Assembly (NCBI GenBank): GCA_964569795.1 | Contig: CAZMVB010000008.1 | Coordinates: 12,303-76,302 of the forward strand | Length of the DNA stretch: 64,000 nucleotides | Source: an uncultured Desulfarculales bacterium | GTDB lineage: Bacteria > Desulfobacterota > Desulfarculia > Desulfarculales > JAHJDS01 | Reading direction: 5' to 3' | Shown here: one piece after another, positions 1-64,000 of the stretch | Numbering within the stretch: the stretch's first letter is position 1 | Layout of the letters: each line of letters begins with the position of its first letter | The notes under the pieces: generated by a model | What the model was told of the DNA's origin: nothing | Seen by the model: the letters and a program-made list of their open reading frames with translations, nothing else | Databases searched by the model: none | Position numbers and translations under genes: made by a program

Positions 1-5
1 CGATC

Positions 6-1052
6 ATGCTGACCGACGCGGGGGTCACCGCCGCCGGCCTGGCCGACAAGGCCCGCAAGGCCCTGGGCGGCTACTGCGCCGCCGTGTTCGACGACATCCC
101 CCAGGACTCGTCCCTGCAGACGGTTGACGCCGCGGCCCTGGTCGCCCGCGAGGCGGGGTGTGATCTGGTGGTCAGCGTCGGCGGCGGCTCGGTCATCGAC
201 ACCGGCAAGGCCCTGGCCGTGACCCTCAAGCTGGGCGGCCGGGCCACGGACCACATCGCCATCATGCGCCTCGACGCCCCGGTCACCCCCCACATCGCCA
301 TTCCGACCACGGCCGGCACGGGCTCCGAGGTGACCAGCGCCGCCGTGATCCATAACCAGACCGTGGACCGCAAGGTCTATATCCTGGACTATTTCCTCTA
401 CCCCCAGGTGGCCATCCTCGACCCCCACTTCATCACCAGCCTGCCGCCCCACCTGACCGCCTCCACGGCCATGGACGCCCTGACCCACGCCATCGAGGCG
501 GTGACCAGCATCCGGGCCAACCCGGTCTGCGACGCCTTCGGCCTCCACGCCGTCCGGCTCATCCGGGAGAATCTGCCCCGGGCCATCGAGAACGGCCAGG
601 ACGTGGCCGTCCGCTCCCAGCTCCAGTCGGCGGCGACCATGGCCGGCTGGGCCTTCACCATCGCCCAGGTCGGTCTGGCCCACGCCATGGCCCACACCGT
701 GGGCGCCCTGTACGGGGTGCCCCACGGCGCGGCCTGCGGCATCGTTTTACCGAAAGTGATGCGCTTCAACGCCGACTTCGCCACCGAGCCGTTGGGAAAA
801 ATCGCCCAGGCCCTGGGGGTGCCCGTCCATGACCAGGATCCGGCCCAGGCCGCCCTGGCCGCGGCCGACGCGGTCGAGACCCTGATGAAGGCCGTCGGGC
901 ACCCGATGACCCTCCAGGAGGTGGGCGTGCCCGAGGAGGCGCTCTACGAGGCGGCGGTCCACGCCGTGGCCGACCCGGCCTGCCTGTTCAACGCCCGGCC
1001 GGTGACCGATCCGGGCCTGGTGATGTCGGTCTTCGAGGAGGCCTACAAATAA
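6..1052 (+). CDS. Iron-containing alcohol dehydrogenase (probably 5'-truncated by the window edge)
   Basis: GGGSVIDTGK, IPTTAGTGSE, DALTHAIE and HAMAH/HG metal-binding motifs; frame is open back to the window start. Confidence 0.9.
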   Translation: MLTDAGVTAAGLADKARKALGGYCAAVFDDIPQDSSLQTVDAAALVAREAGCDLVVSVGGGSVIDTGKALAVTLKLGGRATDHIAIMRLDAPVTPHIAIPTTAGTGSEVTSAAVIHNQTVDRKVYILDYFLYPQVAILDPHFITSLPPHLTASTAMDALTHAIEAVTSIRANPVCDAFGLHAVRLIRENLPRAIENGQDVAVRSQLQSAATMAGWAFTIAQVGLAHAMAHTVGALYGVPHGAACGIVLPKVMRFNADFATEPLGKIAQALGVPVHDQDPAQAALAAADAVETLMKAVGHPMTLQEVGVPEEALYEAAVHAVADPACLFNARPVTDPGLVMSVFEEAYK

Positions 1053-1109
1053 TTACCGGCCCCCCGGGGCCGGACGCCTGACCAGAAGCAAATTAACGGG
1101 GGAGACGCG

Positions 1110-1532
1110 ATGAACTCGAAATACTACAGCGATCCGGCCGTGGCCCTGGACGCCCTGAGCGAGACCTTCCAGCGGGTGGTCCAGGACCCCGATATCAGCG
1201 AGTCGCTCAAGGGACTCAATCAACTGGCCGCCTTTGACTACACCCAGGACGACCCCAGCCTGTTCTTCTGGATGGACGCCCGCGGCGGACAGGTCTCGGT
1301 CGGCACCGGTCAGCCGGCCGAGGCGCCCACGGTGACCATGGTCAGCAGCCTGGACGTGGCCCATCAGTCCTGGTCCAACAAGCTCAACCCGATGATGGCC
1401 ATCGCCACCCGGAAGATCAAGCCCAAGGGCAACGCCACCTCGCTGTTGAAACTGTCGCCCCTGCTCAAGAAGATCGCTCCCATCTACAACCAGGTGCTCG
1501 ACGAGAAGGGCCTGGGGGACATCAAACTCTAG
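1110..1532 (+). CDS. SCP2 sterol/lipid-binding domain protein
   Basis: C-terminal LNPMMAIATRKIKPKGN..LLKL pattern typical of SCP2; GGAG RBS. Confidence 0.75.
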   Translation: MNSKYYSDPAVALDALSETFQRVVQDPDISESLKGLNQLAAFDYTQDDPSLFFWMDARGGQVSVGTGQPAEAPTVTMVSSLDVAHQSWSNKLNPMMAIATRKIKPKGNATSLLKLSPLLKKIAPIYNQVLDEKGLGDIKL

Positions 1533-1534
1533 CC

Positions 1535-2308
1535 ATGAACGAAGCGGTCGAGCCGGTCATCGTCGTCAGGTCCCTGTCGGTCCAGCTCGACCGGAGGCCG
1601 GTGCTGGACGACATCGACCTGGTGGTCGAGCCCCGCCGCTTCGAGATGGTCATCGGACCCAACGGCGCGGGCAAGACCACGCTCCTCAAGGCCATCCTGG
1701 GCCTGGTCCGGCCGGTCAAGGGAGAGGTCCGCGTCTTCGGCTTCGATCCCCGGCGTCTGAGGCACCGGGGACGCCTGGTGGGCTACGTCCCCCAGCGGCC
1801 CCTGTCCGACCCCGGGTTTCCGGCCACGGTCGGCGCCGTGGTCCTCATGGGCCGCTACGGCCAGATCGGGCTCGTCCGCCGGCCCGGGGCCGAGGACAAG
1901 GCCGCCGTCAAGTTGGCCCTGGAACGGGTCGGCCTTCCGGACCTGATCGACCGGCCCATCGGGGCCCTGTCCGGCGGCCAGTCCCAGCGGATCTTCATCG
2001 CCCGGGCCCTGTGCGCCGAGCCCAGGCTGCTCCTCCTGGACGAGCCGTCCATCGGCCTGGACGAGGGGGCCCGCGAGCAGTTCTACGCCCTCCTGCGCCG
2101 GCTCCAGCAGGAGCTGGACCTGACCGTGATCATGGTCACCCACGACCTGTCCGTGGTCAGCCTCCACACCGACCGGGTGGTCTGCATGAACCGGCGCCTG
2201 ATCGCCCATCAGTCCCTGCCCCTGGCGGCCCCGGCCCTGGAGGACTGCTACGGCTGTCAGGTCGAGGCCCTGTTCCACGGCCACGTCCCCCACCGGGTGG
2301 TCGATTGA
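1535..2308 (+). CDS. znuC: Zn/Mn ABC transporter ATP-binding protein
   Basis: GPNGAGKTT Walker A, GYVPQ, LSGGQ signature, LLLDEP, C-terminal Cys/His tail. Confidence 0.85.
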   Translation: MNEAVEPVIVVRSLSVQLDRRPVLDDIDLVVEPRRFEMVIGPNGAGKTTLLKAILGLVRPVKGEVRVFGFDPRRLRHRGRLVGYVPQRPLSDPGFPATVGAVVLMGRYGQIGLVRRPGAEDKAAVKLALERVGLPDLIDRPIGALSGGQSQRIFIARALCAEPRLLLLDEPSIGLDEGAREQFYALLRRLQQELDLTVIMVTHDLSVVSLHTDRVVCMNRRLIAHQSLPLAAPALEDCYGCQVEALFHGHVPHRVVD

Positions 2309-2326
2309 GGCCGAAAGGAGCGATGC

Positions 2327-3133
2327 GTGTTTGACGTCTTCACCCTGGGCTTCATGCAGCGGGCCCTGGTGGCCGGGGTGATCGTCTCCCTGCTTTTGGG
2401 GGGACTGTCGGTCTTCGTGGTCCTCCGGCGGCTGTCGTTCGTCGGGGTCGGCATCTCCCACGCCGCCTTCGGCGGGATCGCCCTCGGCTTCTGGCTGGGG
2501 GTGGACCCGACGTTCACCGGGGTCCTGTTCGCCCTGGCCGTGGGGCTCCTTATCGGCTGGGCCAGCCGGACCGGGCGGATCAAGGCCGACACGGCCATCG
2601 GTATCTTCTTTGCCGCGGCCATGGCCCTGGGGGCCATCTTTCTGGCCCTGTCCCGGCAGTACCACGCCGACGTGATCGGGGTCCTCTTCGGCGACATCTC
2701 GACCATCTGGCCGGGCGACATGTGGCTGATCGCCGGGGTCGGACTGGGGGTCGCCCTGTTTCTGGCCGCTTTTTACAAGGAATTGATCTATATCAGCTTT
2801 GATCCGGAGATGGCCCGGGTAAGCGGCGTGCCGGTGACCGCCCTGGAGTATCTCCTCCTGGCGGCCCTGGCCCTGACCGTGGTCATCGGGGTCAAGGTGG
2901 TGGGCATCGTCCTTTTGGCCGCCCTGCTGGTCGCCCCGGCGGCCTGCGCCCTGCTCTGGTCGCGCACCATCCGGGGGGTGGTGATCGTCAGCCTGTCCGT
3001 GGCCCTGGGGGCCACCCTGGGCGGCCTGGTGCTGAGCGTTTACGTCAACCTGCCCTCCGGGGCGACCATCGTCTGTCTGATCACCCTTGTCTTCCTGGTC
3101 TCCCTGGGCACGGCCCGACTGCGGGGCACCTGA
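2327..3133 (+). CDS. znuB: Zn/Mn ABC transporter permease
   Basis: FMQRAL, GISHAAFGG, LFGDI, FDPEMA motifs; GTG start after AAAGGAG. Confidence 0.85.
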   Translation: MFDVFTLGFMQRALVAGVIVSLLLGGLSVFVVLRRLSFVGVGISHAAFGGIALGFWLGVDPTFTGVLFALAVGLLIGWASRTGRIKADTAIGIFFAAAMALGAIFLALSRQYHADVIGVLFGDISTIWPGDMWLIAGVGLGVALFLAAFYKELIYISFDPEMARVSGVPVTALEYLLLAALALTVVIGVKVVGIVLLAALLVAPAACALLWSRTIRGVVIVSLSVALGATLGGLVLSVYVNLPSGATIVCLITLVFLVSLGTARLRGT

Positions 3134-3153
3134 TCCGGGTGTAAAAAAACGAC

Positions 3154-3183
3154 TTGACAAACCCCACCTGTCTCCTTCATGAT
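3154..3183 (+). promoter_or_regulatory. sigma70-type promoter upstream of the Trp leader peptide
   Basis: TTGACA (3154-3159), 18-nt spacer, CATGAT (3178-3183). Confidence 0.6.
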
Positions 3184-3205
3184 CTTTATTTAGAAGGAGT
3201 AGTTC

Positions 3206-3307
3206 ATGGGTGGACCTGAAACCGGATTCCGCGTTCTGAGCGGCGACACCAATGTTCGCTGGTGGCGCTGGTGGTGGCGTGGTGCGGAGGTCTGCCCGGA
3301 AGTCTAA
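3206..3307 (+). CDS. Trp-rich leader peptide, 33 aa (MGGPETGFRVLSGDTNVRWWRWWWRGAEVCPEV)
   Basis: AAGGAG RBS at 3194-3199; five TGG codons within six positions; followed by antiterminator/terminator; below the ORF-track size cut-off. Confidence 0.85.
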   Translation: MGGPETGFRVLSGDTNVRWWRWWWRGAEVCPEV

Positions 3308-3366
3308 CTGACAGACACAAAGTCGATCGAACCGCGGCAGGCCTCAACGGGCCCCGCGGTTTTTTT
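3287..3366 (+). promoter_or_regulatory. Ribosome-mediated transcription attenuator (antiterminator plus intrinsic terminator)
   Basis: GAGGTCTGCC (3287-3296) pairs with GGCAGGCCTC (3336-3345), which overlaps the terminator stem AACCGCGG..CCGCGGTT (3330-3361) ending in a T7 tract. Confidence 0.8.
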
Positions 3367-3425
3367 CTTGTTGACCGGGGGCTCCCAAGGCCGGCCGTGA
3401 TTTCGGCAAGCGAAAGGAGAAGACA

Positions 3426-3653
3426 ATGACACGGATGACGCACCTGGACCCCGGCAGCCTGCTCATTCACCCCGATATCCTCCAGGCGGCGGCCATGGAC
3501 CGCTGCCAGGAACTGCAGGTAAAGGCCGAAAACGGCCGGATCATCATCGAGCCCCGAACCCCGGCCGAACCGGACGGCGTTGCCTCCCGGGAAGGCCGGG
3601 TGATTCTGTTCGGCCGGATCGACGATTTGCTCCTCAGCGGCGAAGGCGGTTGA
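3426..3653 (+). CDS. Small AbrB/MazE/SpoVT-like protein (75 aa)
   Basis: GSLLIHPDILQAAAM..QELQVKAENGRIIIEP resembles the swapped-hairpin AbrB/MazE pattern; AAAGGAG RBS. Confidence 0.6.
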   Translation: MTRMTHLDPGSLLIHPDILQAAAMDRCQELQVKAENGRIIIEPRTPAEPDGVASREGRVILFGRIDDLLLSGEGG

Positions 3654-3677
3654 AGAGATCGTCGGTCGGCTTCCCCC

Positions 3678-3711
3678 GGGAGCGGCGCCTGACGGCCCGC
3701 TCCCTTTTTTT
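3678..3711 (+). terminator. Intrinsic terminator after the AbrB-like gene
   Basis: GGGAGCGG..CCGCTCCC stem followed by T7. Confidence 0.8.
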
Positions 3712-3747
3712 AGTTCCCTCGGTCGCCGCCACCCGATGCCCTCCGCC

Positions 3748-3776
3748 TTGACCTCCACTTGGCCCCCCAATATATT
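3748..3776 (+). promoter_or_regulatory. sigma70-type promoter for fumC
   Basis: TTGACC-N17-TATATT. Confidence 0.6.
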
Positions 3777-3833
3777 TAAAAAATCCAGGGCTACGATTTT
3801 TGGCTCGTTTGTCCTTCAACAGGGGCGGACCGC

Positions 3834-5213
3834 ATGAACGACCGATCAGAACGTGACTCCCTGGGCGAGGTCCAGGTCCCGGCCGAGGCCTATTACGGGG
3901 CCAACACCCGGCGGGCGATGGACAATTTCCAGATCAGCGGCCTGACCCTGCCCGACTCGCTGATCATCGCCCTGGCGAAAATCAAGCGACAGGCGGCCCG
4001 GGTCAACCTGTCCCTGGGTCGCCTGCAAAAGGCCGCGGCTGAGGCCATTGAAACAGCGGCGACCGAGATCATCGACGGCCGCCACGCGGACCAGTTCCCG
4101 CTGGACGTGTTTCAGACCGGCTCGGGCACCTCGACCAACATGAACCTGAACGAGGTAATCGCCGGCCGGGCCAACGAACTGTTGACCGGACGGCGCGGCG
4201 GCAAGGAGCCGGTCCATCCCAACGACCACGTCAACCTGGGCCAGTCCACCAACGACGTCTTTCCCTCGGCCATTCACCTGGCCGCCCTGACCCAGCTCCG
4301 GGCGGACTTGCTTCCCGCCCTGGTCTCCCTGCAGGCCAGCCTCGAGAACAAGGCCGCCGAATTTGGCGGGATAGTCAAAACTGGGCGGACCCACCTCCAG
4401 GACGCCCTGCCCGTCACACTGGGCCGGGAGTTCGGGGGTTACGCCCGGCAGGTGGAAAAGGGACGGCTCCGCCTGGAGGCCGTCCAGACCGACCTGGCCG
4501 AACTCCCCCTGGGCGGCACGGCCGTGGGTACCGGCGCCGGCGCGCCGCCCGGGTTCGCCCCCCGGGTCATCGCCGCCCTGGCCGAGGAGACCGGGCTGCC
4601 CCTGGTCGAGGCCCGCGATCACTTCGAGGCCAACTCGGCCCGGGACGCGGCGGTCATGGCCGGCGGGGCCCTCAAAAGCGTGGCCGTCAGCCTGGCCAAA
4701 ATCGCCGGCGACCTGCGGTGGCTGGCCTCGGGGCCGCGGTTCGGCCTGGGCGAGATCACCCTGCCCGAGCTCCAGCCCGGCTCGTCGATCATGCCCGGCA
4801 AGATCAACCCGGTGGTCCCTGAAGTGGTCGTCCAGGTCGCGGCCCAGGTCATCGGTCTTGACGCGGCCCTGACCCTGGGCGGCCTGGGCGGCCGGTTCGA
4901 GCTGAACACGATGATGCCCCTGATCGCCCACGACCTGCTGACCTCGATCTCCTGGCTGGCCCGGGCCGTCCGGCTTTTGGACGAAAAATGCGTCCAGGGC
5001 ATAGAGGTCCGCCCGGAACTGGCCGCCTCGGGAATCGAGCGCAACCTGATGCTGGCTACCTTTCTGGTCCCGGCCATCGGCTATGACCGGGCGGCCGAGG
5101 TGGCCCGGGAGGCCGCCCGCTCGGGCCGGACCATCGCCCAGGCGGCGGTGGACCTGGGCCTCATGGACGCCGATCAGGTCAGGGAACTCCTCGACCGGGC
5201 CGTCCCCAAGTAA
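3834..5213 (+). CDS. fumC: Class II fumarate hydratase (fumarase/aspartase superfamily)
   Basis: QTGSGTSTNMN, HPNDHVN, GRTHLQDA, GSSIMPGKINP signatures. Confidence 0.85.
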   Translation: MNDRSERDSLGEVQVPAEAYYGANTRRAMDNFQISGLTLPDSLIIALAKIKRQAARVNLSLGRLQKAAAEAIETAATEIIDGRHADQFPLDVFQTGSGTSTNMNLNEVIAGRANELLTGRRGGKEPVHPNDHVNLGQSTNDVFPSAIHLAALTQLRADLLPALVSLQASLENKAAEFGGIVKTGRTHLQDALPVTLGREFGGYARQVEKGRLRLEAVQTDLAELPLGGTAVGTGAGAPPGFAPRVIAALAEETGLPLVEARDHFEANSARDAAVMAGGALKSVAVSLAKIAGDLRWLASGPRFGLGEITLPELQPGSSIMPGKINPVVPEVVVQVAAQVIGLDAALTLGGLGGRFELNTMMPLIAHDLLTSISWLARAVRLLDEKCVQGIEVRPELAASGIERNLMLATFLVPAIGYDRAAEVAREAARSGRTIAQAAVDLGLMDADQVRELLDRAVPK

Positions 5214-5418
5214 TCCATCCGGATCGATCACCGCCCTCGGCCGGCCTTCCAACGGAAAACGGTTAACAAACCGGCCAAAAACTGGTAAGGATAGCCCGAT
5301 CTCCACTTCGCCCTGGTCCGGATGATTGATCCGGGCCAGGAATCGATTCACGTCTCGGTTTGTTCATTGGTTCCCGCCGGCCCCCAGGGGCCTGACCGGC
5401 GGCGCGAGGGAGGGTGCT

Positions 5419-6540
5419 ATGCGCAAGATCGTGGTGGCCGGAATTTCCTTGGCTCTGATCTGCGGGACGGCGGGCGTCACCAACGCCGCCCAGAAGCCGA
5501 TCCTGATCGGCGTTTACTTCCCCATGACCGGGCCCTCGGCCCCCTACGGCCAGATGGGCTGGCAGGGGCTTAAGCTCGCCCGCCAGTTCCGGCCCACCGT
5601 CCTGGGCCGGCCGGTCAAGCTGATCCTGGTGGACAACAAGTCAGACAAGGTCGAATCGGCCAACGCGGTCAACCGCCTGATCAAGTACAATCACGTCCGG
5701 GCGATCATCGGCGGCCTGACCAGCTCCAACTCGCTGGCCGGGGCCCCGGTCTGCGAAAAGGCCGAGGTGCCCATGATCAGTCCCTGGGCGACCAACCCCC
5801 TGGTCACCCAGGGCCGCAAGTACGTCTTCCGGGTCTGCTTCATCGACCCCTTCCAGGGACGCGTCGCCGCCGCGTTCGCCCGCAAGAACCTCAAGGCCAA
5901 GACCGCGGCCGTGCTCATCGACAAGTCCCAGGACTACTGCGTGGGCATCGCCGCCTTTTTCATGCGCGCTTTTAGACGGATGGGCGGCCGGATCGTCCTC
6001 AAGACCTACTACCAGACCGGCGACCAGGACTTCACCGCCCAGCTCAGCGCGGCCAAGGCGGCCAAGCCGGACCTGCTCTACGTGCCCGGCTACTTTGCCG
6101 AGGACGCCCTCATCGCCCGCCAGGCCCGGGAGCAGGGCCTGACGGCCCATCTGATGAGCGGCGACGCGGCCCAGGCCCCCGAGCTGATCAAGATCGGCAA
6201 GAAGGCCGTCGAGGGCCTGTTCTTCACCACCCACTTCGACGCCCAGGGCGTGGTCACCGCCCAGGGCCGGCGGTTCGTCAAGCTCTACCTGGCCGCCTAC
6301 AAGCAGACCCCGGATTCGGTGGCCGCCCTGTCCTGGGACACCTATAACGTCCTGCTGGACGCCATCCAGAAGGCCAAATCCACCGCCCCCAAGGCCATCG
6401 TCGCCCAGCTCGACCGGGTCAAGAATTACCCGGCCGTGACCGGCGTGTTGTCCATCGTCAATCACAACGCCGTCAAGCCGGCCGTCATCCTCAAGGTCAA
6501 GGGCGGCAAGTTCGTCTATGTGGCGACGGTCAAGCCCTAA
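5419..6540 (+). CDS. Liv-type ABC transporter substrate-binding protein
   Basis: Signal peptide, IGVYFPMTG, DNKSD, FRVCFIDPFQG, DFTAQL; start moved to the ATG after GGGAGGG. Confidence 0.9.
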   Translation: MRKIVVAGISLALICGTAGVTNAAQKPILIGVYFPMTGPSAPYGQMGWQGLKLARQFRPTVLGRPVKLILVDNKSDKVESANAVNRLIKYNHVRAIIGGLTSSNSLAGAPVCEKAEVPMISPWATNPLVTQGRKYVFRVCFIDPFQGRVAAAFARKNLKAKTAAVLIDKSQDYCVGIAAFFMRAFRRMGGRIVLKTYYQTGDQDFTAQLSAAKAAKPDLLYVPGYFAEDALIARQAREQGLTAHLMSGDAAQAPELIKIGKKAVEGLFFTTHFDAQGVVTAQGRRFVKLYLAAYKQTPDSVAALSWDTYNVLLDAIQKAKSTAPKAIVAQLDRVKNYPAVTGVLSIVNHNAVKPAVILKVKGGKFVYVATVKP

Positions 6541-6658
6541 TCCGGTCCATTAAACCCCCGCGGCCGGGTCAATCCCGACCCGGCCCTGGCCCCGGGGTAC
6601 AATGGTTTAAAAAATACGGGCCTCACGCCCGGTCCACCACTGACCACCTGACCGCGCC

Positions 6659-7552
6659 ATGACCCTGACCCTTTTCATCCAGCAGATCATCAACGGCCTG
6701 GCCCTGGGTACCCTCTACGGCCTGATCGCCATCGGCTACACCATGGTCTATGGCATCCTGCGGCTGATCAACTTCGCCCACGGCGACGTGCTCATGGTCG
6801 GCTGCTACTTCGCCTTTTTCGGGGCGGCCGTGTTCTCGCTGCCCTGGTGGGCCTCGGCGGCGATCGCCATGGCCCTGACCGCCCTGCTGGGGGTGGTCAT
6901 CGACCGGGGTGCCTACCGGCCGGTCCGCAACGCCCCCCGCATCTCGGCCCTGATCACGGCCATCGGCGTCTCCTTCCTGCTGGAAAACCTGGGCCTGGTC
7001 GTCTTCGGCGGCCGGCCCAAGCCCTTCACCGATTACATCCCCGACTTCATGAGCCACATCTACACTGTCGGCGGGGTGCGCATCCTGGGCCACTCGATCT
7101 ACACCCCGATCATCACCCTGCTCCTGGTGGCCGGCCTGCTGGTCATCGTCTATCGGACCCGGATGGGCCAGGCCATGCGGGCCATCAGCCGCGACATGGA
7201 GACGGTCCAGTTGATGGGGATCAACGTCAACCGGGTCATCGCCATCACCTTTGCCCTGGGCTCGGCCCTGGCCGCGGCCGGCGGGATCCTGTGGGCCATG
7301 AAGTATCCCCAGATCAACCCCCTGATGGGCATCTTCCCCGGGCTCAAGGCCTTTGTGGCCGCCGTGCTGGGCGGCATCGGCAACATCGTCGGGGCGATGA
7401 TCGGCGGGGTGATCCTGGGGCTGACCGAGATCATGGTCGTCGCCCTGCTGCCCTCCCTGTCGGGCTACAAGGACGCCATCGCCTTTGTCATCCTGATCCT
7501 CATCCTCCTGTTCAGGCCGACCGGGATCATGGGGGAGAAGCTGCCTGAATGA
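6659..7552 (+). CDS. livH: Branched-chain amino acid ABC permease
   Basis: QQIINGLALG, GYTMVYGILRLINFAHG, GLKAFVAAVLGGIG. Confidence 0.9.
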   Translation: MTLTLFIQQIINGLALGTLYGLIAIGYTMVYGILRLINFAHGDVLMVGCYFAFFGAAVFSLPWWASAAIAMALTALLGVVIDRGAYRPVRNAPRISALITAIGVSFLLENLGLVVFGGRPKPFTDYIPDFMSHIYTVGGVRILGHSIYTPIITLLLVAGLLVIVYRTRMGQAMRAISRDMETVQLMGINVNRVIAITFALGSALAAAGGILWAMKYPQINPLMGIFPGLKAFVAAVLGGIGNIVGAMIGGVILGLTEIMVVALLPSLSGYKDAIAFVILILILLFRPTGIMGEKLPE

Positions 7553-8871
7553 GACGCGACCTGCCGTTCGTGGACGCCAACCCCCGGAACACCCTGCTGT
7601 CGGCCCTGGCCCTGGGGGTGATGGCCACGATCCTGCTGGCCTTCCAGGAATGGTCCTCGGGCTATACCATCCATCTTCTGACCAAGGCCGGGATCTACGT
7701 CACCATCGCCGTTTCCTACAACCTGATCAACGGGGTGACCGGTCAGTTCTCCCTGGAGCCCAACGCCTTTGTGGCCATCGGGGCCTATACCACGGCCCTG
7801 CTGACCCTGAGCCCGGCCGAGAAGGCCCAGTCGTTCATCATCGAGCCGATCATCTGGCCCCTGTCGGTCATCCACATCCCGCTCCTGCCGGCCCTGCTCA
7901 TCGCCGGGCTGGTCACGGCCTTCATGGCCTTTTTGATGGGGTTTCCCGTGTTCCGGGTCCGGGGGGACTACCTGGCCATCGTCACCCTGGGCTTCGGCGA
8001 GGTGGTCCGGGTGGTGGCCAACAACCTGCAAACTGTGACCAACGGACCGCTGGGGCTGAAGGGCATCCCCAAGTGGACCACCCTGTGGTCGGCCTGGGGC
8101 CTGGCCGCGGTGGCGGTGTTCGTCATCTACCGCCTGGTGCGATCGTCCTTCGGCCGGGCCCTCAAGGCCATCCGCCTGGACGAGACCGCGGCCGAGGCCA
8201 TGGGCATCAACGCCTTCTGGCACAAGATGCTGGCCTTCACCCTGTCCGCCTTTTTCGAGGGGATGGCCGGCGGACTGCTGGCCCACCTCCTGACGACCAT
8301 CGACCCGAAAATGTTCACCTTCTTCCTGACCTTCGAGCTGCTGATCATCATCGTCGTCGGGGGCCTGGGCTCGACCACCGGCTCGGTCATCGCCGCGGTG
8401 GGTCTGACCTTTATCAGCGAGTGGCTGCGGGTCGTCGAGGAGCCGATGACGGTCGGCTGGCTTTCGGGCGTGGCCGTGGTCATCGGCCTGGGACTGGCCG
8501 GGGCGGGGTTGGTGGTGGTCCTGCTGGCCCGCCGCCGGGGCTCCTTGCGGGCCTGGTACCACCGGCGGCGGACCTGGGTCCTCGGGACCGGCGCGGGCGG
8601 CCTGGCCCTGGCGCTCGGGGCCCTGGCCGCGGACCTGATCCTGTCCCACTGGGGACTGGTCCGGCGCGAGCTGCCCGGACAGCCCGGCATGCGGATGGTC
8701 ATCTTCTCGGCCACCCTGATCCTGTTCATGATCTTCCTCCGCCAGGGCCTGTTGGGACAGAGGGACTTCTCCTGGGCGTGGCTGATCGGCCTGCCGGCCC
8801 GACTGAGAAAATGGGGCCGGCCTCCCGAAAGACTCCCGGAAAACGCGACCCCGGGCGAGGATCAATCGTGA
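7549..8871 (+). CDS. livM: Branched-chain amino acid ABC permease with internal insertion
   Basis: NLINGVTGQFSL, RVRGDYLAIVTLGFGE, SSFGRALKAIR; 4-nt overlap with livH. Confidence 0.9.
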   Translation: MRRDLPFVDANPRNTLLSALALGVMATILLAFQEWSSGYTIHLLTKAGIYVTIAVSYNLINGVTGQFSLEPNAFVAIGAYTTALLTLSPAEKAQSFIIEPIIWPLSVIHIPLLPALLIAGLVTAFMAFLMGFPVFRVRGDYLAIVTLGFGEVVRVVANNLQTVTNGPLGLKGIPKWTTLWSAWGLAAVAVFVIYRLVRSSFGRALKAIRLDETAAEAMGINAFWHKMLAFTLSAFFEGMAGGLLAHLLTTIDPKMFTFFLTFELLIIIVVGGLGSTTGSVIAAVGLTFISEWLRVVEEPMTVGWLSGVAVVIGLGLAGAGLVVVLLARRRGSLRAWYHRRRTWVLGTGAGGLALALGALAADLILSHWGLVRRELPGQPGMRMVIFSATLILFMIFLRQGLLGQRDFSWAWLIGLPARLRKWGRPPERLPENATPGEDQS

Positions 8872-9641
8872 GCCGGCTCGTCCTCGACAAACTCCGCGTC
8901 CAGTTCGGCGGCCTGACGGCGGTTATGGACTTTGACCTGACCCTCGAGCCCGGCGAGCTGGTCGGCCTGATCGGCCCCAACGGCGCGGGCAAGACGACCA
9001 CCTTTGACGCCATCACCGGCCTGGTCCGGCCCACCGCCGGCCGGGTCGTCTGGGACAACCGCCGAATAAACGGCCTCAAGCCCAACCGGGTCAACCGCCT
9101 GGGCATCGGCCGGACCTTTCAGCAGATCAGGCTGTTCGGGGAGATGAGCGTCCTGGAAAACGTCATGGCCGGCTATCACGGCCGCCTTCAGGCCAATTTT
9201 TTGCAAGCCATCTTCCGCCTGCCGGGCTACGTCCGCCAGGAGCGGGAGATGATCGACTACGCCACCCGGCTACTTTCGGAGGTCGAACTGAGCGACCTGG
9301 CCGCCGAGCCGGCCGGGTCACTGGCCTACGGCCAGCAGCGGCGGGTCGAGATCGCCCGGGCCATGGCCACCAAGCCCCGGCTGCTCCTGTTGGACGAGCC
9401 GGCCGCCGGGATGAACCCTCGAGAGTCCATGGCCCTGGCCCAGACCATCCGCCGACTCCAGGCGGCCTATGACCTGACCATCCTGATCATCGAGCACGAC
9501 ATGCCCTTTGTCATGGGCCTCTGCCCCAGGCTGTACGTCCTGGATCACGGGATCAACATCGCCATGGGCACGCCCCGGGAGATCAGGGACGACGAGCGGG
9601 TGGTGGCCGCCTATCTGGGGGAGCGCCGTGCTCGAGGTTAG
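8868..9641 (+). CDS. livG: Branched-chain amino acid ABC ATP-binding protein
   Basis: QFGGL, GPNGAGKTT, GIGRTFQ, LAYGQQRRVEIARA; GTG start overlapping the livM stop. Confidence 0.9.
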   Translation: MSRLVLDKLRVQFGGLTAVMDFDLTLEPGELVGLIGPNGAGKTTTFDAITGLVRPTAGRVVWDNRRINGLKPNRVNRLGIGRTFQQIRLFGEMSVLENVMAGYHGRLQANFLQAIFRLPGYVRQEREMIDYATRLLSEVELSDLAAEPAGSLAYGQQRRVEIARAMATKPRLLLLDEPAAGMNPRESMALAQTIRRLQAAYDLTILIIEHDMPFVMGLCPRLYVLDHGINIAMGTPREIRDDERVVAAYLGERRARG

Positions 9642-10347
9642 GGATTTACGAGTCAATTACGGCGGCATCCGGGCCCTGCTGGGGGTGACCCTCGATGTGG
9701 ACGAGGGCCGGGTGGTGACCCTGGTCGGGGCCAACGGGGCCGGCAAATCGACCCTGCTGCGGGCCATCTGCGGCCTGGTCAAGCCCCAGGGGGGACGGAT
9801 CGTGTTCGACGGCCGGGACCTGACCGGCTGGGCCACCCATAAGGTCATGCGACGGGGACTGGCTATGGTCCCCGAGGGCCGGCGGGTGTTCGTCAACCTG
9901 AGCGTCCTGGAAAATCTGTCGCTGGGAGGCTATCATCGGCCCCGGGACAAGGCCTGGCAAACCGACCTGGACCGGATGTTCGAGCTGTTCCCCAGACTGG
10001 CCGAACGGCGCACCCAGGCGGCCGGGACCCTGTCCGGGGGCGAGCAGCAGATGCTGGCCCTGGCCCGGGGCCTGATGAGCCGGCCCCGTCTGCTGCTCCT
10101 GGACGAACCCTCGCTGGGACTGGCCCCCAAGCTGGTGGACGAGGTCTTCGGGGTGATCGAACGCATCCGGGCCGCCGGGGTGACCATCCTCCTGGTCGAG
10201 CAGAACGCCGCCGGGGCCCTCGAGGTGGCCGATTACGGCTACGTCCTGGCCGGGGGAGCCGTGGTGATCGAGGGTCCCGGCCAGAAACTCCTGGACGACC
10301 AGCGGGTCCGGGACGCCTATCTGGGCGAGACCGAAATGGATTGGTGA
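9628..10347 (+). CDS. livF: Branched-chain amino acid ABC ATP-binding protein
   Basis: GANGAGKST, VPEGRRVF, LSGGEQQMLA, DEPSLGLAP. Confidence 0.9.
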   Translation: MLEVRDLRVNYGGIRALLGVTLDVDEGRVVTLVGANGAGKSTLLRAICGLVKPQGGRIVFDGRDLTGWATHKVMRRGLAMVPEGRRVFVNLSVLENLSLGGYHRPRDKAWQTDLDRMFELFPRLAERRTQAAGTLSGGEQQMLALARGLMSRPRLLLLDEPSLGLAPKLVDEVFGVIERIRAAGVTILLVEQNAAGALEVADYGYVLAGGAVVIEGPGQKLLDDQRVRDAYLGETEMDW

Positions 10348-10421
10348 GCGTTCCCGACCGGTTGACATTCCCCCATAATTTCAGCGATCATAACCTCAGA
10401 CCATCCTTGAGGGGGGGAGCC

Positions 10422-11567
10422 ATGGTCCGCAAGGTATATTTGATTGCCATCTGTCTGGTACTGGCCATGGCCGGTTTGATCACAGCTGCCTCCGGGGCTC
10501 GGTCCGCGCAGAAAAATGCCATCCGGATCGGGGTCATGCTGTCCATGACCGGGGCCGGCGCGGCCTACGGTCAGATGGAGTGGATCGGCATCAACATCGC
10601 CCGGAAAATGGTCTCCCGGGTCCTGGGCCGGCCGATCCGGTTCTTTCTGGTGGACACCAAGTCCGAGAAGATCGAGGCGGCCAACGCCGCCAACCGGCTG
10701 ATCAAGAAGAACAAGGTCGTGGCCATTATCGGGCCGACCATTTCGTCCACCTCCCTGGCCGCGGCCCCCATCACCGAAAAGGCCCGGGTCCCCATGGTCA
10801 GCCCCTCGGCCACCAATCCCCTGGTCACCCAGGAACGGAAGTACGCCTTCCGGACCTGCTTCATCGATCCCTTCCAGGGCATCGTCGCCGCCCGGTACGC
10901 CTATCAGGTCCTTAAGAAACGGCGGGCGGCGATCATCATCGACATCGCCCAGGACTACTCGGTCGGCCTGGCCAAGTTCTTCGAGGCCGAGTTCAAACGG
11001 CTCGGCGGCAAGGTCGTGGCCAAGGCCTTTTGCCAGTCCGGTGACCAGGATTTCAACGCCCAGCTCAGCGCCATCATCCCCAAGAAGCCGGACGTGCTCT
11101 ATCTGCCCAACTACTACACCGAGGACGCCCTGATCGCCATCCAGGCCCGCCAGCTCCGACTGATGGCGCCCATCCTGTCCGGGGACGGGGCCCAGGCCAT
11201 GGACCTGATCAACATCGGCAAGAAGGCGGTCGAGGGGTTCATGCTCACCGGGCACTTCCATCCCCAGAGCGCGGCCACGGCCACGGCCAAAAAGTTCATC
11301 GCCCTGTTCCACAAGACCTACCCGAACAAGACCCTGACCGCGTTTCACGCCCTGGGCGCGGACGCCTACCTGGTCCTGATCGACGCCATCAAGCGGGCCG
11401 GCTCGATCGACCCGGTCAAGATCCGGGCCGCCCTGTCCGCCACCCGGCGCTTCGAGGGCGTCACCGGGATCATCTCCATTGACAAGCACGGCAACGCGGT
11501 CAAGAGCGCCGTGATCCTCCAGGTCCAACATGGGAAATTCGTTTACAAGTCCACGGTTAATCCCTAG
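10422..11567 (+). CDS. Second Liv-type substrate-binding protein
   Basis: Paralogous to 5419-6540 (ATNPLVTQ, FRTCFIDPFQG, DFNAQL); signal peptide; start at the ATG after GGGGGAG. Confidence 0.9.
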   Translation: MVRKVYLIAICLVLAMAGLITAASGARSAQKNAIRIGVMLSMTGAGAAYGQMEWIGINIARKMVSRVLGRPIRFFLVDTKSEKIEAANAANRLIKKNKVVAIIGPTISSTSLAAAPITEKARVPMVSPSATNPLVTQERKYAFRTCFIDPFQGIVAARYAYQVLKKRRAAIIIDIAQDYSVGLAKFFEAEFKRLGGKVVAKAFCQSGDQDFNAQLSAIIPKKPDVLYLPNYYTEDALIAIQARQLRLMAPILSGDGAQAMDLINIGKKAVEGFMLTGHFHPQSAATATAKKFIALFHKTYPNKTLTAFHALGADAYLVLIDAIKRAGSIDPVKIRAALSATRRFEGVTGIISIDKHGNAVKSAVILQVQHGKFVYKSTVNP

Positions 11568-11804
11568 CAATCATTCACTACCCACAGGGGTCTCCCTGAA
11601 TCGGGGAGGCCCCACTGGAAATAGGGACCTCCCGTTTATAAATAAATCCTGACCTGACCGGCCCCATTTCCCTGTCCCCTGATTCCGGATTCCAGAAAGT
11701 CCTGGGGGCTGAGCATCCCCTTTTCAGAGCCGCCCCGTGTTTCCGCTCGGTTAAGCCTTTGACTGACCTCCATCCAACAGATTAATATAATTACACAATT
11801 AAAT

Positions 11805-11867
11805 TGACCAACCAATTGGTTAAATTTGGCTGACATCTTGCATGAAATTTAACCAAGCAGTTGGTTA
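11805..11867. promoter_or_regulatory. Two 7-4-7 inverted-repeat operator-like sites
   Basis: TGACCAA-ccaa-TTGGTTA (11805-11822) and TAACCAA-gcag-TTGGTTA (11850-11867) in an AT-rich intergenic region. Confidence 0.6.
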
Positions 11868-11900
11868 GAGGGGCTTCAACCTTCAAAGGAGGGACACACC

Positions 11901-12185
11901 ATGAGGCACGCCATCATCAAGACCCAATCAAGACCGCCCAGGGCCCTGCTGGGCCTGATGGGCTCGTGCGACCTGGGCCTGATCCAGTTCCAGGGAGGTG
12001 TTTTGCTGTCAATTCTGGTCCGGGTGGCGACCCGCCGCCGGATCGAGCGGCTGGCTTTGCCCCGCCCAGTCATGGGGGACCTCAAAAAAGTCAAGATCGA
12101 GCCTGACCGGTCCCAAGGGGCCAGGACAGTGAAACCAACGACCGAGAGGCCGAGGACAGTTACCGGGCCACAACCCGAGGACTGA
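11901..12185 (+). CDS. Hypothetical protein (94 aa)
   Basis: Strong AAAGGAGG RBS; no recognised motif. Confidence 0.55.
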   Translation: MRHAIIKTQSRPPRALLGLMGSCDLGLIQFQGGVLLSILVRVATRRRIERLALPRPVMGDLKKVKIEPDRSQGARTVKPTTERPRTVTGPQPED

Positions 12186-12219
12186 TGAACGACTGACCGC
12201 AACCCAGGAGGGAAGGACG

Positions 12220-12855
12220 ATGGCCGGGATTTTTTCAATTTTAAGAAATAACTGGCAGGTGGCGTTCTGCCTGGCCTGTATCGGGCTGGCCCTGCTGCTG
12301 TCCAGTTGCGTCACCAGCGGTGCGGCGGTCTCCATCGGACCGGCGGCTTTTTCGGCCGGCCAAGTCGTTCCGGCCGACCTGAGCCCGGCCCAGCGGCTTA
12401 AACTGGTGACCGACTGCTCCCGATACGACTATTACTGGTCCGGGGACCTGATCCCGGCCAATTCCTTTTCTCGCCGGACGATCCGCGAGATCCGGGCTGT
12501 ATTGATCGTGCCCAAGTCGGCCAGGGTCCGGATCGTGGGCGGCGACTGGCGCCGGCTGGTCGGCTGCCCCTGGGTTCGCCGGGGCCGGGTCCCGGAGATG
12601 GTCGCTCCCACCCGGGGTCGGGACGCCGGCGGGCCGCGCCTGATGGCCGTCTTGGGTGAGCGGGGTCAGATCGTCGGCTGGCTGGCCGCCTCGGCCACCG
12701 GCGGGATGAGCGTCCTGGCCCGGGGCCGGACCGCGGGTGGTCTCAGGTCGTACGAAGTCAGCGCCATGGACCGGTTCGATCCCAACGGCCCCGGCGGCGG
12801 CTCCGGGGCCGGCGGGGCCGGCGGAGGCGGTGGCGGGGGCGGCGGGGGTCGGTGA
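12220..12855 (+). CDS. Putative lipoprotein with Gly-rich C-terminal tail
   Basis: Lipobox LLSSC; GGAGG RBS; poly-Gly tail. Confidence 0.7.
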   Translation: MAGIFSILRNNWQVAFCLACIGLALLLSSCVTSGAAVSIGPAAFSAGQVVPADLSPAQRLKLVTDCSRYDYYWSGDLIPANSFSRRTIREIRAVLIVPKSARVRIVGGDWRRLVGCPWVRRGRVPEMVAPTRGRDAGGPRLMAVLGERGQIVGWLAASATGGMSVLARGRTAGGLRSYEVSAMDRFDPNGPGGGSGAGGAGGGGGGGGGGR

Positions 12856-12961
12856 TCTTTTCCGGGATCGATCCTGATCAGGGACGGCCTTGAACTGACG
12901 GGCCGGGTACGGTTTAATTGAAACTGAACCTCAATCCCGTCCCCTTTCAGGAGAACCCCGG

Positions 12962-14434
12962 ATGGACGTCACCCTGGACACCAAGATCAACGACCTCTTG
13001 AGGGACTACCCCTACCTGCTGGACTACCTGGTCTCCCTGTCCCCCGAGTTCAAGCGCCTCAAGAACCCGGTCCTGAGAAAGACCATGGGCCGGGTGGCCA
13101 CCCTGCGCAAGGCGGCGGCCATGGGCGGACTGGACCCGGACGAGTTTGTGGGCAAGATCCAGGCCGAGATAACCAGGCACGGCCCGGCGCCGGCCGAGAC
13201 GCCCCCGAGCGGTCCCGAGGGGCGCCAGGAGGCCCTCAAGCAGATCATCCGGGACCTGCACGCCGGTGAGGACATGGAGGTCCTCAAGGCCCGGTTCCGG
13301 GAGATCGTCCGGGAGGTGGACGCCGGTGAGATCGCGGCCATGGAGCAGCAGCTCATCGCCGAGGGCCTGCCCGTGGACGAGGTCAAGCGCCTGTGCGACG
13401 TCCACGTCGAGATCTTCAAGGACGCCCTGGAGGGGCAGGACCGGCCCCAGCCGCCGCCCGGGCACCCGGTCCACACCTTCATGAAGGAGAACCGGGCCTC
13501 GGAGAAGATCATCAGCGACCTGGCGATCCTGATCGGCCGGCTGGGACGGCCGCCCCGGCCCGAGTCCTGGGCCGAGCATCGGGACGAGCTGGCCGCCCTG
13601 GTGGACGAACTGTTCCGGGTGGACCTCCACTACGCCCGCAAGGAGAACCAGCTCTTTCCGCTGCTCGAGGCCCATCACTTCACCGGGCCGTCCCAGGTGA
13701 TGTGGGCCATTCACGACGATATCCGGGGGGCCCTCAAGGAGGCCCGGCGGCACCTGGCCGCGGGCGAGGCGGACCAGGCCGTGGACAACATCGAGACCGC
13801 CACCCGGGCCATTCGGGACATGATCTACAAGGAGGAGCACATCCTCTATCCGACCAGCCTGGACATGCTCAGCCAGGACGAATGGCTTCAGGTCAAGGCG
13901 GGCGAACCGGACATCGGCTACGCCTGGGTGAAGCCGGACGAGGGCTGGCCGGAGCGGATCGTTGCCCCCGGGGAAGGGGCCCCTCCCGCGCCCGAGGCCG
14001 GGACCGGGCCCGAGGTCGAGGGTGAGCTGCGCCTGGACACCGGCCGGCTGAGCGTCGCTCAGGTCAACCTCATGCTCAAGCACCTGCCCGTGGACCTGAC
14101 CTTTGTGGACGCCCAGGATCGGGTGGCCTATTACTCGGAGGGGCCGGAGCGGATCTTTCCCCGCAGCCCGGCCGTCATCGGCCGCCAGGTCCGGAACTGC
14201 CATCCGCCCAAGAGCGTCCACCTGGTCAATAAGATCCTGGACGCCTTCAAGTCGGGCCGGCGGGACACGGCCGCCTTCTGGATCCCGCTCGGCGGCCGGT
14301 TCATTTACATCCGCTACTTTGCGGTGCGCGACGAGGCGGGCGAGTACCAGGGGGTGCTCGAGGTCAGCCAGGACCTGACCGAACTCCGCAAGCTGGAAGG
14401 CCAGCAGCGTCTGCTGGACTGGGAGAACGAATAA
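12962..14434 (+). CDS. DUF1858-DUF438-hemerythrin-PAS domain protein
   Basis: NPVLRKTMGRVATL, EIAAMEQQL, RLCDVH, GHPVHTF, HYARKEN, KEEHIL, C-terminal NCHPPKS PAS motif. Confidence 0.85.
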   Translation: MDVTLDTKINDLLRDYPYLLDYLVSLSPEFKRLKNPVLRKTMGRVATLRKAAAMGGLDPDEFVGKIQAEITRHGPAPAETPPSGPEGRQEALKQIIRDLHAGEDMEVLKARFREIVREVDAGEIAAMEQQLIAEGLPVDEVKRLCDVHVEIFKDALEGQDRPQPPPGHPVHTFMKENRASEKIISDLAILIGRLGRPPRPESWAEHRDELAALVDELFRVDLHYARKENQLFPLLEAHHFTGPSQVMWAIHDDIRGALKEARRHLAAGEADQAVDNIETATRAIRDMIYKEEHILYPTSLDMLSQDEWLQVKAGEPDIGYAWVKPDEGWPERIVAPGEGAPPAPEAGTGPEVEGELRLDTGRLSVAQVNLMLKHLPVDLTFVDAQDRVAYYSEGPERIFPRSPAVIGRQVRNCHPPKSVHLVNKILDAFKSGRRDTAAFWIPLGGRFIYIRYFAVRDEAGEYQGVLEVSQDLTELRKLEGQQRLLDWENE

Positions 14435-14508
14435 GGTCCGGGGCCTGGACGACTGGTCCAGACCGCCGGGATCAGGACCCGATCGCGATCGGAAAGCGAG
14501 GTATTCTT

Positions 14509-15054
14509 ATGTGGCCTATCGGACCCTTGATGCACGAACACCGACTCATCGAACGACTGGTGGCGATTGTCGAGCAACGCCTGCCCGAGTTCAGGAAGAA
14601 CCAGCGGGTCGATTCAGTGATGATCGACCGGGTGACCGAATTCTTCCGGATGTACGCCGACCGGTGTCACCACGGCAAGGAGGAGGACATCCTGTTCAAA
14701 AGCCTGGAGACCAAGGATTTGAGCCCGGAACTGACCGAGATGATGGCCGAACTGGTCCAGGACCACGTCGAGGGAAGAAAGATGGTCGGGGCCCTGGTCG
14801 CGGCCAACGGGCGCTACGCCGCCGGCGAATCGGCGGCCTGGACCGAGGTCGTGGATTTGCTGGAGCGTTTGATCGTCTTTTATCCCAACCACATCGCCAA
14901 GGAAGACAAGCACTTCTTCTTCCCCTGCATGGGCCATTACTCCCGGGAGGAGAAGGACGTCATGCTCGACGAGTTCAGCGGGTTCGACGCGAAGCTGATC
15001 CACGAGTTTTTCGGGAAGGTCGTGGCCTCGATGGAGGGTTCCGGCGCCGGGTGA
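14509..15054 (+). CDS. Hemerythrin/HHE cation-binding domain protein
   Basis: LMHEHRLI, YADRCHHGKEEDILF, HIAKED. Confidence 0.85.
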   Translation: MWPIGPLMHEHRLIERLVAIVEQRLPEFRKNQRVDSVMIDRVTEFFRMYADRCHHGKEEDILFKSLETKDLSPELTEMMAELVQDHVEGRKMVGALVAANGRYAAGESAAWTEVVDLLERLIVFYPNHIAKEDKHFFFPCMGHYSREEKDVMLDEFSGFDAKLIHEFFGKVVASMEGSGAG

Positions 15055-15087
15055 GGCCGGCCCTTCCCCGGGTCGATTCCGTCCGGT

Positions 15088-16365
15088 TCACCCCCTCGGC
15101 GGAAAGGTGCCCTTCTCGACCACGGTGATGCCGCGGTCACTGACCAGGAAGTGCTCCTGGTCCTTTCGGGGATCGACCCCGATCTCCATGCCCGGCGGGA
15201 TCGAGTTCTGCTTGTCGATGATCGCCTTCTTGATCCGGCAGCGCCGGCCGATCTCGACCCCGGTCATGATCACCGATTCCTCGACCTCGGCGAACGAGTG
15301 GACGTACACCCCCGGGGACAGGACCGAGTTGCTGACCGTGGCTCCGGAGATGATGCAGCCGTGGGAGACCAGCGAGTCCAGGGCCTTGCCCTCCCGGTGC
15401 TGCTCGTCGGAATAGACGAACTTGGCCGGGGGGAGCTGGTGTTGCAGGGTCCTGAGCGGCCACCGCTCGCCGTAAACGTTGAAAAAGGGGTCCACCCCGC
15501 ACAGGTCCATGTTGGCGTTCCAGTAGGAGTCAATGTCGCCCACGTCCCGCCAGTACTGGGAGTCCCGGGTCTGGTCGTGGAAGAGCCGGGTCCGGACGCC
15601 GTTTTCGTCCTGGACGTAAGTGAAATCGCCCACCCGGTTTTCCCGGCGATAGAAAAAGGCATAGGCCCGGTGGGAATCGATCAGCCGGGGCAGGACGTTG
15701 TGCCCGAAGTCGTCGTGGTCCGTGCCCTTGAGGGCTTCGATTAAGACCTCGGTCTTGAAGGCGTAGATGCCCATCGAGGCCAGGGAGTGGTCCGGATCGC
15801 CGGGGATGGCCGGCGGATCGGTCGGTTTCTCGACGAATTCCGTGATCCGGCCCTCCTCGTCCACTCCCAGGATGCCGAACTTGGAGGCCTGGGACCGGTC
15901 GAACTCGAAGGCGGCCACGCTCACGTCGGCGTCCCTTTCCCGGTGGAACTCGGCGAAACGGCGGTAATCCATCTTGTAAACGTGGTCCCCGGACAGGATC
16001 AGGACCAGGGACGGGGCCTCCCGCTCGACCAGGTACAGGTTCTGGCGGATCGCGTCGGCCGTGCCCCGATACCAGTCCTCGCCCAGCCTCTTCTGGGGAG
16101 AGCAGATCTTGAGGTAATGCCCCAGGTCCAGGGAAAAGATGTTCCAGCCCGTCTCGAGGTGATCGACCAGGGACTGGGCCTTGTACTGGGGGATGACGAT
16201 CATCTTGTAGATTTCGGAATTGACGCAGTTGGACAGGACCACGTCCATCAGCCGGTAGGTGCCCCCGAAGGGAACGGCCGGCTTGGTCCGGTCCTTGGTC
16301 AACGGGAAGAGTCGCTCGCCCTTGCCTCCGGCCATGATCATGGCCAGCGTGTCCTTCACCTCCAC
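15088..16365 (-). CDS. glgC: Glucose-1-phosphate adenylyltransferase
   Basis: MAGGKGERL, RTKPAVPFGG, YRGTADA, LSGDHVYKMDY, EKP, ASMGIY, YWRDVG. Confidence 0.95.
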   Translation of the reverse strand: MEVKDTLAMIMAGGKGERLFPLTKDRTKPAVPFGGTYRLMDVVLSNCVNSEIYKMIVIPQYKAQSLVDHLETGWNIFSLDLGHYLKICSPQKRLGEDWYRGTADAIRQNLYLVEREAPSLVLILSGDHVYKMDYRRFAEFHRERDADVSVAAFEFDRSQASKFGILGVDEEGRITEFVEKPTDPPAIPGDPDHSLASMGIYAFKTEVLIEALKGTDHDDFGHNVLPRLIDSHRAYAFFYRRENRVGDFTYVQDENGVRTRLFHDQTRDSQYWRDVGDIDSYWNANMDLCGVDPFFNVYGERWPLRTLQHQLPPAKFVYSDEQHREGKALDSLVSHGCIISGATVSNSVLSPGVYVHSFAEVEESVIMTGVEIGRRCRIKKAIIDKQNSIPPGMEIGVDPRKDQEHFLVSDRGITVVEKGTFPPRG

Positions 16366-16503
16366 CTCCTGCTGCTGAATGTTTTCAGTATATCATCTGG
16401 ACCGGCCGGCTTAAAGGCCGGCCAGGGCCGGGCCCAGGCCATGGTTGACGCCGGCGGGGCCCAACCAGTACAGTGAGGGGGCCAACCCGAGCAGGAGACC
16501 GAG

Positions 16504-17256
16504 ATGAAACGGCTGAGCCTTGTCTGGGTGATGGTCCTGGTCCTGGCGACGGCGGCCACGGCCGCGCCCGCCGGCCAGATTTCCGCGGAAAAACTCGCCC
16601 TGGCCAAAAAGATGGTCATGCTGGCCGCGCCGACCCTGAAGATGACCCTCAACCGGGTCCGGGAGGTGGTCAGGCAGAAATGCACCAGGCCGGGGATCAT
16701 GAAACAGATCGAGTCCGCCTTCGAGGGTTACTTGGACCAACTGGCCGGCGAGATCGCCAAGCGCATGTCCCTGGCGAGCCTCAAGGCCTTTTTGGCCTTC
16801 TACCGGACCCCGGTCGGACAGAAGCTGCTGACCAATCAGGTGATCATCCTGCAGCAGTTCGTCTCCGCCATGGTCTGGATGCACAAGAAGCGGTCCCAGG
16901 GAAACAAGACGGTCACCCTGGCCGACGCCATTTCCCGGAAAGACCTGAAGCCGGGCCGCTACGCCGCCGCCCAGTCCCTGGCGGACAAGGCCCAGTTCGC
17001 CCAGATGATGGCCGGCGGCTCGGCCGGGGCCCAGTTGGCCCGGCAGGGCATCACCCCGGCCATGATGCAGGAGTTCTGGGCCCGCCTGGTGGCCAAGTTG
17101 TTCACCGTGGCCGAGATCAAGCAGATCGAGGCGTTCTACAACACCCTACCCTACCAGGAGTACGTCAAGGCCACTCCCGAGTTCCAGAACGCGGCCCAGA
17201 AACTGGGCGTTCCGCTCCAGCAGCGCCTGGTCAAGATCCTCCAGGCCTGCCGCTGA
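16504..17256 (+). CDS. Secreted protein with two DUF2059-like repeats
   Basis: Signal peptide; LAFYRTPVGQK and EIKQIEAFYNT motifs. Confidence 0.6.
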   Translation: MKRLSLVWVMVLVLATAATAAPAGQISAEKLALAKKMVMLAAPTLKMTLNRVREVVRQKCTRPGIMKQIESAFEGYLDQLAGEIAKRMSLASLKAFLAFYRTPVGQKLLTNQVIILQQFVSAMVWMHKKRSQGNKTVTLADAISRKDLKPGRYAAAQSLADKAQFAQMMAGGSAGAQLARQGITPAMMQEFWARLVAKLFTVAEIKQIEAFYNTLPYQEYVKATPEFQNAAQKLGVPLQQRLVKILQACR

Positions 17257-17317
17257 AATCCGTAGCCGTGGCCTCGGGATCGAAAGTGAACGAACTCGGA
17301 CCAGACCGGAAGTCCCG

Positions 17318-18745
17318 TTGATAAAATTGACTGTCATCGGCGGCGGTCCGGGCGGATACACCGCGGCGCTGCGGGCCGCCCGGCTGGGGGCCGAGGTGAC
17401 CCTGGTCAGCGACGAGCCCCTGGGCGGGACCTGCCTCTGGCGGGGGTGCATTCCGACCAAGACCCTGCGGGCCTCGGCCCACGCCCTGCACCTGGTGGGG
17501 CGGGCCGCCGAGTTCGGCCTGGGGATCGAGGGTTCCGGTCGGCCTGACCCGGCCGGCCTGCGCGACCGTCTGGCCGGGGTGATCGGGGTGCAGGCCCGGG
17601 GCCTCGAGGTCTTGTTCAAGCAAAACAAAATAGCCGTGGTGCGGGGCCGGGCCCGCCTGAGCGGGCCGGGGCGAATCGCGATCCGGACCAAGGACGGCCC
17701 CGAGGAGGCGCTGGCCTATGACCGGCTGATCGTCGCCGTCGGCGCCCGGGCGGCCGCGCCCCCGGGCCTCGACATCGACGGCCGGACAATCTGGTCCTCG
17801 GACCACGCCCTGGCCCTGACGGAAATCCCCCGGCGCCTGCTGGTCGTCGGGGCCGGGGCGGTGGGCGCGGAACTGGCCATGATCTTTCGCCTGCTGGGGG
17901 CCGAGGTGACCCTGGTCGAGTTTTTGGGACGCCTGCTGCCCCTGCCCGGGGTGGACGCTGACCTTTCGACCACGCTGTTGCGGGAGATGAAAAAGCGCCG
18001 GATCAAGGTCTTCCTGAATCAGCGGGTGGCCGGCATCGAACCAAAGGGCGGGGACGGACTGCGGGTCCGGCTGGAGCCGGCCCCGGGCGCGGCCTTGTCA
18101 GCCAAGGCCGCCGAGGTGGCCGTGGACCGGGTCCTGGTGGCCGTGGGGCGCCGGCCCAACACCGGCGATCTGGGCCTGGAAACCGTCGGCCTGGGCGGAG
18201 ATGCGGCCGGCTGGATCCAGGTCAACGACCGGCTCGAAACGGCCGTCCCCGGGATCTACGCGGTGGGTGACGTCCTGGGGCCCTCGCGCCTGATGCTGGC
18301 CCACGCCGCCGCGGCCGAGGGGCTGGCCGCCGCCGAGAACGCCCTGAGAAATTCGCCCCGGGCCCGGCTCGATTACGACAAGATCCCCTACGCCGTCTTC
18401 ACCTTCCCCGAGGCAGCCGGGGTCGGCCTGACCGAGGCCCAGGCCCGGGAGCGGGGTATCGAGATAAAAACGGCCGCCTTTCACCTAAGGACCCTGGGGC
18501 GGGCCCAGGCCGAGAGCGAGATCGCCGGCCTGGTCAAGCTGATCGCCGCGGCCGACACCGGCCGGCTGATGGGGGGTCATATCTGCGGGGCCGGGGCCGC
18601 CGAGATGATCCACGAGGTGGCCGCCGCGCTCGCCCTTTCGGCCACGGCCGCGGATCTGGCGACCTTGGTCCACGCCCATCCGACCATGTCCGAGGGCCTG
18701 GCCGAATGCGCCCGGGAACTGGCCCGGGTTGTCGAGGAGGGTTAG
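17318..18745 (+). CDS. lpdA: Dihydrolipoyl dehydrogenase
   Basis: GGGPGGY, GGTCLWRGCIPTK redox disulfide, GAGAVG, HPTMSE. Confidence 0.95.
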   Translation: MIKLTVIGGGPGGYTAALRAARLGAEVTLVSDEPLGGTCLWRGCIPTKTLRASAHALHLVGRAAEFGLGIEGSGRPDPAGLRDRLAGVIGVQARGLEVLFKQNKIAVVRGRARLSGPGRIAIRTKDGPEEALAYDRLIVAVGARAAAPPGLDIDGRTIWSSDHALALTEIPRRLLVVGAGAVGAELAMIFRLLGAEVTLVEFLGRLLPLPGVDADLSTTLLREMKKRRIKVFLNQRVAGIEPKGGDGLRVRLEPAPGAALSAKAAEVAVDRVLVAVGRRPNTGDLGLETVGLGGDAAGWIQVNDRLETAVPGIYAVGDVLGPSRLMLAHAAAAEGLAAAENALRNSPRARLDYDKIPYAVFTFPEAAGVGLTEAQARERGIEIKTAAFHLRTLGRAQAESEIAGLVKLIAAADTGRLMGGHICGAGAAEMIHEVAAALALSATAADLATLVHAHPTMSEGLAECARELARVVEEG

Positions 18746-18774
18746 CGAGGCCGGGTCCATATCCGAGCGGTGAT

Positions 18775-18967
18775 CCCGCGAATCAGAGTGCCCACTGGCA
18801 CCGATCGAGGCGTTCGATCGCGGCTCAATCGGCTGACAAACCACGAGGCGACCCCGCGAACTAAGGTGCCCACTGGCACACGAGATCAGCATTTAAGAAG
18901 TTCGATCGCGGCTCAAGCGGCCGACAAACCACGGGACATCCCCGCGAATTAAGGTGCCCACTGGCAC
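18775..18967 (+). repeat. REP-like tandem array (left), three GTGCCCACTGGCAC hairpin cores
   Basis: Cores at 18788, 18866 and 18954; the unit also contains GTTCGATCGCGGCTCAA and CCCCGCGAA. Confidence 0.9.
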
Positions 18968-19329
18968 TACTCGGACGTCTGGCTGTGATACTCCTCGGCA
19001 TCCATCAGGTCGTCCATTTCCTCGGGCTCGGTCAGCCGGACCCGGGTGATCCAGCCCTTTTCCTCGGGCGAATCATTGATCAGATCCGGATGGTCGTCGA
19101 GTTCCAGGTTGGACTCGACGACCACGCCTGACACCGGGGCGATCAGGTCCGAGACCGTCTTCTGGGACTCGATCTGCCCGAAGACCTCACCGGCCACCAG
19201 CTCGTCGTCCTCTTCAGGCAGATCCACGAACACGATCTTGCCCAGTTGATCCTGGGCAAACTGGGTAATGCCTATCCGGGCCTCCTCGCCCTCGAGGCGG
19301 GCCCAGGTGTGTTCCGGGTGGTACTTCAT
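18967..19329 (-). CDS. gcvH: Glycine cleavage H protein (lipoyl carrier)
   Basis: YHPEHTW, GITQFAQDQLG.IVFV.LP, IESQK lipoyl-Lys, APVSG, NDSPEEKGW. Confidence 0.95.
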   Translation of the reverse strand: MKYHPEHTWARLEGEEARIGITQFAQDQLGKIVFVDLPEEDDELVAGEVFGQIESQKTVSDLIAPVSGVVVESNLELDDHPDLINDSPEEKGWITRVRLTEPEEMDDLMDAEEYHSQTSE

Positions 19330-19447
19330 GTCGGCTCTCCTGCGACTAAATGGATTGGACTCCGGCTTATTATCACATTTGGCCCGCCCGGGGCAATTAC
19401 CTGGGGAACCGGGAGGCCGGCCGGCGAGTCCAATCAGAAAACGGGCC

Positions 19448-19622
19448 GTGCCAGTGGGGTGCCAGTGGGCACCTTAATTCGCGGGGTTGTCCCGTGGGCC
19501 ATTGGCCACTTGAGCCGCGATCGAACGCCTCAGGCGCTGATTTTTAGTGCCAGTGGGCACCTTAATTCGCGGGGTTGCCCCGTGGGCCGTTGGCCGCTTG
19601 AGCCGCGATCGAACGCCTCAGG
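19448..19622 (-). repeat. REP-like tandem array (right), inverted relative to the left array
   Basis: GTGCCAGTGGGCAC at 19459 and 19547 plus a partial copy at 19448; the unit is the reverse complement of the left unit. Confidence 0.9.
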
Positions 19623-19708
19623 CCCTGGACCCCGGCAGGCGGGTCGGCATTGACCGGCCCCTGACCGGAAGTGTATTATCAAGGAGTATCCAGCACATGG
19701 AGGCAGTC

Positions 19709-21394
19709 ATGAGGTTCCGACTTTGGGCCGTCCTACCGGCCGTTGTCCTGGCCGGTCTGGTGGCGGCGCCCGTCCTTTCAGGGACCCCGGCGCCGCTTCA
19801 GGTCAAAACCAAGATCACAGAGGTCACCGTCTATCCCCGCCGGGCCCAGGTCACCCGGGTCGGCCGGTTGCAGGTGCCGGCCGGGGTGCACCGGATCAGC
19901 GTCACCGGCCTGCCCTATCGCCTGTCCACCGCCTCGGTCCGGGTCAAGCTCATGGGACCGGCCGGACTGGCCTTCCAGGGGGTCGAGGTCCTGAGCCGCT
20001 ACCACCGAAACGTCACCTCGCTCCAGGAGAAAAAGCTGCGGGAGAAACTGCTGGCGCTGGTGGCCAAGTACAACCACGTCCGCGACCGTATCAGCGTGGT
20101 CAACGAGCAGCTCAATTTCCTGAGGAACCTGGCCCGGAACACGGCCCGGCGGGTGGGCCAGCAGGTCCTGGTCAAGTTGCCGGCCACGACCGACCTGGAC
20201 GCCCTGATGAACTTCGCCGCCAAGAAGAGCCTCGAACTCCTGGACAGGCGGCGGGCCCTGCAAAAACAGACCCGCGGGATCAGCCAGGATATGCGGGTGG
20301 CCCGGGTGGAACTGGGGCGTATCCGGCGCGGCTATGCCCGGCGGACCCGGGAGGCGGTGATCCTGGTCAAGGCCCAAAAGGCCGGTCAGGTCAAGGTCCA
20401 GATCTCCTACCTGGTCTGGGGCGCCACCTGGCGGCCGCTGTACCTGGCCCGTCACCTGGACGGCGGGGACAAGGTCAGATTGACCATGCTGGCCCAGATC
20501 CGGCAGCGGACCGACGAGGACTGGCAGGGCGTCCGCCTGACCCTGTCCACGGCCCGGCCGTCGATCAGCAGCCGGCCGCCTTTCCTCAGTGTCTGGCGCT
20601 TGAGGCTGTACACGCCCATGCCGCTAAAGGCCAAGCGGAAGGCCTTGCGGGAGGAACGGTCCAGGACCGGTTACTACCGGAGGCGGCTGGCTGCCCCGGC
20701 ACCGCCGCCCCGGCCCTCGGGAGGGATCCAGGACGCCGCCTCCAGGCGGGCGACGACCATCACCGCCGGAATTTCCTCCCGGCTGGGTTCCTTCCAGTTC
20801 AAGATCGAGCATCCCATGGACGTCCCGGCGGACGGCCGCTATCACCAGACGACCATCCTGGTCAAGGACCTGCCGGCCCAGGTCGAGTACCTGGCCGTGC
20901 CGGCCCGCTCGACCCGGGTCTTCATCCAGGCCAGGGTCACCAACGACACCCGGACGGTGCTCCTGCCCGGACAGATGAACATCTTCTCCGGACCGGACTT
21001 CGTGGGTCGCTCCTACCTGTCGATGATCTCGCCCAAGCAGAAATTCACCCTGTCCCTGGGCGTCGATCCCCAGGTCCGGATCAAGCGTCAGCGCCTGGTC
21101 TTCAAAAAGGGCGACCTCAACAAGTGGGTCAAGCTGCTGCAGTTGGCCTGGCGGACCGAGATCACCAACTTCCATCAGAAACCGATCACCATCCGAATCA
21201 AGGACTGGATGCCTGTATCCGGCAGCCCGGATCTGAAACTGGCCCGCCTCAAGGTCACGCCCAAGCCGACCAAGGTGGACAAGGACCGCGGCCATTTCGA
21301 GTGGCTGCTGACCCTCAAGCCGGGCCAGAAGAAGGTCTTTAACCTGGGCCTCACCTACCGCTACCCGGCCAAGAGGAAGATGACCGGCATCTAA
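19709..21394 (+). CDS. DUF4140/DUF4139 (MuiA-like) secreted protein
   Basis: ITEVTVYP.RAQVTR, ISY....ATWRP.Y, QRTDEDW..V.LTLSTARP, LSLGVDP; start at the ATG after GGAGG. Confidence 0.85.
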   Translation: MRFRLWAVLPAVVLAGLVAAPVLSGTPAPLQVKTKITEVTVYPRRAQVTRVGRLQVPAGVHRISVTGLPYRLSTASVRVKLMGPAGLAFQGVEVLSRYHRNVTSLQEKKLREKLLALVAKYNHVRDRISVVNEQLNFLRNLARNTARRVGQQVLVKLPATTDLDALMNFAAKKSLELLDRRRALQKQTRGISQDMRVARVELGRIRRGYARRTREAVILVKAQKAGQVKVQISYLVWGATWRPLYLARHLDGGDKVRLTMLAQIRQRTDEDWQGVRLTLSTARPSISSRPPFLSVWRLRLYTPMPLKAKRKALREERSRTGYYRRRLAAPAPPPRPSGGIQDAASRRATTITAGISSRLGSFQFKIEHPMDVPADGRYHQTTILVKDLPAQVEYLAVPARSTRVFIQARVTNDTRTVLLPGQMNIFSGPDFVGRSYLSMISPKQKFTLSLGVDPQVRIKRQRLVFKKGDLNKWVKLLQLAWRTEITNFHQKPITIRIKDWMPVSGSPDLKLARLKVTPKPTKVDKDRGHFEWLLTLKPGQKKVFNLGLTYRYPAKRKMTGI

Positions 21395-21441
21395 CCGAAA
21401 TAAATCCCGAGCCGGTGGACAATCCTGGCCCCCGGCACGGC

Positions 21442-21475
21442 GGCGAACGGCCCTTGGCGGCCGTTCGCCTTTTTT
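21442..21475 (+). terminator. Intrinsic terminator
   Basis: GGCGAACGGCC..GGCCGTTCGCC followed by T6. Confidence 0.8.
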
Positions 21476-21568
21476 ATGGGTTTTTCCGATAACGACCGTT
21501 TGCCATCCCCGGAAAGTATGCTACCATTCGCCCCAGTCAAGACGAAACTCTGGACAGGTAAGAACGAA

Positions 21569-22726
21569 ATGATGATTGAGGAATTTCAGTTTCAGAGCAC
21601 TCCCCGGCTGATTTTCGGCGAGGACTCCCTGGGGGTCTTGGCCGACGAGATCAGGCGCCTGGGGGGTTCCCGGGCCCTGATCGCGGCTGATCCGAGCCTG
21701 ACGGACGTGGTCAACCGAGCCGCCCGGGACCTCGACGGTCAAGGGATACTCAGCCAGGTTTACCTGGGCGTCGGGCCCGAGCCCTCGCCGGACATGGCCG
21801 AGACGGCGGCCGAACTGGCCCGGGCCCACGGCTGCGACGTGGTGGTGGGCCTGGGCGGCGGCTCGTCCCTGGACACGGCCAAGGCGGCGGCCGTGCTGGC
21901 GACCAACGGCGGCCGGGTGGCCGATTACCTGGGCCTGGACAAGGTGCCCGCGGCCGGGCTGCCCAAGATCATGATCCCGACCACGGCCGGGACCGGGGCC
22001 GAGGCGACCTTCACCGCCGTGTTCACCGACCGGACCGCCGGCTGGAAGGGCGGCGTCAACTCCCGGTTCCTGTATCCCGAGACGGCCATCCTGGATCCCA
22101 AGCTGACCTACACCGTCCCGCCCGACGTCACCGCCTTCACCGGACTGGACGCCCTGACCCACGCCGTCGAGGCATATCTGGGCCGGGCGGCCAATCCCCT
22201 GACCGATCTCTACGCGGAAAAGGCCGTCGCGCTGATCGCGACCCATCTCCGCCGGGCGGCCGCCGAGCCGACCGATGCTTCGGCCCGGCGCCAGATGCTC
22301 CTGGGGAGCCTGCTGGCCGGCTTGGCCCTGGCCGGGGCCGGCGTGGGCGCGGTCCACGCCCTGGCCTACTCCCTGGGGGCCATGTTCGACGTGCCCCACG
22401 GCAAGGCCAATTCGGTCCTGCTGCCCCACGTCCTGGCCTTCAACCTGCCCGCCTGCACGCCGCGCCTGGTGCGCCTGGGACGGCTGATGGGCCTGCCGCC
22501 CCGGCCGGGCGCCGAGGAACTCCAGGCCCAGGACACCGTCCAGGCCATTGCCCAACTGGCGACCGACCTGGGCGTGCCTCGGACCCTGCGGGCCCTGAAC
22601 GTGCCCCGGGAGGCCCTGCCCCAGATGGCCGACAAGGCCCTGGCCGTGGACCGACCCATCGCCAACAATCCCCGGACCGTGGACTTAAACGACCTGCTGT
22701 CCATCTACCAAGACATCTACGAGTGA
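21569..22726 (+). CDS. Iron-containing alcohol dehydrogenase, candidate Kdo 8-oxidase (KdnB-like role)
   Basis: GGGSSLDTAK, PTTAGTGAE, DALTHAVE, HALAY, HG; directly upstream of kdnA-like and kdsB genes. Confidence 0.8.
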   Translation: MMIEEFQFQSTPRLIFGEDSLGVLADEIRRLGGSRALIAADPSLTDVVNRAARDLDGQGILSQVYLGVGPEPSPDMAETAAELARAHGCDVVVGLGGGSSLDTAKAAAVLATNGGRVADYLGLDKVPAAGLPKIMIPTTAGTGAEATFTAVFTDRTAGWKGGVNSRFLYPETAILDPKLTYTVPPDVTAFTGLDALTHAVEAYLGRAANPLTDLYAEKAVALIATHLRRAAAEPTDASARRQMLLGSLLAGLALAGAGVGAVHALAYSLGAMFDVPHGKANSVLLPHVLAFNLPACTPRLVRLGRLMGLPPRPGAEELQAQDTVQAIAQLATDLGVPRTLRALNVPREALPQMADKALAVDRPIANNPRTVDLNDLLSIYQDIYE

Positions 22727-22738
22727 GGAGTTAGGCTG

Positions 22739-23935
22739 ATGCCCGGATTCGAGTTGTTGGGCCAGGACGAGACCAAACAGGTCCTGGACGTCATGGCCCG
22801 CGGGGTGCTCTTTCGCTACGAGTTTAAGAAGGAGCGCCGGGGAGTTTACAAGGTCAGGCAGTTCGAACAGAAATTCGCCGCCTATCACGGCGCCAGATAC
22901 GGCCTGGCCGTCAGCTCGGGCTCGGCCGCCCTCAAGGTCGCCCTGGCGGCCCTGGGCCTGGGGCCGGGTGACGAGGTCATCGTCCCGGGCTTCACCTTTG
23001 TCGCCTCCTGGGAGGCGATCCTGGACGTGGGGGCCGTGCCCGTGTTCGCCGAGATCGACGACACCCTCAACCTGGACCCCAAGCTGCTCGAGGAAAAAAT
23101 CGGCCCCCGGACCAAGGCCGTGATCTGCGTTCACATGCTCGGCGCGCCGGGCCGCATCGACCGGGTGGCCGCCCTCTGCCGCCGCAAAAACGTCCCCTTG
23201 ATCGAGGACACGGCCCAGGCCGCCGGGGGGACCTTCAAGGGCAAGGGCCTGGGCACCTTCGGGAACTGCGGCACCTTTTCCTTTGACTCGGTCAAGACGG
23301 TCACCACCGGCGAGGGAGGCCTGGTCATCACCAATGATGAGGGCCTGTACGTCACCGCCTCGGAGTACCACGACCACGGCCACGACCACGCCCCGGTCGG
23401 ACGCGGCAACGAGGGCCGTCGCTTCTCCGGCTTCAACTTCCGGATGATGGAACTCCAGGGGGCCCTGGGCCTGGCCCAGCTCAAAAAATTGCCGCGGATG
23501 ATCAAGATCCAGCGCCAGAACAAGGCCATTCTCAAGGAGGGGCTGACCGGGATCAAGGGTCTCAGGTTCCGCCGCCTGCCGGATTCGGCCGGCGATTCCG
23601 CCACCTTCCTGTCCTGGTTCCTCCCCGATGCGGACACGGCCGCCGCCTTCAACCAGGCCCTGGCCAAACGGGGCGCCGGGGCCATCCCCTGGGGGGTCAA
23701 CACCTGGCACAATTACCATCACTGGGAGCACCTCCACGCCGGGGCGACCCCCATCGACTCGGGCTGGCCCTACCAGCGGGGTCAGAGGCGCCTCAAATAC
23801 CGGCCCGACGATCTGCCCCGGACCGGCCACTGGCTCGAGCGGTGCCTAAGCTGGCAGATCATGCTCAAGACGCCCCGGGCCCGGCTCAAACAAATGATCG
23901 CGGCCGCCCGTGAGGCGGCGGCCGAGGTCTTATAG
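22739..23935 (+). CDS. kdnA: DegT/DnrJ-family PLP aminotransferase, KdnA-like
   Basis: N-terminal MPGFEL, FRYEF, SFDSVKT, DHGHDH and NxWH-like motifs match my recollection of Shewanella KdnA. Confidence 0.75.
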   Translation: MPGFELLGQDETKQVLDVMARGVLFRYEFKKERRGVYKVRQFEQKFAAYHGARYGLAVSSGSAALKVALAALGLGPGDEVIVPGFTFVASWEAILDVGAVPVFAEIDDTLNLDPKLLEEKIGPRTKAVICVHMLGAPGRIDRVAALCRRKNVPLIEDTAQAAGGTFKGKGLGTFGNCGTFSFDSVKTVTTGEGGLVITNDEGLYVTASEYHDHGHDHAPVGRGNEGRRFSGFNFRMMELQGALGLAQLKKLPRMIKIQRQNKAILKEGLTGIKGLRFRRLPDSAGDSATFLSWFLPDADTAAAFNQALAKRGAGAIPWGVNTWHNYHHWEHLHAGATPIDSGWPYQRGQRRLKYRPDDLPRTGHWLERCLSWQIMLKTPRARLKQMIAAAREAAAEVL

Positions 23936-23939
23936 GGCC

Positions 23940-24686
23940 ATGCGGATCACGGTCGTCATCCCGGCCCGCTACGGATCGACCCGGTTTCCCGGTAAACCTC
24001 TGTGCAAACTGGCCGGACGGACCATGATCGAGTGGGTCTGCCGCCGCGCCGCCCGGGCCCAGGGCGTGGATCAGGTCGTCGTGGCCACCGACGACGAGCG
24101 GATCACGGCCGAGGTGGCCCGGTTCGGCGGCCGGTCGGTCCTGACCACGGGCCGCTACGCCACCGGCTCGGACCGCGTCGCCGCGGCCGTAAGGGACATG
24201 GGGCTGGACCCAGGCGACGTGGTGGTCAACCTCCAAGGCGATCAACCCCTGTTCGATCCACGATGCCTGGACCAGGTGGTCGAACCCCTGAAAAACGAAC
24301 CCGACCTGGTGATGACCACCCTGGTCTATCCCATCACCGATCCCGCGGCCCTCAACAATCCCAACAACGTCAAGGCCGTCCTCGACGCCCAGGGCAACGC
24401 CCTCTACTTCTCCCGGAGCCCGATCCCCTTCGGCCGCGACGAGGCGCCCGAGCGATTTCACAAGCACCTGGGCATCTACGCCTTCCGCAAGAGCTTCCTG
24501 GACAAGTTCACCGCCCTGGCCCCGGGGCGGCTGGAGCAGATCGAAAAGCTGGAACAACTGCGGGCCCTGGAGCACGGCTTTCCCATCCGGTGCGTCATCA
24601 CCGAGCATGACTCGCCCGAGGTGGATGCCCCGGCCGACGTGGACCGGGTCTCGAAGATGATCGAGGCCGAGGAACGCCGGCAGTGA
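23940..24686 (+). CDS. kdsB: 3-deoxy-manno-octulosonate cytidylyltransferase
   Basis: IPARYGSTRFPGKPL, TGSDR, NLQGDQP, YFSRSPIP, HLGIY, LEQLRALE. Confidence 0.95.
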   Translation: MRITVVIPARYGSTRFPGKPLCKLAGRTMIEWVCRRAARAQGVDQVVVATDDERITAEVARFGGRSVLTTGRYATGSDRVAAAVRDMGLDPGDVVVNLQGDQPLFDPRCLDQVVEPLKNEPDLVMTTLVYPITDPAALNNPNNVKAVLDAQGNALYFSRSPIPFGRDEAPERFHKHLGIYAFRKSFLDKFTALAPGRLEQIEKLEQLRALEHGFPIRCVITEHDSPEVDAPADVDRVSKMIEAEERRQ

Positions 24687-26665
24687 CCGTTACGCGGTCT
24701 CTGTTCGTCCACGCCGGACCGCCCTGGATCTTCTATGTCCTGGCCGGGGCGGCCGTGGCGATCTTCGGACTCGGGGTCTGGGTCCGCCTGGTCCCCTGGT
24801 GGCAGGGGCGGGGCGGTTTCGGCCGGACCTCGGCCCGCCGAGTCATCAGGAACATTCTGGTTTACGGCCTGCTCGGGGCGCGCATCTGGCGCCGCGATTT
24901 CTGGGGCGGCCTGGCCCACGCGGCCGTGCTCTGGTCCTTCAGCCTGATGTTTCTGGGCACGGTCCTGCTGGCGATCCACGAATGGCTGATCCGGTTCCTG
25001 GTCGGCCGGACATATCTTATCTATTCATTTATCCTGGAAGTGTGCGGCCTGTTTTTCATCTCGGGCCTCCTGTTGCTCCTCTTCAGGCGCTATGTTTGGA
25101 AAAAGGGCCGAATGGAGCCTGGATTTGTCCACGCCGGTGTCTTGTTCCTGTTACTGCTGATCGCCGTCACCGGATTTCTGGCCGAGGGCCTCCGCCTGGC
25201 CGAGGCCAAACCGCCGTGGGCTGCCTGGTCCTTTGTCGGCTGGGGAGTGGCCAGTCTGTTTCCGGGCAGGCCGCCGGCCTGGCTGATGACCCACATCTGG
25301 TGGCTCCACGTCATGGCCGCCCTGTCCTTCATCGCCTGGCTGCCCTGGTCCAAGATGTGGCACGCCATCGCCACCCCGGTCTCACTTAGCCTGGACGGGG
25401 CCCGGGAGGAGGTCCTGACCGCCGAGGAACTGGAGGACCTGCCGGGCGAGTTTCTCCGGCGGGACATGCTCCGCCTGGACGCCTGCACCCGGTGCAACCG
25501 CTGCGAGACGGTCTGTCCCGCCTTCGCCGCCGGCGAACCCTGGTCGCCCCGGGATTTCATCCGGCAAACCAGGACCTACGTCCGCCGCAGGTACACGCCT
25601 CTCAACAAGATCAAGTTCATCCGGGATCGAAACGCCAAGCACCTGTCCGATACGGTCCCCATCGACCCGGATTTGATATTTCTGTGCTCGACCTGCGCCG
25701 CCTGCGAGGATGAGTGTCCGGCCAGGCTGACGCCCCTGTCCCTGGTCGGGCAGGTCCGGTCCACCATCATCGAGGAGGGGACCAGCGTCCCGCCGGACGT
25801 GGCCCAGGCCCTGGATTTTCTGGGTAAGTACCAGAACCCCTGGCAGCAGCCGCCGGCCAAGCGCCTGGACTGGGCTCGAGATCAAGAGGTGCCCGAGTTC
25901 GATCCCGAGTCAGAGGGACAACTGCTCTATTTCGTGGGCTGCACCAGCGCCGCGGACCTGCGGGCCCAGGCCATTCCCACGGCCGTGGCCGGGCTGCTGG
26001 ACCGGGCCGGGGTGGCCTACGGCGTGCTCGGCCCGGAAGAGCCCTGCTGCGGCGACGTGGCCCGCCGCCTGGGCGAAAGCGGCCTGTTCGAGATGCTGGT
26101 CGAGGATTTTTCCGAAATGCTGGCCGACCTGAAGCCGGCCGGCATCGTCACCTCATCGCCCCACTGCGCCTTCACCCTGGCCCAGGACTATCCGCCATTA
26201 GCCGCCAAGCTCGCCTCCGAGACCGCCCCGCCGCCCGTGACCCATTACTCCCAGGCGCTCGACAAATTGATCAACCATGGCCGCCTGACCCTGACCGGGT
26301 CCCTGGCCCGCCGGGTGGTCTATCACGACCCGTGCTACCTGGGCCGGCGGCTGGGCGAGTACGAGGCCCCGCGGCGGGTGCTGCGGGCCATTCCCGCACT
26401 GGAACTGGTCGAGATGGAGTTCAACCGGGCCCAATCGGTCTGCTGCGGCGGGGGCGGGGGCCGGATGTGGGTCGAGCCGGCCGGTGAGACCTCGATGGCC
26501 GTCAGGCGGGCGGCCCAGGCCGCGGCCACCGGGGCGGAACTGCTGGTGACCGCCTGTCCCTGGTGCCTGATCATGCTCACCGACGCGGTCAAGACCGGCG
26601 GCTTCGAGGACCAGCTCGAGGTGGTGGACCTGGCCGAACTCGTGGCCCGGGTCGCCGCGGACTGA
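24683..26665 (+). CDS. Membrane FeS oxidoreductase (NarI-like heme b domain, 2x4Fe-4S, CCG domains; FadF/EMO/HdrED-like)
   Basis: N-terminal TM helices with His; CTRCNRC..CP and CSTCAAC..CP; CCG, YHDPCYLGR, CCGGGGG. Confidence 0.85.
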   Translation: MTVTRSLFVHAGPPWIFYVLAGAAVAIFGLGVWVRLVPWWQGRGGFGRTSARRVIRNILVYGLLGARIWRRDFWGGLAHAAVLWSFSLMFLGTVLLAIHEWLIRFLVGRTYLIYSFILEVCGLFFISGLLLLLFRRYVWKKGRMEPGFVHAGVLFLLLLIAVTGFLAEGLRLAEAKPPWAAWSFVGWGVASLFPGRPPAWLMTHIWWLHVMAALSFIAWLPWSKMWHAIATPVSLSLDGAREEVLTAEELEDLPGEFLRRDMLRLDACTRCNRCETVCPAFAAGEPWSPRDFIRQTRTYVRRRYTPLNKIKFIRDRNAKHLSDTVPIDPDLIFLCSTCAACEDECPARLTPLSLVGQVRSTIIEEGTSVPPDVAQALDFLGKYQNPWQQPPAKRLDWARDQEVPEFDPESEGQLLYFVGCTSAADLRAQAIPTAVAGLLDRAGVAYGVLGPEEPCCGDVARRLGESGLFEMLVEDFSEMLADLKPAGIVTSSPHCAFTLAQDYPPLAAKLASETAPPPVTHYSQALDKLINHGRLTLTGSLARRVVYHDPCYLGRRLGEYEAPRRVLRAIPALELVEMEFNRAQSVCCGGGGGRMWVEPAGETSMAVRRAAQAAATGAELLVTACPWCLIMLTDAVKTGGFEDQLEVVDLAELVARVAAD

Positions 26666-26690
26666 CCGGGGGTTCCCGGTTAAAGGCCGA

Positions 26691-27856
26691 TCAGGACTGG
26701 TCAGACTCCAGGAAATGCTGGCGGTAGATCGCGACCAGCGACAGCAGGAACGACAGGATCAGCGGCCCCAGGATCAGCCCTAAAATTCCGAAGAGCTGCA
26801 AGCCCCCGACCACGGCGAAAAAGACCATCAGCGGATGCAGGTCCACCTGCCCGGCCAGCAGCCGGGGACGGATGACGTAGTCCCCGGTCATGGACGCCGC
26901 CAGGCTCGTCGCCACCAGGCCCACGGCCGTGATCGGGCTGCCGGTCAGGAACAGGAACAGGCCGACCGGCACGTAAACGATGGCCGTGCCCACCACCGGG
27001 ATGACCGAGGCGACGACCATGATCGCCCCCCAGAAGGCCGGCCCGGGCTGACCGAAGATCCAGAACACGATCCCGCCCATGATCCCCTGGAACAAGGCCA
27101 GCAGGATCGTGCCCCGCAAGGTGACCTGGATGGTGCGGATGATGCCCCGGATTATCTCCCGGCCGAACTCGGTCCCCATGGGGCTCAGCTCGGCCAGGAC
27201 GTTCATCAGCCGCTCGCCGTCGATGAACAGGTAGAAGGAGATGAACAGGATCAGGATCGAGCCGAAGACCAGCGAGCTGATCTGGCCGACTATTTTGAGG
27301 AGATTGGAATAGACGAACTGGGCCACCTGGCCGCCCATCTGGGCCAGGAAGTTGATCACCTTGGCCGGATCCAGGCCTATCCAGTGTTCGAGTCGATCCA
27401 GGATCTGCTGGGCCCAGACCCAGTCGCCCAGCCAGGAGTGATTGGCCGAGAAGAAGTGGGTGAACTGGTTGAGGCCGATGAGCTGGGAAATCCGGCTGTA
27501 GATCTCCAGGGCCTGGTTGACCACGATGCCGACCATCGAGGCCACCGGGATCAGGATCAGGGCGATCAGCACCAGACAGGTCAAAACCGAGGCGATCACC
27601 CGGTTCTTGACCAGCCTGAGGATGACGCTGTAAACCGGCCGGCCCACGGCGAACAGGACAAAGGCCAGGAAGATCTCGATCAGAAAGGGCTGAACGAGCC
27701 GGAAAGAGACGTAGCAGATGAACAGGAACAGGGCGGCGAAGAACCAGCGGGCCAGGGGCGATTCGAACAGGTGATGCGAAGGCGTGACGCAGGTCTGGTC
27801 GGGCGACCCGCGGCCGGACGCGGCCGGCGGTTCACCGGTGGGGGTCTTCGAGTCCA

Positions 27857-27857
<1 letters not shown>
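26691..27857 (-). CDS. AI-2E family transporter
   Basis: FYLFIDG, SVIPVVGTA, RPRLLAG..HPL..FFAV.GG..FG..G.ILGP. Confidence 0.9.
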
Positions 27858-30490
<2,633 letters not shown>

Positions 30491-30560
30491 GAAAGCCTCA
30501 TTGTTGGGGGACTAACCGGAACGGGTCACGGGGTGGTCGGCCTCACCGGAAAAAGGGCCT

Positions 30561-31604
<1,044 letters not shown>

Positions 31605-31645
31605 GGCTGCCTCGGCTTACGGGTTGGCAAAATGTACCGTGAGGT

Positions 31646-32248
31646 CTAAGTCCCCGTCAAGGGAAAGCGGGCCAGGGGTGTATAGGTCGGGCCGGCCGGC
31701 GACAATGAACTCTTAAAGAGGACCAACTCATGAATGAAAAATTCACCGGCTTCGACCTCGGCCAGTTCCAGGATCCGGCCCTTGAGCTGTCCCGGGTCTG
31801 GCTCGGGTCCCCTTTTTTTACCTCGTCCCTGTTTGACCCGGCCCAGGGTGAGGTGGGGCGAAAAGGGCCGGTTCTCGGGCTGAAATCCCAGCGGTTCCAG
31901 GGCCGTCTCGATGTTTTTCGCCAGGGCGGCCAGCAGGTCGAGCCCGCCGTGCACCCCCAGCCAGATCACCCGGGGCCGCCCCCGGGGCGGAAACGATCCG
32001 GCCCCGGCCAGGCCGATCTCGATGGGGCTGAACCGGGCGGCGATCGGTCCGACCGTCTCCTTGACCCGCTCCAGCGTGTCCGGAGCGACCCCGCCCAGGA
32101 ATTTTACGGTCAGGTGCAGGTTTTTCGGTTCGACCCACTTGACGCCATAGACGCCCGCCTGAAGCCGTTCTGATACACTTGCCGCCTCGCGGCGGACGTC
32201 CTCGGGCAGGTCGATGGCGATGAAGGATCTGATCGGCTGCTCGGACAA
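31646..32248 (-). CDS. thpR: RNA 2',3'-cyclic phosphodiesterase (2'-5' RNA ligase)
   Basis: RSFIAI; two HxT motifs (HLTVKFLG, PHLTLGR). Confidence 0.95.
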   Translation of the reverse strand: MSEQPIRSFIAIDLPEDVRREAASVSERLQAGVYGVKWVEPKNLHLTVKFLGGVAPDTLERVKETVGPIAARFSPIEIGLAGAGSFPPRGRPRVIWLGVHGGLDLLAALAKNIETALEPLGFQPENRPFSPHLTLGRVKQGRGKKRGPEPDPGQLKGRILELAEVEAGEFFIHELVLFKSSLSPAGPTYTPLARFPLTGT

Positions 32249-32351
32249 CGGCGTTCGTCCTAAAGGATGGGTCCATATATTATAAAAAACCTTGAACCTG
32301 AAATAGTCTCGATCCTTTCGACGACCATGTCAAGGATGGGCCGAAGGCAAG

Positions 32352-32573
32352 TTGATCACCTGTGGAACTCAGAACGACCGGCGATTCCTCAAGTCTGTTT
32401 TCAGGCTGCGGCCGCAAGAGCGCCAACTGTGCGATTTAAGACCCGGCCGCTGGGCCTTGCTTCTTTCCGAGGTCAAACGACTCCCCGAGCCGGTCCCGTT
32501 CAAGGGCCGCCAGGGCCTCTGGATCCTGCCGCCCGACGTCGAGGCCCAGGTCCGGGCGCAATTGGAGGCATGA
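32352..32573 (+). pseudogene. C-terminal remnant of an ASCH-like domain gene
   Basis: DLRPGRWALLLSEVKRLPEPVPFKGRQGLW resembles the ASCH C-terminal motif; N-terminal part absent, in-frame stop upstream. Confidence 0.55.
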
Positions 32574-33095
32574 TCAACCTTTCTGATTAGGTCCTTTGTC
32601 TGACGATTCTGGAGGTAATTCAGATTGGATCCCGATAGTCTTAAACAGGCTCCTGTCGAGCTCCTTGGCCCCGATCTCACTTCTCAAGGCATCCATGAGG
32701 AGGTTCACTTCTTTTTGCATCTTTTCCCTATCCGTAAAATCGGGGTCATACCATTGTGTAGGAATAAAACGCGACTGCAAGAGACTCACGTACAAATCGG
32801 TGTAAGCCTTAAAGGCAGGCTGGGACAAAACGACCTCGGCCTCGCCGAAGCAATTGTCAATAATATCACAGGATTTTACCAACTCATTTTTCTGAAGATC
32901 CTCTTTCATGGGGCCTACTGCCCACAGCGTAATTCTTCGAAGCGCCGGCGCCAGCTTCCGGGCAAAATCAACCTTGGCCTTGTGTCGCTCCAATTCAAAG
33001 ATGCGTTTCCGGGCCAGGTAAACGGCCCCGAGCGACGCGAGGACAGACCCTATGATCGTCAACACGGAAATGGGAAGCTGCAGCCACCAGGGCAT
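32574..33095 (-). CDS. Hypothetical protein with one N-terminal TM helix
   Basis: GGAG RBS; hydrophobic residues about 3-28, then a helical domain; low-GC codons. Confidence 0.7.
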   Translation of the reverse strand: MPWWLQLPISVLTIIGSVLASLGAVYLARKRIFELERHKAKVDFARKLAPALRRITLWAVGPMKEDLQKNELVKSCDIIDNCFGEAEVVLSQPAFKAYTDLYVSLLQSRFIPTQWYDPDFTDREKMQKEVNLLMDALRSEIGAKELDRSLFKTIGIQSELPPESSDKGPNQKG

Positions 33096-33193
33096 GGAGG
33101 TTCTCCACGTATTGATATTGCTACCGAATTACACTATGAAGCGCCACGGTGACCACGAACTCCTGATCCCGAACTGCTGAAGGAACGCGGTTA

Positions 33194-33322
33194 TCAAGAC
33201 TTTTTCTTCGGGGTGATGGTCTTCGTTTTCCTCGGTTTATCAGCTTTCTTAACCGGTTGCAGCAGTCCCGTACCCTGAGGCTTGGGCGGCTTTGGGGGCG
33301 GTGGTTTTTCGTCTTTGGTCAT
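33194..33322 (-). CDS. Lys/Pro-rich micropeptide, 42 aa (MTKDEKPPPPKPPKPQGTGLLQPVKKADKPRKTKTITPKKKS)
   Basis: GGAGA RBS 5 nt before the ATG at 33322. Confidence 0.6.
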   Translation of the reverse strand: MTKDEKPPPPKPPKPQGTGLLQPVKKADKPRKTKTITPKKKS

Positions 33323-33414
33323 GGCTGTCTCCGTTATAAGACCGCACAATAAACGAGTATAAGGAATGCGCTGATGCCTCAGCTCGGGTGAGCGCAAGCC
33401 CACCCCAGTCTTTA

Positions 33415-33594
33415 CTATGTTTCGAAGTCCTTTATCTTGTCCATTGGAGCATATTTTAAAAAACTCGTACCCCCACCGACTTCTCCCTTGCCCTTCTTCT
33501 TTGTTTTCTTGGGGGGCTTGGATGGCTTGGGGGTTTCGGACTGTTCGGCAGCCCCTTGGAGGTCAGAGGTAGGTCGCTTCTTTTCTTCGGCCAT
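33415..33594 (-). CDS. Lys/Pro-rich micropeptide, 59 aa (MAEEKKRPTSDLQGAAEQSETPKPSKPPKKTKKKGKGEVGGGTSFLKYAPMDKIKDFET)
   Basis: GGGAGG RBS directly after the upstream stop; hand-translated, not in the ORF track. Confidence 0.6.
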   Translation of the reverse strand: MAEEKKRPTSDLQGAAEQSETPKPSKPPKKTKKKGKGEVGGGTSFLKYAPMDKIKDFET

Positions 33595-33605
33595 GACAGC
33601 CTCCC

Positions 33606-34109
33606 TTAAGGGATGATCCGATAAACGATAAAAAATGCGGCGCTGATGCCTGAAACCACGAGGGCGCAGGCTCCTGTCACGACTCTCAAGGCCTTGGACT
33701 TCAATATTGTTTTGTCCCTTTCGCAGGAATTGTGGAGATCGATAATCAGCATTCCGATCAGCTCCTTATGGTCCACTGACCCGTATTCAGTCCAAGTCCT
33801 TATTTCAACGGGATAGGTGTAAACATTCCTCGGCCATAGTGCCAGGATTGAGAATACCAAACCCACCAGGGCAGCCCCGAAGGCGACTACCAGCGAGCCC
33901 ATTTCCCAAAATCCGCTTGGTGTACGTTTCAGGGAAGAGACTATGGATAGCATGGCTGCGAGAACAACCCCCTGGCCTGCCAGTCCAAACGACGCCTTTG
34001 CGTCCAGCTTGTCGCAGGTCTCCATTAAGGCGCCTAGCTGCTTGACCAGCAGGTCATAGATGAGCTTGGCGTTCTCGAGAGAGCCTATTCGGGATCCTTG
34101 TTGTTCCAT
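33606..34109 (-). CDS. Three-TM protein resembling the Pycsar effector (PycTM/DUF5706) family
   Basis: DKLDAKAS..TM..TM-LALWPR..KSKAL..TM architecture. Confidence 0.6.
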   Translation of the reverse strand: MEQQGSRIGSLENAKLIYDLLVKQLGALMETCDKLDAKASFGLAGQGVVLAAMLSIVSSLKRTPSGFWEMGSLVVAFGAALVGLVFSILALWPRNVYTYPVEIRTWTEYGSVDHKELIGMLIIDLHNSCERDKTILKSKALRVVTGACALVVSGISAAFFIVYRIIP

Positions 34110-34334
34110 CTTCCCTGGCCAGCCCGTGCATTTGATTTCAAAATGATGATAAAATGTACCCTCTGAGCTTGTCCAGGACTTTTTGGGGGCCGCTGGTGCC
34201 TTTTTTGGGTGCTGGATTCGGCTTCAGGCAGCCAAGAATGGTCGTCGAACGGGTCACCATGAATGTCAGTTCAAGGGAAAAATTATATAGTTAGGTTGAT
34301 CGACCTGAGAAATGATTACTCGGCCCTTGTCCCG

Positions 34335-35597
34335 TCACTGTTTATCATCCATGAAGCCGGGCTGAATAAAGTAGCGCCGCAGCCAGTCCAGGGCCGTGGA
34401 CGCGCTCAGGGTCTTGATCTGGGCGCGTCGGCCGATGAACCGGTGCCGCCTGACCCGGGTCCGGCGGCCGTCACTCAGGGCGATGAAGACCGTGCCCACC
34501 GGTTTTTCCTTTGTGCCGCCGTCCGGCCCGGCGATCCCGGTCACGGCCAGGCCCAGATCGACCGCTGACCGCTCTCTGACCCCGGCGGCCATCTCGACCG
34601 CCGTCTCGGCGCTGACCGCGCCGTGGTTTTCGAGGGTCTCCTCGGACACGCCCAGCAAATCGACCTTGGCCTGGTTCGAGTAGGTCACCAGGACCCGGTC
34701 CAGGTAATTGGAACTGCCCGGCACGCCGGTCAGCAGGTGGCCGATCAGCCCGCCGGTACAGGACTCGGCCACGGCCACGGTCAATCGCCTGTCGGTCAGC
34801 AACTGGCCGACCACTGACTCCAGCCGGTCCCGCTCCTGGCCGTAAACGACGTCGCCCAACACCCGGCGCACGTCGCCCTCGGCCCGGGCGAGCATGGCCT
34901 CGGCCTCGTTTTCCGTAAGGGCCTGGGCGGTCAGCATCAAGTGGACCTCGGGAAAGTTGGGGTAGTACCCCACGCTGACGGTCGGCCAGTCGGGCACCAC
35001 CGCGGACAGGCGCTCCTGAATGGCCACCTCGTCCAGGCCGAAGGTTTTCAGCAACCTCTGACGGATGACCGAGCCGTTGGCCAGGCGGGCGGACAGGGCC
35101 GGGATGACCTGGGCGTCCATCAGGTCCCGGGTCTGCTCGGGCACCCCGGGCAACAGGAACACGGGCACCCGACCGACCGTCATCGAAAAGCCGCAGGTGT
35201 AGCCGGCCGGATCGATGATCTCGGCCCCCTGGGGCATCACCGCCAGTTTTTCGTAAAGCTCCGGACTCTCGCCCCGGCCCCGCATTTCCAGGAAGCCCTT
35301 GATCTTGTCCCAGATGGCCTCGTTTTTGACCAGGGGGACGCCGCCCACCTCGGCCGCCGCGGCGCAGGTCACGTCGTCATCGGTCGGCCCCAGCCCGCCG
35401 GTGACCACCACCAGGTCGGACCGGTTCACCGCCCGGGTCAGGGCGTCCTGGATCCGGGACAGATCGTCGGCCACGGTGGTGATGGCCCGCACCCTCACCC
35501 CCAGGGCGAACAGACGACCGGCCACGAACTCGGCGTTGCGGTCCCGCACCCGCCCGGAGATCAGTTCATCGCCGATGGTTATTATTTCGCCAATCAC
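34335..35597 (-). CDS. cinA: CinA family protein (NMN deamidase PncC domain)
   Basis: IGDELISG, GGLGPTDDDVT, LPGVP, AESCTGG, GITG-like VTGIAGPDGG..KPVG; start placed at the GTG of VIGEII (track start 35618 also possible). Confidence 0.92.
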   Translation of the reverse strand: MIGEIITIGDELISGRVRDRNAEFVAGRLFALGVRVRAITTVADDLSRIQDALTRAVNRSDLVVVTGGLGPTDDDVTCAAAAEVGGVPLVKNEAIWDKIKGFLEMRGRGESPELYEKLAVMPQGAEIIDPAGYTCGFSMTVGRVPVFLLPGVPEQTRDLMDAQVIPALSARLANGSVIRQRLLKTFGLDEVAIQERLSAVVPDWPTVSVGYYPNFPEVHLMLTAQALTENEAEAMLARAEGDVRRVLGDVVYGQERDRLESVVGQLLTDRRLTVAVAESCTGGLIGHLLTGVPGSSNYLDRVLVTYSNQAKVDLLGVSEETLENHGAVSAETAVEMAAGVRERSAVDLGLAVTGIAGPDGGTKEKPVGTVFIALSDGRRTRVRRHRFIGRRAQIKTLSASTALDWLRRYFIQPGFMDDKQ

Positions 35598-35747
35598 CGC
35601 TCGAATCCCATCCAGCACCGCTCGAATCCCATGAAGAAGACCGCCTGAACCCCAGGGCCGGTTTGTAGTCCTGTTTCATTTAATAAATTAAAATGCAGTC
35701 TGAACAATTGGCAAACAGAAGTCAATTGCGGCCCGGGGTTTTAACCA

Positions 35748-36731
35748 TCAAAACCTGAATAACGACGCCCCCCAGGTGAAACCGGCCCCAAAGGTGTTGA
35801 CCAGGATCAGGTCGCCGCGCTTGATCCGGCCGTCGCGGACGGCCTCGTCCAGGGAGGTGGGGATGGTCCCGGCCGAGGTGTTGCCGTAGCGGTCCACGGT
35901 GACGATCACCTTCTCGATCGGAATTCCCAGACGCCGGGCGACCTCCTCCATGATCCGGATGTTGGCCTGATGGGGGATGAACCAGTCGACCTTGTCGGCG
36001 GTCAGGCCGTTGTGCTCCAGGGCCTCCCGGGCCACGGTCTCCAGGCTGCGCACGGCGTGCTTGAAGACCTCGTTGCCCTGCATCTTGACGTACTGCATCC
36101 GGGCCTCGATCATCTCGGCCGAGGGCGGATGGGCCGAGCCGCCGGGCAGATACAGCAGTTCCCACAGTTCGCCGTCGGTGTGGAGATGGGTGGACAGGAT
36201 CTCGCCGTCACCGTTTCCATTGCTGGGCCCGACGACCACCGCCCCGGCCCCGTCGCCGAACACGACGCAGGTGGTCCGGTCCTGGTAGTCGATCCGGTTG
36301 GACAGGACCTCGCCGCCGATCACCAGGGCGTACTGATGGGAGCCGTCCTGGACGAACTTCTGGGCGATCTGGAGGCTGTACACCCAGCCCGGGCACCCGG
36401 CGCTGACGTCAAAGGCCACCGCCCGCGGGGCCCCCAGTTTTTTCTGGAGGATGCAGGCCGAGGCCGGGGAGATCATGTCCCCGGTCGAGGTGCCGACTAC
36501 GATCAGGTCCACCGCCTCGGCCGGCAGGCCGGCCATGTTCAGGGCGGCCCGGGCCGCGGGCAGGGCCAGGTCGGAAAAGGCCACACCGTTCTCGATGAAC
36601 CGCCTTTCCCGGATCCCGGTCCGGGTGGTGATCCACTCATCCGAGGTGTCCACAATCGTCTCAAAAAACTTGTTCGGCACCACCCGGGGCGGGAAATAGG
36701 AACCAGTGCCCTTGATACACGTCTTCAACAC
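35748..36731 (-). CDS. fabH: 3-oxoacyl-ACP synthase III
   Basis: TRTGIRERR, DVSAGCPG catalytic Cys, FGDGAGA, PHQAN, GNTSAG. Confidence 0.95.
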   Translation of the reverse strand: MLKTCIKGTGSYFPPRVVPNKFFETIVDTSDEWITTRTGIRERRFIENGVAFSDLALPAARAALNMAGLPAEAVDLIVVGTSTGDMISPASACILQKKLGAPRAVAFDVSAGCPGWVYSLQIAQKFVQDGSHQYALVIGGEVLSNRIDYQDRTTCVVFGDGAGAVVVGPSNGNGDGEILSTHLHTDGELWELLYLPGGSAHPPSAEMIEARMQYVKMQGNEVFKHAVRSLETVAREALEHNGLTADKVDWFIPHQANIRIMEEVARRLGIPIEKVIVTVDRYGNTSAGTIPTSLDEAVRDGRIKRGDLILVNTFGAGFTWGASLFRF

Positions 36732-36898
36732 CCAGAACTCCTCCGCCGGAAAATCCCCCTCCCAAGACCTACCCAGACAATCGGTATTTCATACCTGAAA
36801 AACCGTCCGTTGCCAAGCCCGATTTCACAAAGACGGGAACGGCCCTCGAGAATGGGCCGGCCCGCAGATCATTGACCAGTTTTTGTCAGCGTCAAGGC

Positions 36899-36930
36899 AA
36901 AAATATCGGGGCCCCGAAATCGGGGCCCCG
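36899..36930 (-). terminator. Probable intrinsic terminator
   Basis: CGGGGCCCCG-N4-CGGGGCCCCG with an adjacent T-tract on the minus strand. Confidence 0.6.
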
Positions 36931-36973
36931 GGGGGAGGAGAGAAGCCGCATCGGCTTCATGGGAGGTCTTGAA

Positions 36974-37411
36974 TTACCAGCAACCGCCGCCGCCCGGACC
37001 ATATCCCCAGCCCGGACCACGACGCCAACCCGGACCATATCCCCAGCCCGGACCACGACGCCAGCCCGGACCACCGCGCCAGGCGTACCGGCGGGCATCT
37101 GGATTCTTGAGGTTGTACTCGGTGACCCGTTTGAACAAATTGGACCGCAGGGTGTTGATCTCCTGGGTCAGGGCCTTGACCTTGGCCGCATCGGGCTTGG
37201 CCCTGGCCATCTCGTCGTACAGGGCCCGCTGCTTGTTCCACAGGTTGGCCCGCAGGTTATAGGTCGCCTGGTCACCGGGCCCCCACATCATCGCGCCCGG
37301 ACCACCGCACCAGCCCCCGTAAGGGCCGCCGGCCCACTGGGCCATGGCCGTACCGGCCGCCAGGGTCACGATTGCCAGGGCCAAGGCCACCGTGATCAGT
37401 TTCTTGGTCAT
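36974..37411 (-). CDS. Periplasmic Spy/CpxP/ZraP-like protein with GPGW repeat tail
   Basis: Signal peptide, GGWCGGPG, LYDEMARAKPDAAKVKALTQEIN helix; start at the ATG after GAGGGG. Confidence 0.75.
   Translation of the reverse strand: MTKKLITVALALAIVTLAAGTAMAQWAGGPYGGWCGGPGAMMWGPGDQATYNLRANLWNKQRALYDEMARAKPDAAKVKALTQEINTLRSNLFKRVTEYNLKNPDARRYAWRGGPGWRRGPGWGYGPGWRRGPGWGYGPGGGGCW
36993..37073. repeat. 36-bp in-frame tandem repeat (GPGWRRGPGWGY x2)
   Basis: cccggaccatatccccagcccggaccacgacgcca present twice plus a partial copy. Confidence 0.9.
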
Positions 37412-37480
37412 CCGTGTTCCCCTCAAGGTGTGAAATATGGTCTTGACCCCGCTGTGAGGTCGTGTTGTGGCCCTACGTCA

Positions 37481-37497
37481 TGGCACGTTGCGTGCCA
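37481..37497 (-). promoter_or_regulatory. sigma54 (-24/-12) promoter, palindromic
   Basis: TGGCACG-N3-CGTGCCA gives GG-N10-GC on both strands; the minus-strand copy lies ~70 nt upstream of the Spy-like gene. Confidence 0.65.
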
Positions 37498-37860
37498 GTT
37501 GTTTTCCCGCGGGAGTTTTATGTCTAATAATATGTTGGTTTTATTGCTAATATTATCTTGCGGCCTCAAGTAGGTTCCCGTGAAGGGGACGACTTTGACT
37601 GCATAAAATTTACCCGACCCACCCCAAATCCTAGCGCCTGACTATGAAAAAAGGTGACACCCGGGTCCAGGCTTGCCCGGGCGGGGCCGGCGTGTTAAGG
37701 TCATCCGGACGGGGCTGCCATCCCGATCGCGACCCGGGCGTCTCGGTTCCAGGCGGGTAAAACGGGGCCATAAGGGGGGACGCCTGACCGGTCCGCCGAC
37801 CGGGGCCGCGACGGGGGAACATTCAGAAATCAAGCGGCGGCTAGGCAAGCGGGAAGATCA

Positions 37861-38541
37861 GTGGGCGGTGAGGAACGGCCGAAAATCTGCGCCAGCGTCG
37901 TCGAGGCCACCCCGGTCGAGGCGGCCCGGACCATGACCCAGGCGGCCGGGTGGGCCGACCTGTTCGAGTGGCGTCTGGATCACCTGGCCCAGGGGGACCT
38001 GCCACCCCGGATCGACCGGCTCCCCGGTCCCCTGATCCTGACCTGCCGGCCGGAATGGGACGGCGGCCGGTTCAAGGGAGAGGAAAAAGAGCGGGCGGTC
38101 TTCATCAGCCGCTTTTTCGACTTGGCCCCTGATTACATTGACATCGAGCTCAAGGCCGGCCCGGCGGTCTGGGAGGTGATCAGGGATCGACCCGAGAACA
38201 CGGGCCTGGTGGTCTCCCTTCATCTGTGGGAATCCACGCCGCCCGAGGCCTTCCTGTCCGCCTGGTTTCAGCGGCTGTCCCGGACCGAGGCCGACGTCAT
38301 GAAGCTGGTCACCCGAGCCAAAAACGCCGAGGACAACCTGCGGGTCCTGTCGCTGATCACTCAGGCCGGCGACCGGGACCTGATCGCCTTTTGCGCCGGG
38401 CCCCTGGGCCGGTGGAGCCGGGTCGCGGCCCCGCTGGTGGGCAGCCCCTGGACCTATGCCCCGGCCCGGGAGGACGCCCTCACGGCCCCGGGTCAGATCG
38501 CCGGGCCGGCGCTCAGGCGGATACTCGACCAACTGACGTGA
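37861..38541 (+). CDS. aroD: Type I 3-dehydroquinate dehydratase
   Basis: EWRLD, ILTCRPEWDGG, YIDIE, VSLH, DVMKLVT, PGQI. Confidence 0.9.
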   Translation: MGGEERPKICASVVEATPVEAARTMTQAAGWADLFEWRLDHLAQGDLPPRIDRLPGPLILTCRPEWDGGRFKGEEKERAVFISRFFDLAPDYIDIELKAGPAVWEVIRDRPENTGLVVSLHLWESTPPEAFLSAWFQRLSRTEADVMKLVTRAKNAEDNLRVLSLITQAGDRDLIAFCAGPLGRWSRVAAPLVGSPWTYAPAREDALTAPGQIAGPALRRILDQLT

Positions 38542-39359
38542 TCGACGCCGGTACCCAAGTGTACGCCGTGATCGGCCGGCCCCTGGACCACACCCTCAGC
38601 CCGGCGGTCCACAACGCCGCCTTTCAGGCAACCGGCCTCAACGCGGTGTATCTGGCCCTGCCCACCGATGATCCGGCCGGGGCCCTGGCCGGGGCACGGG
38701 CCCTGGGCCTGAAGGGCCTGTCCATCACCATCCCCCACAAGGAGGCGGCCCTGGCCGGGGTGGATGAGGTCGAGGCCGAGGCCCGAACCCTGGGGGCGAT
38801 CAACACCGTCGTCATTCGCGACGGTTTTCTGAAGGGGAGCAACACCGACGCCCCGGCCATCGTCGCCTGCCTGGAAAAGGCCGGCCCGGTGTCCGGACGG
38901 CGGGCCCTGATCCTGGGGACCGGCGGCGCGGCCCGGGCGGCGGCCTTTGGTCTGTCCCAGGCCGGGGCCGAGGTGATCGTCGCCGGACGGCGGGCCGACC
39001 GGGTGGCCGGGCTGGCCCGGGACCTGGGGGTCCGAGGAATATCCTGGGCCGAGATCGGCACGGAAAATCCCGAACTGGTGATCAACGCCACGCCGGTCGG
39101 GATGTGGCCTCAGGCCGACGAAACGCCGCTGGACGTGTCCGGGCTGGACCCCGGGACCGTGGTCCTGGACATGGTTTACAACCCGCTGCAAACCCGGTTG
39201 TTGACCCTGGCCCAGGATCGGGGCCTGACCACCGTCTCGGGCCTGGAGGTCTTCCTGGATCAGGCGGCCCGGCAGTTCGAGCTGTGGACCGGTACCTCGG
39301 CCCCGGTGCAGGTGATGCGGGAGGCGGCCCTGACTGCTCTTCGCGGAGGATTAAGATAA
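38538..39359 (+). CDS. aroE: Shikimate dehydrogenase
   Basis: HTLSPAVHN, SITIPHKE, GAINT, NTD, GTGGAARA, NATPVGM, DMVYNP. Confidence 0.95.
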   Translation: MIDAGTQVYAVIGRPLDHTLSPAVHNAAFQATGLNAVYLALPTDDPAGALAGARALGLKGLSITIPHKEAALAGVDEVEAEARTLGAINTVVIRDGFLKGSNTDAPAIVACLEKAGPVSGRRALILGTGGAARAAAFGLSQAGAEVIVAGRRADRVAGLARDLGVRGISWAEIGTENPELVINATPVGMWPQADETPLDVSGLDPGTVVLDMVYNPLQTRLLTLAQDRGLTTVSGLEVFLDQAARQFELWTGTSAPVQVMREAALTALRGGLR

Positions 39360-40423
39360 TGGCGGGCAACACCTTTGGTCAGATTTGGCGCGTGACCACG
39401 TTCGGCGAGTCCCACGGCCCGGCCATCGGGGCCGTGATCGACGGCTGCCCGGCCGGTCTGCCCCTGGACGAGGCGACCGTCCAGGCCGAACTGGACCGCC
39501 GTCGGCCCGGCCAGGGGGCCTTTGCCAGTCCCCGCCGCGAGCCGGACCAGGTCCGCCTCCTGTCCGGGGTCTTCGAGGGAAAGACCCTGGGCACGCCCAT
39601 CGGCCTGGTGATCGACAACCGCGACGTCCGGTCCGCGGACTACGACGATCTGCGCGACAAGTTCCGGCCCGGTCAGGCCGACGTGACCTATTACCAGAAA
39701 TACGGGCTTCGGGATCATCGGGGCGGCGGCCGGGCCTCGGCCCGGGAGACCGCGGCCCGGGTGGCGGCCGGGGCCGTGGCCCAGGTCCTGCTCGATCAGG
39801 ACCAGATCGAGGTTTTGGGCGGGACCAGGGCCATCGGCGGCGTGGTCGCCCCGGACACGGACTGGGCCGCGGTGGACGACAATGACCTGCTCTGCCTCGA
39901 TCCCGACGCCGTCCCGGCCCTCATGGCCCGCCTGGCCGAGGTCAAGGCCGCCGGCGACTCGGTGGGCGGCCTGGTCGAGGTTCTGGTCCGCAACTGTCCG
40001 CCGGGCCTGGGCGAGCCGGTCTTTGACAAGCTCGAGGCCGACTTGGCCAAGGCCCTGATGTCCATCGGGGCGGTCAAGGGCGTCGAGATCGGGGCCGGTT
40101 TCAACGCGGCCGACCTGCTCGGCTCGGAGAACAACGATCTTTTGACCCCGACCGGATACACCTCGAACCAGGCCGGCGGCGTGCTGGGCGGCATCTCGAC
40201 CGGCCAGGACATCTTTCTCCGGGTGGCAATCAAGCCGATCCCGTCCATCGAACGGGAGCAGCGGACCATGGATCAGATGGGACGGCCGACGACCATCCGG
40301 ATCACCGGCCGCCACGACGTCTGCGCCCTGCCCCGGATCGTACCCGTGGTCCAGGCCATGGTCCGCCTGGTCCTGGCCGATCATCTGCTCCGCAAGCGCC
40401 TGGCCCGTCATGATTCGGCTTGA
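39359..40423 (+). CDS. aroC: Chorismate synthase
   Basis: TFGESHG, RPGQAD, GGRASARET, GGISTG, GRHD. Confidence 0.97.
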   Translation: MAGNTFGQIWRVTTFGESHGPAIGAVIDGCPAGLPLDEATVQAELDRRRPGQGAFASPRREPDQVRLLSGVFEGKTLGTPIGLVIDNRDVRSADYDDLRDKFRPGQADVTYYQKYGLRDHRGGGRASARETAARVAAGAVAQVLLDQDQIEVLGGTRAIGGVVAPDTDWAAVDDNDLLCLDPDAVPALMARLAEVKAAGDSVGGLVEVLVRNCPPGLGEPVFDKLEADLAKALMSIGAVKGVEIGAGFNAADLLGSENNDLLTPTGYTSNQAGGVLGGISTGQDIFLRVAIKPIPSIEREQRTMDQMGRPTTIRITGRHDVCALPRIVPVVQAMVRLVLADHLLRKRLARHDSA

Positions 40424-40470
40424 ACCGATCACCGGACCGGTTTACCCTTGAATATGGCCGGACGGAAGCC

Positions 40471-41118
40471 ATGAAGCCGGGCAAGACGTTCAACAATCTG
40501 GCCAAGTCCAAGCAGAACCGCATCATCACCGCGGCCGTGGGCGAGTTCAGCCGCCAGGGTTACGCCGGGGCCCGGGTCAGCGCCATCGCCGACAAGGTGG
40601 GCATCGCCAAGGGCTCCCTGTTCCAGTACTTCGGCGACAAGAAGCGGTTGTTTCTGTTTTTGTTCGACCGGACCGTGGACCGGGTCAAGGACCACCTCCG
40701 GGCCGTCCGCGATGCGACCCAGGATCAAAACGTCTTCGACCGGATCGAACGGATCCTCAAAAGCGGCGTCGAGTTCGTCGGCCGCCACCCCCACCTGTAC
40801 ACCCTGTATCTGAAGCTGACCTTCGAGAGCGGCACACCCCTCAAACAGGAGATGATCCGGCAGGTGCGGGCCGACAGCCTGGAGTTTTTGCGGGAGATCC
40901 TGCTGACCGGACAGGAGCGCGGCGAGCTGAGGGCCGACGTGGACCTGGATCAGGCCGCCTTCATCCTGGACGCGCTCTTCGAGCGTTTCCTGCAGGCCCT
41001 GTCCCAGGCCCACCTGGACGCCGGCACCGGGCTGTACCGGGCCGACGAGGCCGTGCTCGAGCCCAAGATCCGGGGCCTGATCGACGTGATGCGCTTCGGA
41101 CTGGGACCTTCGCCATGA
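40471..41118 (+). CDS. TetR/AcrR family regulator
   Basis: EFSRQGY..IA...GIAKGSLFQYFGDK helix-turn-helix. Confidence 0.9.
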   Translation: MKPGKTFNNLAKSKQNRIITAAVGEFSRQGYAGARVSAIADKVGIAKGSLFQYFGDKKRLFLFLFDRTVDRVKDHLRAVRDATQDQNVFDRIERILKSGVEFVGRHPHLYTLYLKLTFESGTPLKQEMIRQVRADSLEFLREILLTGQERGELRADVDLDQAAFILDALFERFLQALSQAHLDAGTGLYRADEAVLEPKIRGLIDVMRFGLGPSP

Positions 41119-41870
41119 GCCCGCCCGAACACGACCGCCTGATCCTGGTGGCCACCAGGGCCGAGGCCGCGTCACTCCTCGAGGCAATCACCGGGGGGCG
41201 GGAGTCCCTGGCCGGCCGGCGGCCCCTGGTCACGGGCGTAATCGGTGAGCGGGTGGTCCGCCTCCTGATCACCGGCCCCGGCCTGGTCAACACCGCCCAG
41301 GCCCTGACCGCCGCCGTCGAGCGCCGACTGCCGGGCCTGATCGTCCAGACCGGCTGCGGCGGCTGGTTCGACTCGTCCGGCCTCGGGCTCGGCGATCTGG
41401 CCCTGGCCTTCGAGGAGATCGACGCCCACCTCGGGTTGGAGTCCGCCACCCCCGGCGACCCGCCGGACCGATTGCCCTGGCCGGTCCTCCGCACCGCCCA
41501 GGGCGACCTTTTCCGCCTGTATCCCCTTGACGCCGAACTGGTCGGCGCCGCCCGGGACATGCTGCGGCCGGCCTTCGAGCCCGAGGGCGTCACCGTCGCC
41601 ACCGGCCCCTTCCTGACCGTGGCCACCATCACCACCACCGACCGCACCGCCGCCCTCCACGAAAAGAGATGGCGGCCGGTCATGGAAAACATGGAGGGCG
41701 CGGCCGCGGCCCACGTGGCCGCCTGCTACGGCATCCCCTTCCTCGAGGTCCGCGGGGCCAGCAACCGGGTCGCCCGGCGGGACCCGGACCAGTGGGACAT
41801 CCCCCTGGCCGCGGCCCGGGCCGCCGAGGCGGTGGTAAATTTAATAACCGGAGGACTGGGTGAAGCATAG
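41115..41870 (+). CDS. mqnB: Futalosine hydrolase
   Basis: TGPGLVN, FLTVAT.T, ENMEGAAAAH, EVRGASN; mqn context. Confidence 0.85.
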   Translation: MSPPEHDRLILVATRAEAASLLEAITGGRESLAGRRPLVTGVIGERVVRLLITGPGLVNTAQALTAAVERRLPGLIVQTGCGGWFDSSGLGLGDLALAFEEIDAHLGLESATPGDPPDRLPWPVLRTAQGDLFRLYPLDAELVGAARDMLRPAFEPEGVTVATGPFLTVATITTTDRTAALHEKRWRPVMENMEGAAAAHVAACYGIPFLEVRGASNRVARRDPDQWDIPLAAARAAEAVVNLITGGLGEA

Positions 41871-41897
41871 CCCGGTGGAAAATCGGGGCTGGTGGTC

Positions 41898-42719
41898 ATG
41901 ACTCGAACGTTGTCGCTGGCCTACTCCCCCTGCCCCAACGACACCTTCCTGTTTCACGCCCTGGCCCATGGCCTGGTCCGGGTGCCGGGCGTCGAGTTTA
42001 CCATTGACCTGCATGACGTCGAGGTCCTGAACCAGGCCGCCCTGGCCGGACAATACGACGTGACCAAGCTGTCCTTTGCCGCCCTGGACCAGGTTCTTGG
42101 TGACTACGCCCTGCTGCGCTCGGGCGCGGCCCTGGGCCGGGGCTGCGGGCCCCTGGTCGTGGCCCGGCCCGGATTTGATCCGTCCCGTCTGGCGAACGTC
42201 AAGGTGGCCGTGCCCGGACTCATGACCACGGCCCGCCGCCTGCTTGAACTTTTTTTACAAAAAAAACCTGACGTCGTGCCCCTCGTCTTCGACCAGATCA
42301 TGCCCGCCGTGGCGGCCGGTAAATTCGAATTCGGGGTGATCATTCACGAGGGCCGGTTTACTTTTGCGGATCACGGCCTGGTCCAGGTGGTCGATCTGGG
42401 CGAGTGGTGGGAAACCGAAAAAGGGCTACCCATCCCCCTGGGCGGCATCGTCGTCCGGCGCGCCCTGGGGCCTGACCTGGGCCGGCAGATCGAACGGGCG
42501 ATCCGGGACAGCGTCCTTTTCGCCCGGCGTAATCCCGAGGCCTCGGCCGATTACGTGGCCGCCCACGCCCAGGAGATGGACCCCCAGGTCACGCGGCAGC
42601 ACATCGAGCTGTACGTCAATGACTTCACCGTCAATCTGGGCGACGAGGGCGAGCGGGCGGTCCGGGCCTTCCTCGGTCGGGACGGGGCGATCCCGGCTCA
42701 ACCTGCCCTGTTCGTTTGA
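41898..42719 (+). CDS. mqnD: 1,4-dihydroxy-6-naphthoate synthase
   Basis: YSPCPNDTF, DVEVLN, GRGCGP, IIHEGRFT, PIPLG, HIELYVN. Confidence 0.92.
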   Translation: MTRTLSLAYSPCPNDTFLFHALAHGLVRVPGVEFTIDLHDVEVLNQAALAGQYDVTKLSFAALDQVLGDYALLRSGAALGRGCGPLVVARPGFDPSRLANVKVAVPGLMTTARRLLELFLQKKPDVVPLVFDQIMPAVAAGKFEFGVIIHEGRFTFADHGLVQVVDLGEWWETEKGLPIPLGGIVVRRALGPDLGRQIERAIRDSVLFARRNPEASADYVAAHAQEMDPQVTRQHIELYVNDFTVNLGDEGERAVRAFLGRDGAIPAQPALFV

Positions 42720-42870
42720 TCCATTTCCATCCAACATCCAATGGCCCTTCAATCAGCCTGACTCGTCAAGCGAGGCCGTGTCGCGGCGCAGGCGGCCCAA
42801 ATTAAGTTGTAGCCACAGGGCCACAAAATGGTATAGATCGATTAGTCTGCCAACGCGAAGGAGGATCAAT

Positions 42871-43233
42871 ATGAAGCGGGTTGTGTTGCTGGTGGTGATC
42901 GCCGCCCTGGTAATGATGTTTGGTATGACGCCCCTGCCCCAGGCCGCGGCCAGGCCGTTGTCTTCGAACCCGACCTACGGGCCGGCCCCCTCGGTGGCCA
43001 TCGGGGGCGGTCCGGTGATGGTGGCCTATTGTCGGCTGGTCAGAAAGGTTTATCCTTGTTACCGGAATCAGCAGCGTTGCTGGCTGGCCAACAAGTGCAT
43101 TCCCTGGCGGATGTGCCGGCTGACCCCCCGGGGACGAGTGTGCACCACCACCCGAAAGTGCTGGAAGGTACGCCGGTGCAAGTTGGTCAGGGTCAGGGCG
43201 ACGTGCTGGCGGACCTATCGAGTGTGCAATTAG
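42871..43233 (+). CDS. Secreted cationic 10-Cys mini-protein (120 aa)
   Basis: AAGGAGG RBS; signal peptide; 10 Cys and 20 Lys/Arg in the last 68 aa; no Asp/Glu. Confidence 0.8.
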   Translation: MKRVVLLVVIAALVMMFGMTPLPQAAARPLSSNPTYGPAPSVAIGGGPVMVAYCRLVRKVYPCYRNQQRCWLANKCIPWRMCRLTPRGRVCTTTRKCWKVRRCKLVRVRATCWRTYRVCN

Positions 43234-43260
43234 GCTTTCGCGCAGGTCAAGCCGAGAAGA

Positions 43261-43283
43261 CCCCGGCCGGAAGCCGGCCGGGG
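43261..43283. terminator. Hairpin between convergent genes
   Basis: CCCCGGCCGG-AAG-CCGGCCGGGG; no clear T-tract. Confidence 0.5.
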
Positions 43284-43333
43284 CTGGATCATGACCGATT
43301 TCAAGCTGCCGCCCTATTGACGGGCGCCCGGGA

Positions 43334-44185
43334 TCAGGCCCACCACTTGTCCGCGAGCACCGCCGCCAGCAGGGCCAGGCTGACGTAGCTGTTGACCGTG
43401 AAAAAGGCGGCGTTGAGGCGGCGGAGGTCCTCGGCCGAGACCAGCCGGTGCTCGACCAGCAACAGCCCCCCGACCACGGCCAGACCCAGGTAATAGGGCC
43501 AACCCAGGCCGGACATGATCCCGGCCATCAGGAACAAGACCCAGGCCCCGGCGTGAAACAGGGACGACACGATGAGCGCCGTCCGGGGGCCCAGGCGGGC
43601 CGGGATTGAATGCAGTCCGGCCCGGCAATCGAAGTCGATGTCCTGGCAGGCGTAGATCACGTCAAAACCGGCCACCCAGCAGATCACCCCCCCGGCAAAG
43701 ACCAGGATCGGCCCGGAAACCTCCCCGGCCACGGCCAGATATCCCCCCAGGGGCGCCAGGGACAGGGATGTTCCTAGAAAGACGTGGCTCAGCCAGGTGA
43801 AGCGCTTGGTCCAGGAATAACCGAGCACCACGAACAGGGCCACCGGCGACAACACCAGACAAATCAAGTTGAGGTTGGCCGCGGCCACGAAAAACAAGGC
43901 GATCGAGGCCGCCAGAAACAGGATCACCTGGCCGCGGTGCAGCTCGCCCCGGGGCAGGGCCCGGCCCCGGGTGCGTGGGTTTTGGGCGTCCAGGCCATGA
44001 TCCACCAGGCGGTTGCAGGCCATGGCCGCGCTCCGGGCCCCGACCATGGCCGCCAAAATCCACAGGGACACACCCCAGCCCGGCCAGTCGCCCGCGGCCC
44101 AAAAGGCCCCGACATAGGCCAGTGGCAGGGCGAACACGGTGTGCTCGAACTTGATCATCTCCAGGATTTTCAAGACGACCCGCAT
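43334..44185 (-). CDS. mqnP: UbiA-family prenyltransferase of the futalosine pathway
   Basis: IKFEHTVFALP, NRLVD...D..NPRT, YSWTKRFT, GFDVIYACQD. Confidence 0.88.
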   Translation of the reverse strand: MRVVLKILEMIKFEHTVFALPLAYVGAFWAAGDWPGWGVSLWILAAMVGARSAAMACNRLVDHGLDAQNPRTRGRALPRGELHRGQVILFLAASIALFFVAAANLNLICLVLSPVALFVVLGYSWTKRFTWLSHVFLGTSLSLAPLGGYLAVAGEVSGPILVFAGGVICWVAGFDVIYACQDIDFDCRAGLHSIPARLGPRTALIVSSLFHAGAWVLFLMAGIMSGLGWPYYLGLAVVGGLLLVEHRLVSAEDLRRLNAAFFTVNSYVSLALLAAVLADKWWA

Positions 44186-45636
44186 CAGGCCAGACCCAGG
44201 CGCTTCCAGATTCGATCGATCCTGGTCTTGACGGCCGGGGCCATCTCGATCACCCCCGGCCAGTCGCGGGGGAAGCCCTCCTCGGGCCACTTGCGGGTGC
44301 AGTCCAGGCCCATCTTGCCGCCAAAGGCCGGCCGGTCCGAGGCGTGATCCAGGACGTCCAGCGGCCCCCGGGTCATCAGCGCGTCCCGCATTGGGTCCAC
44401 GTTGGCCCCCAGCCGCCAGATGACCTCGGACAGATCCTGGACGTCCACCTCGGCGTCAAAGACCCAGATCATCTTGCAGAACATCATCTGGCCCATGCCC
44501 CACAGGGCGTGCATGATTTTTGAGGCGTGGCCCGGGTAGCGCTTGTCAATGGACACCAGGCACAGGTTGTGGAACACCCCCTCGACCGGCAGGTTCATAT
44601 CAATTATCTCGGGGAGCTGCTTCTTGATCAGGGGCAAGAAGAGCCGCTCGGTGACCTTGCCCAGGGCGGCGTCCTCCATGGGGGGGCGGCCGACGATGGT
44701 GGTGTGATAGATCGGCGCGGCCCGGCGGGTCAGGGCGGTGACGTGGAACACGGGGTACTCGTCGGCCGGCGAGTAATAGCCGGTGTGATCGCCAAAGGGG
44801 CCCTCGATCCGGCGTTCGTTGGGCTCGACGTAGCCCTCGAGGACGAGCTGGGCGTTGGCCGGGACCTCGAGATCGACGCTGACGCACTTGACCAGCTCGA
44901 CCGGTTTCTTGCGCAGATAGCCGGCCAGGAGGTACTCGTCCAGGTCCTCGGGCAGGGGCGCGGTGGCGGCGTAGGTCACCGCCGGATCGGGTCCGAGGGC
45001 CACGGCCGCCTCGAGCCGTTCGCCCCGGGCCTCGGCCACCCGGAAGTGCTGGGCCCCGCCCTTGTGGGCGTGCCAGTGCATGCCGGTCTCTTTGGGCCCG
45101 AAGACCTGGAGCCGATACATGCCCACGTTCCGGCCGCCGGTCTCGGGGTGACGGGTCGTCACCAGGGGCAGGGTGATGAACGGCCCGCCGTCTCCGGGCC
45201 AGCAGGTCAGCACCGGCCAGGCGGTCAGGTCGATCTCGTCCCCGGTCAGGACCACCTCCTGACAGGGGGCCTTGGTCACCCGCTTGGGAAAGACGTCGGC
45301 CAGTCGCTTGAGCCTTGGCAGGAGTTTTATTTTCTCCAGCAGGTTCTGGGGCCGGGCCTCCTCGACCAGAAACATGATATCCGCGGCAATGGCGTCCAGG
45401 TCGTCCACCTCCAGGGCCAGCCTGGCCCGGGCAGCGGTGCCAAAGGCGTTGATCAGCACCGGCCAGCCCGAGGGCGACTTGACGCTTTCGAACAGCAGGG
45501 CCGGACCGCCGGCCTTGGTCACCCGGTCGGCGATCTCGGTGATCTCCAGGATCGGACTGACGGGCTCCCTTATCCGGCGCAGCTCGCCGGCCGCCTCGAG
45601 GCGGTCGATGAATTCATTCAGATCACGAAAGGCCAT
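44185..45636 (-). CDS. mqnL: UbiD-family menaquinone biosynthesis decarboxylase
   Basis: EITEIADRV, WPGDGGPFITLP, EGPFGDHTGYY, KRYPGHA. Confidence 0.88.
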   Translation of the reverse strand: MAFRDLNEFIDRLEAAGELRRIREPVSPILEITEIADRVTKAGGPALLFESVKSPSGWPVLINAFGTAARARLALEVDDLDAIAADIMFLVEEARPQNLLEKIKLLPRLKRLADVFPKRVTKAPCQEVVLTGDEIDLTAWPVLTCWPGDGGPFITLPLVTTRHPETGGRNVGMYRLQVFGPKETGMHWHAHKGGAQHFRVAEARGERLEAAVALGPDPAVTYAATAPLPEDLDEYLLAGYLRKKPVELVKCVSVDLEVPANAQLVLEGYVEPNERRIEGPFGDHTGYYSPADEYPVFHVTALTRRAAPIYHTTIVGRPPMEDAALGKVTERLFLPLIKKQLPEIIDMNLPVEGVFHNLCLVSIDKRYPGHASKIMHALWGMGQMMFCKMIWVFDAEVDVQDLSEVIWRLGANVDPMRDALMTRGPLDVLDHASDRPAFGGKMGLDCTRKWPEEGFPRDWPGVIEMAPAVKTRIDRIWKRLGLA

Positions 45637-45651
45637 TATTGTTCCTTTCTT

Positions 45652-46839
45652 TCAGGCCGAGGGCGACGGCCGCCCGGCCACCCAGGTCAGGCCGCCGGCG
45701 CCCCCGTTGCAGACCAGGGCCTCGATCAGGCCCCGGGGCGAGGCGGCCTGGATCGGGACGTATAGGGCCGCCGCCCGCCGGCCCAGGTGGAGCGAGCCCC
45801 GAAAGTGGCCCTGACGGAGGGCCCGGGCGGCGTAAAGTGTCGCCCCGGCCAGGACGTAAGCCGGGTCCAGGCCGGGATAGGTCTTTACGGCAAAGGCCAT
45901 CTCGTCCCAGAGGGAAAGCGTATCCACGGAGGCCAACGAGTCGGTCCCCAGGGCCGGTTCGAGCCCGGCGGCGATCATCCCCGGCCAGTCGGGCGTTTGG
46001 CCGTGAAGCCGGTGATTGCTCCGGGGGCAGAGACACACCGCCGCACCCCGCCGCCGCAACACCTCCCAGTCGGCCGGGCCGGTCTGAAGCAGGTGCACGG
46101 CCAGGGTGAATTCATCCAGGAGGCCCAGGGAATCGAGGTAGGCCACCGGACCTTCCGCCGGCAGACCCCATTCATCAAAACTTATACCACGACTGATCAA
46201 GAAATCAGCCCAGGGACCCCGGCCGGAGAGCAAAAATTCGACTTCAGCCATTGACTCGGCCAGATGGATGGCCCACGGCCGGCCGGCCCGCCTGGTCTCG
46301 GCCTTGAGGGCGACCAGCAGGTCGGGATGGGTGGTGTGCGGGGCGTGTCCGGCCAGGGAAAGGACCAGGTCTCCTTCGGCCGGTTCGTCCGGGTCGGGCA
46401 CTGGACAGGGCGAACCCAGGTACTCGCTCCACCACACCCCGCCCAGACCCGCCTGCCGGACCAGGTCGGCGGTCCAGCCCAGGGTCGAGACCTCGCCCCC
46501 GGCCGCGACCCCGGCCTCGATCAGGGCCCGGGCGGCCCGGCGGGCGGCGGCCACCAGGTCCTTTTTCGGGGTCGCCTCGCGGAGGGCGATCACCTCCCCC
46601 ACCCAGGCCAGAAAGTCGCCCGCGGCCCGCACCCGGCCGTGCAGGGCGCTAAGCTCTAAATGGGTGTGGGCGTTGATCAGGCCCGGAACCAGCGCCCCCG
46701 GCCCGTGGTCCACGGATTTTTCCCGGCGAGTCGCGGTCCAGAACCCGGTCTCGATCACCCGGCCGCCCTCGACCCGGAAAAAACCGTTGGGCAGCACGGT
46801 CCAGGGATCGACCACCACCCAGGCCGCCCGGTGGATCAC
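45652..46839 (-). CDS. Amidohydrolase, probable aminodeoxyfutalosine deaminase
   Basis: PGLINAHTHLELS, HAPH, HLAES, LGTDSLAS; embedded in the mqn operon. Confidence 0.75.
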   Translation of the reverse strand: MIHRAAWVVVDPWTVLPNGFFRVEGGRVIETGFWTATRREKSVDHGPGALVPGLINAHTHLELSALHGRVRAAGDFLAWVGEVIALREATPKKDLVAAARRAARALIEAGVAAGGEVSTLGWTADLVRQAGLGGVWWSEYLGSPCPVPDPDEPAEGDLVLSLAGHAPHTTHPDLLVALKAETRRAGRPWAIHLAESMAEVEFLLSGRGPWADFLISRGISFDEWGLPAEGPVAYLDSLGLLDEFTLAVHLLQTGPADWEVLRRRGAAVCLCPRSNHRLHGQTPDWPGMIAAGLEPALGTDSLASVDTLSLWDEMAFAVKTYPGLDPAYVLAGATLYAARALRQGHFRGSLHLGRRAAALYVPIQAASPRGLIEALVCNGGAGGLTWVAGRPSPSA

Positions 46840-47927
46840 GGCCCGGCCTCGGCAGAAGTTGACCGGACCGGCGGCTCGTCCAGCAAGTTATAAAAACAGT
46901 CGCGCCGCCGGGCCTCAAAACCGGCCGTCTCGATGAGGTGGATCAGGTCCGCCTCGGACAGACGGAACCTGACACCGGCCGCGGCCACGACGTTTTCCTC
47001 GATCATGGTGCTGCCCAGGTCATTGGCCCCGAAGGCCAGGGCCACCTGGGCGATCTTCGAGCCCTGGGTGACCCAGCTGGCCTGGATATTCGGGACGTTG
47101 TCCAGGACCAGGCGGCTGACGGCTAGGGTCCGCAGGTAATCCACGGCCGTGGCCTTGGCCCGCGGCAGCCGGGTGTTCTCCGGCTGAAAGGGCCAGGGGA
47201 TGAAGGCGGTGAACCCGCCGGTCTCGTCCTGCAGGTCACGGATTCTCATCAGATGCTCGATCCGGTGGGCGTCGGTCTCGACGTGGCCGAACATCATCGT
47301 CGCCGTGGTCTTGAGGCTTAAGGAGTGGGCGACACGCATTACGTCGAGCCACTGATCGGCGGTGCACTTGCCAGGCGAGATCTGACGGCGGACCTCGTCC
47401 ACCAGGATCTCGGCCCCGCCGCCCGGGATGGACCCCAGGCCGGCCTCGATCAGGACCTGGAGCACGGCCTGGATCGACGTCCCCTCGCGTCCGGCCAGCC
47501 AGACGATCTCCGGGGGCGAAAAACCGTGGACGTGGACCCCGTGACGGGCGGTGATCCGTCTCAGGAGTTCCTGGAAATAATTCAGGCCCAGCTCGGGATT
47601 GAGCCCCCCCTGTAATAAAACCTGCCGACCGCCCAGGGCCACGGTCTCCTCGATCTTGCGGTCCAGTTCATCCCAGGACAGGACGTAGCCGTCCGGATCG
47701 CCGGGTTTCTTGTAAAAGGCGCAGAACAGGCAGCCGGACCCGCAGACGTTGGTGTAGTTGATGTTGCGGTCCACCACGTAGGTGACCATCGGCCGGGGAT
47801 GGAGCCGCCAGCGGACCTCGTCGGCCGCGACGGCCAGTTCCAGGATGTCGGCCCGGCGCAGAAGGTCCAGGGCCTCGCCTGCGCCCAGGCGCTTGCCGGC
47901 CGGACGGTCCGGGCCGGTCGCCGGCAT
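46836..47927 (-). CDS. mqnC: Cyclic dehypoxanthinyl futalosine synthase (radical SAM)
   Basis: DRNINYTNVC..GCLFCAF, LLQGG, PGGGAEIL, FIPWPFQP, QASWVTQG. Confidence 0.92.
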   Translation of the reverse strand: MPATGPDRPAGKRLGAGEALDLLRRADILELAVAADEVRWRLHPRPMVTYVVDRNINYTNVCGSGCLFCAFYKKPGDPDGYVLSWDELDRKIEETVALGGRQVLLQGGLNPELGLNYFQELLRRITARHGVHVHGFSPPEIVWLAGREGTSIQAVLQVLIEAGLGSIPGGGAEILVDEVRRQISPGKCTADQWLDVMRVAHSLSLKTTATMMFGHVETDAHRIEHLMRIRDLQDETGGFTAFIPWPFQPENTRLPRAKATAVDYLRTLAVSRLVLDNVPNIQASWVTQGSKIAQVALAFGANDLGSTMIEENVVAAAGVRFRLSEADLIHLIETAGFEARRRDCFYNLLDEPPVRSTSAEAGP

Positions 47928-49021
47928 CAGGCCGCCTCCCGGACGTCGATGGGCCGGTAAAAGGCGTCGCGCTCGACGGGCTCGAAGCCGGCCCGGCGGA
48001 TCATCTCCCGCAGTTTTTCCCGGGGCAATCCCCGGGCGCTCTGGGCCCCGGCCATGTGGCTGATCTTTTCCTCGATGATCGTCCCGTCCAGGTCGTCGGC
48101 CCCGAAGGACAGGGCCACCTGGGCCAGGGGCTCGCCCAGCATGACCCAGTAGGCCTTGATGTGATCGAAGTTGTCCAGCAGCAGCCGGGCCAGGGCGGTG
48201 ACCTTCAGGTCGTCGGCCGCGGTCGGGCCGCGCCGGGAGGCCAGTCGGGTGTTGGCCGGGTGAAAGCTCAGGGGAATGAAGGCCGAGAAGCCGTGGGTCT
48301 CGTCCTGGAGTTCGCGGAGCATCAGGAGATGATCGACCCGCTCCGCATCGGTCTCCAGATGACCGTAGAGCATGGTGGCGTTGGTGGTCAGACCGGCCCG
48401 GTGGGCGGCCCGCATCACCTCCAGCCAGCGCCAGTGGCTGATCTTGCGGGGGAACAGCTTGACCCTGACCCGGGGTGAAAAGACCTCGGCCCCGCCGCCG
48501 GGCATCATCTCCAGGCCGGCCTCCTTCAGGGCGGCCAGGGTCCCCTCCAGTCCCAGTCCGGATATCCGGGCCAGGTGGTCGATCTCCACGGCGGTGAAGG
48601 CCTTGATGGCCGCCCCGGGCCGCAGCCGCTTCAGGAGGCGGATCAGGTCGAGGTAATAGTCAAAGGGCAGAGCCGGGTTCACGCCGCCGACGACGTGGTA
48701 TTCGGTGATCGGTTCGTCCAGGCGGTCCGTCAGGCGGCGTTCGATCTCGTCCAGGCCCAGGGTGAAGGCCCCGTCCCGGCCCTCGTCCCGGGCAAAGGCG
48801 CAGAAGGCGCATTTGTTCTGGCAGACGTTGGTGTAGTTGAGGTGCTGGTTATAGACGAAGAAGACCCGGCGGCCGTGCCGCTGGCGGCGCACGGTATCGG
48901 CCAGGCGGCCGACGGCGACCAGGTCAATGGCGTTGAGGATGGCCAGGCCGTCGTTGCGGTCGAGTCTCTGGTGGTTGTTGACCTTTTCGGCCGCGGTTTG
49001 CAACCCGCTGTTTTTTGTCAA
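47927..49021 (-). CDS. mqnE: Aminofutalosine synthase (radical SAM)
   Basis: NYTNVCQNKCAFCAF, HVVGG, KAFTAVE, TMLYGH, HIKAYW. Confidence 0.92.
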   Translation of the reverse strand: MTKNSGLQTAAEKVNNHQRLDRNDGLAILNAIDLVAVGRLADTVRRQRHGRRVFFVYNQHLNYTNVCQNKCAFCAFARDEGRDGAFTLGLDEIERRLTDRLDEPITEYHVVGGVNPALPFDYYLDLIRLLKRLRPGAAIKAFTAVEIDHLARISGLGLEGTLAALKEAGLEMMPGGGAEVFSPRVRVKLFPRKISHWRWLEVMRAAHRAGLTTNATMLYGHLETDAERVDHLLMLRELQDETHGFSAFIPLSFHPANTRLASRRGPTAADDLKVTALARLLLDNFDHIKAYWVMLGEPLAQVALSFGADDLDGTIIEEKISHMAGAQSARGLPREKLREMIRRAGFEPVERDAFYRPIDVREAA

Positions 49022-49182
49022 GTTTATGACCCTCCGCTCATTTATTATTAGTTGGTATTATTATATTTTTTTGCATTCATAATATGACCCACCGGTCATT
49101 ATATGCCTCATTCCGAGCGGGAACGCAAGTGTTTTGTCCATCGGCCCGGGCCCGGGACGGACGGACGTCGGCAATTTTTTTC

Positions 49183-49211
49183 TTGACACCAGGCTATTCA
49201 GGACTTATAAA
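49183..49211 (+). promoter_or_regulatory. sigma70 promoter upstream of the fusA leader
   Basis: TTGACA-N17-TATAAA. Confidence 0.75.
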
Positions 49212-49239
49212 AGATGATTACGTTTTGGGCGTGGCTGAC

Positions 49240-49399
49240 GCGGCGGGAAGACCGCCGCAGGGTCACCGCGCCCCACGGACGCGGTAACCTGAAAAACACG
49301 GCAACGTACGGCGACCGCCACCCGCGGTCGCCTTACTTTAAGGGCGGTCGAGACCTCGGCCGCCGAGGATCAAGAAGCGGGGTCGCCGGCGCGGCCCCG
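49240..49399 (+). ncRNA. Candidate structured 5' leader RNA (five hairpins) of the fusA paralogue
   Basis: Stems at 49240-49258, 49258-49291, 49310-49332, 49343-49364 and 49378-49399. Confidence 0.45.
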
Positions 49400-49420
49400 T
49401 CCTGATAAGGAAACAAAGAG

Positions 49421-51505
<2,085 letters not shown>

Positions 51506-51569
51506 TCCTTACGGCCGCTTAGACCCGCCCCATTCAGCCCGGGCAGGACCGGGAACATGCCCCCCCGGA

Positions 51570-52175
51570 TCATTCCCCTCTTAGGGACTTGGCCTTGGCC
51601 CAATCCGCCGCGGCTTTGGCCTTTTCCCCCATGCGCTCGTGGGTCCAGGCCCGAAACCTGAAGGCCGTGGCCGACCCGGGATTGAGCTTGATCGCCTCGG
51701 AAAAATCGGCCAGGGCGGCCTTGTTGTTGCCCAGCAGGGACCAGGCGAATCCGCGGCCGATGAAGGTCAGGTAGGACTTGGGGTTGAGCTTGGCCGCCCG
51801 GGTGAATGACTGGACCGCCTCCTGGTACCGGCCCAGGCGGCCCAGGCTCAGGCCCCGGTTGTGCCAGGCCCGCCAGTTGTCCGGCTCGAGTTTCAGGAGC
51901 TGGTCGTAGTCCTTGACCGCCTCGGCGTAGCGCTTCATGCGGTCCAGGGCGAATCCCCGCCAGGCGTAATACAGACCGGTCTTCGGCGCCAGCTCGACCG
52001 CCCGGGTGAAGAGATGGGCCGCCCGTTTGTAGTCGCCCTCCCGGAAGGCGGCCCGGCCCTGCTCGAACAGTTTTCGCGAGGCCAGCGCCGGATCCGGACC
52101 GGCCGACCTGGCCGACCCGGCCAGACCCAGCAGGACCAATCCCAGCACCAAGGCCATCACTCGCCGACGCCCCAT
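51570..52175 (-). CDS. Secreted TPR-repeat protein
   Basis: Signal peptide; TPR motifs (AWHNRGLSL..LGRY.EA...F..A..LNP). Confidence 0.85.
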   Translation of the reverse strand: MGRRRVMALVLGLVLLGLAGSARSAGPDPALASRKLFEQGRAAFREGDYKRAAHLFTRAVELAPKTGLYYAWRGFALDRMKRYAEAVKDYDQLLKLEPDNWRAWHNRGLSLGRLGRYQEAVQSFTRAAKLNPKSYLTFIGRGFAWSLLGNNKAALADFSEAIKLNPGSATAFRFRAWTHERMGEKAKAAADWAKAKSLRGE

Positions 52176-52334
52176 GATTCCTCCCGGACAGATGAGTGGG
52201 ACCATTGTAGCCAAGGGACGGGCGCCCGGTCAACGGGCGCGGCCCGGACGCACCTTGCGGACCCAAGATTAATTTGCGTCGCCTCGAGACGGACGTCTAT
52301 ACTTTTCCTGTCGTAATTAAAGGAGCGACGCGAA

Positions 52335-53363
52335 ATGAGACGAATCCTGGTCCTGATCGCCTTGGCCGGCCTGCTGGCCGGACCGGTCGCGGCCGCCGCC
52401 TCGGGGCGGGCCGGACAACTGGTCCGCCTGGCCTATACGGACCTGACCCGGGGGCAATACGCCGCCGCCCTGGCCCGGCTGAACGCGGCCCTGCGGATCA
52501 AGCCGGATTACCCGGCGGCCTGGGCCTACCGCTGTTTCGCCCGCCTCCAGCTGAATCAGGACCGGGCCGCAGTTAGCGACTGCTCCCGGGCCATCGGTCT
52601 GGCCCCGGGCAAGGGACGTCCCTACATCTGGCGGGGCTTCGCCTGGCAGCGGCTGGGCGAGCCGGAAAAGGCGGCCCGGGATTTCGGCCGGGCCATGGTC
52701 CTTCGGCCCAGGGATTACCGGGCCCCCTTTTACCGGGGCACCGTCTGGTTTTCTCTCGGAAAACTGGCCCGGGCCGAGGCCGATTACACCCGAAGCCTTA
52801 CGATCAAACCCGACTTTATCCCGGCCCTGGTCAGGCGGGGCATGGCCCGGGCCATGCGCAAAAAGTACCTGCCGGCCCTGGACGACTGGGACAAGGCGAT
52901 CAACCTCGCCCCCAAGGACGACCGCATCCTCCATTACCGGGCCTCGCTGTTTTTGGTCCGGGGCAATTACGACCTGGCGATCAAGGACTATGACGTCGCC
53001 CTCAGGCTGCGGCCCAACTGGGCCGAGTACTGGTTCAGCCGGGGCTACGCCTATTTGAAATTGAAGAAATACGCCGCGGCCATCAGCGACTTCTCCCAGG
53101 CCATCCGCTATCAGCCGAAACACAGCCTGGCCTATTTCGATCGGGGCTATGCCTTCAAGGCCTCGGGCAACGTCCGGGCCGCCGAGGCGGACTTCGCCGC
53201 CTTCGGCCGTCTGGAGGGCATCAAGGACCCGGCCCAGGCCCCCATCGAGAAACCGGCCCTGGTCGAGGAACTGGAGCGTTCCCGGGTCAGCCGCTGGCTG
53301 AAACGGGTCGAGTCCTCTCGCTGGTTCCGACGGATCAAGAGCGGCGATTTCCTGCGCAAATAA
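52335..53363 (+). CDS. Secreted TPR-repeat protein
   Basis: Signal peptide; about eight TPR motifs. Confidence 0.85.
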   Translation: MRRILVLIALAGLLAGPVAAAASGRAGQLVRLAYTDLTRGQYAAALARLNAALRIKPDYPAAWAYRCFARLQLNQDRAAVSDCSRAIGLAPGKGRPYIWRGFAWQRLGEPEKAARDFGRAMVLRPRDYRAPFYRGTVWFSLGKLARAEADYTRSLTIKPDFIPALVRRGMARAMRKKYLPALDDWDKAINLAPKDDRILHYRASLFLVRGNYDLAIKDYDVALRLRPNWAEYWFSRGYAYLKLKKYAAAISDFSQAIRYQPKHSLAYFDRGYAFKASGNVRAAEADFAAFGRLEGIKDPAQAPIEKPALVEELERSRVSRWLKRVESSRWFRRIKSGDFLRK

Positions 53364-53438
53364 TATTCTTCCCGGGCTGGCGACCTCGGTTTTTCCTGGT
53401 AGTATTTAAAAAACCGGAAAAACTGGAGGCGTGCGGAC

Positions 53439-54023
53439 GTGTCCATCTTGACCAGGTTGAAGACCCCCTGTTTTTCGGCCGGCGGCCGGCCCGATCTGGA
53501 CCCGGACGAATATATTTTAAAGGTTACCGGACTGGCTTCCCGATCCCGGGAATTCACTTGGAGTGAATTGACAAATTTTACGGTTTCACGGGTAAACGCC
53601 CGGCTGACCTCGGTCTCGGGCTGGTCGGTCCGGGCGGTGTGGGAGGGGGTCCTGTGGCGGGACTTCGCGGCCGAGGTGAAGCCCGAGGCCGATCACGCCA
53701 CGTTCAAGAGCGCCGGCGGGGGATACGAGACCACCATCTCCCTCGAAGACCTGGACCACCCCCGGGTGCTCATCTGCTGGGGCGTGGACGGCGAGCCTCT
53801 CGAGGCGGACTACGGCGGCCCGGTGCGGATGATCGTGCCCCATCTCTACGGGTACAAGTCGGCCAAGTGGCTCAGCGAAATCGAGTTTGTCACGGGGATG
53901 CGGGGCGGCTACTGGGAGGACCGGGGCTACACCCGCGACGGCCTCATCGAGCCTGGTTTTACGCTGGACGTGAACACCGGGCAAAAGAGGCCGATCAAGG
54001 GCGGCGAGGTGACCGAGTTTTAG
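53439..54023 (+). CDS. Sulfite-oxidase-family molybdopterin-binding domain protein (YuiH-like), Cys-to-Ser variant
   Basis: SGWS...WEGV, GGYET, GGPVRMIVP.LYGYKSAKWL, GGYWEDRGY. Confidence 0.85.
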   Translation: MSILTRLKTPCFSAGGRPDLDPDEYILKVTGLASRSREFTWSELTNFTVSRVNARLTSVSGWSVRAVWEGVLWRDFAAEVKPEADHATFKSAGGGYETTISLEDLDHPRVLICWGVDGEPLEADYGGPVRMIVPHLYGYKSAKWLSEIEFVTGMRGGYWEDRGYTRDGLIEPGFTLDVNTGQKRPIKGGEVTEF

Positions 54024-55170
54024 CCCGGGCCGGCGCGAACGGCGGCCGGGAGGCCAGGTAGTCGGCCACCGCCCGACCCAGGGCCCGGGAACCGGCCACG
54101 GTGTAGTGGCAGGCGTCGCTGAAATTGGTCAGATTTTTCTTTATCAGGCGGGCCACGTCGATATATTCGACTCCCTGCTCTCGGCACACCCTGATCAGGG
54201 TCTGGTTGTACCTGGCCATGCCCCGGGCCAGGGCCCCGGTGGTGTAATACTCGGCCCCGGGCTTGGCCTGATACTCGCCCACTCCGCCCAGCCACAGCAG
54301 GCGCACCTCGGCCGGCGGCATCTTGTCCTTCCACATGGTGGGCTGGGTCAGGAAGATGGGGCGGACGTGCCTGGCCCGGCACAGGGCGATGATCTGCTTG
54401 ATGTTCCGGGCGTATTCGGCCAGGGCCGATTTCAGGTCGGGCAATTTGGAGCGAAAGACCTTGGCCTCCCGGCGATGACGCCGCCAGCGGGGGGTCGGGT
54501 CATCGGTCGGCGGCTTGGGGGGCCAGAGTGTGTGCTTGAGCCGGCGCAGGGCCTGATACAGGGCCAGGTTCTTGGGAAATGGCTCCCAGGATCGGGGCCT
54601 GACCTTGAAGGCGTGGCGGACCTGGTGTCTCAGGCCGGCCCGGCTTGATAAAAAATTCGGATTGTACCGGAAATCGCGCATCAGGCGCAGGCTGAGATCG
54701 TTTATCCCGATCAAGAAGATGGCTGCGTTTATACGGGGATACTGAGTCAGCAGGTATTTGACCTGAAGGACGTGGTCCCGGGTGTTCAGCCCGCTCAGGC
54801 CGACGTTGCCCACCCAGATCTTCTGTCCGGTTCGCCGCCGGACAATGGTCTGGACCAGGTAGGGCCAGGTCGCCTCCAGGGCCAGGTCAAAGCACTCGGT
54901 GGTCGAGCCGCCGATGGCCAGGATCCGGTAGGTCTGGTCCGGCCGAAACTCGTCGCCGCGGATGCCGGCCGAGTTGATGAAGAAGTCCACCTGAGGGCTG
55001 GCCCCGGGGTAGATCTTGGGGTCAGGGCGATAGCTGAATTTGTACCCTGGCGGCCAGACGTAGAACCGGTCCCCCCCGGGGACGGCCCAGCGCAGAAGGA
55101 ACTCGGCGGCCACCAGGGACACGACCAGGCTGATGACAATCAAGATCGCCTTGGCGCGCCAGCCTTTCAT
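53995..55170 (-). CDS. SGNH/GDSL hydrolase family protein, membrane anchored
   Basis: AIGGSTT, GIND, DACHYT catalytic blocks. Confidence 0.8.
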   Translation of the reverse strand: MKGWRAKAILIVISLVVSLVAAEFLLRWAVPGGDRFYVWPPGYKFSYRPDPKIYPGASPQVDFFINSAGIRGDEFRPDQTYRILAIGGSTTECFDLALEATWPYLVQTIVRRRTGQKIWVGNVGLSGLNTRDHVLQVKYLLTQYPRINAAIFLIGINDLSLRLMRDFRYNPNFLSSRAGLRHQVRHAFKVRPRSWEPFPKNLALYQALRRLKHTLWPPKPPTDDPTPRWRRHRREAKVFRSKLPDLKSALAEYARNIKQIIALCRARHVRPIFLTQPTMWKDKMPPAEVRLLWLGGVGEYQAKPGAEYYTTGALARGMARYNQTLIRVCREQGVEYIDVARLIKKNLTNFSDACHYTVAGSRALGRAVADYLASRPPFAPARAKTRSPRRP

Positions 55171-55290
55171 GGATCAGTCTCCGTGGTCTGCGGTTCCGGT
55201 CAATATGACGCCAATGTAAGTTTGGTGTCAACAACCGGCCGGCCGGTGCCTGACCGGGACGGCCGGTCGATGGTCACCCTTATTTAAATT

Positions 55291-55917
55291 TTATGGCGCG
55301 GGCGGAGTCAGAAATTTCTTGAGGATCGCCTCGCGGCGACGGTTCTCGGCGGGCAGCTGTTTTCGTAAACGATCGATCAGCTCCGGGGTGAACTTGATCG
55401 CCCGGCCGCTCAGACGCACCGGCTTTTTGGCCGCGATCAGGGCCATGATCCGCCGGTTGGTCTCGACGATCCGCGAGGCCAGCTTGGCCGTCCGGGGGTC
55501 CACCCCCTGGTACAGCTCGATCAGTTTCACCTCCAGGGCGGCCCTGGTTTTGGACCGGCGAGGCTTGCCGGTCTTGATCGAGGCCAGGGCGTCGTCCAGA
55601 AAGGCCACCTGGTACTTCTTGAGCAGCCGGTTGTAGGCCCACAAGAAGCCGATGATCTTGAGCCGTTCGTCCCGATCGACCTTGTTCAGGGCCGCCCAGA
55701 ACCGCTGCCGAGTCGCTTCGTCCAGCCGGGAGGGATTGGTGAACAGCCGTTCCACCACCCGGGAGATGGTCCCCTCGGGCCGGCTGACCTCCGGCCCCGA
55801 TGGTTTCTGGAACCGGGAGGTGTACTTGTAAACGGCAAAGGCCCCGAAGACCACTGCCACGGCCAGCATCATCACCAGCATCGACCGCCGGGTGTTCATC
55901 TTCATTAAATCGGCCAT
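55291..55917 (-). CDS. Hypothetical protein with N-terminal TM anchor
   Basis: Host-like codon usage; hydrophobic N-terminus; basic helical body. Confidence 0.65.
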   Translation of the reverse strand: MADLMKMNTRRSMLVMMLAVAVVFGAFAVYKYTSRFQKPSGPEVSRPEGTISRVVERLFTNPSRLDEATRQRFWAALNKVDRDERLKIIGFLWAYNRLLKKYQVAFLDDALASIKTGKPRRSKTRAALEVKLIELYQGVDPRTAKLASRIVETNRRIMALIAAKKPVRLSGRAIKFTPELIDRLRKQLPAENRRREAILKKFLTPPAP

Positions 55918-56002
55918 TCGTAACTTCTTTGTGGTTCGGGTTTATCTGATAATGGACCCCTCGGCACTGATAGACTTTCTACTCCATGGGCAAACAGCGT
56001 CG

Positions 56003-59000
56003 TCACATACCTCTTCTGTACTGACCCCCCACCTCAAACAACGCCCGGGTGATCTGGCCCAGGCTGCAGACCCGGACCGTGTCCATGAGTTCGGCGAAGA
56101 TGTTCCTGCCGGACAGGGCGGTCTGCTTGAGGCGGTCCAGGGCGGCCGGGGCCTCGGCCTCGTGCCGGTGATGGAACTCGCGCAGCCGGGTCAGTTGGGA
56201 CTGTTTTTCTTCCTCGGTGGCCCGGGCCAGCTCGACAAAGCACTGGGCCTCCTCGTAGTCCTGGTTGGGATTGCGGAAGGTGTTGACCCCGATGATCGGC
56301 AGGTCGCCGGTGTGCTTCAGGATCTCGTAGTAGATGGATTCCTCCTGGATCTTGCCGCGCTGGTAGCCGGTCTCCATGGCCCCCAGGACCCCTCCCCGCT
56401 CGGCCAGGCGCTCGAATTCGGACAGGACCGCCTCCTCGACCAGCCGGGTCAGCTCCTCGACGATGAAGCTGCCCTGGTACGGGTTCTCGTTCTTGGCCAG
56501 GCCCCACTCCCGGTTGATGATCAATTGGATGGCCAGGGCCCGGCGGACCGATTCCTCGGTCGGGGTGGTGATGGCCTCGTCAAAGGCGTTGGTGTGCAGG
56601 CTCTGGCAGTTGTCATAGACCGCGCACAGGGCCTGGAGCGTGGTCCGGATGTCGTTGAACTGGATCTCCTGGCTGTGCAGCGACCGGCCCGATGTCTGGA
56701 TGTGATACTTGAGCATCTGGGACCGCGGTCCCCCGCCGTACAGGTCCCGGAGGGCGATGGCCCAGACGCGCCGGGCCACCCGGCCGATGACCGTGTACTC
56801 GGGGTCCATGCCGTTGCTGAAAAAGAAGGACAGGTTCGGGGCGAAAGAGTCGATGGGCATCCCCCTGGACAAATAGTACTCGACATAGGTGAAGCCGTTG
56901 GCCAGGGTGAAGGCCAGCTGGGTGATGGGGTTGGCCCCGGCCTCGGCGATGTGATAGCCCGAGATGGACACCGAATAGAAATTGCGGACGTTTTCGTCGA
57001 TGAAGTACTGCTGGATGTCGCCCATCATTTTCAGGGCGAACTCGACCGAGAACAGGCAGGTGTTCTGTCCCTGATCCTCCTTGAGGATGTCGGCCTGGAC
57101 CGTGCCCCGGACGTTTTCCAGGGCGTAGCTCTTGATTTTCCGGTACTCGTCCGGCTCGGGGTCGCGGTTCTGCTCGGCCTTGAATTTGGCGACCTGCTGG
57201 TCGATGGCCGCGTTGAAGAAGAAGGCCAGCATCATCGGCGCCGGGCCGTTGATGGTCATGGACACCGAGGTGGACGGGGCGCAGAGGTCGAAGCCGTCAT
57301 AGAGGACCTTGGCGTCCTCGTAGGTGCAGACGCTGACGCCCGAGGTGCCGACCTTGCCGTAGATGTCGGGCTGCTCGTCCGGGTCGGTGCCGTAGAGGGT
57401 CACCGAGTCAAAGGCGGTGGACAGGCGCTTGGCCTCGCTGTACTCGGACAGGAGCTTGAAGCGGCGGTTGGTCCGGGCCGGGTCGCCCTCGCCGGCGAAC
57501 ATCCGGGTCGGGTCCTCGCCGGTCCGCTTGAAGGGAAACACCCCGGCGGTGTATGGGAACTGTCCCGGGACGTTCTCCTCGCGCAGCCAGCGGTAGGTCT
57601 CGCCCGGGTCCTCGAAGTCGGGCAGGACCACCTTGGGGATCTTCTGCCGGGCCAGGGACTCGGTGTACAGCGGGACCTTGATCTCCCGGTCCCGGACCCG
57701 ATAGACGAACTCGTCACCCGAGTAGGCCTCCTTGAGGCGCGGCCAGGAGTTGAGCAGGTCAAAGGTGTCGTTGTCCATGGCCTTGCGGGCCGCCTCGACC
57801 TCGGCCTTCAATTTTTCAACGGCCTCGGGGTAACCCTTTTGACTGAATTCCTCGGCCACGGTGTCCAAATGCCAGACCCGGCGGACCACGGCCGCCTGGT
57901 CCCGGGTGCGGCGGTGGTAGGACCGGACGGAATCGGCGATCTCGGCCAGGTACCGGGTCCGCTCGGGCGGGATGATGATCGTCTTGGACGACGAGATCCG
58001 GCCCGTGCCCCGGGGCAGGCGGGACTCGAAGGCGACCTCGGTCCGCTCGGCCAACAGGTCCAGGATGCCGTGGTAGAGGGCGGTCACGCCGTCGTCGTTG
58101 AACTTGGAGGCAATGGTCCCATAGACCGGCATGTCCTCGACGCTCTTGTCCCAGGCGTCCCGGTTGCGCTGGACCTGCTTGCGTACGTCCCGGACCGCGT
58201 CCTCGCCGCCCTTCTTCTCGAACTTGTTGACCGCGATCAGATCGGCGAAGTCGAGCATGTCGATCTTCTCGAGCTGGGAGGCGGCCCCGAACTCGGGCGT
58301 CATGACGTACAGCGAGGCGTCGGCCAGATCGACCACGCCGGTGTCCCCCTGACCGATGCCGGCCGTCTCGACGATGACCAGGTCAAAACCGGCCGCCTGG
58401 GTGACGGCGATGGCGTCGGCCAGGGCGTCGCTCAGTTCGGTGTGGGACTCGCGGGTGGCCAGGGAGCGCATGAACACCCGGGGATTTCCGAGAGAGTTCA
58501 TCCGGATGCGGTCGCCCAGCAGGGCCCCCCCGGTCTTGCGCCGGCTGGGATCGACGCTGAGCACGGCCACGGTCTTTTCCCGGAAATCGTGGAGGAACCT
58601 CAGGATCAGTTCGTCGGTCAACGACGACTTGCCCGCGCCCCCGGTCCCGGTGATCCCCAGGACCGGGACCCGGCGGGACCCGATCTTCTGCTTCATCGCC
58701 GCCCGCAGCGCCGCCAGGTGGCCGTTCTCGGCGGCCTTGGCCATTTCGACCGCGGTGATGATCCGGGCCACCTCGAGCTTGTTCTCGGGCGCCAGGTGCG
58801 CCAGGTCCAGGTCCTCGCGCTCGGTCACGGCCGGGTAGTCGATGCTCTCCACCAGGTGATTGATGATCCCCTGGAGGCCCAGCCTGGCCCCGTCCTCGGG
58901 GGAATAGATCCGGGCCACGCCATAGGCGTGCAGCTCCTTGATCTCATCGGGCACGATCACCCCGCCGCCGCCGCCGAAGACCTTGACGTGGTCCGCGCCC

Positions 59001-59272
59001 CGCTCCCTCAATAGATCGACCAGGTACTTGAAGAACTCCATGTGGCCGCCCTGGTAGCAGCTCACGGCCACGGCCTGGGCGTACTCGCAGACCGCGGCCT
59101 CGACGATCTCGGCCACCGACCGGTTGTGCCCCAGGTGAATAACTTCAACGCCGGTCCCCTGGAGGATCCGGCGCATGATGTTGATCGCCGCGTCGTGTCC
59201 GTCGAACAAGGACGTGGCGGTGACGACGCGGACGTGGTTGGCGGGCCTGTAGGGCGCTACATTGACGGTCAT
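56003..59272 (-). CDS. icmF: Fused isobutyryl-CoA mutase/GTPase
   Basis: FDGHDA B12-binding, GTGGAGKSS GTPase, PTRMFAGEG mutase (Phe specificity residue), HIQTSGRSL. Confidence 0.96.
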
Positions 59273-59934
59273 GATCCTCCCCCGTCTTTTTCAGCGGCGA
59301 AAAGGTCGCCCACGATCAAATGGGTCTGCAGCCGGGTGTAATCCTCGATCGAGTATTTACCGCTCAAAAACCACCGCCGGAAGGTCCACATGTGGCCCAG
59401 GACGGTGATGTTGTGGGCCAGAAGCTCGATGGTCGCCTCGTCCAGGGGCGGCAGGTCGCCGTTTCCGGACAGCCGGGTCAGGACGTCCCTGATCAGGCCG
59501 GTGATCTCCACGTCGTTGTCCAGGACGTTTTTTCGCCACTCGGGCGGCAGGCTCTTGGCCTCCTGGTAGATGAGCAGGATGTGGTCGCTCATCCGATGAC
59601 AGACCGCAAAAAACTCGGCGATGACCGCGGCCAGGGCCTGGCGGCCGCCGGCGGCCCGGGCCACCCCCTCGGCGATGGACTTGGCCATCTCGGCGTGAAT
59701 CGCGTCGCAGACCAGATAAAGCACGTCCTCCTTGGAGGCGACGTATTCGTAGAGCGTGCCGGTCGAAAAACCGGCCGCCCGGGCGATCTGGCGGGTGGTC
59801 GTCTTGTGAAAACCCTGCTTGATGAACAGATGGACCGCGGCGTCGATGATCTGGCGGCGACGCCGGGCCACCAGGTCCTGATCCTTGACCTGGGTCGGGA
59901 CCCTGGTGGTGCGTTCAAGCATGGGATCGGCCAT
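59269..59934 (-). CDS. TetR/AcrR family regulator coupled to icmF
   Basis: [25 protein letters not shown] helix-turn-helix; 4-nt overlap with icmF. Confidence 0.9.
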
Positions 59935-60084
59935 GGTGCGCCGCCTGTGTTGGTCTGCGTCCGGTATCGACCAAGACGCCCGGAAACGACGCCAGAACAG
60001 GAAGACAATTTTAATACGGTCACCGCGTCGTTGAGTGACCGAATCACCGCCCCGAGCCGCGGTTGTATGTTCCGGCCCGGCTTG

Positions 60085-60139
60085 CTGACTGAGCGCTCGG
60101 TCAGATTATAGTCTAGGCCGAAATCCGGCCCGGTGTCAA
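60085..60139 (-). promoter_or_regulatory. sigma70 promoter with palindromic operator for tetR-icmF
   Basis: TTGACA (60139-60134)-N18-TAGACT; CTGACTGAGCGCTCGGTCAG palindrome at 60085-60104 over the predicted start site. Confidence 0.65.
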
Positions 60140-60331
60140 GGTTTTTTCAGTCCAGCCCGTATAACAATTTTACCCGGCCAGGGGGTGACCGTTCAGTAGT
60201 TTTGGGTAATAATTATCCAGAATTAACCCTGATCGCCCCCTGTTTGACCGGGCATACTCTACCTGTTATGTCTGGTTTCAATACTATTATCGTTGACTTG
60301 CCCGCCCGTGGCCGGACCCGGTCGGTCGGGG

Positions 60332-60347
60332 TGGCACATTGCCTGCA
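60332..60347 (+). promoter_or_regulatory. sigma54 promoter
   Basis: TGGCAC-attgc-CTGCA (GG-N10-GC), AT-rich upstream. Confidence 0.65.
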
Positions 60348-60402
60348 AAAACAATCGGCTGAGGGATCAAACAGCCGCCAAGGCTGAGCACGGAGAACGA
60401 CC

Positions 60403-60786
60403 ATGCCTCGGGTAACGAGCAAAATAATTGGCGCCACGCTGGCCCTGGCCTTGTGTCTGGGCCTGACGGCCGGAGCTGCCTGGGCCCAACCAGGACCCCG
60501 GTCCGGTGGCGACGCACCCGGGGTTCTACCCCGGATAGATCACGGACTGCAACAACGTCTGTGGGCCGACTGTCAGGCCCTGCGGGCCGAACTGGACAGG
60601 GCCCACCCGGACAAGGACCGGGTGCGGCAACTGTCTTCGTCGATCAACCAGTTGTGGGCCAAACTGACCCGGCAGTGGTTTGCCGAGCGGTCGGTCAGGA
60701 CCCAGGCCGGGGGCCAGGGATCACATCCGGGTTTTGCCCCGGGGCCGGGGGTGCGGATGAATCAGCCCCTTGGCGCCAGCCACTGA
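60403..60786 (+). CDS. Periplasmic Spy/ZraP-like small protein (paralogue of 36974-37411)
   Basis: Signal peptide; ALRAELDRAHPDKDRVRQLSSSINQL helix; GPGPG tail. Confidence 0.65.
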   Translation: MPRVTSKIIGATLALALCLGLTAGAAWAQPGPRSGGDAPGVLPRIDHGLQQRLWADCQALRAELDRAHPDKDRVRQLSSSINQLWAKLTRQWFAERSVRTQAGGQGSHPGFAPGPGVRMNQPLGASH

Positions 60787-60884
60787 TCGGGTCGGCCGGG
60801 GCGATGGGCGCGGCCCAGGACAAAGAATTCGACGGGACGCGACGAGGGCTAACGACGCGTTTCACGAATACCTCCCAGTGATCC

Positions 60885-61360
60885 GGGGGGCGCCATTTGG
60901 CGCCCCCCACTTCACGACCAACGCCTGTAACGTACTTTTCTCCTCGTCCGCGCTTACCGCCTCCACTACGTTTCGGCTGCCCCGGGGTGGGCATTGGCTG
61001 TTCTCCGTGCCTTCACGTAGTTCGCTGGACACGTTTGGCCGCTTGTTCTCGCTTCCCGCCATGGGTCAGTGGTTCACCAAACCCTCGTCCGCGCTTCCCG
61101 CCTCCAGGCGCCAGTGGGCGCCTCCTAATTCGCGACCAACGACCGTGCCGGTGGTTGTTCCTCGTCCGCGCCTGCCGGCGCCACTTCGTTGGCGCCTGCC
61201 TCGGGGTGGGCCTTGGCTGTTCTCCGTGCCATGCGGCTGGCTGATGGCCGGGCCTTCATCCTTTGTTAGTGCCGAAAAAATAGGGACTGCCTCCATTTTT
61301 CGTTCTCCGGCCAGACCGCGCCGCCGGGACCATGGAAAAATGGTGGCTGTCCCTATTTTT
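60885..61360. repeat. Mosaic REP-like repeat region
   Basis: Two ~120-nt units (60889-61010, 61107-61230) starting with GGCGCC-N4-GGCGCC, a partial unit at 61083, and a 26-nt inverted pair at 61276-61301/61335-61360. Confidence 0.8.
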
Positions 61361-61381
61361 CCCTCCAGGTCAATCTGACGA

Positions 61382-62188
61382 TCACCCCTGCCCTTCTCCG
61401 CTCATGCTCTCCATGCAGCGGCGATAGGCCTCCCCGAAATCGAGATGGATGTCGTCGATGCTGTCCTGGTCGAACGGGTTCTCCAGCTTCTCCTGGATAT
61501 TGTCCAGGCCGACCAGGATCAGGGTGAACAGGACGGCCGTGCCGTAGCCGACGATCAGGCTGTGATACTGGACGGCCAGATGGGCGAACAGGGGCGCAAA
61601 GAAAATGGGGAACAAGTTCAGGAAGACCTGCCAGTAGCCCCGCAGGGCCAGGGGGGTCCGGTAGTCCCGGATGGTGGTCAATTTCTCGAAGTCGCGGATG
61701 ATGTGGGTCAGGTACTGGTTGGCCAGAGTGATCTCGTTGACCAGCACGCCGGCCTGACGAACCCTCTCGTTGAGCCGGGACACCTGGCTGAACCCGTCGT
61801 AGATGTCGCGTAAAATTTTCCGCCGTTCCTCACCCTTGGCCGGAGGCCGGGCCAGGTGATCGGTGACCCTGGTCATGGTCAGGCTCAGGGTCTGGCCGGC
61901 CGCCCGCAATTCCTCCCGGCCGAAGTCGGACGGTGGCACCCAGTCCCGGTAACCGAAAAACAGGGACATGGCAGCACCCTTGAGGTCGGCCAGCCAGCCC
62001 AGGGCCTGTTCCCGGCGGCGGAAGGCGGCGTTGATGGCAAAGACGATGGGGAAGATGACCGCGATGCCCATGATGGATATGGGGATATTGGCCTTGAAGT
62101 CGAATCTGAGGCAGAGCCAGGTGGCGATCACGGCCACCGCGCCGATGACAAAGGTCTGCGGGGTAATGAACTCGATGAACCTTTTCAT
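61382..62188 (-). CDS. Bestrophin-like membrane protein
   Basis: FAINAAFRRR and LENPFDQDSIDD motifs; four TM segments. Confidence 0.7.
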   Translation of the reverse strand: MKRFIEFITPQTFVIGAVAVIATWLCLRFDFKANIPISIMGIAVIFPIVFAINAAFRRREQALGWLADLKGAAMSLFFGYRDWVPPSDFGREELRAAGQTLSLTMTRVTDHLARPPAKGEERRKILRDIYDGFSQVSRLNERVRQAGVLVNEITLANQYLTHIIRDFEKLTTIRDYRTPLALRGYWQVFLNLFPIFFAPLFAHLAVQYHSLIVGYGTAVLFTLILVGLDNIQEKLENPFDQDSIDDIHLDFGEAYRRCMESMSGEGQG

Positions 62189-62263
62189 GTTGCGCCCCCG
62201 AGTGATCGAACAACGGCAACTTGAAGGTGACGGGGCCCTGCCCCGCCTAACCACAAACCGCGA

Positions 62264-64000
62264 TTACAACGGCCAGCCCTGCCGCTCGATCACCTTGTCG
62301 GCGATCAGCCGGCGGCGGGCAACCCCGTTTTCAGGACGGAAGGCCAGCAGCCAATCGATCCGGGACAGGAGTGTAAGCAGGTCGTCGCCCTCGGCCAAAT
62401 AGGCCGCCGCGTCCTCGGCCCACCACTTACAAAAAACCGCAAACCGGTGGGCCTCGGCCTCGACCATGGCCGCCAGCAGCAGGGCCCGGTCGTCGGCCGG
62501 ATCGGGCCCGACCTTCTTGGCCCGGAGCCAGCCCGACTCGAGCGAAAAAATCTGGATGATCATGTCCGCCAGCCGTCCCAGGACCTCCTGCTCCTCCTTG
62601 ATGGCGGTGGTAAATTTCTCGGCGGCCAGACCGGCCACCAGGAGCACGGCCTTTTTTGCGTTTTCCAGGAGATGACCCACCGCGGCCAGGGGCGAGGGGG
62701 GGGCCGGCGGATCGCCGGGATCGGCCGCCTCGGCCCTGACCCGGCCCACGGCCTCGATCAGGGGGAGCCGCCCCGTCATCGCCCGCTTGAGGATCATCCC
62801 GGGGATGAGCAGGCGGTTGATCTCGTTGGTCCCCTCGAAGATGCGGGCCACCCGGGCGTCCCGGTAATGGGCCTGGGCCGGGTATTCGGTCAAAAAACCG
62901 TTGCCGCCCATGATCTGGACGAACTCGTCCACGCAATAATCCATGGTCTCGGAGCCGAAGACCTTGTTCACCGAACACTCGACCGCGTACTCCTCGATGG
63001 CCCGGGCCGTCTGCCGGCCGGCGTCCGGGGCCTCGTCGTCCACCCCGGCCAGGTTGTCCTGGATCTTGCCTGCGGTGCGATAGACCATGGATTCGGTCAG
63101 AAAGATGAGGGTGGCCATCCGGGCCAGTTTTTCGTAAACCAGGCCGAACGAGGCGATGGGCCGGCCGAACTGGTGGCGCTCGGCGGCGTATCGGGTCGCC
63201 TCGGCCAGGACGGCCTTGCAGGTGCCCACGGCCGCCGCGGCCAGCTTGTACCGCCCGATGTTGAGGACGTTCAGGGCGACCTGATGTCCCTTACCCACCT
63301 CGTGCAGGAGGTTGGCCGCCGGCACCCGGACGTCCTTGAGGATCAGCCCCCGGGTCGAGGAGCCGGGCAGGCCCATCTTGCTCAGTTCGTGCGTGGTGGA
63401 CACGCCGGAAAAATTTTTATCGACCACAAAGGCGCTGAACTTGTCGCCGTCCACCTGGGCATAGACGGTGAACACGTCGGCCAGGCCGGCGTTGGTGATG
63501 AACCACTTGGTCCCGTTGAGGACGTAATGATCGCCCCGAAAATCGGCCCGGGTCTTGGCCGCCAGGGCGTCCGAGCCCGAGTCCTTCTCGGTCAGGGCGT
63601 AGGCGGCCACCAGTTCTCCCGAGCACAGGCCGGGCAGGTATTTCTGTTTGACCTGGGGGGTGCCGAACAAGACCAGGGGCAGGATGCCGATGCCCGAGTG
63701 ATCGGTGTGGGTGATGCTGAACGATCCGGCCGGGCCCAGGCCCTCGGTGACCAGGGCGGTCGAGATCTTGTCCAGTCCGCCGCCGCCGAATTTTTTCGGG
63801 ACGTCGGTGCCGTTGAGTCCCATCTGGCCGGCCCGGCGGACCAGGGACCGGGCCAGGTCGATGTCCAGGCCCTCGAGGCGGGCCTTGACCGGGGCGACCT
63901 CGTCGGCCACGAAGCGGTCTGCCTTCTGGCGAATCCGGCGGTGGTCCTCGGTGAAATCCTCGGGTGAGAAGGCGCTGGGGGGGGAGGCCAGCAGCCAGCC
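62264..64000 (-). CDS. Acyl-CoA dehydrogenase (FadE-like long form), 5' end outside the window
   Basis: PEDFTE, YALTEKDSGSDA, GTKWFITN, LNIGRYKL, ARIFEGTNEINR; frame is open to position 64000. Confidence 0.93.
   Translation of the reverse strand, partial: GWLLASPPSAFSPEDFTEDHRRIRQKADRFVADEVAPVKARLEGLDIDLARSLVRRAGQMGLNGTDVPKKFGGGGLDKISTALVTEGLGPAGSFSITHTDHSGIGILPLVLFGTPQVKQKYLPGLCSGELVAAYALTEKDSGSDALAAKTRADFRGDHYVLNGTKWFITNAGLADVFTVYAQVDGDKFSAFVVDKNFSGVSTTHELSKMGLPGSSTRGLILKDVRVPAANLLHEVGKGHQVALNVLNIGRYKLAAAAVGTCKAVLAEATRYAAERHQFGRPIASFGLVYEKLARMATLIFLTESMVYRTAGKIQDNLAGVDDEAPDAGRQTARAIEEYAVECSVNKVFGSETMDYCVDEFVQIMGGNGFLTEYPAQAHYRDARVARIFEGTNEINRLLIPGMILKRAMTGRLPLIEAVGRVRAEAADPGDPPAPPSPLAAVGHLLENAKKAVLLVAGLAAEKFTTAIKEEQEVLGRLADMIIQIFSLESGWLRAKKVGPDPADDRALLLAAMVEAEAHRFAVFCKWWAEDAAAYLAEGDDLLTLLSRIDWLLAFRPENGVARRRLIADKVIERQGWPL

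What the first reader, a model, noticed from the sequence alone, without database searches (positions are those of the whole stretch)
3154..3711. Tryptophan attenuator controlling a lone AbrB-like small gene: candidate new Trp regulatory circuit
Seen: a promoter (TTGACA-N18-CATGAT), an RBS and a 33-aa ORF with RWWRWWWR, a 10-bp antiterminator (3287-3296:3336-3345) mutually exclusive with a T7 terminator, then one 75-aa ORF closed by its own terminator (3678-3711), with a new promoter for fumC after it. Established: this geometry (tandem Trp codons, leader stop codon over the antiterminator 5' arm) is the TrpL-type attenuator that normally precedes trpE/trpB or Trp transporters. Inference: here Trp starvation would induce only a small AbrB/MazE-fold protein, suggesting a relay regulator of trp genes, conceptually like leader-controlled anti-TRAP in Bacillus. 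Alternatives are read-through into fumC-liv (an aromatic amino acid importer) or an orphan attenuator left behind after the trp genes moved.
Basis: partly seen in the sequence, partly recalled or inferred. Interest (0 to 1): 0.85.

Follow-up and report, generated by a model that had tools for sequence, protein, structure and literature searches.

The report
Tryptophan attenuator driving a small MazE-like gene
A classical tryptophan-sensing leader-peptide attenuator is conserved here as a self-contained unit with one small, tryptophan-free, MazE/AbrB-like protein gene rather than with tryptophan synthesis genes, which suggests a starvation-induced small regulator of unknown target.

Summary
Window 3154-3711 holds a sigma-70-like promoter and a 33-codon leader ORF with five Trp codons in six positions. 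It also holds an antiterminator (3287-3299 with 3332-3345) that excludes a strong intrinsic terminator (3329-3366), a 75-aa ORF, and a second terminator.

The 75-aa protein belongs to a very small family: seven sequence clusters among about 15 billion proteins. All seven loci carry the same promoter, Trp-rich leader, antiterminator and terminator directly upstream. The downstream genes differ: fumC-liv, liv alone, or convergent genes. One locus lies in an unrelated neighbourhood. The leader plus small ORF is therefore the conserved unit. It is not a relic, and it is not primarily a switch for fumC-liv.

The protein contains no tryptophan in any member and is under purifying selection. Its N-terminal half resembles SpoVT-AbrB/MazE domains, but below the family threshold. 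Its C-terminal 20 residues are nearly invariant. No toxin gene is adjacent.

What the protein does, and whether it relays to trp genes, could not be tested. No trp genes lie in the window. I rate it a new variant of a known kind, of moderate to high interest.

The parts
3154..3183 (+). Sigma-70-like promoter: -35 TTGACA at 3154-3159, 18-nt spacer, -10 CATGAT at 3178-3183.
   Evidence: Promoter scan. TTGACA and the -10 frame TTCAnnAT are invariant in six aligned loci. L011 has TTGACA-N18-CAATAT.
3194..3199 (+). Shine-Dalgarno AAGGAG of the leader ORF, 6 nt before the ATG.
   Evidence: Read from the sequence. Invariant in the alignment.
3206..3307 (+). Leader ORF of 33 codons plus stop: MGGPETGFRVLSGDTNVRWWRWWWRGAEVCPEV.
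   Evidence: ORF list. Homologous 32-34-aa leaders with 4-5 Trp occur in all seven loci.
3260..3277 (+). Trp codon cluster: TGG TGG CGC TGG TGG TGG (W19, W20, R21, W22, W23, W24). This is the proposed stalling site (segment 1).
   Evidence: Sequence. W at leader positions 20 and 22 is invariant, and each leader keeps 4-5 Trp.
3287..3299 (+). Antiterminator 5' arm (segment 2). It lies inside leader codons 28-32.
   Evidence: RNA folds. RNAalifold consensus of seven loci.
3329..3345 (+). Shared segment 3. It pairs either with segment 2 (antiterminator, 3332-3345) or with segment 4 (terminator 5' arm, 3329-3344).
3329..3366 (+). Intrinsic terminator: hairpin 3329-3362 and T7 run 3360-3366.
   Evidence: dG -23.1, z -3.8. 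Present in all seven loci with dG -20 to -28 and T5-T8.
3373..3396 (+). Conserved segment 5 (3373-3384), complementary to the terminator 3' arm (3349-3361), followed by the conserved AAGGCCGGCC (3387-3396). Its role is unexplained.
   Evidence: A 4:5 helix is predicted in all seven loci, dG -22 to -32. Both sides differ together in L011.
3414..3419 (+). Shine-Dalgarno AAGGAG of the 75-aa ORF.
   Evidence: Sequence. Conserved.
3426..3653 (+). 75-aa ORF. It is Trp-free, with a MazE/AbrB-like N-terminal half (about residues 8-47) and a nearly invariant C-terminal tail REGRVILFGRIDDLLLSGEGG.
3678..3711 (+). Intrinsic terminator that closes the small gene: hairpin 3678-3704 and T7 run 3705-3711.
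   Evidence: dG -23.9, z -3.7. An equivalent terminator is seen in L001 and L007.
3748..3776 (+). Boundary marker, not part of the module: the separate promoter-like site TTGACC-N17-TATATT for fumC.
   Evidence: Conserved in L001.

Best explanation
This is a ribosome-mediated transcription attenuator that senses tryptophan supply, meaning charged tRNA-Trp. Together with its own promoter it forms a self-contained module whose only conserved output is a 75-aa, Trp-free, MazE/AbrB-like protein.

With Trp plentiful:
- The ribosome translates the 33-codon leader through to the stop codon at 3305-3307.
- There it covers the antiterminator 5' arm (3287-3299).
- Segment 3 therefore pairs with segment 4. 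The terminator (3329-3366) forms and transcription ends after about 175 nt.

With Trp scarce:
- The ribosome stalls in the WW-R-WWW cluster (3260-3277) and leaves 3287-3299 free.
- The 13-bp antiterminator forms with 3332-3345, and RNA polymerase reads into the small ORF.

With no translation at all, the antiterminator is the default fold. Termination therefore needs active leader translation.

From its anatomy, the protein is most likely a small dimeric swapped-hairpin (AbrB/MazE-type) regulator. Its nearly invariant C-terminal helix probably binds a conserved cellular partner, as the C-terminal tail of MazE binds its toxin. It may also bind DNA through the N-terminal domain. It would then pass the Trp-starvation signal to targets encoded elsewhere.

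Shown: the sequence elements, their predicted thermodynamics, their conservation as a unit, and the coding constraint. Inferred: Trp-dependent switching, the fold, and everything about the protein's target.
For: Anatomy in the window:
- Promoter, leader ORF, terminator and antiterminator with z -3.8 and -3.1.
- The antiterminator is part of the MFE fold of the full leader.
- No promoter-like site lies between the terminator and the ORF.

Conservation as a unit:
- An exhaustive profile search of 1.84 billion representative proteins and a word-indexed search of 5.8 billion found only seven true clusters.
- Every locus has TTGACA, a leader of 32-34 aa with 4-5 Trp, an antiterminator of -27 to -31 kcal/mol, and a terminator of -20 to -28 with T5-T8. 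The last Trp lies 27-33 nt before the stop.
- Flanking genes differ. Downstream are fumC+liv (window, L001), liv (L003), or convergent genes (L004, L008, L011). L011 lies beside hrcA-grpE rather than after the ABC-3 permease.

RNA constraint:
- The 51-nt leader core differs at 2 positions between the window and L004. In contrast, 45% of synonymous sites differ in the adjacent ORF.
- L011 keeps both alternative helices with a different apical sequence.

The ORF is a real gene:
- GC3 is 0.80 in frame.
- Length is kept at 73-76 aa and dN/dS is 0.22-0.67 in all pairs.
- It has a strong SD. There are 20 invariant columns, most of them in the C-terminal tail.
- There is no Trp in any of the seven proteins. 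The canonical MazE relatives have an invariant Trp at position 9.

Fold:
- P0007 matches PF04014 at E 0.0033, 17.8 bits.
- hhalign probability is 96.6%, E 6.6e-10, against MazE antitoxins that pass Pfam's threshold and sit next to PemK toxins.
- 18 of 25 listed weak plasmid hits are annotated AbrB/MazE/SpoVT.
- The AlphaFold secondary structure (helix 16-26, strands 30-35 and 38-43) fits the domain.
Against: - There are no experimental data. Switching is inferred from predicted folds.
- Strict compensatory covariation is absent, because the RNA is almost invariant. RNAalifold found 0 pairs changed on both sides.
- The whole-leader fold is not more stable than shuffles (z -0.8). Only the individual hairpins are.
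- A ribosome stalled at the last Trp codon (3275-3277) would come close to the 5' arm at 3287. Only stalls at the earlier Trp codons clearly free it.
- The window protein itself has no Pfam or NCBIfam hit.
- The AlphaFold model is poor (pLDDT 53.6), and the Foldseek search found nothing.
- The MazE comparison set was selected through a motif shared with the query, which inflates the hhalign score.
- No link to trp genes was found. None lie in the window, and carrier genomes could not be searched further.
Confidence: 0.75

Rival explanations
1. Dual-function RNA or peptide. The short terminated leader transcript (about 175 nt), the Arg/Trp-rich leader peptide, or both, are the main functional products and act in trans. 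This would resemble rnTrpL and peTrpL of Sinorhizobium. Control of the small ORF would then be secondary.
For: - The 3' half of the leader is almost invariant across lineages whose neighbouring ORF differs at 45% of synonymous sites. That is more than base pairing alone demands.
- The peptide C-terminus RGAEV[CY]P[EPV]V is kept in L011 through synonymous changes: GGT>GGC, GCG>GCC, GTC>GTT.
- An extra conserved segment 5 has no role in termination.
- There is precedent for trans-acting attenuator RNA and leader peptide (PMC7298713, PMC7968998).
Against: - The leader is never found without the 75-aa ORF. Genome scan: only the known MAG plus one chance hit inside a coding region. Leader-peptide profile search: only the three leaders already known.
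- The N-terminal 17 residues of the peptide are not conserved.
- Trp to Cys and Arg to Leu/Cys changes are tolerated inside the RW motif.
- Overlapping peptide and RNA-arm constraints can explain the invariance.
Confidence: 0.12
2. Toxin-antitoxin-like pair. The MazE-like protein is an antitoxin or autoregulator. Its partner is either the membrane-active RW-rich leader peptide or a toxin encoded elsewhere. Alternatively the AbrB-fold protein is itself a SymE-like toxin that slows growth when Trp runs out.
For: - The closest recognisable relatives are MazE antitoxins paired with PemK/MazF toxins.
- The tail IDDLLLSG resembles the LDDLLAGI segment that follows the AbrB domain in those antitoxins.
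- There is a weak SymE_toxin hit for P0004, E 0.21.
- RWWRWWWR resembles Arg/Trp-rich antimicrobial peptides (my own knowledge, not tested here).
Against: - No PemK/MazF-like ORF is adjacent in any of the seven loci, and none was found anywhere in the window by tblastn.
- A strong terminator and antiterminator sit between the two ORFs. That is attenuator geometry, not a translationally coupled toxin-antitoxin pair.
- The family lacks the distal toxin-binding C-terminus of MazE.
Confidence: 0.08
3. The attenuator mainly controls the downstream fumC-liv genes, a branched-chain or aromatic amino-acid ABC importer, by read-through. The small ORF is incidental.
For: liv-type transporter genes follow in the same orientation in the window, L001 and L003. 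In L003 the terminator after the small ORF has a weak T-run.
Against: - In L004/L005, L008 and L011 the next gene is convergent.
- The window and L001 have a strong terminator (dG -23.9, T7) and a separate conserved promoter before fumC.
- The small ORF is under purifying selection.
Confidence: 0.04
4. It is an orphan attenuator left behind after trp genes moved away, now decaying beside a chance ORF.
For: There are no trp genes next to it, and the regulated protein has no recognised function.
Against: All parts are conserved in seven lineages and two unrelated neighbourhoods. The leader core is nearly invariant and the ORF has dN/dS below 1. No relative has trp genes downstream.
Confidence: 0.01

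Closest known systems
TrpL-type leader-peptide transcription attenuators (E. coli trpL and relatives; Rfam Trp_leader)
   Same: It has a short translated ORF with tandem Trp codons. An intrinsic terminator and a mutually exclusive antiterminator are present, and ribosome position would choose between them.
   Different: - It regulates a lone small MazE-like gene, not trp biosynthesis, transport or charging genes.
- The leader is long (33 codons) with 4-5 Trp.
- No 1:2 'protector' pairing is predicted, so the untranslated default is read-through.
- It has an additional conserved segment 5.
- It does not match any Rfam model.
Anti-TRAP (RtpA/YczA) of Bacillus subtilis (PMC10327191)
   Same: The logic is shared. 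A small regulatory protein is made only when uncharged tRNA-Trp accumulates, its expression is gated by a cis RNA device that includes a Trp-codon leader peptide, and it acts in trans on Trp regulation.
   Different: - Anti-TRAP is a Cys-rich zinc-binding protein induced through a T-box, and it targets TRAP.
- This protein is MazE/AbrB-like with no conserved Cys.
- It is induced by a classical terminator/antiterminator attenuator.
- Its target is unknown.
MazE / SpoVT-AbrB domain antitoxins and transition-state regulators (Pfam PF04014)
   Same: The N-terminal roughly 40 residues align in register with the swapped-hairpin domain, including ...IP..v..a..l.....v.v....GRIIIEP. A short helix-like segment (IDDLLL) follows it, as in MazE.
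   Different: - It scores below Pfam's threshold.
- It lacks the conserved Trp of the WGNS motif and the distal toxin-binding tail.
- No adjacent toxin gene is present.
- It is preceded by an attenuator rather than an autoregulated operator-promoter.
YtgCR of Chlamydia trachomatis (PMC7755916)
   Same: Trp availability controls production of a small DNA-binding regulator through ribosome stalling at a Trp-codon cluster followed by premature termination. The regulator is encoded directly after an ABC-3 metal-transporter permease. In six of the seven lineages this module also lies directly after an ABC-3 permease gene.
   Different: - In Chlamydia the WWW motif is inside the permease-repressor fusion ORF, and Trp starvation lowers the repressor.
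- Here the Trp codons are in a separate leader, starvation should raise expression, and the regulator is MazE-like rather than DtxR-like.
- The link to ABC-3 is absent in L011.
rnTrpL/peTrpL of Sinorhizobium meliloti (PMC7298713, PMC7968998)
   Same: It is an example of a Trp attenuator whose products act beyond cis control of the downstream gene.
   Different: That attenuator still precedes trpE(G). There is no evidence here for trans activity.

Membership tests
Leader-peptide (ribosome-mediated) Trp transcription attenuator | A short ORF with its own ribosome-binding site and clustered Trp codons. | tested here: met
   SD at 3194-3199; ORF 3206-3307 with W19, W20, W22, W23, W24. All seven loci have 4-5 Trp.
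Leader-peptide (ribosome-mediated) Trp transcription attenuator | An intrinsic terminator between the leader and the regulated gene. | tested here: met
   Hairpin 3329-3362 plus T7, dG -23.1, z -3.8. Conserved in seven loci.
Leader-peptide (ribosome-mediated) Trp transcription attenuator | An antiterminator mutually exclusive with the terminator, with its 5' arm within the footprint of a ribosome at the leader stop codon. | tested here: met
   3287-3299 pairs with 3332-3345 and overlaps the terminator 5' arm. The stop codon at 3305-3307 is 6 nt after the arm. This rests on prediction only.
Leader-peptide (ribosome-mediated) Trp transcription attenuator | The regulated genes belong to Trp biosynthesis, uptake or charging. 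| tested here: not met
   The only conserved downstream gene is the 75-aa MazE-like ORF. No trp genes lie in the window.
Leader-peptide (ribosome-mediated) Trp transcription attenuator | Trp-dependent read-through in vivo or in vitro. | not testable with these tools
   This needs reporter fusions, Term-seq or in vitro transcription-translation.
Rfam Trp_leader and other curated leader or riboswitch families | A covariance-model match at the gathering score. | tested here: not met
   No relevant family appears even at E up to 10 in 2800-4200. No family reaches gathering score in the whole window.
SpoVT-AbrB / MazE domain (Pfam PF04014) | A Pfam match at the gathering score (24.7 bits). | tested here: not met
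   The window protein has no hit at E up to 1. The best family member, P0007, scores 17.8 bits, E 0.0033.
SpoVT-AbrB / MazE domain (Pfam PF04014) | Remote homology to bona fide members, in register over the swapped-hairpin domain. | tested here: inconclusive
   - hhalign 96.6%, E 6.6e-10, against ten MazE antitoxins; that set was retrieved through a shared motif.
- 18 of 25 listed weak plasmid hits are annotated AbrB/MazE/SpoVT.
- The structure model is too poor to confirm the fold.
Type II toxin-antitoxin module (mazEF-like) | An adjacent, co-oriented cognate toxin gene. | tested here: not met
   No toxin ORF follows in any locus. There is no PemK-like match in the window. The canonical relatives do have one.
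Anti-TRAP (RtpA) | A Cys-rich zinc-binding motif and the presence of TRAP. | tested here: not met
   No Cys column is conserved in the family alignment. The presence of TRAP was not testable.
TnaC-type free-Trp-sensing arrest peptide | A single conserved Trp with Asp and a C-terminal Pro at fixed spacing, with Rho-dependent termination downstream. | tested here: not met
   There are multiple tandem Trp codons. An intrinsic terminator with a T-run follows the leader. The peptide ends in P-x-V, not in Pro-stop.

The most novel reading that the evidence does not exclude
The module is a previously unrecognised Trp-starvation relay. An attenuator that reads tRNA-Trp charging drives a dedicated, Trp-free, MazE-derived small protein. 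Through its invariant C-terminal helix and/or its AbrB-type DNA-binding domain, this protein acts in trans on Trp/aromatic metabolism or on a growth-control factor. That would make it a functional analogue of anti-TRAP, built independently from an antitoxin scaffold in an uncultured lineage of sediment bacteria. The extra conserved 4:5 helix and the conserved leader C-terminus may add a second, post-transcriptional layer of control.
Probability: 0.35. Interest if true: 0.75.

Novelty: new variant of a known kind. Interest (0 to 1): 0.58.

Why it matters
Leader-peptide attenuators are textbook devices, and they are almost always found in cis to the biosynthetic operon for the amino acid they sense. 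Here the full device is conserved as a unit with a single small regulator-like gene. This suggests that attenuators can serve as general amino-acid sensors that feed trans-acting circuits.

It also gives a clear physiological handle, Trp starvation, for a protein family with no annotation. It shows a MazE/AbrB antitoxin scaffold that has lost its toxin and its own tryptophan and has come under amino-acid control.

The module is only about 560 bp and uses sigma-70-type signals, so it can be tested directly in E. coli.

Tried and rejected
- **Rfam.** A search of the region at E up to 10 and of the whole window at gathering score found nothing relevant.
- **Pfam and NCBIfam.** The window protein has no hit in either.
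- **PDB profile search.** It gave only a weak hit (E 0.054) to formylmethanofuran dehydrogenase subunit C, over a G-R-I-I-I-E-like repeat. I judged it chance.
- **Structure.** The AlphaFold2 model has pLDDT 53.6 and the Foldseek search of the PDB has no match below E 1. Neither is usable.
- **False positives in the profile search.** P0008 (1198 aa) and P0009 (596 aa) are repeat proteins that score through many weak repeats. I rejected them as homologues.
- **Leader DNA pattern scans.**
  - The GTDB genome scan returned only the MAG already known, plus a Microbacterium match inside a membrane-protein coding region with no Trp cluster. I rejected the latter.
  - The metagenome scan returned nothing. 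The collection evidently lacks the JGI contigs that carry the module.
- **Leader-peptide profile search.** It returned only the three leaders already known. A first attempt failed because the query was shorter than 40 aa.
- **Metagenome protein scan.** It found 16 loci. All are ordinary mazE antitoxins that match only residues 18-47. I used them as a comparison set, not as family members.
- **SD occlusion.** I tested whether segment 5 hides the SD of the 75-aa ORF when the terminator hairpin is formed. SD accessibility rises in the antiterminated state in 4 of 7 loci, is equal in 1 and falls slightly in 2. This is inconclusive.
- **Compensatory covariation.** None was found in the two main helices, because the RNA is nearly invariant.
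- **Second leader, paralogue or toxin.** I found no second Trp leader, no paralogue and no MazF-like gene in the window or in the related loci.
- **Taxonomy.** I could not get beyond the NCBI label 'Proteobacteria/Pseudomonadota bacterium' carried by 90%-identical RecA proteins.
Full report
**1. What is in the sequence**

Window 3140-3830 reads, in order, as follows.
- An A-rich tract, then TTGACA (3154-3159), an 18-nt spacer and CATGAT (3178-3183). This is one of only two + strand promoter-like sites in 2500-5500, where shuffles gave a mean of 0.4.
- AAGGAG (3194-3199), then a 33-codon ORF at 3206-3307 encoding MGGPETGFRVLSGDTNVRWWRWWWRGAEVCPEV.
- A hairpin at 3329-3362 with a T7 run at 3360-3366, dG -23.1 kcal/mol, z -3.8 against dinucleotide shuffles.
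- A second AAGGAG (3414-3419) and a 75-codon ORF at 3426-3653.
- A second hairpin plus T7 at 3678-3711, dG -23.9, z -3.7.
- A separate promoter-like site at 3748-3776 before fumC, 3834-5213.

Residues 28-32 of the leader are encoded by 3287-3299. This stretch pairs with 3332-3345 in 13 bp with one bulge (dG -29.1 for 3280-3350, z -3.1). The 3' partner is also the 5' arm of the terminator, so the two structures exclude each other. The antiterminator is part of the minimum-free-energy fold of the whole leader.

The stop codon lies 6 nt after the 5' arm rather than on it.

No other intergenic short ORF in the 64-kb window has four or more Trp in eight residues.

**2. Is the 75-aa ORF a gene, and what is it?**

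Its GC3 is 0.80 in frame, close to neighbouring genes at 0.89-0.91.

The family is very small.
- A word-indexed search of 5.8 billion proteins found five other clusters at 52-79% identity.
- An exhaustive HMM search of 1.84 billion cluster representatives added one more distant member, P0007, at 44% identity.
- That search also returned two repeat proteins, which I reject as artefacts.

The seven proteins keep their length at 73-76 aa. dN/dS is 0.22-0.67 in every pair, and none contains tryptophan. The C-terminal tail (R)EGRVILFGRIDDLLLSGEGG is invariant in the six close members and largely kept in P0007. The linker before it is variable.

The window protein has no Pfam or NCBIfam hit. The AlphaFold2 model is poor (pLDDT 53.6) and the Foldseek search is uninformative. 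Even so, four lines of evidence point to a SpoVT-AbrB/MazE swapped-hairpin domain in residues 8-47.
- P0007 hits PF04014 at E 0.0033, 17.8 bits, which is below the 24.7-bit cut-off.
- A metagenome scan seeded with the family's motifs retrieved 16 ordinary mazE genes. These pass Pfam's threshold and are followed by PemK/MazF toxins. The family profile aligns to them with hhalign probability 96.6%. That set was selected through a shared motif, so the score is inflated.
- An unselected tblastn search of 7.3 Gb of plasmids gave only weak hits (E about 1-10). However, 18 of the 25 listed rows fall on genes annotated 'AbrB/MazE/SpoVT family DNA-binding domain-containing protein', aligned to residues 8-50.
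- The predicted secondary structure (helix 16-26, strands 30-35 and 38-43) fits the domain.

The canonical relatives have an invariant Trp in their KKWGNS motif. This family has replaced it. No toxin gene is adjacent in any locus, and no PemK-like sequence is in the window.

**3. Comparative test of the attenuator**

I retrieved the contigs that encode every family member. Every distinct locus (window, L001, L003, L004, L007, L008, L011) has the following features.
- TTGACA and a -10 element at the same spacing.
- A strong SD and a leader of 32-34 codons with 4-5 Trp in the motif RWW[RL]W[WC][WY].
- The same C-terminus, RGAEV[CY]P[EPV]V-stop.
- An antiterminator of -27 to -31 kcal/mol and a terminator of -20 to -28 kcal/mol with T5-T8.
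- 55-71 nt from the T-run to the ORF start (34 nt to the start originally called in L007).

The surrounding genes are not conserved.
- In the window and L001 the module is followed by fumC and a liv-type ABC importer.
- In L003 it is followed by liv directly.
- In L004/L005, L008 and L011 the next gene is convergent.
- L011 lies near hrcA-grpE instead of after the adhE-SCP2-ABC-3 transporter genes that precede the module in the longer loci; the short contigs L007 and L008 show only the transporter end of that set.

The leader plus small ORF is thus the conserved unit.

The leader is also under much stronger constraint than neutral sites. The 51-nt core differs at 2 positions between the window and L004, against 45% difference at synonymous sites of the adjacent ORF.

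Because the RNA is nearly invariant, RNAalifold finds no pair changed on both sides. L011, however, keeps both alternative helices with a different apical sequence and register.

Scans for the leader elsewhere found nothing new.
- The GTDB genome scan returned only the known MAG and one chance match inside a Microbacterium coding region.
- The JGI metagenome collection returned no match.
- A leader-peptide profile search returned only the three leaders already known.

**4. How it most likely works**

What is shown: the elements, their predicted stabilities, and their conservation as a unit.

What is inferred from the established mechanism of leader-peptide attenuation:
- **Trp plentiful.** With charged tRNA-Trp available, the ribosome reaches UAA at 3305-3307 and covers roughly 3290-3320. 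This keeps 3287-3299 single-stranded, so 3329-3344 pairs with 3349-3362 and RNA polymerase terminates in the T-run.
- **Trp scarce.** With Trp limiting, the ribosome stalls at 3260-3277. The arm at 3287-3299 then pairs with 3332-3345, the terminator cannot form, and the 75-aa ORF is transcribed and translated from its own SD.

Unlike E. coli trpL, no 1:2 pairing is predicted. The untranslated default is therefore read-through, and termination needs a ribosome to sit at or near the stop codon while about 55 more nucleotides are made. This could explain why the peptide's C-terminus (with Pro at -3) is conserved at the amino-acid level. That explanation is a speculation.

A protein made only when Trp is scarce should avoid Trp. 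All seven members do, although their MazE relatives carry a conserved Trp.

The most conserved part of the protein is the C-terminal helix-like tail. It occupies the place of the toxin-binding segment in MazE. I therefore favour a small dimeric regulator that binds a conserved partner protein through this tail and possibly DNA through the AbrB-like domain. Its target is unknown.

**5. An additional conserved feature**

Between the T-run and the SD lies segment 5 (3373-3384), followed by the conserved AAGGCCGGCC. Segment 5 is complementary to the terminator 3' arm.
- A 4:5 helix is predicted in all seven loci, dG -22 to -32.
- In L011 both sides differ together: UUCCCGCGG with UUGCGGGAA, against GGGCCCCGCGG with CCGCGGGGC.
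- It is transcribed after the T-run, so it cannot influence termination.

I tested whether it couples the attenuator state to SD accessibility. The result was inconsistent across loci. It remains unexplained.

**6. Comparison with what is known**

Mechanistically this is a TrpL-type attenuator, and it meets every structural criterion I could test. It fails the criterion of regulating Trp-pathway genes, and it matches no Rfam model.

In logic it resembles anti-TRAP of B. subtilis, a small trans-acting protein induced by uncharged tRNA-Trp (PMC10327191). The protein is unrelated.

It also recalls YtgCR of Chlamydia, where a WWW motif makes a small repressor, encoded after an ABC-3 permease, dependent on Trp (PMC7755916). 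Six of the seven lineages place this module directly after an ABC-3 permease gene. The sign of regulation and the protein differ, and L011 lacks the association.

Trans-acting roles for the terminated RNA or the peptide, as shown for rnTrpL and peTrpL (PMC7298713, PMC7968998), cannot be excluded. They are the main rival explanation.

Full-text searches found no description of a Trp attenuator coupled to a MazE/AbrB-like gene.

**7. Surroundings and limits**

The window contains aroD-aroE-aroC and futalosine-pathway menaquinone genes, but no trp genes, no tRNA and no Rfam family. The question of whether this genome's trp operon lacks its own sensor could therefore not be addressed.

The source is an uncultured bacterium. 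Near-identical RecA proteins are labelled only 'Proteobacteria/Pseudomonadota bacterium'.

**8. Verdict**

The circuit architecture and the AbrB/MazE-like nature hold up. The relay to trp genes is untested.
- It is a new variant of a known kind. The sensor is classical; its dedicated pairing with an orphan, Trp-free MazE-like protein is not described.
- Interest is 0.58.

Noticed in passing
window 3373-3396; L011 3201-3215: A conserved segment after the attenuator T-run is complementary to the terminator 3' arm. The 4:5 helix is predicted in all seven loci, and both sides change together in L011. It is followed by an invariant AGGCCGG (GGCCGGCC palindrome). It cannot affect termination, and its function is unknown.
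   Followed up: partly
window 3281-3307 and the homologous leaders: The leader peptide C-terminus RGAEV[CY]P[EPV]V-stop is conserved at the amino-acid level, including synonymous changes in the distant locus L011. The N-terminal 17 residues are free to vary.
   Followed up: partly
window 1110-3133; L001, L003, L004, L007: In six of seven lineages the module lies directly after an ABC ATPase and ABC-3 (Znu/Mnt/Tro-type) permease pair with no binding-protein gene. In the longer loci these are preceded by adhE and an SCP2-domain gene. No terminator separates the permease stop (3133) from the module's promoter. The position recalls the repressor gene at the end of ABC-3 operons (Chlamydia YtgCR).
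   Followed up: partly
window 37861-40423 and 41115-49021: An aroD-aroE-aroC cluster (dehydroquinase, shikimate dehydrogenase, chorismate synthase) is followed by a TetR gene and futalosine-pathway menaquinone genes: a PNP_UDP_1 phosphorylase, MqnA, UbiD-like, an amidohydrolase and two CofH/MqnC-like radical-SAM genes. No aromatic-amino-acid leader ORF was seen upstream.
   Followed up: partly
window 36974-37426 (-): A 150-aa secreted-looking protein has a weak Metal_resist (Spy/CpxP-like) match and a C-terminal Gly/Pro/Trp/Arg repeat (GPGWRRGPGWGYGPGW, twice).
   Followed up: no
window 32250-34330 (-): Two ORFs (32574-33095 and 33606-34109) have unusually low GC3 (about 0.60, against 0.85-0.95 in neighbours) and no Pfam match. 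They lie in a gene-poor stretch between LigT and cinA. This may be foreign or non-coding DNA.
   Followed up: no
window 56003-59272 (-): A fused B12-binding, MeaB GTPase and methylmalonyl-CoA-mutase protein of 1089 aa (IcmF-like architecture) lies next to a TetR regulator and an acyl-CoA dehydrogenase.
   Followed up: no
window 12962-15054: A DUF1858-DUF438-hemerythrin-PAS protein (490 aa) is followed by a stand-alone hemerythrin. Together they look like an oxygen, NO or iron sensing pair.
   Followed up: no
L016-L031 (e.g. L025 4941-5521): The metagenome scan retrieved a tight family of canonical mazE-pemK/mazF pairs. Their MazE shares AENGRI[IV]IEP and LDDLLAGI with the window protein, which suggests the antitoxin lineage from which the orphan family derives.
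   Followed up: partly

What the first reader, a model, noticed from the sequence alone, without database searches (positions are those of the whole stretch)
33415..34109. Orphan PycTM-like membrane protein coupled to a 59-aa Lys/Pro-rich peptide
Seen: a 167-aa 3-TM protein with the DxKA..LWPR..K layout; 11 nt after its stop, a GGGAGG-led 59-aa basic peptide missed by the ORF track; then a hairpin at 33386-33405. Established: this TM layout resembles Pycsar/CBASS-type cell-death effectors, which normally sit beside a cyclase; none is present here. Inference: a two-gene effector-peptide module (toxin/antitoxin-like or abortive infection) independent of cyclic nucleotides.
Basis: partly seen in the sequence, partly recalled or inferred. 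Interest (0 to 1): 0.65.

Follow-up and report, generated by a model that had tools for sequence, protein, structure and literature searches.

The report
Cyclase-less PycTM-like protein with proline-rich micro-protein
A small foreign DNA island carries a membrane protein of the family that kills cells in Pycsar anti-phage systems, but with no signal-making enzyme; it is followed instead by tiny proline/lysine-rich protein genes, and the same pairing recurs on phages and plasmids in other bacteria, pointing to an undescribed way of controlling such a protein.

Summary
On the minus strand, a 167-aa three-helix membrane protein (34109-33606) is followed 11 nt later by a GGGAGG-led 59-aa ORF (33594-33415).

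The membrane protein matches PADLOC PycTM models (E 1e-7) and is very rare. Two whole-database searches found about 15 relatives, all metagenomic.

In 8 of 11 lineages, with membrane proteins only about 16-25% identical to the window's, a 36-62-aa proline-rich ORF with a strong ribosome site follows the stop. It starts 11-19 nt after it (96 nt in one lineage). Seven lineages passed a strict test (p about 5e-14 against 1265 control ORFs). No locus holds a cyclase.

The contexts are mobile: right after a phage endolysin, beside an integrase, with a Rep3 replication gene, and behind DUF2188 (PADLOC candidate PDC-S16). The window copy lies in a 2.1-kb low-GC islet, bounded by about 39-nt inverted repeats, that splits the conserved cinA-thpR-recA-alaS operon.

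Best reading: a cyclase-independent membrane pore-former plus a small regulating partner, antitoxin-like, carried as mobile-element cargo. The pairing is shown; the mechanism is inferred. New variant of a known kind.

The parts
32249..34334 (-). Foreign islet (about 2.1 kb, GC about 0.51 against 0.67 in the flanks) inserted between cinA and thpR
   Evidence: Composition profile. In relatives L021, L022, L023, L026 and L029, cinA is directly followed by thpR (then recA and alaS where the contig reaches). Flank identities by Pfam. Same depth as the flanks in the source metagenome, and no empty-site joint.
34146..34311 (-). Two sigma-70-like promoter candidates upstream of the 3TM gene (TTCTCA-18-TATAAT; TGGACA-18-TATCAT)
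   Evidence: Consensus scan: 4 sites found against 1.2 expected in the region. A pattern match only.
33606..34109 (-). 167-aa three-helix membrane protein of the PycTM / pJV1-SpdB3 family
   Evidence: PADLOC PycTM E 1.2e-7; precomputed PF18967.6; hydropathy; AlphaFold2 model pLDDT 79, helices 5-59, 67-91 and 114-165; family alignment with conserved D..K, P93, Y109 and K139.
33415..33594 (-). 59-aa Lys/Pro-rich micro-ORF (pep59), GGGAGG ribosome site, 11 nt after the 3TM stop. It sits where relatives have their partner peptide.
   Evidence: The same position is occupied in 8 of 11 lineages. It ranks 17 of 5843 frames against the peptide profile.
33386..33405 (-). 8-bp GC-rich hairpin between the two micro-ORFs; no U-tract
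   Evidence: RNA fold; not called as a terminator; no Rfam match.
33194..33322 (-). 42-aa Pro/Lys-rich micro-ORF (pep42), GGAG ribosome site; the best sequence match to relatives' partner peptides
   Evidence: Rank 1 of 5843 background frames against the peptide profile with composition correction off; no hit with it on.
32574..33095 (-). 173-aa protein with one N-terminal membrane helix and a helical bundle; co-resident cargo, not part of the conserved pair
   Evidence: No family hit. Its only homologue (P0008, 49% identity) stands alone on L001, without a 3TM gene or peptide. Model pLDDT 67.5 with only generic helix-bundle matches.
32290..32328 (+). Left arm of an imperfect inverted repeat of about 39 nt near the islet edge
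   Evidence: score 28 against a maximum of 24 in 500 shuffles; the core occurs only at the two islet ends in 64 kb.
34238..34276 (-). Right arm of the same inverted repeat

Best explanation
A conserved two-gene cargo module of mobile elements. The first gene encodes a three-helix membrane protein of the PycTM / pJV1-SpdB3 family, the family whose members form oligomeric membrane pores and act as the killing arm of Pycsar/Pucsar. It is co-transcribed and closely coupled with one small, probably unstructured proline-rich protein (two here).

No cyclase accompanies it. The micro-protein, not a cyclic nucleotide, is therefore proposed to be the control input. Its Pro-rich core would dock on the cytoplasmic, membrane-adjacent face of the 3TM oligomer, where the family's conserved residues lie, and hold it inactive. 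This is antitoxin-like logic. If supply of the partner fails or it is displaced, for example during phage infection or loss of the element, the membrane protein would act.

Shown: the genes, the family relationship, the recurrent pairing, the absence of a cyclase nearby, the mobile-element context and the insertion. Inferred: binding, the direction of regulation, toxicity and any defence or addiction role.
For: Family:
- PADLOC PycTM E 1e-7 for the window protein. Relatives score 1e-7 to 0.008, and P0002-P0004 align over most or all of the model length.
- Precomputed PF18967.6 hits.
- Three-helix topology.
- PycTM is described as the 'pJV1-spdB3 family 3TM', and EcPucTM is a hexameric pore with a channel of about 15 A (bioRxiv 10.64898/2026.08.12.744502).
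- SpdB3 was highly toxic when induced in E. coli, and it is followed by the small gene spd79 (PMC4447253).

Pairing:
- A Pro-rich 36-62-aa ORF with a strong ribosome site starts 11-19 nt after the stop in the window, L003, L004/L010, L011-13, L015/L101, L016/17 and L018/19. In L008/9 the gap is 96 nt.
- p = 5e-14 against controls.
- A profile of the AT-rich clade's peptides ranks pep42, the L008 peptide and the L003 peptide 1st to 3rd of 5843 frames.
- The peptide is as conserved as the membrane protein: 83% against 76% identity between L015 and L101.
- An in-frame 24-nt indel separates L011 from L013.
- L020, whose 3TM gene lacks TM3, has no peptide either.

No cyclase: and all locus gene tables.

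Mobile and defence context:
- Downstream of a holin-like gene and an Amidase_2-SLH endolysin (L016; in L020 only the SLH-bearing C-terminal end of such a gene is on the contig). Also a phage-type integrase (L019), an HNH endonuclease (L017) and a Rep3 replication gene (L004).
- DUF2188 = PADLOC PDC-S16, E 3e-37, directly upstream in six loci.
- PIN-RHH, an SNF2 helicase and a HEPN protein as neighbours.
- The islet is an insertion into a conserved operon.
Against: - No experiment of any kind supports it.
- Peptide similarity across the deep lineages is short and low-complexity. With HMMER's composition correction on, the profile finds none of them at E <= 10.
- pep59 and pep42 share only a PKPxKPPK patch (p = 0.04 for DNA, 0.11 for protein).
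- The net charge of the peptides does not track the charge of the cytoplasmic face (rho -0.08).
- Three lineages lack a convincing Pro-rich ORF (L006, L014, L020), and P0015 is followed by a 249-aa gene instead.
- Pfam's gathering threshold is not reached in the local Pfam copy.
- A cyclase elsewhere in the genome was not excluded.
- Other notes of this scan report PycTM-like proteins in housekeeping contexts, and a later check that dropped a 'killer held by polyproline peptides' reading for a look-alike E. coli module. These are unverified leads.
Confidence: 0.45

Rival explanations
1. An orphan but still cyclic-nucleotide-gated effector. The 3TM protein responds to a cNMP made by a cyclase encoded elsewhere in the genome or by an invading element, and the micro-proteins are accessory or irrelevant.
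For: It has the same size and architecture as the canonical PycTM models of 154-165 positions. Earlier scan notes describe cyclase-less PycTM-like proteins tied to ordinary cAMP signalling (unverified).
Against: None of about 16 loci from very different organisms has a cyclase within reach. A 2-kb mobile cassette that depends on a host cyclase would rarely work after transfer. The conserved partner ORF would remain unexplained.
Confidence: 0.15
2. A mobile-element housekeeping function rather than defence or addiction. The 3TM protein and its small partner would serve DNA passage or spread (like SpdB3-Spd79 of Streptomyces plasmids), lysis timing, or superinfection exclusion of the carrying phage or plasmid.
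For: The family's name-giver SpdB3 is needed for plasmid spreading and is followed by the small gene spd79 (PMC4447253). In L016 the module sits directly after a holin-like gene and an endolysin, and L020 has the end of such a gene upstream. L004 carries a Rep3 replication gene.
Against: No TraB/FtsK-type translocase or other spd genes are in any locus. The window copy sits in a 2-kb islet with no phage or plasmid genes. The PHROG holin hit is insignificant (E 0.37). The module also occurs in non-phage contexts and next to defence-type genes.
Confidence: 0.2
3. The micro-protein is a docking tag, adaptor or sensor rather than an inhibitor. Its Pro-rich core anchors a variable tail (or, in some members, a whole protein) to the 3TM oligomer, and binding of a phage or cell component to that tail switches the membrane protein on.
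For: The N-terminal core is conserved while the C-terminal tails change freely, even by frameshift. P0015 is followed at 19 nt by a 249-aa gene in the peptide's place. A later check of a look-alike E. coli family favoured a docking-tag reading (an unverified lead).
Against: The P0015 neighbour could not be read (no DNA). No fused form was seen in the loci at hand. Nothing shows what the tails would bind.
Confidence: 0.15
4. The small ORFs are non-functional low-complexity frames, and the islet is a decaying remnant with a lone leftover effector gene.
For: Peptide similarity is compositional and fails a composition-corrected search. Substitutions in closely related pairs are not concentrated at third codon positions. 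There are no expression data, because only DNA runs hold the locus.
Against: The ORF, its position and its strong ribosome site persist across lineages whose membrane proteins are only about 16-25% identical to the window's, in both AT-rich and GC-rich genomes. The amino-acid motif is kept. The indel between L011 and L013 is in frame. All four islet ORFs are intact.
Confidence: 0.05

Closest known systems
Pycsar / Pucsar effector PycTM / PucTM (Pfam PF18967; PADLOC PycTM; 'pJV1-spdB3 family 3TM')
   Same: Same protein family by profile match. Same size (about 155-185 aa). Three membrane helices with helical cytoplasmic extensions. Carried on mobile or defence DNA (bioRxiv 10.64898/2026.08.12.744502).
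   Different: No PycC/PucC cyclase beside it in the window or in any relative. A conserved proline-rich micro-ORF sits in the neighbouring position instead. Only about 16-25% identity among lineages, and below Pfam's threshold in the local copy.
SpdB3-Spd79 of Streptomyces conjugative plasmids (pSVH1, pJV1)
   Same: The membrane protein family is named after SpdB3. spdB3 is directly followed by a small gene (spd79), is plasmid-borne, and was toxic when induced in E. coli (PMC4447253).
   Different: No TraB translocase, SpdB2 or other spread genes here. The hosts are not mycelial actinomycetes. Whether Spd79 resembles the Pro-rich peptides was not tested, because no sequence was at hand and tblastn of family members against plasmids found nothing.
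Membrane-toxin / small-protein antitoxin pairs such as SpoIISA-SpoIISB of Bacillus (from my own knowledge)
   Same: A multi-helix membrane protein gene followed by a gene for a small, largely unstructured protein that binds its cytoplasmic part; an operon with toxin first and antitoxin second.
   Different: No sequence relationship. Toxicity and neutralisation are untested here.
SLATT / CBASS '2TM' membrane effectors
   Same: Small helical membrane effectors of signalling defence systems. Two relatives (P0003, P0004) have weak PADLOC 'Effector 2TM' hits, E 0.003-0.1.
   Different: Those act under a nucleotide-synthesising partner (CD-NTase, SMODS), and none is present here. The matches are much weaker than those to PycTM.
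Unpublished look-alike noted earlier in this scan: a three-helix membrane protein with tandem proline-rich micro-ORFs in the cos-adjacent defence hot spot of P2-like E. coli prophages (notes e1-155894, e1-387703, e1-279303)
   Same: As described in those notes: a 3TM protein, tandem cationic proline-rich micro-ORFs just downstream, and a mobile/defence hot-spot context.
   Different: Homology was not tested. Three sampled P2-like hot spots held other cargo, so I obtained no sequence to compare.

Membership tests
Pycsar system (PycC cyclase + PycTM effector) | Effector of the PycTM membrane family | tested here: met
   PADLOC PDLC02364 E 1.2e-7 and PDLC02363 E 1.2e-6. Relatives P0003 and P0004 align full-length to the PycTM models. 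Precomputed PF18967.6 hit.
Pycsar system (PycC cyclase + PycTM effector) | Adjacent pyrimidine (or purine) cyclase of the class III cyclase fold | tested here: not met
   The islet holds only four ORFs with no cyclase hit. The flanks are FabH, CinA, LigT/ThpR, RecA, AlaS and others. No cyclase family appears in any gene table of the related loci. The rest of the genome was not searchable.
Pycsar system (PycC cyclase + PycTM effector) | Activation by cCMP/cUMP (or cGMP) and protection against phage | not testable with these tools
   Needs biochemistry and phage challenge.
PycTM / pJV1-SpdB3 3TM protein family (Pfam PF18967) | Three membrane helices with helical cytoplasmic N-terminal and TM2-TM3 regions | tested here: met
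   Hydrophobic segments 39-61, 66-94 and 140-167. AlphaFold2 helices 5-59, 67-91 and 114-165, pLDDT 79. This matches the description of PucTM.
PycTM / pJV1-SpdB3 3TM protein family (Pfam PF18967) | Score above Pfam's gathering threshold | tested here: inconclusive
   The local Pfam-A copy (PF18967.5, cut-off 27.2 bits) gives no hit for the window protein and 14.2 bits for P0004. The collection's precomputed table lists PF18967.6 at E <= 1e-5 for the window protein and several relatives.
PycTM / pJV1-SpdB3 3TM protein family (Pfam PF18967) | Oligomeric (hexameric) pore | not testable with these tools
   Only single-chain prediction was available. The PucTM structure is not in the PDB copy searched: there was no sequence hit and no fold hit.
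Protein toxin-antitoxin pair (membrane toxin + small protein antitoxin) | Tight, conserved genetic linkage in one operon | tested here: met
   Gaps of 11-19 nt and a strong ribosome site in 7 of 11 lineages, and a 96-nt gap in an eighth.
Protein toxin-antitoxin pair (membrane toxin + small protein antitoxin) | Toxicity of the large partner and neutralisation by the small one | not testable with these tools
   The only indirect pointer is that the family's name-giver SpdB3 was toxic in E. coli (PMC4447253).
Streptomyces plasmid-spread (Spd) apparatus | Co-occurrence with the TraB translocase and other spd genes on a conjugative plasmid | tested here: not met
   No such genes in the window or in any related locus.
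3TM + polyproline micro-ORF modules of P2-like prophage hot spots (earlier notes of this scan) | Sequence or profile homology of the membrane protein and of the micro-ORFs | not tested
   No member sequence could be retrieved. Three sampled hot spots carried other systems.

The most novel reading that the evidence does not exclude
A new class of cyclase-independent membrane immunity or addiction module. A PycTM-type pore-former is gated not by a cyclic nucleotide but by a dedicated, co-translated, unstructured proline-rich micro-protein. That micro-protein docks on the cytoplasmic mouth of the oligomer, and its loss or displacement during infection, or after loss of the element, opens the pore. 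The module is spread on phages, plasmids and small inverted-repeat-bounded cassettes across distant phyla.
Probability: 0.3. Interest if true: 0.8.

Novelty: new variant of a known kind. Interest (0 to 1): 0.6.

Why it matters
PycTM-type proteins are known as effectors that wait for a cyclic-nucleotide alarm. Here the same kind of protein travels without any alarm-making enzyme but with a conserved micro-protein that gene finders often skip.

If the micro-protein controls the membrane protein, there would be a second, protein-based way of arming these pores. It would also be a compact two-gene module of about 0.7 kb that is easy to test.

It would further explain some 'orphan effector' calls made by defence-finding software. 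Such tools look for the cyclase and ignore ORFs of 40-60 codons.

The case also shows a tiny cargo cassette splitting the otherwise invariant cinA-thpR-recA operon.

Tried and rejected
**Searches that found nothing**
- Word-based homologue search with the single protein found only itself. Whole-library phmmer found five distant relatives.
- tblastn of the window protein, P0003, P0006 and P0013 against PLSDB plasmids and GenBank phages gave no match.
- Scans of GTDB genomes and IMG/VR with the AT-rich clade alignment found no relative. The alignment of the deep lineages was too divergent to scan with.
- PDB sequence search and fold searches against PDB and viral models gave only generic helix bundles.
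- The 173-aa neighbour has no family hit. Its one homologue stands alone, and its model gives generic matches. I therefore rejected it as a module member, and rejected the 'second peptide pairs with the 173-aa protein' idea.

**Statistical tests that failed or were weak**
- The composition-corrected peptide profile search found nothing at E <= 10.
- Charge complementarity between peptide and cytoplasmic face showed no correlation.
- Paralogy of pep59 and pep42 was not shown.

**Ideas dropped**
- Hairpin as terminator: no U-tract, so not supported. No Rfam family in the islet.
- ASCH-like fragment at 32352-32573: no Pfam hit at E <= 0.1.
- The 40-aa ORF upstream of the 3TM gene as a third peptide: rank 236, rejected.

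**Data that were not available**
- Expression: only DNA sediment metagenomes hold the locus. Laying the contigs showed no empty-site variant.
- An attempt to fetch the look-alike E. coli P2-prophage module sampled three hot spots that carried other cargo, and I abandoned it.
Full report
**1. What is in the sequence**

All genes below are on the minus strand. The stretch between the stop of cinA (34335) and the start of thpR/ligT (32248) holds four intact ORFs.
- A 167-aa protein lies at 34109-33606.
- A 59-aa ORF, pep59, lies at 33594-33415. Its ATG comes 11 nt after the TAA stop of the first gene and is preceded by GGGAGG.
- A 42-aa ORF, pep42, lies at 33322-33194 and reads MTKDEKPPPPKPPKPQGTGLLQPVKKADKPRKTKTITPKKKS. 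A GGAG sits 8 nt upstream.
- A 173-aa protein with one N-terminal membrane helix lies at 33095-32574.

Between pep59 and pep42 an 8-bp GC-rich hairpin is predicted. No U-tract follows it, and the terminator scan does not call it.

It should be extended by the second micro-ORF.

**2. The islet is an insertion**

GC content falls from about 0.67 to about 0.51 between roughly 32300 and 34330. Pfam confirms the flanking genes as FabH, CinA, LigT/ThpR, RecA and AlaS.

In the nearest genomes that could be found, cinA is followed directly by thpR. Where the contig reaches, recA and alaS come next. These are MAGs labelled Desulfobacterales, Deltaproteobacteria and others, with CinA at most 52% identical. 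The 2.1 kb are thus foreign cargo splitting a conserved operon.

The islet carries an imperfect inverted repeat of about 39 nt close to both ends, at 32290-32328 and 34238-34276. Its alignment score is 28, against a maximum of 24 in 500 shuffles. Its core occurs nowhere else in the window. There is no transposase or integrase inside.

In the source sediment metagenome the islet has the same depth as its flanks, and no empty-site form was seen.

**3. The membrane protein**

- PADLOC's PycTM models match at E 1.2e-7 and 1.2e-6. No other PADLOC family matches.
- The local Pfam-A copy (PF18967.5) gives no hit. The collection's precomputed table lists PF18967.6 for this protein and most relatives.
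- The family is very rare. A full phmmer pass over 1.8 billion representatives found five relatives, at E 7e-8 to 9e-4 and 23-32% identity. A profile search found about a dozen more, all metagenomic.
- Relatives P0003 and P0004 align over the whole PycTM model.
- The AlphaFold2 model (pLDDT 79, pTM 0.67) shows a long N-terminal helix running into TM1, then TM2, a loop, and a long helix running into TM3.
- With the N-terminus inside the cell, the conserved residues (D33/D36/K38, P93, Y109, K139) all lie at the cytoplasmic membrane face. This placement is an inference.
- No solved or viral structure matches beyond generic helix bundles.

The literature gives the frame. A 2026 preprint describes PycTM/PucTM as the 'pJV1-spdB3 family 3TM'. 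It shows EcPucTM to be a hexameric cylinder with a central channel of about 15 A. SpdB3 of the Streptomyces plasmid pSVH1 is needed for plasmid spreading, was highly toxic when induced in E. coli, and is followed by a small gene, spd79 (PMC4447253).

**4. The partner micro-ORF is conserved**

I read the DNA around the relatives. A co-directional small ORF with a strong ribosome site follows the 3TM stop in these loci:

| Locus | ORF length | Gap after 3TM stop |
|---|---|---|
| L003 | 41 aa | 18 nt |
| L004 / L010 | 43 aa | 13 nt |
| L011-13 | 49-57 aa | 18 nt |
| L015 | 36 aa | 18 nt |
| L101 | 37 aa | 19 nt |
| L016 / L017 | 51-52 aa | about 20 nt |
| L018 / L019 | 57-62 aa | 16-26 nt |
| L008 / L009 | 61 aa | 96 nt |

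All of these ORFs are proline-rich (12-32% Pro), and most are lysine-rich. In the AT-rich clade they share a core of about P-x-P-P-x-P-[DE]-P-x-K-I-x-x-F-K-K.

Evidence that the pairing is real:
- Against 1265 control long ORFs, 0.55% have a 30-70-aa downstream ORF with a Shine-Dalgarno site and at least 10% proline. Seven of 11 family lineages do, giving p = 5e-14. The AT-rich lineages share ancestry, so they are not independent draws. Persistence of the ORF is still evidence of selection.
- Between L015 and L101 the peptide is 83% identical and the membrane protein 76%.
- L011 and L013 differ by an in-frame 24-nt repeat unit.
- C-terminal tails vary freely, even by frameshift, while the core stays.
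- L020 has a 3TM gene that lacks TM3, and it also lacks the peptide.

Exceptions:
- L006 has only a 26-aa acidic ORF in that position.
- L014 has no convincing ORF.
- P0015 is followed by a 249-aa gene that I could not read.

**5. How far the peptide similarity reaches**

A profile built from the AT-rich clade's peptides finds nothing at E <= 10 among 5843 background frames when HMMER's composition correction is on.

With the correction off, ranks 1, 2 and 3 go to the frames holding pep42, the L008 peptide and the L003 peptide. The frame holding pep59 ranks 17th. The aligned part is the short Pro-rich core.

The deep lineages therefore share position, ribosome site, size, composition and a short motif. 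Formal homology is not proven.

By sequence, pep42 is the best counterpart of the relatives' peptides. By position, pep59 is. The two share only a PKPxKPPK patch.

The only homologue of the 173-aa protein stands alone elsewhere. The third genes in other loci are unrelated to it and to each other across clades. The conserved unit is therefore the 3TM gene plus the micro-ORF.

**6. Context**

No locus has a cyclase. Instead the module sits in these settings:
- directly after a holin-like gene and an Amidase_2-SLH endolysin in L016; L020 has the SLH-bearing end of such a gene upstream
- beside a phage-type integrase (L019) and an HNH endonuclease (L017)
- on a contig with a Rep3 replication gene (L004)
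- near PIN-RHH, an SNF2 helicase and DUF5131 (L008)
- near a HEPN protein (L006)

In six loci a DUF2188 protein lies directly upstream. It matches PADLOC's defence candidate PDC-S16 at E 3e-37. DUF2188 has been linked in print to predicted defence operons, including one with cyclases and a cNMP-binding TIR protein. This is the typical setting of cargo or 'moron' genes of mobile elements.

**7. Mechanism**

What is shown is a pore-former-family membrane protein, without its usual signal generator, genetically welded to a small proline-rich protein and carried on mobile DNA.

The best-supported reading is that the micro-protein is the control element. It would dock by its Pro-rich core on the conserved cytoplasmic face and keep the oligomer inactive, in the manner of an antitoxin. 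My confidence is about 0.45.

The direction of regulation, toxicity and any role in phage defence or element maintenance are all inferred.

The rivals are:
- a cyclic-nucleotide-gated orphan served by a cyclase elsewhere (0.15)
- a mobile-element function such as DNA spread, lysis timing or exclusion (0.2)
- a docking tag or sensor role for the micro-protein (0.15)
- meaningless ORFs (0.05)

An idea I considered was that the proline runs make the peptide a gauge of translation (EF-P dependence). It remains speculative. Several members have only a single PP pair, and a later check recorded in this scan dropped that reading for a look-alike family (an unverified lead).

**8. Comparison and novelty**

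As a protein, the 167-aa product belongs to the PycTM / SpdB3 family by profile match and architecture.

As a system it is not Pycsar, because the defining cyclase was looked for and is absent.

I found no paper that describes a PycTM-family protein paired with a proline-rich micro-protein.

Earlier notes of this scan describe a similar-looking pairing in P2-like E. coli prophages, with a 3TM protein followed by tandem polyproline micro-ORFs. I could not obtain those sequences to test a relationship. I therefore list them as leads only.

Verdict: a real, conserved and uncharacterised module, a new variant of a known kind. It is of moderate to high interest because it is small, testable, and suggests a protein-based alternative to nucleotide signalling for arming these membrane effectors.

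Noticed in passing
window 32290-32328 and 34238-34276: Imperfect inverted repeat of about 39 nt close to both ends of the islet. Its core (CCTTTCGACGACCAT / CCGTTCGACGACCAT) occurs nowhere else in the 64 kb. With no transposase inside, the islet looks like a non-autonomous cargo cassette bounded by terminal inverted repeats.
   Followed up: partly
window 32574-33095 (-): 173-aa protein with one N-terminal membrane helix and a helical bundle, and no family hit. Its only homologue (49% identity) is in a different organism of the same sediment sample (L001 1551-2051), between a DUF2147 gene and a NIL/ferredoxin gene. Function unknown.
   Followed up: partly
L006 1304-1384: Here the 3TM gene (P0004) is followed not by a Pro/Lys-rich ORF but by a 26-aa strongly acidic ORF (MCNFASDPEDEDWPDSNETESITKGG). 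That ORF has a GGGAGG site and overlaps the stop. This 3TM protein has the most positively charged cytoplasmic part of the family (+6). A HEPN RiboL-PSP-like gene (weak Pfam hit) converges on it.
   Followed up: no
L016 4730-4963, L017 3423-3656, L020 672-905, L012 1348-1599, L015 153-386, L101 159-419: A 77-86-aa DUF2188 protein (PADLOC defence candidate PDC-S16, E 3e-37) sits directly upstream of the 3TM gene throughout part of the AT-rich clade. The module there may be three genes. The window islet has no DUF2188.
   Followed up: partly
L016 5902-6552 and L019 2081-2755: The gene after the micro-ORF in these two loci is a shared protein of about 220 aa (56% identity). It has a weak, sub-threshold HEPN_AbiU2 hit (E 0.006). 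Other loci carry unrelated third genes.
   Followed up: partly
window 34138-34260 (-): A 40-aa ORF upstream of the 3TM gene has a small KPNPAPKK patch but no ribosome site. It ranks only 236 of 5843 frames against the peptide profile, so it is probably not a gene.
   Followed up: yes
window 32352-32573 (+): The 73-aa frame on the opposite strand at the islet edge, called ASCH-like in another first-reader note, has no Pfam match at E <= 0.1.
   Followed up: partly
L103 1271-3665, L104 1-3683, L105 481-3606: The hot spot between the replication gene and the portal gene in three randomly sampled P2-like E. coli prophages holds three different cargoes. These are an HTH + reverse transcriptase set, an ABC-three-component system with an AAA ATPase, and a ParB-like protein + hypothetical protein + cytosine methyltransferase set.
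   Followed up: no

Follow-up and report, generated by a model that had tools for sequence, protein, structure and literature searches.

The open reading frame at positions 42871–43233 (+ strand) of the window, i.e. the 64,000-nucleotide stretch of Desulfarculales DNA analysed here, is a real gene that selection has maintained, and it encodes an exported mini-protein. Judging from its predicted fold, the product resembles the hairpin antimicrobial peptides of animals in a bacterial form enlarged three-fold, and the family to which it belongs is conserved yet very rare in bacteria. All of the evidence is computational, and the family from which it is drawn is very small.

A small exported protein and its family

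The CDS encodes a 120-residue precursor, starting with an ATG at 42871 and ending with a TAG at 43231–43233. The gene has its own ribosome-binding site, as the initial annotation of this DNA proposed: AGGAGG (42859..42864, +; read from the sequence), a strong site, lies 6 nt 5' of the ATG, and its GGAGGA is kept in the related loci L001 and L010. Further upstream is a candidate promoter (42807..42837, +), made up of a -35-like TTGTAG (42807-42812, +) and an extended -10-like TGGTATAGA (42829-42837, +) with a 19-nt spacer; a sigma-70 scan made no call at this candidate, and we therefore regard the promoter as tentative. The block ATGGTATAG(A/G)TCGATT and an upstream GTTG are kept in the window, L001 and L010. 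The intergenic region has a GC content of 53% versus 66% for the window, and the GC3 of the ORF (0.81) is similar to that of the neighbouring genes.

The gene sits in the core chromosome among housekeeping genes. Upstream, an mqnA-type gene of menaquinone synthesis by the futalosine pathway (41892..42719, +; PF02621, 2.8e-75) closes a + strand operon, and this synteny is kept in L001 and L010; downstream, a gene for a UbiA-family prenyltransferase (43334..44290, -; PF01040, 2.2e-56) forms the 3' end of a convergent - strand operon, with ubiD (PF01977) and an amidohydrolase gene (Amidohydro_1) upstream on that strand. Being flanked by mqnA on the + strand and by ubiA/ubiD on the - strand, the gene does lie at the junction of two convergent operons. 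Is the protein then involved in menaquinone synthesis? We rejected this role because other members of the family occur in other contexts, next to tRNA-Met, PAS kinase or serpin/ankyrin genes. A phage, defence-system or RNA origin was also discarded, as there was no match in IMG/VR contigs, no match to the protein in PHROGs or PADLOC, no significant Foldseek match among BFVD folds, and nothing from Rfam in the window. A search of the window for further Cys-ladder ORFs found none; its remaining Cys-rich ORFs are off-frame artefacts (GC2 0.7-0.97).

The precursor has three parts. A Sec-type signal peptide (aa 1-27; 42871..42951, +), read by eye with the -3/-1 rule, consists of MKR, 16 hydrophobic residues and QAAA|RP; AlphaFold2 (AF2) places a helix at residues 2-18 within it, an equivalent N-terminus is found in all homologues, and the reading gave no twin-arginine motif and no lipobox. 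Cleavage is probably after Ala27, for a predicted mature protein of ~93 aa. Next comes a Pro/Gly/Ser-rich linker (aa 28-51; 42952..43023, +) that is poorly conserved and differs in length and sequence among homologues, with pLDDT <50 at residues 20-48. Both the signal peptide and the Pro/Gly linker had been anticipated in the initial annotation. The third part is a conserved cationic Cys-ladder domain of 69 aa (aa 52-120; 43024..43230, +), with Cys at positions 54, 63, 70, 76, 82, 91, 97, 103, 112 and 119. The ten Cys and their spacing (8-6-5-5-8-5-5-8-6) are as originally described, in a core that we count as 69 aa, and so are the 20 Lys/Arg (15 R and 5 K, all in the core; 0 D/E, pI 10.9) and the several Trp/Tyr (4 W and 5 Y in the whole protein). 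An internal direct repeat (CRLVRKVYPC-YRNQQRC vs CKLVRVRATC-WRTYRVC) was considered as the source of the 8-6 ... 8-6 pattern and set aside, with permutation p = 0.02-0.43 across members. Asp, Glu and His are absent from the window protein. The reported lack of Asp and Glu is thus true of this protein but not of its relatives, as the cores of the other 5 full-length members carry 1-2 acidic residues each; members of the family range from about +11 to +20 in core net charge (counted by eye for the L010 member), the window core being at +20. A high-GC genome itself favours Arg codons.

A search of ~5.8 billion clustered proteins, together with a lookup of the returned cluster, yielded only six distinct full-length members; a 308-aa repetitive protein (P0005, E = 9e-4) was dismissed as spurious. 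All ten Cys are invariant and in identical register in the six, i.e. the homologues keep the Cys register of the window protein. Whole-protein identity is 47-81% among the four aligned members, whose alignment has 44 invariant columns; the invariant residues include ten Arg/Lys (R55, R58, K59, R69, K75, R95, K96, R101, R114 and R117) and four aromatics (Y61, W79, W98 and Y116). The core gives dN/dS of 0.07-0.40, at dS values reaching about 1.7, and signal plus linker give 1.1-7 on small counts; between the window gene and the L010 gene the value is 0.18. On these ratios, the Cys-rich core is under purifying selection and the signal peptide and linker are drifting. The family occupies four neighbourhoods (mqnA/ubiA, tRNA-Met, PAS kinase and serpin/ankyrin), and one MAG holds two paralogues. 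NCBI labels the relatives Proteobacteria/Pseudomonadota, and CODH/ACS genes are present in them.

The initial annotation recognised no family for this protein, and neither do we: there is no Pfam, NCBIfam, PDB, PHROG or PADLOC family to which it belongs, and no significant Foldseek match. Pfam-A gave 0 matches at E <= 10; the best that NCBIfam offered was the plantaricin C lantibiotic at 12.4 bits versus a cut-off of 29, and PDB sequences gave only CD59 (E 0.17-1.1), both of which we consider to be Cys-composition noise. Our reading of the literature on disulfide/cystine ladders, periplasmic beta-ribbons and small secreted proteins of Desulfobacterota found no such bacterial protein described.

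A predicted long hairpin and its cysteine register

The proposal that the core is a beta-hairpin agrees with structure prediction. With a 4-sequence alignment, AF2 predicts a single 32+32-residue hairpin (E54-85/E88-119) with a core pLDDT of ~90 (block means over residues 51-120 of 80, 94, 92, 92, 91, 95 and 86); the models agree in 4/5 cases, at a pTM of 0.32 and with an alignment of 4 sequences only. A single-sequence run already gives the central hairpin, 74-85/88-99. The strands would be joined by the turn T85-P86-R87-G88 (43123..43134, +), of which P86 and G88 are invariant. At 66 aa, the predicted hairpin is outside the 11-25 aa of the beta-hairpin antimicrobial class, and Foldseek gave no significant match, only other very long hairpins (E >= 6e-3, TM ~0.2).

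In the predicted register, i+j=173 with P86-R87 at the turn, four pairs of Cys stand directly opposite each other: C54/C119, C70/C103, C76/C97 and C82/C91. This is the sole register that pairs four Cys pairs. Since the four pairs are at even mutual offsets, they fall on one face of the predicted ribbon and at equivalent pairing sites, by inference the non-H-bonded ones, which cross-strand disulfides favour. The fifth pair behaves differently. Cys63 and Cys112, the second and ninth Cys, are two residues off the AF2 register and lie on the face away from the other four pairs; the spacing is therefore no true palindrome about the turn, as had been described, and the nested five-rung ladder originally envisaged gives way to a predicted four-rung ladder plus an unexplained, conserved Cys63/Cys112 pair. 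How unusual is such a pattern? Random placement of 10 Cys gives four mirror pairs in 0.8-2.6% of cases, so the pattern alone is modestly unusual, and the weight lies on conservation and the model.

Other features of the ribbon can be read against this register. The strand prolines P62 and P78 (and P107 in the paralogues) share parity with the paired Cys, and, on the inferred site assignment and by established sheet geometry, would cost no H-bond in a two-stranded ribbon. Acid-base cross-strand pairing was tried as an independent check and abandoned: register 173 scores 4/7, but registers 170 and 175 also score 4, so the score does not discriminate. Each face carries 8-10 K/R, and the charges of the window protein are split 10/10 between faces, so that the ribbon is not cleanly amphipathic. 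On the Cys63/Cys112 face each member has 12-15 hydrophobic residues, of which 4-5 are Trp/Tyr.

A deletion downstream and a lost neighbour gene

The gene had been described as monocistronic with a downstream hairpin, and a GC-rich hairpin with a 10-bp stem does follow it, CCCCGGCCGG-AAG-CCGGCCGGGG (43261..43283). The stem has no U-tract; in its 67-nt context the folding energy is -32.9 kcal/mol (z = -2.76), and a terminator scan made no call at 43261-43283. The same hairpin is found in L010, with the loop ACG, and is absent 3' of the gene in L001/L005. In the closest relative (L005), an intact gene for a 165-aa secreted protein lies 65 bp downstream on the same strand. BLASTN against L005 puts overlapping breakpoints at 43276-43283, within the hairpin, for a deletion in the window of roughly 470 bp relative to L005. 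What is left of the neighbour gene is a remnant (43276..43320, +) consisting of its last 14 codons and stop, GRGWIMTDFKLPPY*, and by tblastn this remnant is 71% identical to residues 152-165 of the L005 neighbour protein. On these alignments, the hairpin is a deletion scar. The monocistronic layout, while correct for the window, is a derived state, because in the closest relative the second secreted gene follows and the hairpin is missing; in other words, the gene's own hairpin stands on a deletion junction.

The neighbour has a family of its own. In L003/L009 a secreted neighbour is convergent to the small gene (BLASTP between the L005 and L003/L009 neighbours, E = 9e-15), at loci L007 and L008 the neighbour family occurs alone, and the L004 paralogue is without such a secreted neighbour. 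The neighbour protein is strongly basic (pI 9.9-11.7), has no relative in the PDB, and yields only sub-threshold hints to NTF2-like families (DUF4829, DUF4878, SnoaL and MecA_N). One neighbour-family locus, which lacks the small gene, adjoins rhodanese, MauE/DoxX, thioredoxin-fold and DsbD_N genes. In both the window and L010 the neighbour gene is deleted yet the small gene is kept, which indicates that the small gene has no need of the secreted gene that adjoins it in relatives. An immunity protein or chaperone is thus an unlikely identity for the neighbour, given that it is deleted in these two genomes and the small gene is constrained.

Possible functions and known systems compared

What might such a protein do? 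After export, it would be a floppy 24-aa Pro/Gly/Ser tether attached to a 66-aa two-stranded antiparallel beta-ribbon, with a length of roughly 10 nm at about 3.3 Å per residue. The pairs 54-119, 70-103, 76-97 and 82-91 would most likely form a cross-strand disulfide ladder once outside, and this ladder would give rigidity and protease resistance; Cys63 and Cys112, diagonal to each other on the more hydrophobic and aromatic face, may form a strained disulfide, form an intermolecular bond, stay as free thiols or hold a ligand. With its core charge of +20, its large excess of Arg over Lys and its invariant Trp/Tyr, the rod would be expected to stick to polyanionic surfaces outside the cytoplasm, the likeliest targets being the LPS or anionic-lipid envelopes of other cells. 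By analogy, then, we tentatively favour, with a confidence somewhat short of even, a putative exported rigid polycation that binds anionic envelopes as beta-hairpin antimicrobial peptides do, the protein being an oversized bacterial analogue of the tachyplesin/arenicin/hepcidin type.

The analogy is to a well-delimited class. Natural disulfide-cyclised beta-hairpin antimicrobial peptides are single hairpins, cationic and strongly enriched in Arg (PMC13001179), and include tachyplesin, polyphemusin, protegrin, arenicin, gomesin, theta-defensin and hepcidin; a 2026 review counts 25 natural families (27 with synthetic ones), all of 11-25 aa, with 1-4 disulfides in the natural members, which have been reported only from animals and plants (PMC13001179). 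The window protein shares with them a strongly cationic composition with Arg over Lys, Trp/Tyr/Val in the intervals that separate the Cys, and synthesis as a precursor that starts with an export signal; as predicted, it would also be a single antiparallel hairpin, in which opposed Cys may form nested cross-strand disulfides. Stretches such as CWRTYRVC and LVRVRATC presumably resemble arenicin/tachyplesin in style. The differences are also plain: here a bacterial hairpin of 66 aa has 4 (possibly 5) Cys pairs, its sequence is not homologous to theirs, both faces are charged with no clear amphipathic split, and the core is under purifying selection. Purifying and not diversifying selection on the core, together with conservation of both faces, is easier to reconcile with a specific partner or an assembly than with generic attack on membranes. 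In none of the four contexts is an immunity, exporter or maturase gene linked to the small gene. In a diderm host, moreover, a Sec signal alone delivers a protein only to the periplasm, and the CODH/ACS genes of the relatives suggest an anaerobe, such that exposed disulfides may not stay oxidised outside. Cross-strand disulfides are described as strained and easily reduced (PMC4354306).

Several of these points lead to a different use of the same polycation, as a structural binder of polyanions in the producer's own envelope or matrix, where the rod would be a spacer or glue and no weapon, cross-bridging peptidoglycan, LPS/phospholipid head groups, eDNA, acidic exopolysaccharide or polyphosphate. 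Purifying selection on both faces with many Arg/Lys invariant, charge spread evenly along and around the rod, a location in the core chromosome amid housekeeping genes and the lack of linked immunity or export genes are all consistent with this role, as is the periplasmic location expected of a Sec signal without an outer-membrane export signal. We nonetheless hold it to be rather unlikely: the protein is without an anchor (it has neither a lipobox nor a peptidoglycan- or outer-membrane-binding domain recognisable by Pfam or NCBIfam), its genomic context is variable, and six full-length sequences among billions of proteins make a family that is extremely rare and patchy for an envelope component. 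The unexplained cysteines invite the idea of an assembling unit, in which hairpins would join by their edges or their faces to build a covalent dimer, a filament, a sheet or a barrel, with off-register Cys63 and Cys112 on the hydrophobic face forming intermolecular disulfides. These two Cys are invariant yet unable to pair directly in register 173; the 12-15 hydrophobic residues on their face (Y61, W79, W98 and Y116 among them) need burial; the 7-rung neighbour of the L003 member described below also has exactly one odd-parity extra Cys; and the only structural analogues this long are oligomeric stems (aerolysin, lysenin, anthrax PA and CDTb). Those Foldseek matches are, however, non-significant (E >= 6e-3, TM ~0.2), the strict polar/apolar alternation of pore stems is missing with 8-10 cations per face, and +20 per subunit opposes self-association unless a polyanion is present, leaving assembly an improbable explanation. 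A slightly smaller chance attaches to thiol/disulfide or sulfur/metal chemistry, i.e. a redox-switchable element, or a carrier of electrons, sulfane sulfur or metal, in the periplasm of an anaerobe, with a cationic surface that would attract anionic species such as polysulfide. The case is circumstantial throughout. Directly opposed cross-strand disulfides are described as strained and metastable, and as cognate substrates for thioredoxin-like proteins (PMC4354306), and the relatives are probably anaerobes, given CODH/ACS; the protein, however, has no CxxC or CxxCH motif and no His/Asp/Glu ligands, no redox partner is linked to the small gene, and the suggestive rhodanese/DsbD surroundings (with MauE/DoxX and a thioredoxin-fold gene) belong to the neighbour family at a locus without the small gene.

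More improbable again is a Sec-dependent bacteriocin with the 165-aa secreted neighbour of relatives as its immunity or helper protein. Homologous secreted neighbours do flank the small gene in two contexts (L005 and L003/L009), and the window keeps a remnant of one. Loss of immunity with retention of the toxin would be unexpected, however, so the neighbour deletion counts against this explanation: the sole recurrent neighbour is gone from the window and L010 and the small gene persists, intact and constrained (dN/dS 0.18) in two diverged genomes, which argues against a classical toxin-immunity layout. The neighbour's own basicity (pI 9.9-11.7) makes it no charge neutraliser, its family stands alone at L007 and L008, and the L004 paralogue lacks it. 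Known Sec-dependent or defensin-like bacteriocins such as laterosporulin have compact multi-strand or CS-alpha-beta folds, usually come from Gram-positive bacteria, and have linked immunity or export genes. The window protein is like them a small, cationic, disulfide-rich, ribosomally made and (here by prediction) exported bacterial protein, but its predicted fold is not compact like theirs, and no linked immunity gene or dedicated transporter was found in any of the four contexts. At the far end of the scale is a non-functional sequence, a chance ORF or decaying leftover between two operons. The adjacent deletion does mark an evolutionarily unstable spot and the family is tiny, but core dN/dS of 0.07-0.40 at dS up to about 1.7, 10 Cys invariant in six sequences, a conserved ribosome-binding site and upstream block, the GC3 of 0.81 and occurrence in four unrelated contexts effectively refute this idea, to which we give almost no credence.

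Beyond the favoured analogy with hairpin antimicrobial peptides, the ribbon shares partial features with several other systems. The four in-register pairs, as predicted, are directly opposed residues on adjacent antiparallel strands, like the "forbidden" or metastable redox-switch cross-strand disulfides of antiparallel sheets (Wouters/Haworth, PMC4354306); the known cases are single switches in larger domains, whereas here at least 4 would be stacked in a free-standing ribbon. The stems of beta-pore-forming toxins (aerolysin, lysenin, anthrax protective antigen and CDTb) are the sole solved structures with a Foldseek alignment across all 65-70 residues of the hairpin, a geometric resemblance only (E >= 6e-3, TM ~0.2, identity mostly <=10%); they have strict polar/apolar alternation, no cystine ladder and large parent proteins, in contrast to the 8-10 K/R per face and stand-alone 120-aa product seen here. 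The disulfide-stack mini-proteins Tenebrio antifreeze beta-helix and granulin are not polycationic. With these the window protein shares a regular C-x5-C periodicity and a disulfide column along a rod, but it has no Pfam match at E <= 10 and no CC doublets or 12-residue coils, and it is predicted to be a two-stranded ribbon, neither solenoid nor hairpin stack. Finally, RiPPs with Cys cross-links (sactipeptides, ranthipeptides and SCIFF) differ in having a leader peptide, where a Sec signal is found here, and an adjacent gene for a radical-SAM or other maturase. Of radical-SAM genes, the nearest (47927-49057) is of the MqnC type (CofH_C domain), lies 4.7 kb off and belongs to menaquinone synthesis, and no maturase gene was found at the other family loci.

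Natural beta-hairpin peptides stapled by disulfides form a tiny class that is prized in pharmacology. A bacterial, genetically encoded and Sec-exportable hairpin, three times as long and held by four or five staples, would carry that class into another domain of life and another range of sizes, besides offering a very simple rigid polycationic scaffold and a clean test case for how far cross-strand disulfides alone can stabilise a two-stranded ribbon. A bolder proposal, which we regard as unlikely, is that cystine-ladder beta-ribbon rods are an unrecognised class of bacterial extracytoplasmic proteins. The metastable disulfide stack would then make a roughly 10-nm redox-switchable polycationic rod, and rods would be cross-linked through the conserved odd-parity Cys, whether as covalent dimers, as filaments or one to another. 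If true, such rods would be either a scaffold of a new kind in the envelope or matrix, or the first natural antimicrobial of the beta-hairpin type to come from bacteria. The proposal takes two sequence-unrelated examples side by side in one MAG, a 4(+1)-rung and a 7-rung ladder, as members of the class. The latter is encoded by the gene adjoining the L003 member, in a distant relative: of its 15 Cys, 14 form 7 perfect mirror pairs of one parity, an arrangement that arose 0 times in 50,000 random placements, and the one extra Cys is of opposite parity. The 7-pair protein has no sequence similarity to the small-gene family, and the mirror ladder hints that this architecture is under-detected by homology search and that a search by Cys-pattern symmetry might find more.

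A constrained gene for a cationic, cysteine-rich protein

Read from the sequence, the small gene runs on the + strand from an ATG at 42871 to a TAG at 43231–43233 and encodes a protein of 120 aa; an AGGAGG ribosome-binding site (42859–42864, +) lies 6 nt 5′ of the ATG. The N-terminus, MKR followed by a hydrophobic stretch of 16 residues, resembles a Sec-type signal that by the −3/−1 rule would be cut after Ala27, between QAAA and RP. A stretch rich in Pro, Gly and Ser (aa 28–51) leads into a 69-aa domain, the core, with Cys residues at positions 54, 63, 70, 76, 82, 91, 97, 103, 112 and 119 (spacing 8-6-5-5-8-5-5-8-6). The core contains 15 Arg, 5 Lys, 4 Trp and 4 Tyr, has a pI of 10.9 and a net charge of about +20, and Asp, Glu and His are absent from the entire 120-aa protein; our recount reproduced the Cys spacing, the Lys/Arg count and the lack of Asp/Glu reported in the initial annotation. 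The window core is the only one in the family to lack acidic residues, and relative to outgroups its lineage has gained extra Arg (Q65R, Q102R). The GC3 of the ORF is 0.81, compared with 0.80 for mqnA, 0.84 for ubiA and 0.90 for ubiD; GC content is just 53% in the spacer upstream. An 8-bp inverted repeat 5′ of the gene (TTGTAGCC...GGCCACAA, 42807–42826) overlaps a −35-like element, and the scan scored it as terminator-like on the minus strand. Neither the closest relative (L001) nor the second genome discussed below (L010) conserves the repeat.

Two phmmer-type searches, one covering 5.8 billion clustered proteins and the other 1.84 billion representatives, yielded just four homologues, P0002 (81% identity), P0003 (55%), P0004 (55%) and P0006, and a cluster look-up led to one further member, P0014. 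Including the window protein, this tiny family numbers six distinct full-length members and a partial variant, L005. One MAG, JAHJDS01 (labelled "Proteobacteria bacterium" at NCBI), has both P0004 and P0006 as paralogues, and none of the viral contigs searched has the gene. One family locus, on ENA contig L002 (384–731), follows a tRNA-Met gene (92–168) at a distance of ∼215 bp, in a context wholly unlike that of the window, and this contig stops right after the stop codon. Pfam gave zero matches to the small protein even at E ≤ 10, and the NCBIfam, PDB-sequence, PHROG and PADLOC searches gave none above noise, in keeping with the earlier impression that the protein belongs to no recognised family.

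All ten Cys and their spacing are invariant in the family, as are P78, W79, P86, G88, W98, W113, Y61, Y116 and ten Arg/Lys; homologues thus keep the Cys register on which the initial proposal had been built. Nei–Gojobori dN/dS is 0.07–0.40 for the core (43024–43230), with dS up to ∼1.7; among the three closest sequences, it is 0.07–0.38 for the core and 1.1–7 for the signal peptide and linker (42871–43023), a difference that indicates selection acting specifically on the Cys-rich domain. The gene is real and its core is constrained; that it is an artefact is very hard to credit.

Genomic surroundings and the downstream deletion

On the + strand 5′ of the small gene are genes for chorismate synthase, a TetR regulator, a PNP_UDP_1 protein (futalosine-hydrolase type) and MqnA (PF02621), and on the − strand 3′ of it are those for UbiA, UbiD, an amidohydrolase and an MqnC-type radical-SAM enzyme. 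Because it is flanked by these genes, the small gene falls where two convergent menaquinone (futalosine-route) operons meet, and the position first assigned to it is confirmed. Within 39104–49057, the menaquinone genes are divided between a + operon (aroC, tetR, the MqnB-like PNP_UDP_1 gene and mqnA), in which the regulator is embedded, and a − operon (ubiA, ubiD and the amidohydrolase gene), with the MqnC-type gene further on. The surrounding region is core chromosome, also carrying recA, alaS, fusA, fabH and aroD, and an Rfam search of the window gave no match. At 56003–59290 (−), a single gene encodes 1095 aa in which a B12-binding domain is joined to a MeaB GTPase and a methylmalonyl-CoA-mutase domain, an IcmF-like fused mutase architecture.

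Judged by sequence comparison, the GC hairpin after the small gene, initially annotated as the gene's own, is a deletion scar. In the closest relative (L001/L005, from JGI metagenomes), the mqnA ... ubiA synteny is as in the window, a gene for a 165-aa protein that has a signal peptide begins 65 bp after the small gene, and no hairpin lies between the two. BLASTN aligns window 42884–43283 with L005 3–402 and window 43276–43600 with L005 871–1195; these offsets mean that the window lacks ∼470 bp, and at the junction the two alignments share an 8-bp microhomology, GGCCGGGG. Window 43276–43320 encodes GRGWIMTDFKLPPY and a stop, the C-terminal 14 codons of the neighbour gene. The hairpin stem (43261–43283) straddles the junction; it folds with −32.9 kcal/mol in a 67-nt context (z = −2.8), lacks a U-tract and drew no call from the terminator scan. 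A second genome, L010 (GCA_964619275.1), has the same junction, hairpin (loop ACG) and neighbour remnant (L010 2941–2994). Between window and L010, the small gene has a dS of 0.32 and a dN/dS of 0.18, and such a low ratio at this divergence indicates continued constraint on the small gene in the absence of its neighbour.

Is the neighbour nonetheless a partner? In our view, the two genes are weakly linked and their association is not obligatory. In the distant relative L003/L009, a homologue of the L005 neighbour is convergent to the small gene (BLASTP E = 9e-15), and the neighbour family is small, with seven clustered proteins returned and an eighth, unclustered copy from L007 (genes at L005 418–915; L003 4303–4848, −; L007 4001–4504 and 4690–5199; L008 4001–4507). 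The mature proteins, from secreted precursors of ∼165 aa, are basic (pI 9.9–11.7), and Pfam offers only sub-threshold hints to NTF2-like families. The tandem pair in L007 adjoins rhodanese, MauE/DoxX, thioredoxin-fold and DsbD_N genes and the copy in L008 adjoins CODH/ACS genes, the small gene being absent from both; the small-gene paralogue at L004 has no neighbour-family gene alongside.

Predicted fold and cysteine register

From the single sequence, AlphaFold2 gave a poor model (mean pLDDT 51), yet a hairpin (74–85/88–99) was visible. With a 4-sequence alignment, one continuous hairpin (E54–85/E88–119) was predicted, present in four of the five models with the linker disordered; pLDDT means over 10-residue blocks from residue 51 are 80, 94, 92, 92, 91, 95 and 86. 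In the register i+j=173, C54/C119, C70/C103, C76/C97 and C82/C91 are directly opposed, and every other register has at most two Cys pairs. The even offsets between the four pairs place them all on one face, at equivalent pairing sites. Cross-strand disulfides of hairpin peptides occupy non-H-bonded sites, and by established sheet geometry the ladder Cys would too, if the loop is the two residues P86–R87 as modelled. The strand prolines (P62 and P78, and P107 in the two paralogues) share the parity of the paired Cys and, given this site assignment, would incur no H-bond cost in a two-stranded ribbon.

Cys63 and Cys112 fall outside the ladder, opposite A/G110 and Y61, respectively; their parity, opposite to that of the ladder Cys, puts them on the other face and diagonal to each other. 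Of the nested five-rung ladder originally proposed, the single hairpin and four pairs are therefore retained in the AlphaFold2 model, but the Cys63–Cys112 rung is not supported by parity and register. The two residues may form a strained diagonal bond, or a bond via two compensating 2-residue bulges (segment lengths 9/7 and 7/9); intermolecular bonds or free thiols are also candidates. Their face has 12–15 hydrophobic residues, 4–5 of them Trp/Tyr, compared with 5–7 on the ladder face, and cationic residues occur on both (8–10 and 5–10, respectively).

Taken alone, the mirror pattern is only modestly improbable: four mirror pairs arise in 0.8–2.6% of random Cys placements. Foldseek found no significant match in the PDB (best E 6e-3 to 0.05, TM ∼0.2); its best alignments were to the long pore stems of aerolysin, lysenin, anthrax PA and CDTb, a likeness that such weak scores mark as purely geometric. 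BFVD gave no match.

Candidate functions and a second mirror-symmetric protein

On in silico prediction, the architecture is striking, and it is cheap to test. The fold is simple and its kind, a cationic disulfide-stapled hairpin, is already known. No described family fits the protein, and targeted searches of the literature brought up no comparable one from bacteria. What might such a protein do? We tentatively favour a polycation that is exported to bind anionic surfaces of cells and would thus be, in function, an oversized bacterial equivalent of the beta-hairpin antimicrobial peptides. After Sec export and signal peptide cleavage, oxidation would generate a four-rung disulfide ladder, and the resulting rigid rod of ∼10 nm (32 residues at ∼3.3 Å each), with +11 to +20 charges, would stick to anionic cell surfaces. 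Beta-hairpin antimicrobial peptides are defined by a single hairpin, disulfide cyclisation, cationic charge and Arg enrichment (PMC13001179), and the small protein is cationic and rich in Arg, is predicted to form a single hairpin and, with four Cys pairs directly opposed in the predicted register, may be disulfide-cyclised; however, it violates their length of 11–25 aa and their animal/plant distribution (PMC13001179).

Further points weigh against the antimicrobial-peptide-like reading, namely charge on both faces, purifying selection on the core, no linked immunity or export genes, a probably diderm host and a possibly reducing habitat. A binder of polyanions in the cell's own envelope or matrix is possible, if rather unlikely. 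We are more doubtful of an assembling unit cross-linked via Cys63/Cys112, and slightly more so of redox or sulfur chemistry, for which the metastability of cross-strand disulfides speaks (PMC4354306). A bacteriocin paired with an immunity protein appears less probable again.

A second mirror pattern occurs in KJ621_20605 (MBU0517164.1; L003 2964–3328, +, equal to L009 1813–2178, −), an annotated 121-aa protein whose gene is the next one 5′ of the family member in L003/L009. Fifteen Cys fall within the C-terminal 80 aa, all but one of them in seven perfect mirror pairs around an ARIKG turn (0-78, 6-72, 12-66, 16-62, 20-58, 30-48 and 36-42); the seven pairs share one parity, and the remaining Cys is of the other. 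In 50,000 random placements, seven mirror pairs never arose, and six had a frequency of 7e-4. With 14 K/R against 3 D/E, the domain is cationic; the protein has no obvious signal peptide, and BLASTP found no sequence similarity to the small-gene family (E = 0.38). Since L003 and L009 are 99.98% identical, conservation of KJ621_20605 between them is uninformative. This second case is an independent hint that the mirror Cys-ladder hairpin is a design that recurs in this lineage.

Follow-up and report, generated by a model that had tools for sequence, protein, structure and literature searches.

The elongation factor G (EF-G) gene fusA in the window, the 64,000-nt stretch of DNA from an uncultured Desulfarculales bacterium that was analyzed here, is the canonical EFG-I gene of its lineage, relocated out of the rpsL-rpsG-fusA-tuf (str) operon. 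The dosage of EF-G is normally tied to that of the ribosomal proteins through the str operon. In its present position the gene stands behind a near-consensus sigma-70 promoter and a leader of ~203 nt that is predicted to fold into five stable stem-loops. This leader is quite probably a genuine selected RNA. Its role can be proposed only tentatively: it is read here as a lineage-specific, probably constitutive attenuator and stability element, and not as a riboswitch.

Identity and relocation of the EF-G gene

In a first-pass annotation of the same DNA, the gene was described as a second, accessory EF-G. It is the main EF-G instead. Three EF-G-like genes are present in the genome and the window copy obtains the top TIGR00484 score (Table 1), ahead of the other two with 888 and 696 bits. 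In the str operon of this organism, tuf begins ~60 nt after rpsG (MAKKKFERTKPHV) and no fusA lies between the two (G000:C55:1-600). The same can be observed in G001, the other genome of the genus, where rpsG likewise runs directly into tuf (G001:C473); the spacer measures 60–70 nt in the genus. The closest homologue of the window gene was also located in 28 relatives that belong to four other families of the class. At 56–64% identity, it always lies directly 3' of rpsG, and tuf then follows in the 27 relatives whose contig reaches far enough.

The phylogeny points the same way. In a maximum-likelihood tree the window protein forms a 100%-supported clade on a long stem, together with P0001, P0002 and the G001 protein. 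The clade is nested among the str-operon and canonical EF-Gs, in a group with 95% support, and is well separated from the paralogue groups B and C. Because rpsG runs into tuf and the tree groups the gene with the str-operon fusA, it is identified as the relocated canonical EFG-I gene. The ATG was fixed as its start owing to an in-frame TAA at 49406-49408. The codon usage of the gene is strongly biased, with a GC3 of 0.94 that corresponds to the 95th percentile in the genome, and the EF-Gs of the clade (window, P0001, P0002 and G001) lack the usual N-terminal extension of ~10 amino acids (window 49421-49450).

P0001 (93% identity) and P0002 (88%), both from JGI, are two more close relatives that were retrieved by a protein search. 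When metagenome contigs were scanned with a clade-specific back-translated pattern, only an unrelated EF-G-like gene was returned, and a scan of genome contigs gave canonical EF-Gs of ~60% identity among the matches listed.

The two other EF-G paralogues of the genome (G000:C16:23227-25260 and G000:C1:204464-206500) are 52% and 40% identical. Both paralogue groups occur throughout the class beside the str-operon copy. Group C carries a divergent G1 motif (GHGGAGKTS/AGAGQTS), typical of EF-G2-like proteins.

EFG-I copies outside the str operon ('nSTR') have been recorded before and were described as additional copies that arose from duplication or transfer (Margus et al. 2011, PMC3150367). The window fusA resembles these in also being away from rpsL-rpsG-tuf. 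Unlike the nSTR copies (PMC3150367), however, it is the sole member of its lineage in the genome, the str operon itself having lost fusA.

Promoter and predicted fold of the leader

The window fusA is divergent from mqnE (aminofutalosine synthase), from which it is separated by 399 bp. This gap can be subdivided into three components: an AT-rich stretch with a conserved palindrome, the promoter, and the leader of ~203 nt with 67% G+C (Table 1). The near-consensus promoter that had been noticed ~210 nt before the ATG is present in the window as well as in the sister genome, where TTTTTTTCTTGACA and the -10 hexamer are kept. From its position, a transcription start near 49218 is predicted. The consensus promoter scan demands a T at position 6 of the -10 hexamer, and for this reason the fusA promoter is missing from its list; the G001 promoter (TTGACA-17-TATATT) was picked up, with 11/12 positions. 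In the whole own genome, 71 of the 89 sites with a perfect -35 and at least 5/6 of the -10 are located in non-coding DNA, which makes up ~20% of the genome. It follows from this concentration that the organism uses such promoters.

Table 1. Coordinates of the mqnE-fusA region in the window, with the predicted leader elements
Feature	Position	Strand	Description
mqnE	47927-49021	-	aminofutalosine synthase
sigma-70 promoter	49176-49211	+	T7 tract (UP-like), -35 TTGACA 49183-49188, 17-nt spacer, -10 TATAAA 49206-49211
hp1	49240-49258	+	GCGGCGG / GAAGA / CCGCCGC, 7 bp, -15.0 kcal/mol, pair probability ~1.0
hp2	49261-49289	+	imperfect 11-bp stem-loop, -15.7 kcal/mol
A-rich single-stranded spacer AACCTGAAAAACACGGCAACGTAC	49287-49309	+	first part of the conserved block; aligns with AACCGGACAAAAAAACCGGCAATCAG of G001
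hp3 with T-rich tail TTACTTTAA	49310-49341	+	stem-loop 49310-49332, 9 bp (8 G-C), -18.2 kcal/mol; intrinsic-terminator-like
hp4	49343-49364	+	9 bp, loop GACC, -16.1 kcal/mol
purine-rich linker GAGGATCAAGAA	49365-49376	+	G001 keeps the purine-rich character and the AGAAGCG end
hp5	49377-49400	+	10 bp including two G-U pairs, loop CGGC, -19.6 kcal/mol
mini-helix	49401-49411	+	CCU (49401-49403) / GAUA / AGG (49408-49410); covers Shine-Dalgarno AAGGA 49407-49411
fusA	49421-51505	+	EFG-I type elongation factor G, 694 aa; TIGR00484 1009 bits (cut-off 659)

Two further promoters in the genome carry an upstream T-tract like that of fusA, in the form ATTTTTTTC-TTGACA (G000:C32:29239-29268 and C33:26515-26544). 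Both are located ~50 nt 5' of a gene for a 94-aa protein and may form a common class of strong promoters with that of fusA. The AT-rich region upstream of mqnE contains a perfect 6-4-6 palindrome, ATGACC-CACC-GGTCAT, and an imperfect copy, ATGACC-CTCC-GCTCAT, that adjoins the mqnE start (window 49084-49099 and 49026-49041). The counterpart in G001 reads ATGACC-CGTC-GGTCAT. The palindrome is a candidate operator of the menaquinone (futalosine) operon, perhaps for the TetR gene that is embedded in that cluster.

The space between promoter and fusA is filled by five independent stem-loops, hp1 to hp5, with a minimum free energy of -108.2 kcal/mol on the sense strand. The prediction thus returns the five consecutive GC stems that had been described, with 7–11 bp and an imperfect hp2, and the last of them does end just before the ribosome-binding site. 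A GCGGTCG-like motif is found in three of the hairpin arms. Downstream of hp5, a conserved CCU is predicted to pair with the core of the Shine-Dalgarno (SD) sequence. The resulting mini-helix is weak and comprises only 3 bp. The stretch GTCCT.ATAAGG is identical in both genomes, and the SD core is predicted in silico to be ~90% paired here and 72–82% paired in G001.

The fold is more stable than expected from its composition. A z score of -4.63 was obtained for the sense strand, where 0 of 200 dinucleotide shuffles folded as well, and one of -3.17 for the antisense strand. Upstream non-coding segments of 200 nt were taken from the same genome by means of a crude GC3-based gene call; among these 1033 segments, the fusA leader is 31st once G+C is corrected for (top 3%). 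Its fold is unusual but not unique in its genome. Together with the sense-strand bias and the conservation in the sister genome, the z score supports the earlier description of a genuine, long multi-hairpin 5' leader.

An origin from a repeat family was looked for and dismissed. In a BLAST search against the own genome of 4.4 Mb, the leader is single-copy and only chance matches of 15–31 nt appear. A covariance model, searched for dispersed (REP- or MITE-like) copies in the own genome, finds only the leader itself and the next match has an E value of 1.7. The leader also differs from the repeat family that is located at 60885-61240. The remark that no known riboswitch could be recognized was borne out by Rfam 15, for which the window gives no match at the gathering threshold; at E<=10 only chance matches appear, namely snoR126 (17.9 bits, cut-off 39) and Hammerhead_II (17.8 bits, cut-off 37). 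No Rfam matches were obtained for the sister locus and the rpsG-fusA spacers of relatives either.

Several other candidate features of the leader were considered and rejected. A 63-codon open reading frame (49214-49405) might have encoded a leader peptide, but it is not gene-like in its composition (GC1/2/3 of 0.62/0.67/0.75), begins 5' of the predicted transcription start and has no counterpart in the sister genome. In both genomes, the first nucleotides of the leader are predicted to form a closing helix with the SD-AUG spacer, yet 36/150 and 15/150 shuffled 5' segments pair equally well, as do swapped segments. As judged by eye, an SRL-like GAGA loop in hp4 cannot form and is not present in the sister genome. 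Finally, GGA motifs of the CsrA type are no more frequent than the composition predicts, and their positions are not conserved by eye.

Conservation in the sister genome and the class

The locus of G001, which belongs to the same genus and has an EF-G of ~80% identity, shows the same arrangement: a divergent mqnE, the palindrome, the T-tract, the promoter and a leader of ~228 nt. The comparison of leaders comprises these two sequences, those of P0001 and P0002 not being included. From ~49285 to the ATG, the 3' ~140 nt of the leader with hp3, hp4, hp5 and the SD are 85% identical between the window and G001. Essentially no alignment is possible for the leader's 5' half and for the DNA upstream of the promoter. 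There, hp1 has no alignable counterpart, G001 holds a different hairpin at the position of hp2, and its 5' half also bears hairpins.

Within the conserved block, the changes are distributed unevenly. Only 9/56 stem columns differ between the window and G001, in comparison to 24/50 columns in loops and linkers (Fisher p = 6.5e-4), so that stems have changed about three times less often. For the 31 pairs of hp3, hp4, hp5 and the SD mini-helix, 96.8% of the cells in the two genomes can pair. Seven pairs vary. One of them shows a compensatory change, four have a single substitution after which a G-U or Watson-Crick pair still forms, and two are broken. In the hp3 stem, G001 has two changes, both to G-U. 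In hp4, one G-C has been replaced by C-G (compensatory), one pair has changed to G-U and one closing pair is lost. The 3' arm of hp5 is identical; in this hairpin a C-G stands in place of one U-G and one pair no longer forms. The pair-preserving changes to G-U, taken as predicted pairs, fit a sense RNA only. In the shuffle control for covariation, 263 of 500 shuffles reach the observed value; with only two leader sequences compared, covariation is statistically weak and this control carries little information.

Beyond the genus, the element was searched for with R1, a covariance model of the hp3-hp5 block. A search through 95 genomes of this class gave no credible match. The top matches outside the genus (E values of 1.6e-4 to 0.02 per genome) correspond to hairpins and terminators of a generic kind, none of which is located upstream of fusA, and no R1-related element was found before any other gene, neither in the own genome nor in the class. 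As R1 matches nothing credible elsewhere in the class, the element is restricted to the lineage in which fusA moved.

Homology to the rpsG-fusA spacers of relatives was likewise considered and rejected: these are hairpin-rich but unrelated in sequence, and R1 gives no match. In some sister genera, the rpsG-fusA intercistronic spacer measures 130–235 nt, is G+C-rich and contains multiple hairpins (types of ~230 nt or ~138 nt). In these spacers, the conserved 3' motif TTGAAAGGnnTTTAGGGTTAT precedes a GTG start; they possibly represent an uncatalogued intercistronic element. Within the order, fusA may repeatedly be preceded by structured RNA.

Possible function of the leader and comparison with known systems

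The tentative reading as an attenuator and stability element comprises the following steps. Having left the rpsL-rpsG-fusA-tuf operon, fusA is now placed divergently beside mqnE and has a strong sigma-70 promoter of its own. The leader is taken as a string of five independent and very stable stem-loops and not as a switch. The hp3 stem-loop and its U-rich tail may serve as a leaky intrinsic terminator or pause that throttles the near-consensus promoter. The hairpins hp4 and hp5, which are placed against the SD, would together with the conserved CCU that pairs the SD core set the stability of the mRNA and the rate of translation initiation. Collectively, hp3, hp4, hp5 and the CCU may replace the dosage control that was lost when fusA left the ribosomal-protein operon. 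Such control would most likely be constitutive or exerted by general factors (NusA/NusG, RNases), with no specific ligand. The conserved stems, the drifting loops and the lack of a ligand pocket, a leader peptide or an rRNA mimic are the grounds for reading the leader as a constitutive or general-factor governor; any effect on mRNA stability or translation is predicted from sequence.

The first-pass annotation stated that the leader contains no U-tract. In fact, hp3 is followed by the T-rich tail TTACTTTAAG, and the two form the top terminator-like match in a 20-kb scan. Within the leader, which has 12% T, no other internal window is T-rich. G001 keeps the hp3 stem with the tail TTTGTTGTCC, and an A-rich stretch precedes the stem in both genomes. 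What makes hp3 terminator-like is that, in both genomes, this strongest hairpin comes just before the sole T-rich stretch inside the leader. Several cross-matches of R1 in relatives are hairpin and T-tract terminators after a stop codon or a tRNA-like 3' end, which fits the terminator-like shape of the hp3-hp5 block. Like an intrinsic terminator, hp3 combines a G+C-rich stem-loop with a U-rich tract. In the window, the tract is weak, with 5 U in 10 and only two U adjoining the stem (UUACUUUAA). Transcripts may end at hp3; as the U-tail is poor, termination may also be negligible.

No antiterminator or other sensing device was found around hp3: no competing structure is populated and the pair probability of hp3 is 0.99–1.0. 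A conserved upstream open reading frame is also missing in the two genomes, which show no conservation with each other upstream of hp3. Several points speak against the attenuator reading. The stems may be conserved for another reason, for example a bound protein, and templated mutation in palindromes could mimic pair-preserving change without selection. The shortness of the SD mini-helix, the poor tail of hp3 and the weak covariation from two leaders have to be added to these.

The leader could also be a largely neutral by-product, i.e. a long hairpin-rich spacer in a genome with 67% G+C that is possibly structured only against Rho or RNases. This explanation is unlikely. In its favour, the genome has ~30 other upstream regions whose fold, corrected for GC, is at least as good. 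The free turnover of the 5' half, the different and variable hairpin-rich spacers before fusA in sister genera and the weak covariation statistics are also compatible with it. A neutral spacer does not readily account for the 3' 140 nt, which are as conserved as coding sequence while the flanking non-coding DNA is not, nor for stems that evolve three times more slowly than loops. The T-rich tail and the A-rich spacer are, moreover, present in both genomes.

The constraint on the stems beside the SD would also be expected of a feedback sensor, in which hp3-hp4-hp5 binds a protein (EF-G, a ribosomal protein or another RNA-binding regulator) or the ribosome and thereby couples fusA to the translational status. 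The relocation took away the S7-linked control, the GCGGTCG-like motif recurs in three arms and autogenous leaders are the rule for translation genes. A sensor is nevertheless judged rather unlikely. The loops and junctions, which are the parts usually read by proteins, are the least conserved, and no related element precedes other genes in the own genome or the class. Mimicry of rRNA was not found either: the best local scores against the own 23S rRNA and the 5' half of the 16S rRNA, sense and antisense, lie within the shuffled distribution (the 3' half of the 16S rRNA, not in the assembly, is excluded from this comparison). A more specific version, with hp3-hp4-hp5 as an autogenous operator that newly evolved after fusA had left the str operon and is bound by EF-G or a ribosomal or stalk protein and feeds back on read-through and translation, is improbable. 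If true, it would be the first dedicated feedback leader for EF-G.

The first-pass annotation had also suggested a co-transcribed small RNA. Such an RNA would extend over ~115–125 nt from the promoter to the hp3 terminator, with fusA expressed only by read-through, and the strong promoter followed by the terminator-like hp3 in both genomes speaks for it. Such a small RNA is quite improbable, since the sequence upstream of hp3 has not been kept in the sister genome; its body (hp1 and hp2) hence holds no conserved seed. Furthermore, no other fusA promoter was recognized by eye in the ~90 nt after hp3, and there is no Rfam match.

Least credible of all is a riboswitch-like switch through an alternative pairing of hp3 and hp4. 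The octamers that were proposed to pair, CGACCGCC (49312-49319) and GGCGGTCG (49343-49350), are indeed perfectly complementary, and the analogous arms can pair in G001 too. This complementarity is a trivial consequence of the similar palindromic arms of hp3 and hp4. Forcing the pairing costs +10.4 kcal/mol, which leaves an equilibrium probability of ~5e-8 here and of <=6e-9 in G001, and hp3 folds before the hp4 arm has been transcribed. A riboswitch typically has two folds of comparable energy and conserved unpaired or junction nucleotides that form the ligand pocket. Here, the alternative fold is less stable by the amount given, the loops and linkers are the most variable parts, and only one compensatory pair is seen. 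Conserved stems with variable loops and linkers argue against a ligand-binding aptamer, and no Rfam family matches.

The attenuator and stability element, tentative as it is, therefore remains the preferred reading. As it stands, the leader is a narrow, genus-level element known from two genomes. What is rebuilt after the str link breaks can be seen in this lineage: a strong stand-alone promoter, together with a leader that is long, selected and rich in hairpins and that includes a terminator-like element. Should the leader be regulatory, it would be a cis-element of a core translation factor that is missing from the catalogues, and an example of how regulation is replaced once an operon has broken up. 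Of practical value are the correction of the gene to the main EF-G and the finding that the proposed switch is not energetically credible.

Three known systems invite comparison. The operons of ribosomal proteins and translation factors often carry autoregulatory leaders, such as the S7 operator that E. coli has in its str operon. Like these, the fusA leader is a structured RNA directly 5' of a core translation gene that ends at the SD, and like many of them it is lineage-specific. Unlike these, it has no rRNA mimicry or known binding protein, and its conserved parts are the stems instead of the loops and junctions. The 5' UTR hairpins of the ompA type are 5' stem-loops that stabilize mRNA. 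The fusA leader differs from them in having five hairpins over 200 nt, not one 5'-terminal stem, and in that its first predicted ~20 nt are outside any stable hairpin. In both cases a highly expressed gene carries stable hairpins in its 5' UTR, along with A/U-rich single-stranded linkers.

The third system is formed by the intrinsic-terminator attenuators (premature terminators) in 5' leaders, which are surveyed in PMC2965389. In comparison to such attenuators, the fusA leader has no recognizable antiterminator, leader peptide, T-box, aptamer or protein-binding repeat, its U-tract is weak and termination is predicted only. What it has in common with them is a hairpin rich in G+C that lies well before the start codon and has a U-rich tract behind it, as well as a strong promoter, a long untranslated leader and, as proposed here, expression by read-through.
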